A stretch of DNA of 28,483 nt. Source: a virus (Duplodnaviria; Heunggongvirae; Uroviricota; Caudoviricetes). Position 1 is the first letter of the stretch. The number at the start of each line of letters is the position of its first letter. The notes below the pieces were generated by a model. That model saw only the letters and a list, made by a program, of their open reading frames with translations, did not search any database and was not told the DNA's origin. Where the stretch lies: IMG/VR virus record IMGVR_UViG_3300025011_000026. The stretch is one strand, 5' to 3'. The position numbers were made by a program, and so were the translations under genes. Of this stretch, positions 1 to 28,483 are shown one piece after another.

Positions 1-119
1 ATCACACCAAGTTTATATTGAGTGTAATCTTTTGGTGTATTTGCTGAATATATTGAATTTGAACAGAATAATGAAGTTAGCGATAATACTAATATTAGTA
101 TTAATTTATTTATTTTCAT
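1..119 (-). CDS. Secreted/exported protein, N-terminus only (runs off the window; not in ORF track)
   Basis: Manual translation from ATG at 119: MKINKLILILVLSLTSLFCSNSIYSANTPKDYTQYKLGV..., with a basic N-terminus and hydrophobic core like a signal peptide. Strong RBS AGGAGG upstream (plus strand cctcct at about 130-135). No stop before the edge. Confidence 0.75.
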   Translation of the reverse strand, partial: MKINKLILILVLSLTSLFCSNSIYSANTPKDYTQYKLGV

Positions 120-167
120 TTATTTGAAACCTCCTAGAATAAAAGTATTATTTAAAAACTTAAAATA

Positions 168-647
168 TCACAAACTCCCAATCATACACAATTTTCCTTC
201 AGAAATCTCACTAGGTGTTGGATATTTTATATTGGGTGTAAGATCAATATTAATACTACGGAATGAGTCCGAAATTAACTCGCTACAGATAATTGAATTT
301 GTATTAAAATAAGGCAATATTATATTTAGCTTTAGTCGAATATATTCCCACAGAATCAACTTATAATCATATTTCTCACCAATTTGCTTAACCAAATAAT
401 TTATAATTCTTTCTCTCTGAAATCCATTCAGCTCCAAACACCTATAAACATCTATCCTCCCTTTATATTCTTCTAAATTATTGTATCTAACATCATACCA
501 TCCTGCCTCAATAATCGTTCCATTTTTAGCATCAGTGAGAATCGCCGAATGTGAGTAGATTGAATTTTCAACTTCACAAATTGTTTCTGAAATAATTCCA
601 TTTCCTTTGCCTTTTATTAATAAAATATCACAAGGCATTAATTCCAT
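168..647 (-). CDS. Permuted papain-like NlpC/P60 amidase (YiiX/YaeF-like)
   Basis: PCDILL...YSHSAI...IIEA...IGEKYDY...ICSELI: His precedes the catalytic Cys, the permuted arrangement. RBS AAGGAGGTG. Confidence 0.85.
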   Translation of the reverse strand: MELMPCDILLIKGKGNGIISETICEVENSIYSHSAILTDAKNGTIIEAGWYDVRYNNLEEYKGRIDVYRCLELNGFQRERIINYLVKQIGEKYDYKLILWEYIRLKLNIILPYFNTNSIICSELISDSFRSINIDLTPNIKYPTPSEISEGKLCMIGSL

Positions 648-696
648 TTATTTTTCACCTCCTTATTGTTTGATTTGTGTAATAAAATTAAAATAA

Positions 697-728
697 TAAA
701 AGAGAGAAGATTTTGTGTTTCTTCTCTC
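697..728 (-). terminator. Intrinsic terminator after the primase-helicase gene
   Basis: Minus strand GAGAGAAGA-aacacaaaa-TCTTCTCTC followed by TTTTATT; 9-bp perfect stem. Confidence 0.75.
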
Positions 729-743
729 AGGAAAACAAATTAT

Positions 744-3356
744 TTAATTAAATAATTCCTCAATATCATTTTTCTCCAAATATATAAAATCTGCCTGAGT
801 GATAGGAAGATTAGATAAAACTGTCACTGTACAATCGTTCCGCAATAATCTTGCACGTCCCACAGCTTGGATCAATTCTGATTCTATAAGATATAATTGT
901 ATTTCTCTTAACATATTGTCGTCTGAAAATGTCTGAAAGAAAAATTCAAAGTTATTTCTTTTAATTTGCTTATACTCCATTTGAAAATCATTTAATCTAG
1001 GAGTTAATCCTAAAGCAGATGCAAATAGTGTATAAACAATAGGAGCAATGTGCGGAGTTCCTACAATAGCGATGTCTTGACCTCCATAAGCATCCAACCC
1101 AACAGAAGCTCCAAAAGTGGCAATTGTATTAAATTTGTCTGATAGATTTTTATATGTAATAGTTGGTTTATCTTGAACTAATTCCTGTGCCAATTTTAGT
1201 ATTTTAGGACTTTCTTTAATCTGCCATCTGCTAAAACTTCGTTGTGGATACTGTTCAATTTTTCCTTTGTTTTCTACATCCCCTAAATCTATAAAATGTA
1301 ATTTGTCGCCAAATATATGTTTATATATTTTTTCATTGGCTGTAGCACTGAGAATAATAGTATGTTTGTCTGCTAAACTATTTCTTACGACAAAGTAAAT
1401 TTTATCTTGAGAATTAGGATTAAATTCATTACTACTTTTAATAAAATGCGAACAATTTAAGAAACCTAATATATTAGTTGTTGCCCCACTTTCAATAACT
1501 ACTTGCTCTATATTTTTAGCATTTTTAAATACATAAGTAGGCATAGTTTGCACTTCATTAGTTGGTGCTTTCTTTATTAATTCTAATATTGTATTTATTA
1601 TATCTTGATCTTCTTTTGATTTAAAATTATGCATTATTAATTTAGTAAAATCCGAAACTTTAATATGATTTTGTTGTATTAGAATATTTACAATATCTTC
1701 ATCAATTATTAATCTTTCATTTTTATCATCTCTTAAAAACATTAATTTTTGATGAGTTGTAATCAGTGTCCCAACATGATTTTTACAAACATCCATTTGT
1801 TTTAAATAATCCAATAATTCTGGAATATTTTCTAATTTAGCTATAGATTTTATATACGCAGACGCAGAATTAATTGCTCCTATAGAATATAATCTATTTA
1901 TTTTACTCTTATGCTCTGGTTTTAAATTTTCGGGCAAACTAGGAGTGGCTACTACATTAGTATTTCCAGCACTAATCATACGTTCTAAAACCTCAGTTTT
2001 CAATTTATGATTAGGAACAGCTATTGTGGTGTTCTGAACATCTAAATATAGTTCTGTTTTACCTATACCTGTTGGTGCTTTTATTACATGTATTTTATCA
2101 TCTTTAATAACTTTTAACATTTCCATTATTTCTTTAAATTCTGCTTCTGCTACTTCTAATGATTTTAAAACTGGTTGTTGTAATATATTAATCTTTCCAC
2201 GAGGGATTTTGCCTTGGAATATCATATTAATCCCATGTTCACATTCATTAGCGAATGGACAAAAATAATTGCAGCTTTGTGGTTTATAATTCATTTTATT
2301 AATATAATTAAAATAATAATTCCATTTATCTTCGTCATAAATATTATTTTGAGATATTATTTTTTCTAATTCTGTTCTACCACCTTCAACCAATAATAAA
2401 TTTGTTGCCATACCAAAAATTTCAAGATGATATGCCCAATATTCATTTTGACACATTTCTTTAAATAATTTACAATATGTAGATAGTTTATCAAAGTCAT
2501 ATCTTCTAATTAATTTATCTCTTTTAACCTTTTCATTATCTACATTATATTTAATCTTCTTAGGTTTATCTTCCTTATTATTCATAATAATATCATCATC
2601 TTTCCTATTCTCTTTACTAAAATAAATAGTATAGTCAAAAAGTACAGAACTTGAACACGTCCTATTAGTATATAATAGGAGTGGAGGTGTGGATGTACTT
2701 TCTTCAACTTTTTCTTTAATGATTTTAGGATATCCATTAATCATATCAACACCTACATCAGAACAAAATGTTTTAATCTTTTTTAAATAATTATTTTCCA
2801 TTGTTAGAGTAAAATAATGCACTAATCCTTCAATTAAATTTGGTATATTTATAATTTTATCATAATCACTATATATTAACTCCTTACCACCAAAGAAAAT
2901 TCTGGCACCATCTTTACAAGCCTTATCTGTCTCTGGAAACAAATTCATCAATGCTAATTGCACCAAATTCCTTACTCTTACGTCTTCCACATCATGTTCT
3001 AATACAAATACAACTCTGAATTTATTATTGTCCACACTAGAGAAAGTAGTATAAACAAAAGCTGGTATTATGTTATATTTCTTACATCTTTCAATCATAT
3101 CTTCAAAGGAAATTCCATCATCGAAATCTAATCCAAAGAGTCTTTGCGATTGAAAGTTTTCATTTAGTCTTCTTCCATTTTTAAAGGTAGCAGGACACCA
3201 ACTCTTACCATAAGGTTGAACTAAATTGTTTGCTATCTCTTCAATTTCCATATCAACTATATTTTCTGGTATACGTTTACTTATGATTCCTATTTCACCC
3301 TTTTGTGGTTTACAACTGTAACATACATTGTCTAAAGATAATTTCATTTTCAACAT
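744..3356 (-). CDS. Primase-helicase fusion: AEP/PrimPol-like N-terminus, Cys-rich PriL-like middle, SF2-like helicase C-terminus
   Basis: LDFDDG, YTTFS, KFRVVF and DKACKDGARIFFG resemble AEP motifs. The middle has C...H...YKPQSCNYFCPFANEC. Helicase motifs: Walker A APTGIGKT, Walker B IIDED, ILSATA, and motif VI QAVGRAR. Confidence 0.72.
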   Translation of the reverse strand: MLKMKLSLDNVCYSCKPQKGEIGIISKRIPENIVDMEIEEIANNLVQPYGKSWCPATFKNGRRLNENFQSQRLFGLDFDDGISFEDMIERCKKYNIIPAFVYTTFSSVDNNKFRVVFVLEHDVEDVRVRNLVQLALMNLFPETDKACKDGARIFFGGKELIYSDYDKIINIPNLIEGLVHYFTLTMENNYLKKIKTFCSDVGVDMINGYPKIIKEKVEESTSTPPLLLYTNRTCSSSVLFDYTIYFSKENRKDDDIIMNNKEDKPKKIKYNVDNEKVKRDKLIRRYDFDKLSTYCKLFKEMCQNEYWAYHLEIFGMATNLLLVEGGRTELEKIISQNNIYDEDKWNYYFNYINKMNYKPQSCNYFCPFANECEHGINMIFQGKIPRGKINILQQPVLKSLEVAEAEFKEIMEMLKVIKDDKIHVIKAPTGIGKTELYLDVQNTTIAVPNHKLKTEVLERMISAGNTNVVATPSLPENLKPEHKSKINRLYSIGAINSASAYIKSIAKLENIPELLDYLKQMDVCKNHVGTLITTHQKLMFLRDDKNERLIIDEDIVNILIQQNHIKVSDFTKLIMHNFKSKEDQDIINTILELIKKAPTNEVQTMPTYVFKNAKNIEQVVIESGATTNILGFLNCSHFIKSSNEFNPNSQDKIYFVVRNSLADKHTIILSATANEKIYKHIFGDKLHFIDLGDVENKGKIEQYPQRSFSRWQIKESPKILKLAQELVQDKPTITYKNLSDKFNTIATFGASVGLDAYGGQDIAIVGTPHIAPIVYTLFASALGLTPRLNDFQMEYKQIKRNNFEFFFQTFSDDNMLREIQLYLIESELIQAVGRARLLRNDCTVTVLSNLPITQADFIYLEKNDIEELFN

Positions 3357-3411
3357 CTCGCTTTCTTTTTTAATTTAGTTTATTGTTTTATTCCCTCGCC
3401 CAAAAATAGAA

Positions 3412-3605
3412 AACTAGCAGGATAAGATGCGAGTTATCTATTAATAATGAATGGCCTATCCATTACTCCTGCTAGTTGTGTGTAATATTTCAACACAAAT
3501 AAATCTCATCCAATTAAGAATGAGATTACTTCTATTGAAATATTTTTACTGTTTTTGATAAATCGTGGCACATCCTATTAGAGAAAATTAATCCCCTAAT
3601 AGGAT
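3412..3605 (-). other. Array of three long inverted repeats (structured leader/ncRNA or origin-like region)
   Basis: Perfect arms AACTAGCAGGA/TCCTGCTAGTT (3412-3422/3467-3477). AATATTTCAA/TTGAAATATT (3484-3493/3535-3544) with nested AATCTCAT/ATGAGATT. ATCCTATTAG/CTAATAGGAT (3572-3581/3596-3605). Confidence 0.6.
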
Positions 3606-3633
3606 ATGTTGAACAAATTTATTTTTTGCTACT

Positions 3634-3789
3634 TTACTCTTCAATCTCTATAATCCTTAAATCTGTAAGAATTTCCTTGCAAACAAATAAATTATTATCA
3701 TTACTATTATTATTTTTAGGTTTGTAATGGATAAGCAAATCAATTAGGAAATCTATTCGTTCTTCATCTAATTTTAATGTTTTGTTCAT
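3634..3789 (-). CDS. Small hypothetical protein, 51 aa (not in ORF track)
   Basis: MNKTLKLDEERIDFLIDLLIHYKPKNNNSNDNNLFVCKEILTDLRIIEIEE*; RBS AAAGGAG upstream. Confidence 0.65.
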   Translation of the reverse strand: MNKTLKLDEERIDFLIDLLIHYKPKNNNSNDNNLFVCKEILTDLRIIEIEE

Positions 3790-3830
3790 ATCTGTTTTTA
3801 TTTCTCCTTTTTATTAAATTTAGACATAAT

Positions 3831-3856
3831 AAAAGAGAGGATATTTCACCTCTCTT
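3831..3856 (-). terminator. Intrinsic terminator after the tail-fibre chaperone
   Basis: Minus strand AAGAGAGG-tgaaatat-CCTCTCTT followed by TTATT. Confidence 0.7.
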
Positions 3857-3938
3857 AGATATTTTTATAAACCTGTAACCCACCTATAGCTTGATTATAC
3901 TTTCTAAAATACCATCAAAACCGTATTTCGCGGGATTA

Positions 3939-4352
3939 TTAGAAATTTATTAAAGATGCATCTTCAATGCTTTCACAAGCATCAATATCTGACCAACATT
4001 CATGTAATCTTTCCTGATTAACCCATTCCCAAATATTAATATCAATAAGCAATTGTTTTATTTGTGCTTCATCTAATCTTAAAATAGTATCATCTTTTGC
4101 AGAAATGGTAACAGGATATTGAACAATTCCATTACTGACACTAATAAATAGTTTCATCCACTTCATTTGATCAAAATCAGAATATCCATACAATAATTCT
4201 TCTCCTGATGTTGAGGATTTGAATCCAGATTTAACAGTTGAATAATATGAATCATTAATCTGATTCTTTTTCCAAACTTTATAATATTCTAAATCTGTAG
4301 GAATATGAAGTTGGCTGACTTCTGTATATATTCCATTATCTAATATTTGCAT
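3939..4352 (-). CDS. DUF4376-like tail-fibre assembly/chaperone protein
   Basis: The pattern WKKNQIN...SGF...YGYSDFDQMK...LDEAQIKQLLIDI...IDACESIEDASLINF is typical of DUF4376-type proteins downstream of tail fibres. RBS AAGGAG. Confidence 0.65.
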   Translation of the reverse strand: MQILDNGIYTEVSQLHIPTDLEYYKVWKKNQINDSYYSTVKSGFKSSTSGEELLYGYSDFDQMKWMKLFISVSNGIVQYPVTISAKDDTILRLDEAQIKQLLIDINIWEWVNQERLHECWSDIDACESIEDASLINF

Positions 4353-4355
4353 AAA

Positions 4356-4637
4356 TTATTTATTCTCCTTTTCTTTATAATAATCAATTGTTAAAGAGCA
4401 AAGTTTTTCAGCTAAATCATGCCAAGTAACTTCTCCCTTACCATCTTTAATATATTGTTCATAAGCAATTTTAGTTGCTTCGAGAAAATCTTTACCATTA
4501 AATGTAACAGGCTTAAAAACATGTCCATCCTTTAACAAAATACCCATAGTATCATCTGATAAACTATGGTCAAAGCTTAATAAGTTACCTAATATATTTT
4601 TTAATTCACCTAGAGACATTATTTTAATCTCTTTCAT
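4356..4637 (-). CDS. Hypothetical protein (about 93 aa)
   Basis: The ORF track starts at 4691, but ATG at 4637 (MKEIKIMS) has AAAGGAG about 8 nt upstream and avoids overlap with the upstream gene. No recognisable domain. Confidence 0.7.
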   Translation of the reverse strand: MKEIKIMSLGELKNILGNLLSFDHSLSDDTMGILLKDGHVFKPVTFNGKDFLEATKIAYEQYIKDGKGEVTWHDLAEKLCSLTIDYYKEKENK

Positions 4638-4660
4638 AGAAAATACTCCTTTTCTTAACA

Positions 4661-5071
4661 TCAACCAATGTCTACATATCTTCCAAAACAATTTGTTTCC
4701 AATAATAAATCATATGCTTTTCTAAAATTTCCTTCACATATGATAAGTGCTTTCTTAATATCCATAATACCATGTCCAGTAAGTCCACGAAATTCTTTTA
4801 CCATACTTGTGGTTATATTCGTTGTTTTATAATCTATTGAATTCAACTTTTTTCTATATTTAGGAGCGTGTAATTCTTCTATATAGCATCCTGTATAGTA
4901 TCCACAATCACATTTAAGAGTTAAACCGCAATCTGTACCATAAATACCTTTGATATTATCATAGAAATCTTGTGTTGCTCCTATGATTGGAACCATACCA
5001 AGAGTAATTATTTCATCACTCTTGGTTTCATAATGTTTATTGCAAATTGGACAATCTGCCGTTAATAACAT
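4661..5071 (-). CDS. Cys-rich (Zn-binding) protein fused to an EF-Ts N-terminal (UBA-like) domain
   Basis: N-terminal CPIC plus DCG..KCDC..GC. The C-terminal ITTSMVKEFRGLTGHGIMDIKKALIICEGNFRKAYDLL aligns without gaps to the EF-Ts N-terminus (E. coli [38 protein letters not shown]). Confidence 0.8.
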   Translation of the reverse strand: MLLTADCPICNKHYETKSDEIITLGMVPIIGATQDFYDNIKGIYGTDCGLTLKCDCGYYTGCYIEELHAPKYRKKLNSIDYKTTNITTSMVKEFRGLTGHGIMDIKKALIICEGNFRKAYDLLLETNCFGRYVDIG

Positions 5072-5096
5072 TATTATTTGTCACTTCTTTCTTAAA

Positions 5097-8000
5097 TTAA
5101 CCTAACGCTCCTAGTAATTTAGTCACATACTTTGTAGTTACACCAATATTTGCCCTAGTCATCACAATTCTCTGTGCTATTTGACTACCAACTGGAGCAG
5201 ATATTATATATTGATCTTCTTTTGTGTCAACATCAATTACTGTAGTCTTTTTAGTAGGAGTTAGATATGTCTCATTTCCTGAATTTATGATTGAGAATTT
5301 AGAGTCAATTGTGAAATCAGAAGAATTACTATAAGTTAGCCAAGACGCAATTTGTCCTGAACTTGTAGCAGGAGTGATATTATAAACTACTGATTCTTCT
5401 AACAACCCTATGGTAGAGCTATCTGTCCAAACACCTCTAAATTTCACTGCTCCTGTCTGATAATCAGTATAAATACATAGTGGATCAGTGAAATTTTGAT
5501 AATTAGAACACATTGACACATTCGGAGTAGAGCCGTTGCTAAAACTTGTTAAGGCCATAGGAGATCCCCATGAACTTGTATAGATAATTCTGTATATATT
5601 TACATAGGATGACGCATTATACATATTATACATTACATAAATTACATTATTGGTGTCTACAGATATAGATGGGTTAACAGATCCAGTAGTAGTATTTCCA
5701 GTCGTTATTTTGATCATTCCAGACCAAGTAACCCCACCATCAGTTGACTTAGAGTACCTAATGTTATGTTGGGAGCTATCTGTTACATCATACCCATCCC
5801 ATACTACATGAATAACTCCTACGTTATCTACTACTGCACAAGGATTGGATTGGCTATAGGAAGTTCCAAGATAAACATCCTTATTAGCTTGAACTACATT
5901 GTTATTAATTGATGTTGAATGAATTGATTTTGTTGTTCCACCTCTTTGCCATACTATTGTTACATTTCCGTCTTGCTTAACTACAATACAAGGGTTTGTG
6001 CATAGTATACCAGAATCGTTATAGGTTGTAATCTGTGTCACAGCACTCCAAGTAACCCCACCATCTGCACTCTTTAAATATCTGATATTGAAACTACTAG
6101 AATAGGCAGGAACTTTAGAAGAATTGGCAAAATACAAATATCCCAATGAATCAATTGTTAATGTTAATCCTTCACTAAAACTAGTTACTGTATCTATTGC
6201 AACTTTACTACTATTCTTATCAACATTTGCAACTGTTGTAGTATCTATAGCAACCGAATAAGCAATTGTTGCTGTATTAAAAACTACATATATAATATTA
6301 TTAAAACTCACCATGCTTGGTTTACATCCAGACGTTGCACCTGATATGAAACATAACGCTCTAAATATTTGAGTTGATGTTTCCCACAGTTGCAATCGAA
6401 TTGTTCCGTTATTATTTTCTATTGCTACTATATTACCATTTGATAATCTACAAGGTCTACCGTTAGCAGACGTTGTATAGGATGAATTTACTGCAGTTAA
6501 TGGAGTAGAGAAATCATAAGTTGTTATTCCCTCAAATCCTTCCGAAAACCCTAATCTACCATTTACAGTATCAACATTTCCTAAACTACGATAGATTAAA
6601 ACATTCGTTTTATATGAGTGTTGTAGAGGTGTTACTTCTAGGTGAGGAGTGAGGGTTGTTTGGGTGAAGATGCCACGGAATTTTACTGAAGATGTTTGAT
6701 TGTCTTGGTAAATACAGATTGGGTCGGTAAAATTATGATAATTAGAACAAGTTGAGGGATATTGATTACTACTAGTAGTATTGGTAGTTAATTTAACTAC
6801 AATTCCCCAACTACTTCCTGAATATATAATTCTTCTCACATTATAGTTTCCATTTGTTGCATCTGATCCAACCCACAAAATATAGATACTACCACTATCA
6901 TCATAGGTGATTGAAGGCCAAAATTGTTGATACGTATTTCCGCTTGTCAATTTATCATGTCCTGTTGTACCATCTGCTTTTGTCCACGTATTTCCGCCAT
7001 CAGTGGATTTAGCACAACGAATATTTCCAGCAACTCCATCAACCGCATCTTTTCCATACCAAGTAACCCATAAAATCCCACTTTGATCGGTTATGATGTC
7101 TGGTGAGGATTGGGCATATGGGCCTCCATTATAAACTACTTTATTACCCCAATTAGCATCTCCAGTTGATAAATCATGATAAGTAACATTATTATAAAAA
7201 GTTGTTGCTACACCAATAAAATAACCACTATTATTTGCATTATATATAAATAATATATAAGGAACATCGTCTCTTAATCTTATTGAAGGACTTGTAATAG
7301 TATGACCAGTTGTATTCAAAGTTGTAACTTGAACAACACTACCCCACGTTACACTACCATCTACAGCAGATATAGTGCCTTTTACATACCTGATATTGAA
7401 GGAATTGGGGTATGAGCTATTTTTTGAAGAAAAGGTAGCATGTAGTTCTGTGCCTGTTGGGTTTATTGCTAGGGAGCAACCTGTGCCGAAGGATGATTGA
7501 CCTGTATCTGGGACGTTAGATGCAGGGACGGTACTAGCAACTGTAGTAGCATCGAATAACCAGAAATAAGTTGCAGTACCCCCAGACATTGTACCTAATG
7601 AATATAGCATCGTTCCATGACTAACTATACTAAGATACTGATAGTTTCCTCCACTTGTGACTGCCAATTCACTCCATGTTTGACCGTTATCTTTAGAAAC
7701 TTTCCAATGTGCTTTTGCATCAGAAGTATTAATAACAAAAACTATCAACCATCCATTACTTAAAATTTGCGGTCTAGCAGATGCCATTGTTGTATCTGCG
7801 GTTGCAACAACAGTAGTAGGCGTACTCCTATCATGAGTCACGCTACTCTCACTAACTCCACCATTTGTAACAGTAACATATTCTTTACTTACATCATCCT
7901 GAATACTAATTTCCTGCCCTGTTTGAAACCACTTAGTTAATGCAGTTGATACATCAACTTTAGATATTATATTTGTATCACCTGCCGTTAATGGGGATGT

Positions 8001-8213
8001 TGCTATGGTTTTAGTTGTGTCTAGGATTCCTGCTGAATAAGTTGTGATTCCATTAAAGAGGTCGAAGTACCCTGCCGTCATGCCTGATGTTCGACTAGAG
8101 ATTGCAGCAAGGGCAGCACCGTTTGCAGCGAGTTTTGTCATGTCTAAATATTTCTGTTTACTTATTCCACTTAAATATCCACCTATTTGTAAAGCATTTT
8201 CTAGATTACTCAT
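5097..8213 (-). CDS. Receptor-binding/tail-spike protein with two tandem BNR (Asp-box) beta-propeller domains
   Basis: Asp-boxes SKDNGQTW, STDGGNTW, SADGGVTW, STDGGVTW. Internal duplication (CSNYHNFTDPICIY..VKFRG versus CSNYQNFTDPLCIY..VKFRG). Lies at the end of the tail-tip cluster. Confidence 0.8.
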   Translation of the reverse strand: MSNLENALQIGGYLSGISKQKYLDMTKLAANGAALAAISSRTSGMTAGYFDLFNGITTYSAGILDTTKTIATSPLTAGDTNIISKVDVSTALTKWFQTGQEISIQDDVSKEYVTVTNGGVSESSVTHDRSTPTTVVATADTTMASARPQILSNGWLIVFVINTSDAKAHWKVSKDNGQTWSELAVTSGGNYQYLSIVSHGTMLYSLGTMSGGTATYFWLFDATTVASTVPASNVPDTGQSSFGTGCSLAINPTGTELHATFSSKNSSYPNSFNIRYVKGTISAVDGSVTWGSVVQVTTLNTTGHTITSPSIRLRDDVPYILFIYNANNSGYFIGVATTFYNNVTYHDLSTGDANWGNKVVYNGGPYAQSSPDIITDQSGILWVTWYGKDAVDGVAGNIRCAKSTDGGNTWTKADGTTGHDKLTSGNTYQQFWPSITYDDSGSIYILWVGSDATNGNYNVRRIIYSGSSWGIVVKLTTNTTSSNQYPSTCSNYHNFTDPICIYQDNQTSSVKFRGIFTQTTLTPHLEVTPLQHSYKTNVLIYRSLGNVDTVNGRLGFSEGFEGITTYDFSTPLTAVNSSYTTSANGRPCRLSNGNIVAIENNNGTIRLQLWETSTQIFRALCFISGATSGCKPSMVSFNNIIYVVFNTATIAYSVAIDTTTVANVDKNSSKVAIDTVTSFSEGLTLTIDSLGYLYFANSSKVPAYSSSFNIRYLKSADGGVTWSAVTQITTYNDSGILCTNPCIVVKQDGNVTIVWQRGGTTKSIHSTSINNNVVQANKDVYLGTSYSQSNPCAVVDNVGVIHVVWDGYDVTDSSQHNIRYSKSTDGGVTWSGMIKITTGNTTTGSVNPSISVDTNNVIYVMYNMYNASSYVNIYRIIYTSSWGSPMALTSFSNGSTPNVSMCSNYQNFTDPLCIYTDYQTGAVKFRGVWTDSSTIGLLEESVVYNITPATSSGQIASWLTYSNSSDFTIDSKFSIINSGNETYLTPTKKTTVIDVDTKEDQYIISAPVGSQIAQRIVMTRANIGVTTKYVTKLLGALG
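5425..7835 (-). repeat. Two roughly 370-390-aa paralogous propeller units within the RBP (about 7835-6662 and 6520-5425)
   Basis: Paired motifs: DRSTP/DFSTP, RPQILSNG/RPCRLSNG, SFNIRY/SFNIRY, FTDP..IY..Q...VKFRG. An 18-nt exact repeat CCAAGTAACCCCACCATC occurs near 5726 and 6048 (two Asp-boxes of the C-terminal unit). Confidence 0.8.
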
Positions 8214-9494
8214 TTAACTAATCACCTCACTAGATGAAACAACATAACTTCCATCTGTACTCCATACTAAAGTTGCTGTATTTGTTGTTTCTAATACAGA
8301 TGTTGAGGAGTATAATTTTGTTACAATTGTTTGTGGTTTATCATTTGAGTTAAAGTTTGAATAATCAATTGTTTTATATGTTGATGAATCTGAGCGAGTA
8401 TAAGTTATATTTGTTGTTCGAGATGATGCGTCTTGAGTTGAGGTCATTGATATAGCAGAACCACCCAATAAATCCACAATTTGATTGGAATTATTTGTTA
8501 TATTTGTTTGCATTGTATTTATATCTGACGCAGTAAAAGTATATGTTCCATCTGTAATTGCACTTGCAGTTAATGGAATCCATGTTGATGTTCCACTATT
8601 CCAATAAGAAATTATTTTTGTTGTAGAGTTTACCCATAATTGATTTGCAGATGGCCCAAGAGGTGCTGATGCAGAAATAGGAATTGCACTACTACTAAGG
8701 AATAAAGCCCAATAACCAAGATCAGTTGGATCTATTCCACCAATTGTAGGATTAATGCAGTAATATATTGAATTGTTAAATGAAACTGCGTCTGCTACTG
8801 AATATGAAGTTCCTGAATTATATGCTTGTTGATATAATAAATTTAAGCCGTTTTCGCCAGTCGCTCCTGTTGTTCCTGTTGCTCCAATTCTTGACAATAT
8901 TCCCCAATACGCAGTATCGATAGGGGGATATGCTTGTGATGGTTGTTGATTTGTATGGCTTTGAATACAATAAAAAGTACTTCCGTTACTATACACAACG
9001 TCTATGTAGTCTATGTTATTTACATAAGATGTAACATTCGACCATAAGCCAAGTGGTCTAAAACTAGCACCTTTCTTTGCAATAAGCGAAAACCAATCAT
9101 CTCCCACTCCACCTACAGGAATATGATTTAAATTTATATTTTTTTTTGACATGTATGTTTGATTGTTATATTGAACAGTATTAAACATATCATACGATGT
9201 CGCACCCGACCATAATTCTTTGTCTTGGAAGTTAACCACATTTTTTATTAACTGTTCCATATTCATTAAAGCTTGGCTGAATGCATTAAATTGGTCTGGA
9301 GATACATTGTAATCTTGCAATGCTATAGTTAGAGAATTAATTTGAGCGATTTGATCTGAAGTAGGATTAGTTAATGCTTTTAATTGATTTAATAATATTG
9401 CATTGGCATATTGAGTAGCTGGCAAATTAAAAACATAGCGAAATTGGTCTATAACCCAATTCTGGTCTTCCGTGAATGTACTATAATTAGGCAA
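8214..9494 (-). CDS. Tail/baseplate fibre protein with three CBM5/12-like repeats and a short collagen-like linker
   Basis: Repeats W..ATSY..F.TVQYNNQTY, WSNVTSY...DVVYSNGSTFYC...YW and YNSGTSY..ADAVSFNNSIYYC...YW; linker GATGTTGATGENG. Confidence 0.7.
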   Translation of the reverse strand: MPNYSTFTEDQNWVIDQFRYVFNLPATQYANAILLNQLKALTNPTSDQIAQINSLTIALQDYNVSPDQFNAFSQALMNMEQLIKNVVNFQDKELWSGATSYDMFNTVQYNNQTYMSKKNINLNHIPVGGVGDDWFSLIAKKGASFRPLGLWSNVTSYVNNIDYIDVVYSNGSTFYCIQSHTNQQPSQAYPPIDTAYWGILSRIGATGTTGATGENGLNLLYQQAYNSGTSYSVADAVSFNNSIYYCINPTIGGIDPTDLGYWALFLSSSAIPISASAPLGPSANQLWVNSTTKIISYWNSGTSTWIPLTASAITDGTYTFTASDINTMQTNITNNSNQIVDLLGGSAISMTSTQDASSRTTNITYTRSDSSTYKTIDYSNFNSNDKPQTIVTKLYSSTSVLETTNTATLVWSTDGSYVVSSSEVIS

Positions 9495-9535
9495 TTATAT
9501 TTCCTCCGTTCTTTAAAAAAACTTATTTTTATATA

Positions 9536-10795
9536 TTAATAAAATAATCTAACTGCATTTATTGTCTGTTCACCATTAGTTGTCATTGGCAAACTAGAAC
9601 TGGTAATTCTATAATATCCATCTATATTTGGTTCTTGTAAAGAACTAACATAAATTTTCTGATTTGCTGATAGATAGTAAATTGGAGCGCAACTAAAACT
9701 TATTTTCTCTGCAAAATTTGACTGAAGCCACAATTCATATTCGCATCTCAATTGTGCTTGGTCATTAGTAAAAATTGTATCACTTGAATAAACATGAATC
9801 TTTTCTCCAATTGCTTCGATATTGAATTTTGGTACAACATTAAAATTTAATAATACCCAAGAACTTCCATTCCACATATATGATTTTAATAAATCAGAAA
9901 TAAAACATATGTCTCCTTTTACCATTCCGACAATTAAATTCATATTTGTTAAATTATTTCTTGAATATTTATTTCTATATGTCCATGAAGCAATTGTACC
10001 ATTTGATAATTGTTTACCCCATACTGTCACGCTATTTCGCACATTTCCAAAATCTAAAGATACTGAATTCCTTGTAATAATTTTTATAGGAGTCTGAGAA
10101 AAGTCAAAAATCACTGGATCATTAATTAAATCTTTTATCTTTTGAACAATAAAATATCCATTCTCATCAAAATAAAATTCGTAACTCATATAAAGGTTTG
10201 TGAGAGTATTTACTAAATCATATATAGTGCTATTGGGAGGTTGAATAATATCAAATGGAATCAGAGCATTACTTCCGGAAACTTGGATATTGCTAATGTT
10301 GATTTTTGGTAAATTAGAAACAGTGGCAATAATTGCTGTGGTAACATCCGTACTTTGAGCAATTATTCTTATTTCGTTTGGCAATCTTCCATTTAGAGTC
10401 CCATCCAGTAAACTCATAGGATCGAGCAGATTAAAAGACGCTGTTTTTTGACTTTTATCATAGTCAAAAGTAGCATCCTTCACAGCAAAAATCCCAAGAT
10501 TAAACCATTGTATATTTGGTTCAAATCCAATTCCTACTTGTAAGCGTATAACTTTATCAAACCAAATATTAGAACTCTCAGAAGGCCATAAATTTGATGT
10601 GCTTGTAATTGCCATTTTAATGTTGGCAGTTCTTCTATAATTACTTTTTGAATCAAACGATATTGAACCATCAAGTGTAATTCCTTGAAGCTGATTTAAT
10701 ACTGCATATGTAGTAGAATTTAAAATCTCTACTAATAAATTTAGATTTCTAGTTGATTTTACTAAAGCATTATACATTTCTTGGGATACATACAC
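9536..10795 (-). CDS. Baseplate hub/tail-tip protein (DUF5048-like)
   Basis: LQG..LDGSISFDSKSNYRRTA...W.DK.IRLQVG...WFNLGIF...LDG.LNG...FYFDENGYF..QKI is typical of this family. GTG start directly abuts the upstream stop. Confidence 0.7.
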   Translation of the reverse strand: MYVSQEMYNALVKSTRNLNLLVEILNSTTYAVLNQLQGITLDGSISFDSKSNYRRTANIKMAITSTSNLWPSESSNIWFDKVIRLQVGIGFEPNIQWFNLGIFAVKDATFDYDKSQKTASFNLLDPMSLLDGTLNGRLPNEIRIIAQSTDVTTAIIATVSNLPKINISNIQVSGSNALIPFDIIQPPNSTIYDLVNTLTNLYMSYEFYFDENGYFIVQKIKDLINDPVIFDFSQTPIKIITRNSVSLDFGNVRNSVTVWGKQLSNGTIASWTYRNKYSRNNLTNMNLIVGMVKGDICFISDLLKSYMWNGSSWVLLNFNVVPKFNIEAIGEKIHVYSSDTIFTNDQAQLRCEYELWLQSNFAEKISFSCAPIYYLSANQKIYVSSLQEPNIDGYYRITSSSLPMTTNGEQTINAVRLFY

Positions 10796-11965
10796 TTATA
10801 TAACCACCGTTCCATTAATATTATTTATATATTCAATCTTATCATTTATCAACTTTTTATATGTATTATCTTTATCATCTGTCCAATAAGGTATTTCTAA
10901 ATAAAAATATCCTTGCATTTTAGCAAAGATACGTTTATATCTGTCTTTTAATTTTTGATAGTGTAATTCATATTCTGGCGTAGTATTATTTTTCCTTGCT
11001 TGTAAATAATGAAACCATGATAATTCTGTATGTTGTTTTCCCTGTGTCTCTATCAAAAGTTTTAACTCTTGCAACTCATTATCATAGGGCATTCTTCCTC
11101 TTTTATTTTTTATCTTAGGGGTTTTTGCAATTATTGAACATTTAAATTCGTGTAATATAGTAAAATTTAAAGATTCTAAATAAGAGCCAACTTTTTGTTG
11201 AAGGAAACTAGAATTCATTTCATTAGTACACTCTGGACATCTAAAACCATATTTAACTGACCCACTTATACTTCTAAAATAATCTTCATGTTTTCCTTCG
11301 GGACATTTCCACCAAACTTTTTTATTACTTTTAGGCATATAATCATATGAAGATTTTTCATTTTTATCTAACCATATTTCCAATACTTTAGGATATAATG
11401 CTCCTAAACTATCTAATGAATGAACTTTTTTACCATTACAATAAGGACATCTGCTTCCATTAACAAAGTTGTTACATTTTATATCATAACTCCCATGATA
11501 ATCTTTTTCTTGGCATTTGATCCAAATTCTAGTATCGCTTCCATAGGTAATATTCCAGGGGTTAATACCTAATTTGTTATTCTTACTCCAATCAAAATAA
11601 TTATCTAAAAAATCTCTCTCTATATTATTTATACCCCATTCAGCAAACGATTTACTATTTATTAATTTGATTTGATTATCTTTTTCTCTACCAAATAATT
11701 TATTGGCACATTTTTTGCAATAATATTTACCATCTTTTTTTGCACGTTTTAAATAATCAGCCCATCTTACTTCTTTTAATAATTCTCTACAACAATCACA
11801 TTCTACATCTACTTTAGCATGAGAACCATCTTGTAAATCTTCTACTTTAACTTCAAATTCATCTTTCCATTTGGTAAACGTATAACCTTTAGATTCATAC
11901 CATGTTTTTGTTTTATATTCCCATTTCATCCTAACTTCTTTTGTTATTAATCCCATAATTATCAA
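10796..11965 (-). CDS. Free-standing putative homing endonuclease: zinc-ribbon repeats (DUF4379-like) plus C-terminal PD-(D/E)xK/Vsr-like nuclease
   Basis: WIKCQEKDYHGSY...CPYC and WWKCPEGKHEDY...CPEC repeats; YDNEL..LKLLIETQGKQH...KDRYKRIFA...YLEIPYW. The likely start is ATG 11956. Confidence 0.8.
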   Translation of the reverse strand: MIIMGLITKEVRMKWEYKTKTWYESKGYTFTKWKDEFEVKVEDLQDGSHAKVDVECDCCRELLKEVRWADYLKRAKKDGKYYCKKCANKLFGREKDNQIKLINSKSFAEWGINNIERDFLDNYFDWSKNNKLGINPWNITYGSDTRIWIKCQEKDYHGSYDIKCNNFVNGSRCPYCNGKKVHSLDSLGALYPKVLEIWLDKNEKSSYDYMPKSNKKVWWKCPEGKHEDYFRSISGSVKYGFRCPECTNEMNSSFLQQKVGSYLESLNFTILHEFKCSIIAKTPKIKNKRGRMPYDNELQELKLLIETQGKQHTELSWFHYLQARKNNTTPEYELHYQKLKDRYKRIFAKMQGYFYLEIPYWTDDKDNTYKKLINDKIEYINNINGTVVI

Positions 11966-11970
11966 TCTCC

Positions 11971-12153
11971 TTAAAATCTATTTTTTGTTTTACATTTGAG
12001 ACACCATTTTCTAAGCAATCCATAATATTCCTCATCAATTACGAACTTCATAAAAGCATCGCCTTTATTACCAGTACCAAAATCAACAGGTATAAGTCCT
12101 TGTTGGATATACCAAATTCCTTGATCTGAATTGTAAATATAAGCAAATTTCAT
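11971..12153 (-). CDS. Small protein (about 60 aa) of the kind often found just upstream of phage endonucleases (DUF5659-like)
   Basis: MKFAYIYNSDQGIWYIQQGL...FMKFV..EEYYGLLRKW. ATG at 12153 is better spaced from RBS AAGGAG than TTG at 12159. Confidence 0.6.
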   Translation of the reverse strand: MKFAYIYNSDQGIWYIQQGLIPVDFGTGNKGDAFMKFVIDEEYYGLLRKWCLKCKTKNRF

Positions 12154-12189
12154 TTTCAATTTCTCCTTTTAATATAAAAATAGATAATG

Positions 12190-12218
12190 AAAAAAGACAC
12201 CTGTATTGACAGATGTTT
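12190..12218 (-). terminator. Terminator-like hairpin at the upstream edge of the endonuclease cassette
   Basis: Minus strand AAACATCTGT-caat-ACAGGTGTCT-TTTTT with G.U pairs. An adjacent hairpin TATAAATAG/CTATTTATA lies at 12219-12243. Confidence 0.6.
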
Positions 12219-12274
12219 TATAAATAGTAGTTATCTATTTATAGAACCATATTCTTTTTACAACAATATAAAAT

Positions 12275-13174
12275 TTAAACCACCAGCCCATTTAAAGCCA
12301 AAGTTGACACATCAGAATTTCCTATTTCCACAAACGAGAAGCTAATCTGAGCTATTCCGATATTACCATCTAAAAATGTTATTTGTGGCTTGTCAGTTAC
12401 CATTATGAGCAAATTATCGGAAAACATCGTCCTTAATAATTTTGGTTGTCTATTATTAATAAAACTTGCTATTCTTTGTCTTAACTGATATTCTTGATTT
12501 ATAGATACTCCTGTATTACTAGTCAAAGTAGTATCTGATATTAATGTAACAGTCAATCTACTTCCTCTATAATTCATAGAATTTGTTACCACAATAGGGA
12601 ATTGAGCATCCAAAGGTTCTAAAATTGCAGAATTTGTATTATATGAAAAAGCATCAAATTTGCTATCATAAAGCAATTTATAATTATAATTAGAATCTGT
12701 TAAATAATTTCCTTCAAATACAGAAACAACATTGGGATTTGGAGAAGTAATCTGATTTCCTAATATGCCATTACTTACTGGTATCATTGCATATTGATAA
12801 GTTATATCATTTTGAACAAAATTGTCAGTTAAACTAAACAATAAACTTGTTCCACTGTCATAAGTTATAGTTTTTAATGTTTCCCATAATAAATCAGATG
12901 CTAATCTTCTTTGAATTAAAAGAGAATCAATTATAGAATTACCAAATGCTACTGAACCTCCCTCTAAGTTATTTTCAAATTTTGAATCTAAAGCGTCATA
13001 GTAACCCCATTGAGTAGGTTTTGCTATCGAAGTAGTTGTTGTTAAGTCTTTTGTTACATAAACCTCATCTACAATTGCATTAGATAATTCTACTTTATTA
13101 AAAGAAGGCAAAGATATTGATGTACTGAATATCAACCCATCTCCCAATCCAAACATATCATATCCAATTAACAT
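12275..13174 (-). CDS. Conserved phage tail/distal-tail-like structural protein
   Basis: Beta-rich; D.F.QN.ITYQYA.IPV and LEPLDAQFPIVV.N..NY.GS motifs; located between TMP and hub. Confidence 0.6.
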   Translation of the reverse strand: MLIGYDMFGLGDGLIFSTSISLPSFNKVELSNAIVDEVYVTKDLTTTTSIAKPTQWGYYDALDSKFENNLEGGSVAFGNSIIDSLLIQRRLASDLLWETLKTITYDSGTSLLFSLTDNFVQNDITYQYAMIPVSNGILGNQITSPNPNVVSVFEGNYLTDSNYNYKLLYDSKFDAFSYNTNSAILEPLDAQFPIVVTNSMNYRGSRLTVTLISDTTLTSNTGVSINQEYQLRQRIASFINNRQPKLLRTMFSDNLLIMVTDKPQITFLDGNIGIAQISFSFVEIGNSDVSTLALNGLVV

Positions 13175-13188
13175 ATTTTACCTCCTTT

Positions 13189-14238
13189 CTATACTAAACT
13201 CAAAAATATATCTAATAAATTATATTGATATTTAACATGAATCATAAATGCAACATCTGTTCCAATTACTACTTCATTAGATACAAAATGTGGTAATCCA
13301 TTTGTCAATCCATCCAAATAAATATAAGCATGGCATCTATCGTCATCTGACATGAAAAATTCTATTCTTCCATTAGGAGAATAGAATTTTAAAAATACAG
13401 TATCTAATGGAACATTTTTACACCATATTTTTGCAATAAAATTTTTTTGATCAATAGCAAATCCATCACTAAAACTTACTATTCCACCTTGAGTTAAATC
13501 AATCCAAGTATCATCTTGATAAATTGCTGTGCCAACATCCATAACTCCTATTAATTGAAGAATTATTGCCTCTACTTTAATTGATCCAGTTGATGTATCA
13601 GGAGTGGTGGTTAAAGTAGAAAAAAGTGAAGGAGAAACGTAAAATGGTGTAAATTGAATTAATCCAGACGAACTTAATTGACCATTTACTGAAACAGTTT
13701 TAACTTCAATATAATATAAAGTATTATTTGCCAAACTCTGTACTAATTGAGTTAATGGAGAACTCCCATCAGCAAAAGTATTTGAATAAGATTGTGATAA
13801 GCTTTGATATTGGTCGTATAAATTGTAAATGTAGGACTGTAAAACTTCTCCATCAGATTGGGAATATGTTGCTGAAAACGTTACATTCTGATTAAAAACT
13901 TGACCATCAACAATGTTTGTTATTGTAATAGTCGGATTTTCTAAAACATAAAATACTATTGGATCGGACGGAGTTGATAGGTTATTACTTATATCTTTTG
14001 TCTGGATTGTTGCTTTATACACTATTCCATTTACTAACGAGTTTGCACTTATTGTATTATTTAATAAAAACGATGTAACTTCACTTGTATATATTAATTC
14101 ATTTGTAGCATTATTATAAACCATTAATATATTCGCAACAACTTGAGAACCACCAGAAGAAATAAAAGATATTGTTTTTACAGTATTAGATGGAAATGGA
14201 AGTATGGGGGATTGAATTATTGGAGTCACGAGTGCCAT
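13189..14238 (-). CDS. Phage tail structural protein with FN3/Ig-like beta domains
   Basis: YKATIQTKD..NNLS.PSDPI.F and LANNTLYYIEVK..SVNGQ are FN3-like; tail-cluster context. Confidence 0.6.
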   Translation of the reverse strand: MALVTPIIQSPILPFPSNTVKTISFISSGGSQVVANILMVYNNATNELIYTSEVTSFLLNNTISANSLVNGIVYKATIQTKDISNNLSTPSDPIVFYVLENPTITITNIVDGQVFNQNVTFSATYSQSDGEVLQSYIYNLYDQYQSLSQSYSNTFADGSSPLTQLVQSLANNTLYYIEVKTVSVNGQLSSSGLIQFTPFYVSPSLFSTLTTTPDTSTGSIKVEAIILQLIGVMDVGTAIYQDDTWIDLTQGGIVSFSDGFAIDQKNFIAKIWCKNVPLDTVFLKFYSPNGRIEFFMSDDDRCHAYIYLDGLTNGLPHFVSNEVVIGTDVAFMIHVKYQYNLLDIFLSLV

Positions 14239-14257
14239 TTTATATACTCACCACCTT

Positions 14258-14536
14258 TTAATTAGGGACTTTGCAATCCAAGAATAATAACGAAAATTGA
14301 TTATTAGGTATCATACAGTAACAAATATCATTTACAGATAATGTTAAACCTGCACGAACTTTTACATTAGGAATTGTTTGATTGTTGTATAAAACATCAT
14401 AGGTGTTATTTTCATTATCCACTGTGACTTTTACTTGAATATATCTATTGAATTTTAATTCTTTAAGTCTTTCTTGAACTATTATGTCTATTGCTTCTAA
14501 AATATCTTCGTCTTTTTTACTCAATTCTTTTTTCAC
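14258..14536 (-). CDS. Small OB-fold-like tail/baseplate protein
   Basis: Follows TMP; YIQVKVT..NENNTYDVLYN...L.VNDICYCMIPNN.FS. The true start may be TTG 14524 using GAGGTG as RBS. Confidence 0.55.
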   Translation of the reverse strand: MKKELSKKDEDILEAIDIIVQERLKELKFNRYIQVKVTVDNENNTYDVLYNNQTIPNVKVRAGLTLSVNDICYCMIPNNQFSLLFLDCKVPN

Positions 14537-14544
14537 CTCAATTT

Positions 14545-14574
14545 AAAAAGAGGACAATGATTAAATCACTGTCC
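14545..14574 (-). terminator. Terminator-like hairpin overlapping the TMP stop codon
   Basis: Minus strand GGACAGTGA-tttaa-TCATTGTCC then TCTTTTT. Confidence 0.55.
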
Positions 14575-17500
14575 ATATTGTACTTTTGCTTTTTGTGCTG
14601 CCAACAATGGAAGACTTTTAAAGGCATCCTCGATCCCACTTGCATCTAAAACATTTGGGAATGATATATTGTCAATATTAAAATTCTGTTGAACTGTTTG
14701 GCTACTCTGTTTCAAAACTCCACTAATATTTTTCATAATATCCATAGGTCTAAAAACATCAGACATATTCCTTACTGCTAATACTGAATTATTCATTATC
14801 TTAGTAATATCTAATCCTTCAGGCAAACCCTTTACTAATTCATATAATTTCTTAGCTTGACCTGAATTAAAATATACTTCAGAAGATGATGGACTTCCGT
14901 GAACAATCGAATTTCCAGAATAATCTACAACTCCACCATCTTTATATGAACCAGTCTTACTAGCTTTAAACTCCTGTACAGTTCCTCCAGCAACAATAGT
15001 GTAAGTCTGACCTTCTTGATATGAATTGACTGGTGTTACTGCAAAATTACTTCCATTTGTTTGCGTAACTGTTACAGGAACAACATTGCCTTGACTATCA
15101 GTAACTTTAACATCAGGAGTTCCACTTTGAGCACTTGAGTATCCTACATTCCAAACTTTATTTACATTTACTGTTGGAACACTACCATTAGCATTATTCG
15201 CATTCATTTCTGCTGTTTGTGATTCATAAGATGAATTAGCTCTATTTTCTTGTGCAGATTGCGCTGATGCTTGACTAGCAGCCTGAGCATTGGCAGCTTC
15301 TTCTTTTGCTTTTGCCTCGGCAGTTTGTGCAATAAGAATCTCCTGTAATGCTTGCTGTGCTCTAACTGCCAACGCTTCCATATTGGTAACATAAATAGAA
15401 TATGCAGATTCAATATTATCTAAATTACTCTGTGTGGAAGCAAAAATATTATTCCACTCAGTAGAATTTATTAGATTCATATCGCCCATATATTCTCTAT
15501 TTAAGTTGGTCATATCTCTTTGAAAATCTTCGAAACTAGCATATTCACCGTTTAGTGCTCTATCCATTATAGTCTTAACTCTTGCTAAATACTTAGACTT
15601 TTCATCAAGTTTTTCTTGATCTGCTTTGTTAATTTCGTCTTGTTCCCAATTAATCAAATCAACTTGACTATTCGCTAATTCTTCTTGCGCTGATGCAATT
15701 GCTTCTTGATCTGCAACATAGGTAAAATCCCATGTACCATCTGCATTCTGTGTCATTTGTTGGATGGTTTTTTGATCCATTAGATTTTTTACTTTTAATT
15801 GCAATTGTTGAATATCAAGTTGTTTTTGCAATCGCTCGATAGAAGATTTTTCAATGTCTCCCTGGGAATTCAATAATGCATTTTGTTCAGCAGTTAAAGT
15901 TAATCCTTCAGATTGAATTTGTGCTCTAATTTTACTTACTTCTAAATCTTTTTCTGCACCTGAAAGATATTTTTCTTGTAAAGCAATTCTCTGATTTAAA
16001 GCATCTCGTGCTTCTTGTTCTGTGCTACCATTAAATAGAGTTTTTTCAATCGCTTCATATTGATCTTCAAAAGTTTTAGCAAGTTGTTTATTTTGAAACT
16101 CTTTTTCAGAATTAATTAAACCCTTCATTGCAAGTTCTGCTTCATTTAACTGAGTTGTTAAATCTGAGACTTTTGTTGCTTTTTCTCCTGCAGTTAAACT
16201 TGTGTCTGCAAGAGTTTCAGCAATTTGCTGTTTAATAGATGCAATTATTGATGCTTCTTGTGCCATTTGTGCTTCAATATTTGCAATACTTCCAGCAAAA
16301 TCAGTTTCATCAAGTAATTGTAATAAAACTTGTAAATCAGATATTGCATCTTTAAATGGTTTTACTAAATTATCAAACTTAATATTAGCAATTTCATTTG
16401 CAGTTTGCTTAATTGCAATATTTGCATCAATAAGGTCTGAATTGACATCACTTAATTTATCAGATGCTTGATTAAACTCCTGAGAATTTGCTAATGCATT
16501 TGCTAAATCAGTTTCAGTGTAATTAGGATCAACTTTTGCTAAATCTGCTTTCACACTTGCTTCGGCTTCAGCTAAATCTGCTTCTAATTGTGTTTTTTCA
16601 GCTTGAAGAGAATCTACTTTGGTTTGATTTTCTTCTTGAATCGCTTGCTCAGTTGCTAATTGCTCTTCAATGCTCGCTCCAATTAATTTTTGATATTCTA
16701 ATGTTTTTTGCAAATATGAAACTTGAGCTTCAGCTTTTGCTTGTGCTTTGTCAAACCCTTCATATTCAGCCTCAAATCTCTCCTTAACCAATTGCTTTAT
16801 TGAGAGCTGCGCAGATTTTTGAGCTTCAAAATTAGATTTGATTTTCCCTAAAACTTCTCTAGTCTGTTCGTTGTCATCATATGTTATATTACCTTCAGAA
16901 TCTTCATTTTTATACTTTTTAATAGAATCATATAACTCATCAATATTTGCAGATGCTACAGTTATTGCTTCTTGATAAAGATTTATTTTCTGTTCAATAT
17001 ATTGTGCAGAATTTAAATTAGCCAATGCTTTTTGAGTTGCTATAAGTTTCTGAGTAAAATCTGTTTTTGAAGCTTTCTGACCATCAAGAATAGCTTGGTC
17101 TGACTCTGCTTTTGTTACTAATTGCTCATTTTTAGTTGTTTCTTTCTCAATATTTTTTTGTGTTCTATCAACAGCTCTTTCAGCACTTCTTGAACCAACA
17201 TATTTATCCTTATAAGTGCCATCTTCATTCAAATATTTTGATAGAGTTTTTTCATATCCAGCAATTTTTTTATCTGATTTTTCTACAGCAGTATTATCTT
17301 TTGCAACAATTTTTGTTGTTTTAGCAATTTCTTTAGAAACATCAGAAATTGATTGAGCAAATTCATCTAAACTATCATTGAGGAAATCTATATCGGTGAT
17401 ATGAGAACCAGTACCATCAGCATATGCAGGAATTTTACCATTGTTAGATTTGAGTATTCTTTCAGTTTCATCATTGGGAATTACTTGTGTTCCTTTAGGA

Positions 17501-20500
17501 AGATTAACTAATTTTGGCCCAGAATTATCACCTAACATAATACTTCCATTAGGGAGAACTATTAATTCTCTTTTACCATTTGCCTCATCATCGACAATTG
17601 CTAGTCCTCCAGGATGATTTTTTGTTCCTTTGGCATAACCCTCTGGTTTTTCTCCCTCTACAGTTTGAACATAAATTGTATGAATTGATGATGTTGGTTG
17701 CTGTAACATTAATATGGATTGTGTTGCAGCAATATCATCAGCATTTATTGTAATAATGGTTTCATACTGTTTACTAATTAATGCTAATAATTTATCATCT
17801 GCAAGTTTTGTATCAGCATCTACAACAATATCTTTCATTTGATCTTGAAGAGTTTGAATACCTTGAGTTGCTTCTGCTGTGATTTCTATCTTTGGAATTG
17901 CTAATACTTCAATTGAAGCTGTTTGAATTGCTTGCATCTTATTATTAAAATCATCTTGGGATATTTCACCAGTATCTAATTTTAATTTAAGAGAATCTTG
18001 AGCATTTTTAGCAACATTAGATAATGTTTGAACTTGATTTTGGATTTGTTGATAATAAGATAATATTTGATCTTTATTTTCAGGAGTGACTTCACCTAAT
18101 GCTGTTATTTTGGATTTTAAGTCAGAGATTGTTGTGTTAGCTAGGGATACTGCATTTGTGAATTCATTGTGAATGAAATCTACAAAAGTTGTAGGTGGTT
18201 TGAAATCATATATATCTTCATTAGGTTTTGGAATTTCTGCGATTGCTTCTTCAACGCTTTTATAGTCAATACGAGGGACAATTTCCATATCAATTTTAGG
18301 AACAGCAGAAGATATTCCACCTTTTGATAATTGTTGTTGTTGATCTACGGCATCGATTTTTGACATGATTTCTTGGAGATTTTGGTCAGTGGATTCGAAT
18401 AGTTTTTCTTGTCTCATTTTATCTACAGATTTAGCATACTCATCTTCTGCTTTCTTGGCATCAGCAGCTAATTTTGCAGATTGAATCATTAACTCATTAA
18501 ACTTTTTCTGACCTTCTAATGTTGTAGGATTACCAAGTTTAGACAATTCTTCTTGAAGCTCTGATATTGTTTCTGCCCATGTTTTTGTTGCAGAGACGTT
18601 TTTCTTTATCCATGATTCGATATCTAGGTTTTGGAAGGAGGATTCTAAGGTGGCTGTTTCTTTCGAAGATAGGAGAGCAGATTGTTCTTCTAGGGATTTG
18701 ATTAAGTCTTCTTTGGATTGTTGTGTAAGGGCATTTTGGGCTTCTATAGTAGTATTAATAGCAGTAGTATTATCCGTCCACGCCTTTTGTAGCTTAGATA
18801 ATTTATCAAAAGTTGCAGACATTTGTTTTTGTGTTTTAACTGAACTAGCATTCCATTGTTCTTGATAATAAAGGGTTGCTTCGCCATTGGGATCTATCCA
18901 TTGAGAAGTATTTTGAAAACCAGACTGAGTTGAAACCTTTGCAAATTCTTTTTCAACTTTATCTTTTGCTTCTCCTAATTGTATAATTTGAAGTTTTTGG
19001 TTTTCAATAAGATCATTTGTAATGGAAAGTATTGCATTGTAATCTTTAGCAGATTTTGCAGTTGCTAATTGTTTCTCTAGTAATTTTCCTTGTTCTATTG
19101 TTTGCTTTACTTGAGTTTGGAATGAACGAATTAATGATTCTTCAATATCGACTTGTTCTGCTAGGGAAGAGGTTGGTTCTTTTTTGTCTTTTTCTTTTGA
19201 ACCCATACCAATGCTTGAGAAATCAATACCTGAAGTACCTTTTAACGCTATATTATCCATAGATTTAGCGATTTTACTCATTTGATCTGAATACTCTTTT
19301 AATTTAGAATACTGAGCCTTCATTTCAGGAGTAATAGATTGTTCATTGCCGTTTGCATCTACAACAGTTCTTCCACCATCTAAAGGTTGTGCTACTAATG
19401 CTCCTGCCTTATAATAATTAGCCCAAAGTGATGCTAAATTTTTTATTAATTCTTCGTCTACTTTAGCTTTAGCTTCTGCAAGTGATTTATATTGAGATAA
19501 ATCACCATTATATAATTTAGATAAGGCATCCATTACTTGAGCATTACCTAAAACTTTTGCAGTATAGAATTCTTCACTATCCATTAACATTTGAGCGTAG
19601 GCTTTTCTAGAAACTTCTTGTTCTTCTTGTATTATATTGGTAAGTTCTTCATGTAATCCCTTTTCATCACCAAGCATTGAAAGAAGTTGTTTATGTTTTT
19701 CTGACAACTTTACGATTGTATCAATATTGAATTTTCCATTATCGTCATATTCTTTCAATGCAGATTGCACTTCTGAAATTGTTGATGCTGATTTAGACAT
19801 TGTTTCTTGAAGAGTTTTTAAAGATGATGAAAAATCAGATACTTTTTCTTCTGCTTTTTTTACCTCTGGAAGAGTAAAATCATTATTAAGTTGTTTTATC
19901 AATTCAGTAACGATTGGAATTGGGACACCTAATTTAGTTAATTGTTCTCCAACACCACCTAAAGAATTTTTAAGATAATCCTGAATTTCAACTGTTGATT
20001 TTCCTTCTTCTGACATCGCATTCATGTGAGCAGTAATATCTGAAATAGTTTTTGTTATATTTATGCTTTTTAACGCAATAGTGGTAGATGTAAAATCACT
20101 CATAGAACCCTTGGCTTTAATTACACTTGAAGTTAAATCATTTTGCATACTTTTACTTAATTTATTTGTAGAATCACTTAATTGATCTACTGCGATTGCA
20201 CCAGTTACAAAAGTTGCTGTTTCTGATTGAATAGTTGCTTCTAATATTGCTTTTTGTTTTGCTACTCCATCAATCAAATCTTTATAGTCTTGTATCCCTT
20301 TTTCTCTATTTAAGCTAGGGGTTTCTCCAGAACTCATCTTATCCATATTTATTTTATATGATTCTAGTTTCTTATTCAGTGAATCCATTTCTTTTTGGTT
20401 GTCTTGTAATTTTTTTAAACTATCTGTTCCGGATACATCAAATGTTGTAGCTAAAGACTTTTGTTGAGTTTCTAAAAGTCTTTCTTTTTGCTCTGTCAAT

Positions 20501-22674
20501 TGCTTTATATAAGCAATATCTAGTTCGGCGGCTTGCCCCTCTGCCGTGAATCCAGTAACAGACCCTTCAAAAAGAGAACTTAACTTTGCGGTTGCAGTGG
20601 ATAATTTGTCCTTTTGTTCAGCAGTTTTCAAAGTAACTTTTGATAATTCCTCATAAGTAGATATTAGATTTGGAATTTCCTTTGTTTCTGCTTTTAATTT
20701 ATTTATACTTTGAGTTAAATCATCAACAACTTGTTTTTGTTTTTGGGATGCTGAGTCTATTCTAGAACTAAAAATGTCAAACAAACCAATTGCTGTAGTT
20801 AGAACTACGGCAATAATACCAATCGGGTTCGACAAAAATGCAACCTTTAAACCATTTAGGGCCAACTTTAAACCATTAGTTGCTATTGCAGCATTTACTT
20901 GTGCTGTAGTCCATCCTAATGCTTCTCCTTTAGCAATTATCATATATCTAATATTATCTGCTAATGCAATATTTAGAGTCTTAGTAGATGTAACCCATGC
21001 CATAATAGTAGATGTAATTGCAGTTCCTTTCCATAAGGCAAGAACCGTCACTACAGACATTATTATTGTGGACAGATTTCCAAAAGCATCAATTAAAGTT
21101 GCTGTTGCATCTATTAGCCCCTTAATCACTCCAGAATCTAAAGATGACTGCCAAAAACTTTCCCACGATGCTTTGAGTCTATCTAGTCTGGCAGATGTAG
21201 ATTCTTGGTATATAGCAAATTTTTGTTCAGATGTGCCGGATGCATTAAGGGCATTTTCATAATTTTTTAATGAATCTGCATAATTGTTTAATAATGTTAA
21301 TCCTCTATTTCTTTGAAATGTCCCGAACATCGTAGTTGTAATATATGCCTTTTCATTCTTGGATAATGTGTCAAATCTAGCCCCTACCATATCCATCACA
21401 TTTGCAAAATCTAATAACTGGCCTTGTGAATCAGTTGCTTTTATGCCAATATCTGATAAAGACTCTACAACATCATTTAATTTTGTAGAGTCTTCAGAAT
21501 TAAATCCTGTACTTTTTATGGATTCATAACGGCTAATCGCGGAGTTTAAACTTCGTCCAATAGTTGACGCTGACTCTCTGGTTATACTGGAAATTGTTGC
21601 CAGCCACGATGCACTTTTTTCGAGAGAAATATTGCTACTCTCACTGGCTGATGCCACCCTCTGAAGGGCTTCTCCGATCTCATCTGCCCCTGAAGCCGTG
21701 GTATCTCCTAATAGTGCGAAAATATCAATAATTTTATTAACACTTTCTCCAGTAGCATTTGCAGTCGCTGTGATAATCGTATTGCTTTCTTTTAATGAAA
21801 TTGAACTGATTTTTGCATATTGAATTATAGACTTCATTCTATCTTCAACATCAGAATCAGATAAGCCCTGCCTATATAAATCAGCAGATGTTGATGCTAT
21901 TTCTCTTGTAGAAACAGACATTTCTTTACCAAGTTTATTATATGTTTGTGCCAATTTTTCTACTTCAACCTGAGTTTTCCCTGTTACTATACGAACTTGA
22001 TTAAGGGCATTGTCAAGTTCTGAAATATATGAAATTCCATTTTTTAGCTGATTTAGACTTCCGTAGACAAGATTCGTACTTATTCCCCAAATTGCGATCT
22101 TTTTAGCGGCTAAAGTGAGCATTTGACTAAAAGCATATCCATCTCTATTCGAGTTTCTAAATTCACCAGAAACCTGTGCAACCCTAGTTCTGAGAGTATC
22201 TAACTGCAAACCATATTGTCTAGCAGAAATTTCTCCTCTTCTAAATGCATTTTCCATGTCTCTTAATCTTGCTACTTCTGAACTAACTCTTGTATCTGAA
22301 AAAACTTTATCTTTATTTATTTTTAATCGATCAAGAGAATTATTAATTCTTTTTACCTGATTTTCAATATCTTGTGCATTTAATATATTAGAACCGCTAT
22401 TTCTATTAGCATTTGTAAGTCTACTCATATTTGTTTGGATTGTTCTTTGTGCATTAGAAATACTAGCGTTATCAACCGTTACTTTTAAATTTATTTTTAC
22501 AGACTTTGATAGTTTTTCAATATCTTGTTTAAACTTAGCAATCGATTGTTGAGATAAGTCTAATGTAGATTTCAAATTTATTCTAAGATTTTTTAGTTGT
22601 TGGTCTATTTTTGCTTGAGATAAATCTGAAATATCTAATTTTCCTTTAATTAATATTGATAATTTATTATCCAT
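14566..22674 (-). CDS. Tail tape measure protein (TP901-type N-terminal domain), 2702 aa
   Basis: ELDNALNQVRIVTGKT...YNKLGKEMSVSTREIA...ADEIGEALQRVAS...TGRSL is the TP901 core, followed by long A/L/K/E-rich helical regions. RBS AGGAGG. Confidence 0.95.
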   Translation of the reverse strand: MDNKLSILIKGKLDISDLSQAKIDQQLKNLRINLKSTLDLSQQSIAKFKQDIEKLSKSVKINLKVTVDNASISNAQRTIQTNMSRLTNANRNSGSNILNAQDIENQVKRINNSLDRLKINKDKVFSDTRVSSEVARLRDMENAFRRGEISARQYGLQLDTLRTRVAQVSGEFRNSNRDGYAFSQMLTLAAKKIAIWGISTNLVYGSLNQLKNGISYISELDNALNQVRIVTGKTQVEVEKLAQTYNKLGKEMSVSTREIASTSADLYRQGLSDSDVEDRMKSIIQYAKISSISLKESNTIITATANATGESVNKIIDIFALLGDTTASGADEIGEALQRVASASESSNISLEKSASWLATISSITRESASTIGRSLNSAISRYESIKSTGFNSEDSTKLNDVVESLSDIGIKATDSQGQLLDFANVMDMVGARFDTLSKNEKAYITTTMFGTFQRNRGLTLLNNYADSLKNYENALNASGTSEQKFAIYQESTSARLDRLKASWESFWQSSLDSGVIKGLIDATATLIDAFGNLSTIIMSVVTVLALWKGTAITSTIMAWVTSTKTLNIALADNIRYMIIAKGEALGWTTAQVNAAIATNGLKLALNGLKVAFLSNPIGIIAVVLTTAIGLFDIFSSRIDSASQKQKQVVDDLTQSINKLKAETKEIPNLISTYEELSKVTLKTAEQKDKLSTATAKLSSLFEGSVTGFTAEGQAAELDIAYIKQLTEQKERLLETQQKSLATTFDVSGTDSLKKLQDNQKEMDSLNKKLESYKINMDKMSSGETPSLNREKGIQDYKDLIDGVAKQKAILEATIQSETATFVTGAIAVDQLSDSTNKLSKSMQNDLTSSVIKAKGSMSDFTSTTIALKSINITKTISDITAHMNAMSEEGKSTVEIQDYLKNSLGGVGEQLTKLGVPIPIVTELIKQLNNDFTLPEVKKAEEKVSDFSSSLKTLQETMSKSASTISEVQSALKEYDDNGKFNIDTIVKLSEKHKQLLSMLGDEKGLHEELTNIIQEEQEVSRKAYAQMLMDSEEFYTAKVLGNAQVMDALSKLYNGDLSQYKSLAEAKAKVDEELIKNLASLWANYYKAGALVAQPLDGGRTVVDANGNEQSITPEMKAQYSKLKEYSDQMSKIAKSMDNIALKGTSGIDFSSIGMGSKEKDKKEPTSSLAEQVDIEESLIRSFQTQVKQTIEQGKLLEKQLATAKSAKDYNAILSITNDLIENQKLQIIQLGEAKDKVEKEFAKVSTQSGFQNTSQWIDPNGEATLYYQEQWNASSVKTQKQMSATFDKLSKLQKAWTDNTTAINTTIEAQNALTQQSKEDLIKSLEEQSALLSSKETATLESSFQNLDIESWIKKNVSATKTWAETISELQEELSKLGNPTTLEGQKKFNELMIQSAKLAADAKKAEDEYAKSVDKMRQEKLFESTDQNLQEIMSKIDAVDQQQQLSKGGISSAVPKIDMEIVPRIDYKSVEEAIAEIPKPNEDIYDFKPPTTFVDFIHNEFTNAVSLANTTISDLKSKITALGEVTPENKDQILSYYQQIQNQVQTLSNVAKNAQDSLKLKLDTGEISQDDFNNKMQAIQTASIEVLAIPKIEITAEATQGIQTLQDQMKDIVVDADTKLADDKLLALISKQYETIITINADDIAATQSILMLQQPTSSIHTIYVQTVEGEKPEGYAKGTKNHPGGLAIVDDEANGKRELIVLPNGSIMLGDNSGPKLVNLPKGTQVIPNDETERILKSNNGKIPAYADGTGSHITDIDFLNDSLDEFAQSISDVSKEIAKTTKIVAKDNTAVEKSDKKIAGYEKTLSKYLNEDGTYKDKYVGSRSAERAVDRTQKNIEKETTKNEQLVTKAESDQAILDGQKASKTDFTQKLIATQKALANLNSAQYIEQKINLYQEAITVASANIDELYDSIKKYKNEDSEGNITYDDNEQTREVLGKIKSNFEAQKSAQLSIKQLVKERFEAEYEGFDKAQAKAEAQVSYLQKTLEYQKLIGASIEEQLATEQAIQEENQTKVDSLQAEKTQLEADLAEAEASVKADLAKVDPNYTETDLANALANSQEFNQASDKLSDVNSDLIDANIAIKQTANEIANIKFDNLVKPFKDAISDLQVLLQLLDETDFAGSIANIEAQMAQEASIIASIKQQIAETLADTSLTAGEKATKVSDLTTQLNEAELAMKGLINSEKEFQNKQLAKTFEDQYEAIEKTLFNGSTEQEARDALNQRIALQEKYLSGAEKDLEVSKIRAQIQSEGLTLTAEQNALLNSQGDIEKSSIERLQKQLDIQQLQLKVKNLMDQKTIQQMTQNADGTWDFTYVADQEAIASAQEELANSQVDLINWEQDEINKADQEKLDEKSKYLARVKTIMDRALNGEYASFEDFQRDMTNLNREYMGDMNLINSTEWNNIFASTQSNLDNIESAYSIYVTNMEALAVRAQQALQEILIAQTAEAKAKEEAANAQAASQASAQSAQENRANSSYESQTAEMNANNANGSVPTVNVNKVWNVGYSSAQSGTPDVKVTDSQGNVVPVTVTQTNGSNFAVTPVNSYQEGQTYTIVAGGTVQEFKASKTGSYKDGGVVDYSGNSIVHGSPSSSEVYFNSGQAKKLYELVKGLPEGLDITKIMNNSVLAVRNMSDVFRPMDIMKNISGVLKQSSQTVQQNFNIDNISFPNVLDASGIEDAFKSLPLLAAQKAKVQYGQ

Positions 22675-22699
22675 ATTATTTCCTCCTATTTTAATTTAA

Positions 22700-22725
22700 T
22701 AAAAAGAGGAAACAATATTTCCTCT
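22700..22725 (-). terminator. Terminator-like hairpin immediately upstream of the TMP RBS
   Basis: Minus strand AGAGGAAA-tattg-TTTCCTCT-TTTTATT. Confidence 0.55.
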
Positions 22726-22754
22726 GAATTTTCTATAATATTTTAGTAATTCAA

Positions 22755-22783
22755 TTGATATATTTGGCACAGTCACATATAAT
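22755..22783 (+). promoter_or_regulatory. SigA-type promoter of the plus-strand moron
   Basis: TTGATA (22755-22760), 17-nt spacer, TATAAT (22778-22783); RBS AAGAAGGTG at 22793-22801. Confidence 0.8.
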
Positions 22784-22809
22784 AGTAATAAAAAGAAGGT
22801 GTTAGGTAT

Positions 22810-23376
22810 ATGATAGGAAACATATTTATTGGTCTGGTTGCTATAGTGGTTGTTGGAATAATAATTATTATAATATTTGGGAGAGAAGATCCTATAGAAT
22901 TTCAAAAGAGAGTAAAATATTATGAAGATTTAGAAAAGAATGATGGTACTATATCATCAATATTTCTTATTCATCTAAGTGGACATCCGTATTTACAAAC
23001 AAACGATGTAATAACGCTTCAAATACGAAGCAAAGATAATACAATTTATTTCGAGAATAAAAATATTAATCAAAAAACTCATATAAAAACAAATTTCACA
23101 GGAAACGAAGTTTTAATATCGCAATTGACTAGATATGAAGTTAAAACCGAAACAGAAATAAGCAAAGATGTTACTCTTACAAGATTAGTCGCGCTTGGAA
23201 TTTTTGCATTTGCAGTTAAGAAAAAGACTGAAACAAATACTCAATATTTAATCATAGCTTATATAGATAATGACGTAGAAGTAACTTGTGTGTTTAAACA
23301 AGCTCAAATCGGAAAGGAACTAGGAAATATTGTTGGTGATATAAACCGAATTAAGATTGAATCAAATGCAATATAG
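22810..23376 (+). CDS. Single-pass membrane protein (moron; candidate superinfection exclusion factor)
   Basis: N-terminal hydrophobic helix IFIGLVAIVVVGIIIIIIF and a second hydrophobic patch LVALGIFAFAV. The only real plus-strand gene, with its own promoter and terminator. Confidence 0.8.
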   Translation: MIGNIFIGLVAIVVVGIIIIIIFGREDPIEFQKRVKYYEDLEKNDGTISSIFLIHLSGHPYLQTNDVITLQIRSKDNTIYFENKNINQKTHIKTNFTGNEVLISQLTRYEVKTETEISKDVTLTRLVALGIFAFAVKKKTETNTQYLIIAYIDNDVEVTCVFKQAQIGKELGNIVGDINRIKIESNAI

Positions 23377-23378
23377 TA

Positions 23379-23411
23379 AAAAGTGTGTTAGTTAATTACT
23401 AACACACTTTT
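23379..23411. terminator. Bidirectional terminator between convergent genes
   Basis: Perfect 14-bp inverted repeat AAAAGTGTGTTAGT-taatt-ACTAACACACTTTT. Confidence 0.85.
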
Positions 23412-23420
23412 CCATTATAC

Positions 23421-23843
23421 TTATTGTGTTTTAAATCCACGTTTTTCTAATGAATTTTTAAGAAATAATTTACCCCATCCATTTCTCAAATCAAGGAATG
23501 TGTTTTCAATAAATGGCCTTTTGCCGATAATTTCATCTAAATTCCTTATGTATCCCCATTTATAATGACCTCCGTTTTCAATTATATTTGGAACATCTTC
23601 TTCTTCATCGCCCTTTCTAATATTGGTTAATTTAAGAGTGTCACTTGATACCATAGAACTTTTGCAACTATTAATTAATTCCCAAGTCCTCTCGTAATCT
23701 GAAGGTCTGTATTGATCGTAAACATCATCTTGAACATGTTCTCTCATTAAATCTCTGCCATCTGAAGCAACATCTGTTTTTAAACTTTCTGATATCTGTT
23801 TAAGCAAATATTTTTCTAATTCCGATACTGTTTTAAATTCCAT
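23421..23843 (-). CDS. Tail completion/HK97 gp10-like protein
   Basis: VQDDVYDQY.P..YERT..L...IIE.G..Y......RPFIENTF..L is a typical gp10-like signature; lies upstream of TMP. Confidence 0.6.
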   Translation of the reverse strand: MEFKTVSELEKYLLKQISESLKTDVASDGRDLMREHVQDDVYDQYRPSDYERTWELINSCKSSMVSSDTLKLTNIRKGDEEEDVPNIIENGGHYKWGYIRNLDEIIGKRPFIENTFLDLRNGWGKLFLKNSLEKRGFKTQ

Positions 23844-23877
23844 CTTAAAATAACCACTCCTAATGAATTATTTTTTA

Positions 23878-24420
23878 TTATTTGTCTGCTCCTTTATCCC
23901 ACGCCATAACTTCTTTAACCATTTTCAACTTACTAGGATCAAGTTTATCAAATTGTTTAGAAATATTGTTGATAAACTTTGTCATTCCTTTATTATCTGG
24001 AATTTTTGCAAGTAACTTATTTAGTCCTTGAGATACAACTCCTTGAATAGAATTATCTACTTTATACATTTCCTCAATTTCTTCATTTACACAATCTACA
24101 ATAAATGCAATTTCGCCAGGAACGGCATTATTTAAAACATATGTAATAATGCCAGATTCTTTAAGTGAGTCGTATGTCGCTAGGGAATCTTCATCTGACA
24201 TATCTATGTTACTTATTTGGTTACAAATAGAGAACTCAATAGCCATTCTTTTCATAGCAGAATCTACTCTCTTGAAACCATCTTCTTCAATTGAAATACA
24301 AGTTAATAAAACATTATTAATTATATTTTGTTTTACTAAAAAAGGTATATATTTATTGATGATTATATTTGAATTGTCGCTTGCAATTTCTGATATTTTA
24401 ATTAATAATTGTTCTTCCAT
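23878..24420 (-). CDS. Probable tail assembly chaperone/virion morphogenesis protein
   Basis: Acidic and helical; IINKYIPF..KQ.IIN.VL..C...YDSL.ESG pattern; positioned upstream of TMP. Confidence 0.5.
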   Translation of the reverse strand: MEEQLLIKISEIASDNSNIIINKYIPFLVKQNIINNVLLTCISIEEDGFKRVDSAMKRMAIEFSICNQISNIDMSDEDSLATYDSLKESGIITYVLNNAVPGEIAFIVDCVNEEIEEMYKVDNSIQGVVSQGLNKLLAKIPDNKGMTKFINNISKQFDKLDPSKLKMVKEVMAWDKGADK

Positions 24421-24455
24421 TTTTATTTCCTTCTTTCAGTTATTAGTTATTAAAA

Positions 24456-25607
24456 TTAAATATTTATCTTTAATTCAATACCATGTTCTCTAAACTTGTT
24501 TAATAACCCTTTTAATCCTTTTGTCATATCTTTTGGATAAAGCTCCAATAATAATAAACCATTGTCTGAACATATTATTTGTTTTTCTTGCATTCTCTTT
24601 TTATAAAATTCTCTCCTTTCCATTCCAAAATACTCTACAATTATATCGTTTGATAAAAACCAATCGCATCTTTTATATCCACATCTAATATCATTTGTAA
24701 AGGTTGAATAATAAACTTCTTTTTCATATGGCAATTTATTGTCTATAAACAAGTTTGTAATTATTAATTCTGGTTGAGAAAGACACAAATCATTATTTTT
24801 TGATCTATATGTCTTAGAAGAATACATATTGCCATCATAATTAGGCTCTAACCCTGCTAATTGACACGCATTAATATATCCATCAAAACAACGTCTATAT
24901 GTATGATAATGTGCCATATCTTTGTTTTCGTTTATTTCATGTGAAAGAGGCGTTCTTCCTAAAACTTGTGCAAATTCTTTTAAATCGTCTATTAATTTTT
25001 GGTTATCGTATCTAATGTATAAATGTTCCTCAGCATCTTTATTCAAACCTAAATTCTGTCCTTGTGCCATAATCGAACCGGAAGTTCTATTGAATATCTT
25101 GCTTAATTCTTCATTTGTTTTTAATGCATATAAACTTTTAAGCTTTATTGAATCTTCATCACTCCATTTTTCACGACTAACCAACCCTATTCGATTAGCC
25201 TTAGTTACAACAGAAGACTCTGTCCTTCCTGGTAAGTATTTAATAAGTTCTTTTGTCGGTATTAATTCATAATATTTACACAACATATATATTTCATATT
25301 CCGTATATTCATTAAAAACTAACCGCTCTATTTTTAAATTACAAGCATAATGAGAAATTGTATCTTTTGGGAAAGGTGATAATTTTTCCAATAAAATATC
25401 CCAAGATGCAGTTGGATAATATTTATATAATAATTCTGTATGTTTATCTGTCCACTTGTTTTTCTTTTTAGGAATATTATTTTTCCTCAATATGTAATAT
25501 ATATAATTTACATCATTTAATTGATACTTTTCAGCTATTTCCTTTAACGGAATATCATTTATATAATCCCTTATTACTCCGTCATAATCTTTCTTTTTAC
25601 TTGCCAT
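24456..25607 (-). CDS. Free-standing putative homing endonuclease: HTH, Myb/SANT-like repeats, homing-endonuclease-associated repeat and PD-(D/E)xK nuclease
   Basis: KWT.KHTELL..YY and KWSDEDS.KL..LY...GRT.SS..TKA.RIGL repeats; L.DDL.EFA..LGRTP...E.....Y.TY.RCF..Y..AC..AGL; C-terminal RCDWFL...IIVEYFG...K...C...LLELYP. Confidence 0.75.
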   Translation of the reverse strand: MASKKKDYDGVIRDYINDIPLKEIAEKYQLNDVNYIYYILRKNNIPKKKNKWTDKHTELLYKYYPTASWDILLEKLSPFPKDTISHYACNLKIERLVFNEYTEYEIYMLCKYYELIPTKELIKYLPGRTESSVVTKANRIGLVSREKWSDEDSIKLKSLYALKTNEELSKIFNRTSGSIMAQGQNLGLNKDAEEHLYIRYDNQKLIDDLKEFAQVLGRTPLSHEINENKDMAHYHTYRRCFDGYINACQLAGLEPNYDGNMYSSKTYRSKNNDLCLSQPELIITNLFIDNKLPYEKEVYYSTFTNDIRCGYKRCDWFLSNDIIVEYFGMERREFYKKRMQEKQIICSDNGLLLLELYPKDMTKGLKGLLNKFREHGIELKINI

Positions 25608-25676
25608 TTACATTCCTCCAACTTTCTATTTTTTATTTATTACTAATGATACATCCACGAATCCTCCAACAAATAC

Positions 25677-25703
25677 AAAAAAAGAGAGTAGTTTCCCACC
25701 CTC
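25677..25703 (-). terminator. Terminator-like hairpin with GAAA tetraloop in the endonuclease leader
   Basis: Minus strand GAGGGTGG-GAAA-CTACTCTC-TTTTTTT, with G.U pairs only on the minus strand. Confidence 0.65.
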
Positions 25704-25712
25704 CCCAAAACA

Positions 25713-25778
25713 AAAAAGTGACGTTGGAGGCAATCACTTCCCATATAAAATAGCAAACTAAGCGTCCAAAGTCTGCTA
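25713..25778 (-). promoter_or_regulatory. Two tandem hairpins with 12-nt loops; the second loop is complementary to the downstream RBS
   Basis: P1 TAGCAGAC-tttggacgctta-GTTTGCTA; P2 GGGAAGTGA-ttgcctccaacg-TCACTTTTT. GTTGGAGG occurs at 25663-25670 and 25615-25622 on the minus strand. Confidence 0.5.
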
Positions 25779-25810
25779 AAATTATCAATATTAAATTAAC
25801 CAACTAATAC

Positions 25811-25837
25811 AAAAAGAACCTGCATTTCTACAGATTT
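25811..25837 (-). terminator. Terminator-like hairpin
   Basis: Minus strand AAATCTGTA-GAAA-TGCAGGTTC-TTTTT. Confidence 0.5.
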
Positions 25838-25886
25838 AAATAATGACATATTATATTTATTACTTATACAAAACTTAACACAACAT

Positions 25887-25913
25887 AAAAAGACCCCTGT
25901 AACACAGAGGTCT
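25887..25913 (-). terminator. Intrinsic terminator of the Ig-like protein gene
   Basis: Minus strand AGACCTCTGT-gtt-ACAGGGGTCT-TTTT, about 40 nt after the stop. Confidence 0.75.
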
Positions 25914-25954
25914 AATTGTAATCCAAATCAAAAATACAATACTCTCAATAAATT

Positions 25955-27646
25955 CTAACGAATCTTCCCATAAATAACTCTATCATATCCAATCCATGCC
26001 ATTCCTATCAGAGAACTACCTTTTCTAAAATAAAAAATAGAATAACCTTGATAATCAACATCAGTTTTATAATATGACCATCCATAAGGTTTCACTGATT
26101 CTGAAAAACTAGTATAGCTAAAAGCATTCATATCATAATAATAGAATACAGTAGTTCCAGTTATTGAAAACTTCTTATAATCATACCCTATTGGCATTGG
26201 CACATCAGATAATAATGGGAAAAACTTTACAGAATTAATTGCTTTTATAGTCAATGTTAATTTTACTTGTTTGTCATATCCATCAACATTCCCATAGAAT
26301 GTAAATACTCCAGATTTGCTTGTATCAATTGCAAGAGTTGATGATAATTGTGTTCTAGTTTCATTTACATCTAAATCCAATGAATTTTTAAAATCTAATT
26401 TCTCTTCTTTAATTTTGTTTTCCATTTTTTCTTTTTCTTCAACATTAAATACAGAATTTGATTTAGTTAATAATTTTAAAGATTCTAATGATTCCTTGTT
26501 AAAATCATTTGTTAAATCAGTATCATTAATTACTGAAGTGGATGACAAAGAACTTACATTTGGAATATTCCAAGTAATTTCTACTTGTTTCTTAGTATTA
26601 TCACTCATTAAAGCCTCTACAGTTGATGGAGGAGAATATGAATCATTTTGATTAATACTTTGAGTAATATCTGCAATTGAACTGATAGTTAATGGTATTT
26701 CAACATTCTCTACAGTAACTTTACAAATATCTGTCTTATTTCCATCTATAGATGTTACAGTTACATCCGATGTTCCATAACTTACTGCTACTATCCTGCC
26801 ACTTTGATCTACTGTCAATACTGATTCATTACTAGAATCCCAAATTAGATTTTTATTAGTAGCATCATTAGGATTTACTATTGCAGTTAATGTTTCATTC
26901 TCTCCAACTTTCATAGATATGATTTTCCTATCTAAACTAACACTTTCAACATTTACAATTGGAATATCATCTTCTACTGCAACTACAGTAATTTCACAAG
27001 TTGCTTTCTTATTCCCATCTTTTGTCGTTGCCGTAATAGTAGCATCTCCAGAACTTATGCCTTCTATTTCACCTTCCGAATTTACTGTTACAATTGATTC
27101 ATCACTAGAACTCCAAGTAATATTTTGATTAGTAGCATTGTCTGGAGTAATTGTAGCAGTCAAAATATCACTATCACCAACATTCATGGATATATTTTCT
27201 TCATTTAAATTAATACCTGTGACATTTATGATTGAAGCAGTTTTTACAGTGACTACACATTTAGCAGTTTTTTTGTTGTCAACCGTTGTTACAGTAATAA
27301 TTGTTTTACCGTTTTTGATTCCTGTGATTACACCATCTAAATCTACTGTAGCAATTTTAGTATTATTAGATTTCCAAGTAACTGACTGATTTGTTGCATT
27401 AGAGGGGGATATAGTGGGAGTTAGTGTTATAGTTGATCCTGTATTTAACTGTAACTTTTTTGAATCTAGTGTTACTTTTGTTGGTTTTATTGACGCGAGA
27501 GATTTTTGGAATAAAGATGATTTATTTTGGTTTGAATTTACCTCTGATGCTAATATAGGAGATGTTAGGATTGGGGTAAGTAGTAGGGATAGAGATAATG
27601 CGATTGTGGAAATTTTGGTTAATAGTTTTTTGGGAAATTGTTTCAT
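25955..27646 (-). CDS. Secreted surface protein: signal peptide, three Big_2 Ig-like repeats, an interrupted Big_4-like domain and a C-terminal aromatic-rich domain
   Basis: MKQFPKKLLTKISTIALSLSLLLTPILTSPILA signal peptide; three L.ATI.P.NATN..VTW.S.N..IATVD..G.ITG...G...ITVTT.DG.KTA.C.VTV units. RBS AGGAGG. Confidence 0.9.
   Translation of the reverse strand: MKQFPKKLLTKISTIALSLSLLLTPILTSPILASEVNSNQNKSSLFQKSLASIKPTKVTLDSKKLQLNTGSTITLTPTISPSNATNQSVTWKSNNTKIATVDLDGVITGIKNGKTIITVTTVDNKKTAKCVVTVKTASIINVTGINLNEENISMNVGDSDILTATITPDNATNQNITWSSSDESIVTVNSEGEIEGISSGDATITATTKDGNKKATCEITVVAVEDDIPIVNVESVSLDRKIISMKVGENETLTAIVNPNDATNKNLIWDSSNESVLTVDQSGRIVAVSYGTSDVTVTSIDGNKTDICKVTVENVEIPLTISSIADITQSINQNDSYSPPSTVEALMSDNTKKQVEITWNIPNVSSLSSTSVINDTDLTNDFNKESLESLKLLTKSNSVFNVEEKEKMENKIKEEKLDFKNSLDLDVNETRTQLSSTLAIDTSKSGVFTFYGNVDGYDKQVKLTLTIKAINSVKFFPLLSDVPMPIGYDYKKFSITGTTVFYYYDMNAFSYTSFSESVKPYGWSYYKTDVDYQGYSIFYFRKGSSLIGMAWIGYDRVIYGKIR
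26705..27490 (-). repeat. Three tandem Big_2 Ig-like repeats (about 82-90 aa spacing)
   Basis: Visible in translation; shared NATN..VTW/ITW/LIW and G.KT..C.VTV motifs. Confidence 0.9.
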
Positions 27647-27686
27647 AAATTTTTCCTCCTCTTACTTTTTATGTTTTGTTAGTATT

Positions 27687-27715
27687 ATTGTATACGAAAA
27701 AGGAGTAAAATTCAA
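27687..27715 (-). promoter_or_regulatory. SigA-type promoter for the Ig-like protein gene
   Basis: Minus strand TTGAAT (27715-27710), 17-nt spacer, TACAAT (27692-27687). The dyad ATTTGT-ttcg-ACAAAT lies just upstream at 27729-27744. Confidence 0.7.
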
Positions 27716-27813
27716 ATAATTTATTATGATTTGTTTCGACAAATAATTATTTATTGGTTTTAATGTATTTATATGGAATTAGATAATAAGAAAATTTAAG
27801 CAAATAATCAATT

Positions 27814-28092
27814 TTAAACATTGAGCGAATAGCGAAATGTTTAACAAGGGAAGAATGACCGCCGTTTTCTTCGTTCCTTTGACATGTCATGATATTTATT
27901 ATACTAATAATTTTATAATTTTTATATATTTATTATTTTTGCTAGGGCGATTTCCATCGAGGATCATTTCAGCAATTTTGGAGTCCCAAAATTACTTTCA
28001 TGAATAATGATTTGTAATAATAGATTTTTTGATTTTTATCGCCATTTTTACTAAATCATATTATAAGTATGATTTAGTAATTTTGGCGATAA
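27814..28092. other. Non-coding hairpin/palindrome array downstream of the right-edge ORF
   Basis: 57-nt hairpin at 28036-28092 (13-bp plus 9-bp arms); AATTTTGG/CCAAAATT at 27974-27993; TGACATGTCA at 27880-27889; TTAAACATT/AATGTTTAA at 27814-27844. Confidence 0.6.
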
Positions 28093-28094
28093 TT

Positions 28095-28483
28095 TTATAA
28101 TTTAGAAATAACCCAAAATCTTTTATCTTTTAATTCTCCTACTGTTTCTTTTTTACTATTCATTATAAAATTTAATTTATTTTCATCAAATAAGGAATTA
28201 ATAGTTTTTAATCCTATAGATCCATGATTAGCCTTTGGTGAGTTTAATAACTCCTTTAATAGCATTTGTTTAAATTCTTTTTGTTCATCCTTAAACATTT
28301 TAACACCAACTAATCTGTCTAATATATGCTCCAATTTTAAAGCATCTAACTCCTGCTCTAGATAAGTATAAGCCATATCTATACCCATCCTTTCAAATAA
28401 TTTTAATTTAAATCCATCTTCTTTATCTAATAATATTTCATTATAAACTTCTAAATTTCTATTGTATGTATAATACATTAACT
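28095..28483 (-). CDS. C-terminal part of a protein that starts outside the window (possibly a helicase-like phage family)
   Basis: The frame stays open past ATG 28478 (the preceding codon is TTA). The L..LVG.K.FKDEQKE...L.TINS.F.E.KL.FI..SKKE....KRFW.ISKL tail recalls C-termini of DEAD/DEAH-like proteins in large Bacillota phages; this is from memory and unverified. Confidence 0.5.
   Translation of the reverse strand, partial: LMYYTYNRNLEVYNEILLDKEDGFKLKLFERMGIDMAYTYLEQELDALKLEHILDRLVGVKMFKDEQKEFKQMLLKELLNSPKANHGSIGLKTINSLFDENKLNFIMNSKKETVGELKDKRFWVISKL

Follow-up and report, generated by a model that had tools for sequence, protein, structure and literature searches.

A small gene of an uncultured groundwater siphophage joins a predicted zinc-ribbon-like module to a stand-alone EF-Ts N-terminal domain

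Background

EF-Tu is among the most abundant and best conserved of bacterial proteins. In the complex that it forms with full-length EF-Ts, most of the interface is supplied by the EF-Ts core. The N-terminal head of EF-Ts, a UBA-like domain referred to as TS-N (E. coli residues 1-54 in 1EFU/4PC1; M. tuberculosis 7VMX), adds further contacts. In the M. tuberculosis complex, R13 of EF-Ts (E. coli R12) bonds P114 and E155 of EF-Tu, K24 bridges D144/D145, and the substitution R13A breaks the complex (PMC9529903). Helix D of EF-Tu (residues 144-156) is the site for both EF-Ts and L7/L12, a stalk protein of the ribosome (PMC5574714). EF-Tu is also emerging as a focal point of conflict between phages and their hosts. 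It is cut by the Lit protease and by the type IV Thoeris caspase, serves Avs7 as a scaffold and is recruited, along with EF-Ts, by Q-beta replicase (PMC12803255).

Phage-encoded fragments of EF-Ts have been described and proposed to modulate host translation. Caulobacter phage Colossus gp247 is a truncated EF-Ts-like protein that keeps core subdomain N and the catalytic Phe (PMC3556154), while in Lactococcus Ceduovirus gp21 the likeness is to the C-terminal or dimerisation part of EF-Ts (PMC7150918). By their published descriptions, neither has the N-terminal head or a zinc-ribbon fusion. A phage-borne EF-Ts N-domain is already known as a bare protein of 48-83 aa, often encoded in early regions.

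Here we describe a protein, P0001, from an IMG/VR phage contig (IMGVR_UViG_3300025011_000026; the whole stretch of DNA analysed, 28,483 nucleotides, is called the window). Like the bare phage proteins, it carries a captured domain without a core and with the same contact residues. It differs from them by an extra 65-residue zinc-ribbon-like N-domain, a 19-residue linker and a location in the tail-fibre/lysis region.

Results and discussion

The gene and its surroundings

The locus belongs to the late region of a siphophage, between a tail-fibre gene and the lysis genes, and comprises the following features:

4661..5071, minus strand: gene of the zinc-ribbon and TS-N protein P0001, 136 codons plus a TGA stop (ORF list, translation)
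5084..5093, minus strand: purine-rich ribosome-binding stretch (AAGAAAGAAG), 12 nt 5' of the ATG (read from the sequence)
5203..5230, minus strand: possible internal promoter, perfect sigma-70 consensus TTGACA-16-TATAAT (sequence match)
5097..8213, minus strand: upstream tail fibre of 1038 aa with BNR/sialidase-like repeats (PHROG 21129, weak BNR matches)
3939..4637, minus strand: downstream co-oriented ORFs (ORF list)
4356..4637, minus strand: 93-aa ORF in a variable slot, replaced by a 46-aa ORF in relative L006 and absent in L017
3939..4352, minus strand: conserved 137-aa ORF, weak match to a tail-fibre PHROG
3833..3856: terminator-like hairpin after the 137-aa ORF

The reading frame is open over its full length and yields a product of 136 aa. 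An identical protein is encoded on 9 metagenome contigs, two homologues (P0002 and P0003) are 82-83% identical to it, and the gene is found in all relatives recovered. The intergenic stretch with the ribosome-binding site is nearly invariant across three diverged relatives. Comparison with L006 gives a dN/dS of 0.205 for the whole gene, 0.13 for the TS-N part and 0.28 for the Cys domain, at a dS of about 0.5. The gene is under purifying selection, which is strong on the TS-N module, and it is a genuine accessory gene of this uncultured groundwater siphophage.

Many short TS-N 'proteins' in metagenomes are frameshifted or truncated bacterial tsf, as illustrated by P0033, which follows rpsB. By analogy, P0001 could be a functionless ORF, either spurious or what is left of a captured and decaying tsf. 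This is hardly credible given the dN/dS values of both parts of the gene, the conserved ribosome-binding site and intergenic region, a GC content of 30% that equals that of the phage, the in-frame fusion with an unrelated conserved domain and the presence of homologues across several phage lineages. The selection analysis effectively refutes it.

The candidate promoter lies 131 nt 5' of the ATG, in the 3'-terminal part of the tail-fibre coding sequence. It is the sole perfect sigma-70 match in the 28.5-kb window, and at least one such site arose in 13 of 100 shuffles. The -35 element is kept in L017 with a -10 of TACAAT; the site is not kept in L006. Judged as a possible phage moron, the gene has a partly conserved candidate promoter and a terminator-like hairpin, and its presence is not variable, the gene being in every relative found.

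The tail-fibre gene lies directly 5' of the TS-N gene in L001-L005 and L017, that is, wherever the upstream gene is complete; in L006-L009 it is cut by the contig end. Such adjacency could indicate a tail-fibre assembly factor or a virion-associated accessory protein, tied to receptor-binding genes and not to translation. P0005, the nearest relative that stands alone, is likewise encoded just 3' of receptor-binding genes (Mtd_N-type) in an unrelated siphophage, and the conserved 137-aa neighbour weakly resembles a tail-fibre PHROG. We nevertheless consider a role in the virion or its assembly very unlikely. The relatives P0021, P0022 and P0027 are located in early or small-ORF regions, outside tail modules, the slot between fibre and lysis genes is variable, with its 93-aa ORF swapped or absent in relatives, and the fold is not that of any known fibre chaperone.

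An EF-Ts head without the exchange core

P0001 divides into the following parts:

4877..5071, minus strand: Cys-rich zinc-ribbon-like domain, residues 1-65 (Cys conservation, AF2 hairpins)
5042..5053, minus strand: knuckle C7-x-x-C10, conserved in P0002 and P0003
4904..4912, minus strand: knuckle C54-x-C56, conserved in P0002 and P0003
4820..4876, minus strand: linker and pre-domain helix, residues 66-84 (alignments; AF2 helix 70-77)
4691..4819, minus strand: EF-Ts N-terminal (TS-N, UBA-like) domain, residues 85-127 (TIGR00116, PDB EF-Ts matches, AF2, Foldseek, dN/dS)
4664..4690, minus strand: short aromatic C-terminal tail, residues 128-136, [C/D/Y]-[F/Y]-G-x-[Y/F] (alignments; pLDDT ~30)

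A match to the EF-Ts N-domain had been read from the letters alone at 4816-4697 (residues 86-125), and profile, sequence and fold comparisons all confirm it. The NCBIfam model of tsf (TIGR00116) aligns its positions 3-43 to residues 85-125 with an E-value of 2.1e-6. The whole-protein score of 27.2 bits is below the curated equivalog cut-off of 104.05, and thus P0001 is not an EF-Ts but merely contains an EF-Ts head. A phmmer search of the PDB places residues 85-122 without gaps on residues 2-39 of E. coli EF-Ts (1efu_B, E 0.005), with identity in 18 of 38 columns; identity to bacterial EF-Ts heads is 47-60%. When 1.8 billion proteins were searched exhaustively with phmmer, bona fide EF-Ts were matched with whole-library E-values down to 1e-8, so the similarity is far beyond chance. 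The domain also carries the T-G-x-G-M-M-D-x-K-K-A-L signature. A PROSITE-like EF-Ts signature fitted only when L was relaxed to F, and was discarded as evidence.

The relationship holds in the reverse direction. A profile built from the phage relatives alone (A2) finds residues 2-46 of E. coli EF-Ts at E 1e-13, and the EF-Ts of E. coli, M. tuberculosis and T. thermophilus at 1e-13 to 4e-10, against 0.005 for its best generic UBA match.

AF2 predicts three helices for the TS-N domain (88-98, 102-111 and 116-125) at pLDDT 83-87. All top Foldseek matches in the PDB come from the N-domain of EF-Ts in complex with EF-Tu (4pc1_C, 1efu_B), at E-values of 0.04-0.1 that reflect the short domain; they overlay with an rmsd of 0.4 A over 36-38 residues at 47-50% identity. 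The next-best matches are the UBA domains of c-Cbl, HHR23A, EDD and NAC. P0001 shares with these eukaryotic/archaeal domains the three-helix architecture and a hydrophobic loop-1 patch, but it is set apart from them by the profile values given above and by the failure of Pfam UBA to match it, and a ubiquitin system is not expected in the host.

Among Pfam models, neither UBA (PF00627) nor EF-Ts_N (PF25025) is listed for P0001 at E-values up to 10. PF25025 matches the relatives P0021 and P0027 below its cut-off, and UBA and UBA_8 give weak matches to P0005 and P0022. We conclude that the C-terminal module of P0001 is a true homologue of the EF-Ts N-domain, standing alone.

The exchange core with its TDFV loop had been reported absent, and this is borne out: the EF_TS core (PF00889) gives no Pfam match to P0001 even at E-values up to 10, and the protein stops 9-11 residues past the TS-N domain. 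Lacking the core and the TDFV loop, P0001 cannot catalyse GDP/GTP exchange. While fold, signature loop and contact Arg and Lys residues are those of the EF-Ts N-domain, P0001 is no exchange factor, and it also lacks the dimerisation and C-terminal modules. Its domain is C-terminal, behind the Cys-rich domain, and the aromatic tail stands where EF-Ts has the linker to the core. This tail is common to P0005 and P0027, and the D-Y-K-T motif of the linker also occurs in P0005.

The Cys-rich domain

The CxxC...CxC Cys-rich domain seen ahead of the EF-Ts head proved real, its Cys being retained by both full-length homologues, P0002 and P0003, in which C48 is conserved as well. AF2 draws beta-hairpins around both knuckles at pLDDT <50, and a fold assignment from this model was dropped on account of that confidence. 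Structural neighbours in the Atlas are zinc ribbons and rubredoxin, with TM <0.5, and serve as leads only. When the whole protein is compared with Pfam, the only match is Zn-C2H2_12 at E 0.22, so that no zinc-ribbon family passes its cut-off; comparison with PHROGs gives no match.

Natural variants indicate how the two modules are related. In P0004 and L017, residues ~31-65 including the second Cys cluster are deleted and the TS-N domain is kept. In L017, C10 is also replaced by Y, turning the remaining CxxC into CxxY; such decay after loss of the second cluster would be anticipated if the Cys function as a set. Because the deletion variants keep TS-N, TS-N is the core of the protein and the zinc ribbon an add-on. 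The predicted Cys4 zinc-ribbon-like module is thus a lineage-specific add-on, modulating rather than defining the protein. An adaptor role, in which P0001 would tether EF-Tu to a target bound by the Zn finger, had been proposed; as a putative role in the P0001 lineage it is weakened by these variants, which have lost the Zn site and keep TS-N.

Contact residues and docking on EF-Tu

With an offset of 83, R95, G101, I102, M103, D104, K106 and K107 of P0001 are the equivalents of R12, G18, M19, M20, D21, K23 and K24 of E. coli EF-Ts, and all six residues named as retained in the sequence-only reading (R12, G18, M20, D21, K23 and K24) are present. That reading held that homologues with unconserved contact residues would speak against it; conservation was found. 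Among the 12 non-redundant phage TS-N proteins compared, 11 retain R12, and all 12 have a basic residue at position 24 and hydrophobic ones at positions 19/20. K23 is kept in 9 and is N, H or L in the other three, and D21 varies. The T-G-x-G / K-K-A-L motif is conserved in part for structural reasons (helix 1-2 turn), so that its conservation is no proof of an EF-Tu interface.

Co-folding used the B. subtilis EF-Tu (EFTU_BACSU) as a stand-in for that of the host. P0001 reached an ipSAE of 0.52 (runs 0.52, 0.57 and 0.52) against 0.01 for the best control; the three runs share at least 79% of their contacts, with a partner pLDDT of at least 78. Of 80 solved complexes, 58 reach the pass mark, as do 2 of 110 mismatched pairs, and passing scores of 0.60 or less come from only 7 of the 80 solved complexes and from both passing mismatches. 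Since EF-Tu:EF-Ts complexes have already been solved, the pass may be a matter of memory; it shows likeness, not binding by this copy, and we take it as weak support. Of the proposed EF-Tu-binding mimic, the EF-Ts head homology and the contact residues stand and the binding is weakly indicated. Docking of P0001 on EF-Tu is plausible.

Our preferred explanation, for which we see an even chance, is that P0001 is a captured EF-Ts head with a zinc-ribbon add-on that docks on host EF-Tu. The C-terminal module is a captured copy of the bacterial TS-N head that retains the surface with which EF-Ts grips the EF-Tu G domain: the equivalents of Arg12 and Lys23/24, together with the G-x-G-[IM]-M loop, which is hydrophobic. 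P0001 would dock around helix D, where it might either compete with EF-Ts and L7/L12 or turn the abundant EF-Tu into a handle. Several points weigh against this explanation: the core that provides most of the EF-Ts interface is missing, the co-folding pass is weak, was obtained with a stand-in EF-Tu and yielded no interface, K23 is lost in three and R12 in one of the 12 phage homologues, the extreme abundance of EF-Tu makes stoichiometric blocking by an accessory protein hard to picture, and the tail-fibre adjacency shared with P0005 could signal a virion or assembly role.

It is possible, though on the doubtful side, that the captured head has instead been re-purposed as a generic UBA-like three-helix module for a phage or host partner other than EF-Tu. 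The motif would then mainly keep the fold and the hydrophobic loop-1 patch, the usual UBA-like surface. UBA domains as next-best fold matches, the weak Pfam UBA and UBA_8 matches to P0005 and P0022, the replacement of K23 in three phage homologues, the variable D21, the different add-on domains of different lineages and the weak co-folding with EF-Tu are all consistent with such re-purposing. It is harder to reconcile with a phage-only profile that is ~10 orders of magnitude nearer to EF-Ts than to any UBA, or with the retention of R12, a surface residue required for the M. tuberculosis complex, in 11 of 12 lineages despite an overall identity of 35-50%.

Possible roles

If P0001 docks on EF-Tu as we favour, the consequences for the host may be of several kinds. 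A stoichiometric translation throttle is a putative role that is quantitatively hard, because EF-Tu is among the most abundant proteins of the cell (6-10% of the E. coli proteome is the quoted figure). A decoy shielding EF-Tu from Lit fits poorly and is unlikely on geometry. The cleavage sites of Lit and of the type IV Thoeris caspase fall within the switch I region of EF-Tu (R45, R59/G59-I60; PMC12803255), whereas the TS-N contacts on EF-Tu are at helix D and close by (D144/D145, E155 and P114). Taken as a whole, the sequence-only reading was right about a fused stand-alone EF-Ts head with its contacts, its EF-Tu docking is plausible and its Lit shield is the part that fits poorly.

A recurrent, selected and catalytically dead EF-Ts docking head is a simple candidate for a viral ligand of EF-Tu. 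Should binding prove true, a minimal tool of ~45 residues would be at hand to probe or block the helix D site of EF-Ts and L7/L12, together with an entry point to the handling of translation or of EF-Tu-linked immunity by phages. Should it prove false, the domain would be a case of part of a host translation factor being exapted for a different partner.

Relatives in other phages

Homologous TS-N proteins occur in several unrelated phage lineages. They include a family of bare EF-Ts N-domains of 53-58 aa on IMG/VR contigs (L029-L038, P0021, P0027). Add-ons differ by lineage: P0001 has the Zn ribbon, P0022, P0038 and L020 have a helical N-extension and L025 has an uncharacterised N-domain. A broader reading, improbable in our estimate, is that phages repeatedly capture the EF-Ts head as a portable module docking on helix D, taking over EF-Tu late in infection. 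Such modules might block L7/L12- and EF-Ts-dependent cycling, or might disarm immunity that depends on or targets EF-Tu (Avs7, Lit, type IV Thoeris caspase). If true, they would form a new class of counter-defence or host-takeover proteins made from a host translation-factor fragment.

Several candidates were set aside. P0007 (1681 aa, E 4.6e-8) is a repeat artefact, a protein of ADGRF3_N repeats for which 11 weak repeats were summed. The large matches P0006-P0016 and P0034 are EF-Ts polyproteins with S1 domains, hence genuine EF-Ts and not relevant fusions. P0033, from its position behind rpsB, and P0012, which overlaps a continuing frame, look like broken bacterial tsf and were left out of the phage set. 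The phage-profile search returned 1812 short proteins, a number that is not a count of phage stand-alone EF-Ts domains; the best 120 of the 1812 are mostly truncated or frameshifted bacterial tsf.

A DNA search with the locus gave no match among 50,697 phage records, and protein searches of these records yielded only host-type tsf genes, from entries that are contaminated or badly curated, and no relatives of the fusion. A scan of 185,579 species genomes yielded no relative, thus no prophage and no clue to the host, and the 'clostridial' host assumed earlier is unproven. A search for shorter relatives found nothing, and a fold search of BFVD gave no significant match. BFVD does include a further stand-alone EF-Ts N-domain protein, which has 59 aa, comes from Sinorhizobium phage phiN3 and is labelled 'Elongation factor Ts-like protein'.

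The C-terminal domain of P0001 is the head of EF-Ts

P0001 is the 136-residue product of an uninterrupted frame at 4661..5071 (-), and its C-terminal domain is certainly homologous to the head of elongation factor Ts, the UBA-like TS-N domain. The NCBIfam tsf model TIGR00116 matches residues 85-125 at profile positions 3-43 (E 2.1e-6), and a phmmer search of all PDB chains gave a gapless alignment between residues 85-122 and positions 2-39 of E. coli EF-Ts (1efu_B; E 0.005), in which 18 of 38 columns are identical. This bears out the gapless match that the sequence-only reading had placed at nucleotides 4816-4697 (residues 86-125), together with its claim that the equivalents of R12, G18, M20, D21, K23 and K24 are retained: with an offset of 83 they are R95, G101, M103, D104, K106 and K107. 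Run exhaustively against 1.8 billion representatives, phmmer gave 35 matches at E <=0.001; those examined were mostly EF-Ts or EF-Ts-head proteins, with whole-library E-values down to 1e-8. One candidate relative, P0007, was rejected as a repeat artefact.

A profile of eight phage proteins that contained no true EF-Ts recovered residues 2-46 of E. coli EF-Ts at E 1e-13 and the M. tuberculosis and T. thermophilus proteins at 4e-11 and 4e-10, whereas the top generic UBA domain reached only 0.005. AlphaFold2 models residues 80-125 as three helices (pLDDT 83-87). The top Foldseek matches in the PDB are all EF-Ts N-domains from EF-Tu:EF-Ts or Q-beta replicase structures (rmsd 0.4-0.9 A, 45-50% identity), with UBA domains ranking behind them. 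The Pfam UBA and EF-Ts_N models both stay below threshold against P0001. A re-purposed UBA-like module with a partner other than EF-Tu is a rival reading that we hold to be rather unlikely, if worth keeping in mind.

As had been claimed, P0001 lacks the EF-Ts core (PF00889) and the TDFV loop within it, and the protein stops about 10 residues past TS-N. P0001 therefore carries an EF-Ts head and is not an EF-Ts; judged from its sequence, it cannot be a nucleotide-exchange factor, since exchange would be impossible without core and loop. Among known proteins it comes closest to the N-terminal domain of EF-Ts. Two truncated EF-Ts-like phage proteins differ from it as described in their genome papers: Colossus gp247 retains core subdomain N (PMC3556154), and the fold of Ceduovirus gp21 is C-terminal-like (PMC7150918). 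Sinorhizobium phage phiN3 has an annotated 59-aa 'Elongation factor Ts-like protein'. Our literature search found no functional study of phage stand-alone EF-Ts heads. The novelty lies in the architecture (zinc-ribbon-like domain, linker, TS-N and aromatic tail), in the late-region position of the fusion gene, and in ribbon-less alleles that serve as a natural experiment.

Selection and natural deletion alleles

The Cys-rich region predicted ahead of TS-N is present: the N-terminal half of P0001 has C7-x-x-C10, C54-x-C56 and C48, all kept in both full-length homologues. Against an 82%-identical homologue on the related contig L006, the gene shows dS 0.51 and dN/dS 0.205 overall; taken separately, the Cys domain gives 0.28 and the TS-N half 0.13. 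The gene is thus under purifying selection, and a non-functional remnant is a reading to which we give almost no credence.

Two natural deletion alleles (101/102 aa) have lost residues ~31-65, including the second Cys cluster. One, P0004, occurs on two ENA contigs. The other is on a pair of IMG/VR contigs, 29 and 65 kb long (L016 and L017, the latter copy at 6001-6309), which brings the contigs with such alleles to four or more, from different samples. In L017 the leftover CxxC has become CxxY (C10 to Y), and this decay after loss of the second cluster suggests that the Cys residues make up a single metal site between them. The deletion alleles keep an intact TS-N half, 89% identical and with dN/dS 0.1-0.17. 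Its retention under selection without the ribbon marks TS-N as the selected core of the protein.

Directly behind TS-N (4664-4690 (-)) lies an aromatic tail, [C/D/Y]-[F/Y]-G-x-[Y/F], common to the lineages of P0001 and of two other phage TS-N proteins, P0005 and P0027. These three lineages are only 35-48% identical, and the tail is absent from EF-Ts.

TS-N domains in other phages

A bare 74-aa TS-N protein (P0005) follows Mtd_N-type receptor-binding genes in a different siphophage. TS-N proteins of 56-104 aa (P0021, P0022/P0038/L020, P0027) are encoded among early genes or small ORFs in other phages, and a conserved 53-58-aa family is found on about ten IMG/VR contigs. An unrelated 65-residue N-domain precedes TS-N in a 210-kb phage (L025; 118-aa ORF, 1501-1635), and a C-terminal CPHC follows it in a 168-kb contig (L039; 70-aa ORF, 1501-1617). 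Of 12 non-redundant phage versions, 11 keep the equivalent of R12 and nine that of K23, and all have a basic residue at K24 and both loop hydrophobics, so the homologues do conserve EF-Tu-contact residues. Of the metagenome catalogue's short 'stand-alone' EF-Ts_N proteins (P0039-P0151), most are bacterial tsf genes broken by truncation or frameshift, with junk after a canonical head, and naive counts of stand-alone TS-N are therefore inflated.

Docking on EF-Tu

The M. tuberculosis structure of EF-Tu with EF-Ts shows EF-Ts R13, the counterpart of E. coli R12, bonded to P114 and E155 of EF-Tu, and K24 bridging to D144/D145; an R13A substitution disrupts the complex (PMC9529903). EF-Ts and the stalk protein L7/L12 both use helix D of EF-Tu, residues 144-156 (PMC5574714, PMC5770553). 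P0001 would dock around helix D without nucleotide exchange, a proposal that we put at even chances. Co-folding of B. subtilis EF-Tu with P0001 residues 70-136, in one job, scored 0.52 (runs 0.52, 0.57, 0.52) against 0.01 for the best control, with at least 79% contact agreement and partner pLDDT of at least 78; the tool rates this as 'weak support'. In calibration 58 of 80 solved complexes passed, as did 2 of 110 mismatches, and scores of 0.60 or below comprised only seven of the passing solved complexes and both passing mismatches. The pass may reflect memory, because EF-Tu:EF-Ts complexes are already solved. No interface was given with the co-folding result.

The biology of P0001 is plausible. 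As an outcome of docking, a stoichiometric throttle sits badly with how abundant EF-Tu is. A shield against Lit or the type IV Thoeris caspase has little appeal on geometric grounds: both cleave EF-Tu within the switch I region (R45, R59/G59-I60; PMC12803255) and not at helix D. EF-Tu also serves Avs7 as a scaffold (PMC12803255); P0001 could possibly disturb such complexes or take EF-Tu as a handle. The variety of add-on domains speaks somewhat for the adaptor idea, and the lineage's tolerance of ribbon loss speaks somewhat against it.

Locus and phage context

The large genes of the window are all on the minus strand:

24456-25607 (-), 383-aa protein between structural genes; weak HNH-endonuclease, D5-like regulator and DNA-binding PHROG matches
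(-), major tail protein with Ig-like domains
14566-22674 (-), tape measure, 2702 aa (PF10145 PhageMin_Tail)
(-), tail and baseplate proteins, broken up by the HNH/DUF4379 endonuclease
10796-11965 (-), HNH/DUF4379 (treble-clef zinc finger) homing-endonuclease-like gene, 389 aa, among tail genes
(-), fibre protein, 426 aa
5097-8213 (-), BNR-repeat tail fibre, 1038 aa, with repeated BNR/sialidase-like stretches
5203-5230 (-), perfect sigma-70 consensus, TTGACA-16-TATAAT, lying 131 nt before the TS-N gene, inside the fibre gene's 3' end
12 nt 5' of the TS-N ATG (-), purine-rich ribosome-binding stretch, read from sequence
4356-4637 (-), 93-aa ORF 3' of the TS-N gene, no family match
(-), conserved 137-aa ORF after the 93-aa ORF
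3833-3856, terminator-like hairpin 3' of the 137-aa ORF
(-), 870-aa protein, after the 137-aa ORF
168-647 (-), papain-like amidase, a 159-aa protein resembling the permuted type (Peptidase_C92 below cut-off; PHROG 1128)
Outside the window, Peptidase_C1/SPOR protein and Amidase_3 endolysin

The TS-N gene lies directly 3' of the tail-fibre gene in every related contig with a complete upstream gene; in L006-L009 the contig breaks off within that gene. A role tied to fibre or virion would suit this position, and we regard it as improbable, TS-N proteins of other phages lying also in early regions. The sigma-70 consensus is the sole perfect instance in 28.5 kb, such a site appearing somewhere in the window in 13% of shuffles, and is conserved only in part among relatives. 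Promoter and hairpin could possibly delimit a predicted independent three-gene transcription unit. The 93-aa ORF occupies a variable accessory slot, replaced by a 46-aa ORF in L006-L009 and empty in L017.

The phage is uncultured and comes from aquifer/groundwater metagenomes; its own contigs examined here were at most 46 kb, the longest in the catalogue having 92,483 bases. GC is 30% for phage and TS-N gene alike. No relatives were found among 50,697 phage records or in 185,579 prokaryote species (one genome each), and the supposed clostridial host keeps as its sole basis the Firmicutes-like flavour of the domain.

The tape measure implies an unusually long siphophage tail. The tail fibre and its 1017-aa L017 orthologue (2928-5981) share conserved N- and C-termini around a diverged centre, as expected of a host-range determinant. 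The 159-aa protein, encoded upstream of the Peptidase_C1/SPOR and Amidase_3 genes of L001, may be part of the lysis module. In L006 a 412-aa DUF4379 gene (2309-3547) lies elsewhere, between fibre module and lysis genes, and this difference in position suggests a mobile endonuclease; the 383-aa protein may be a second one.
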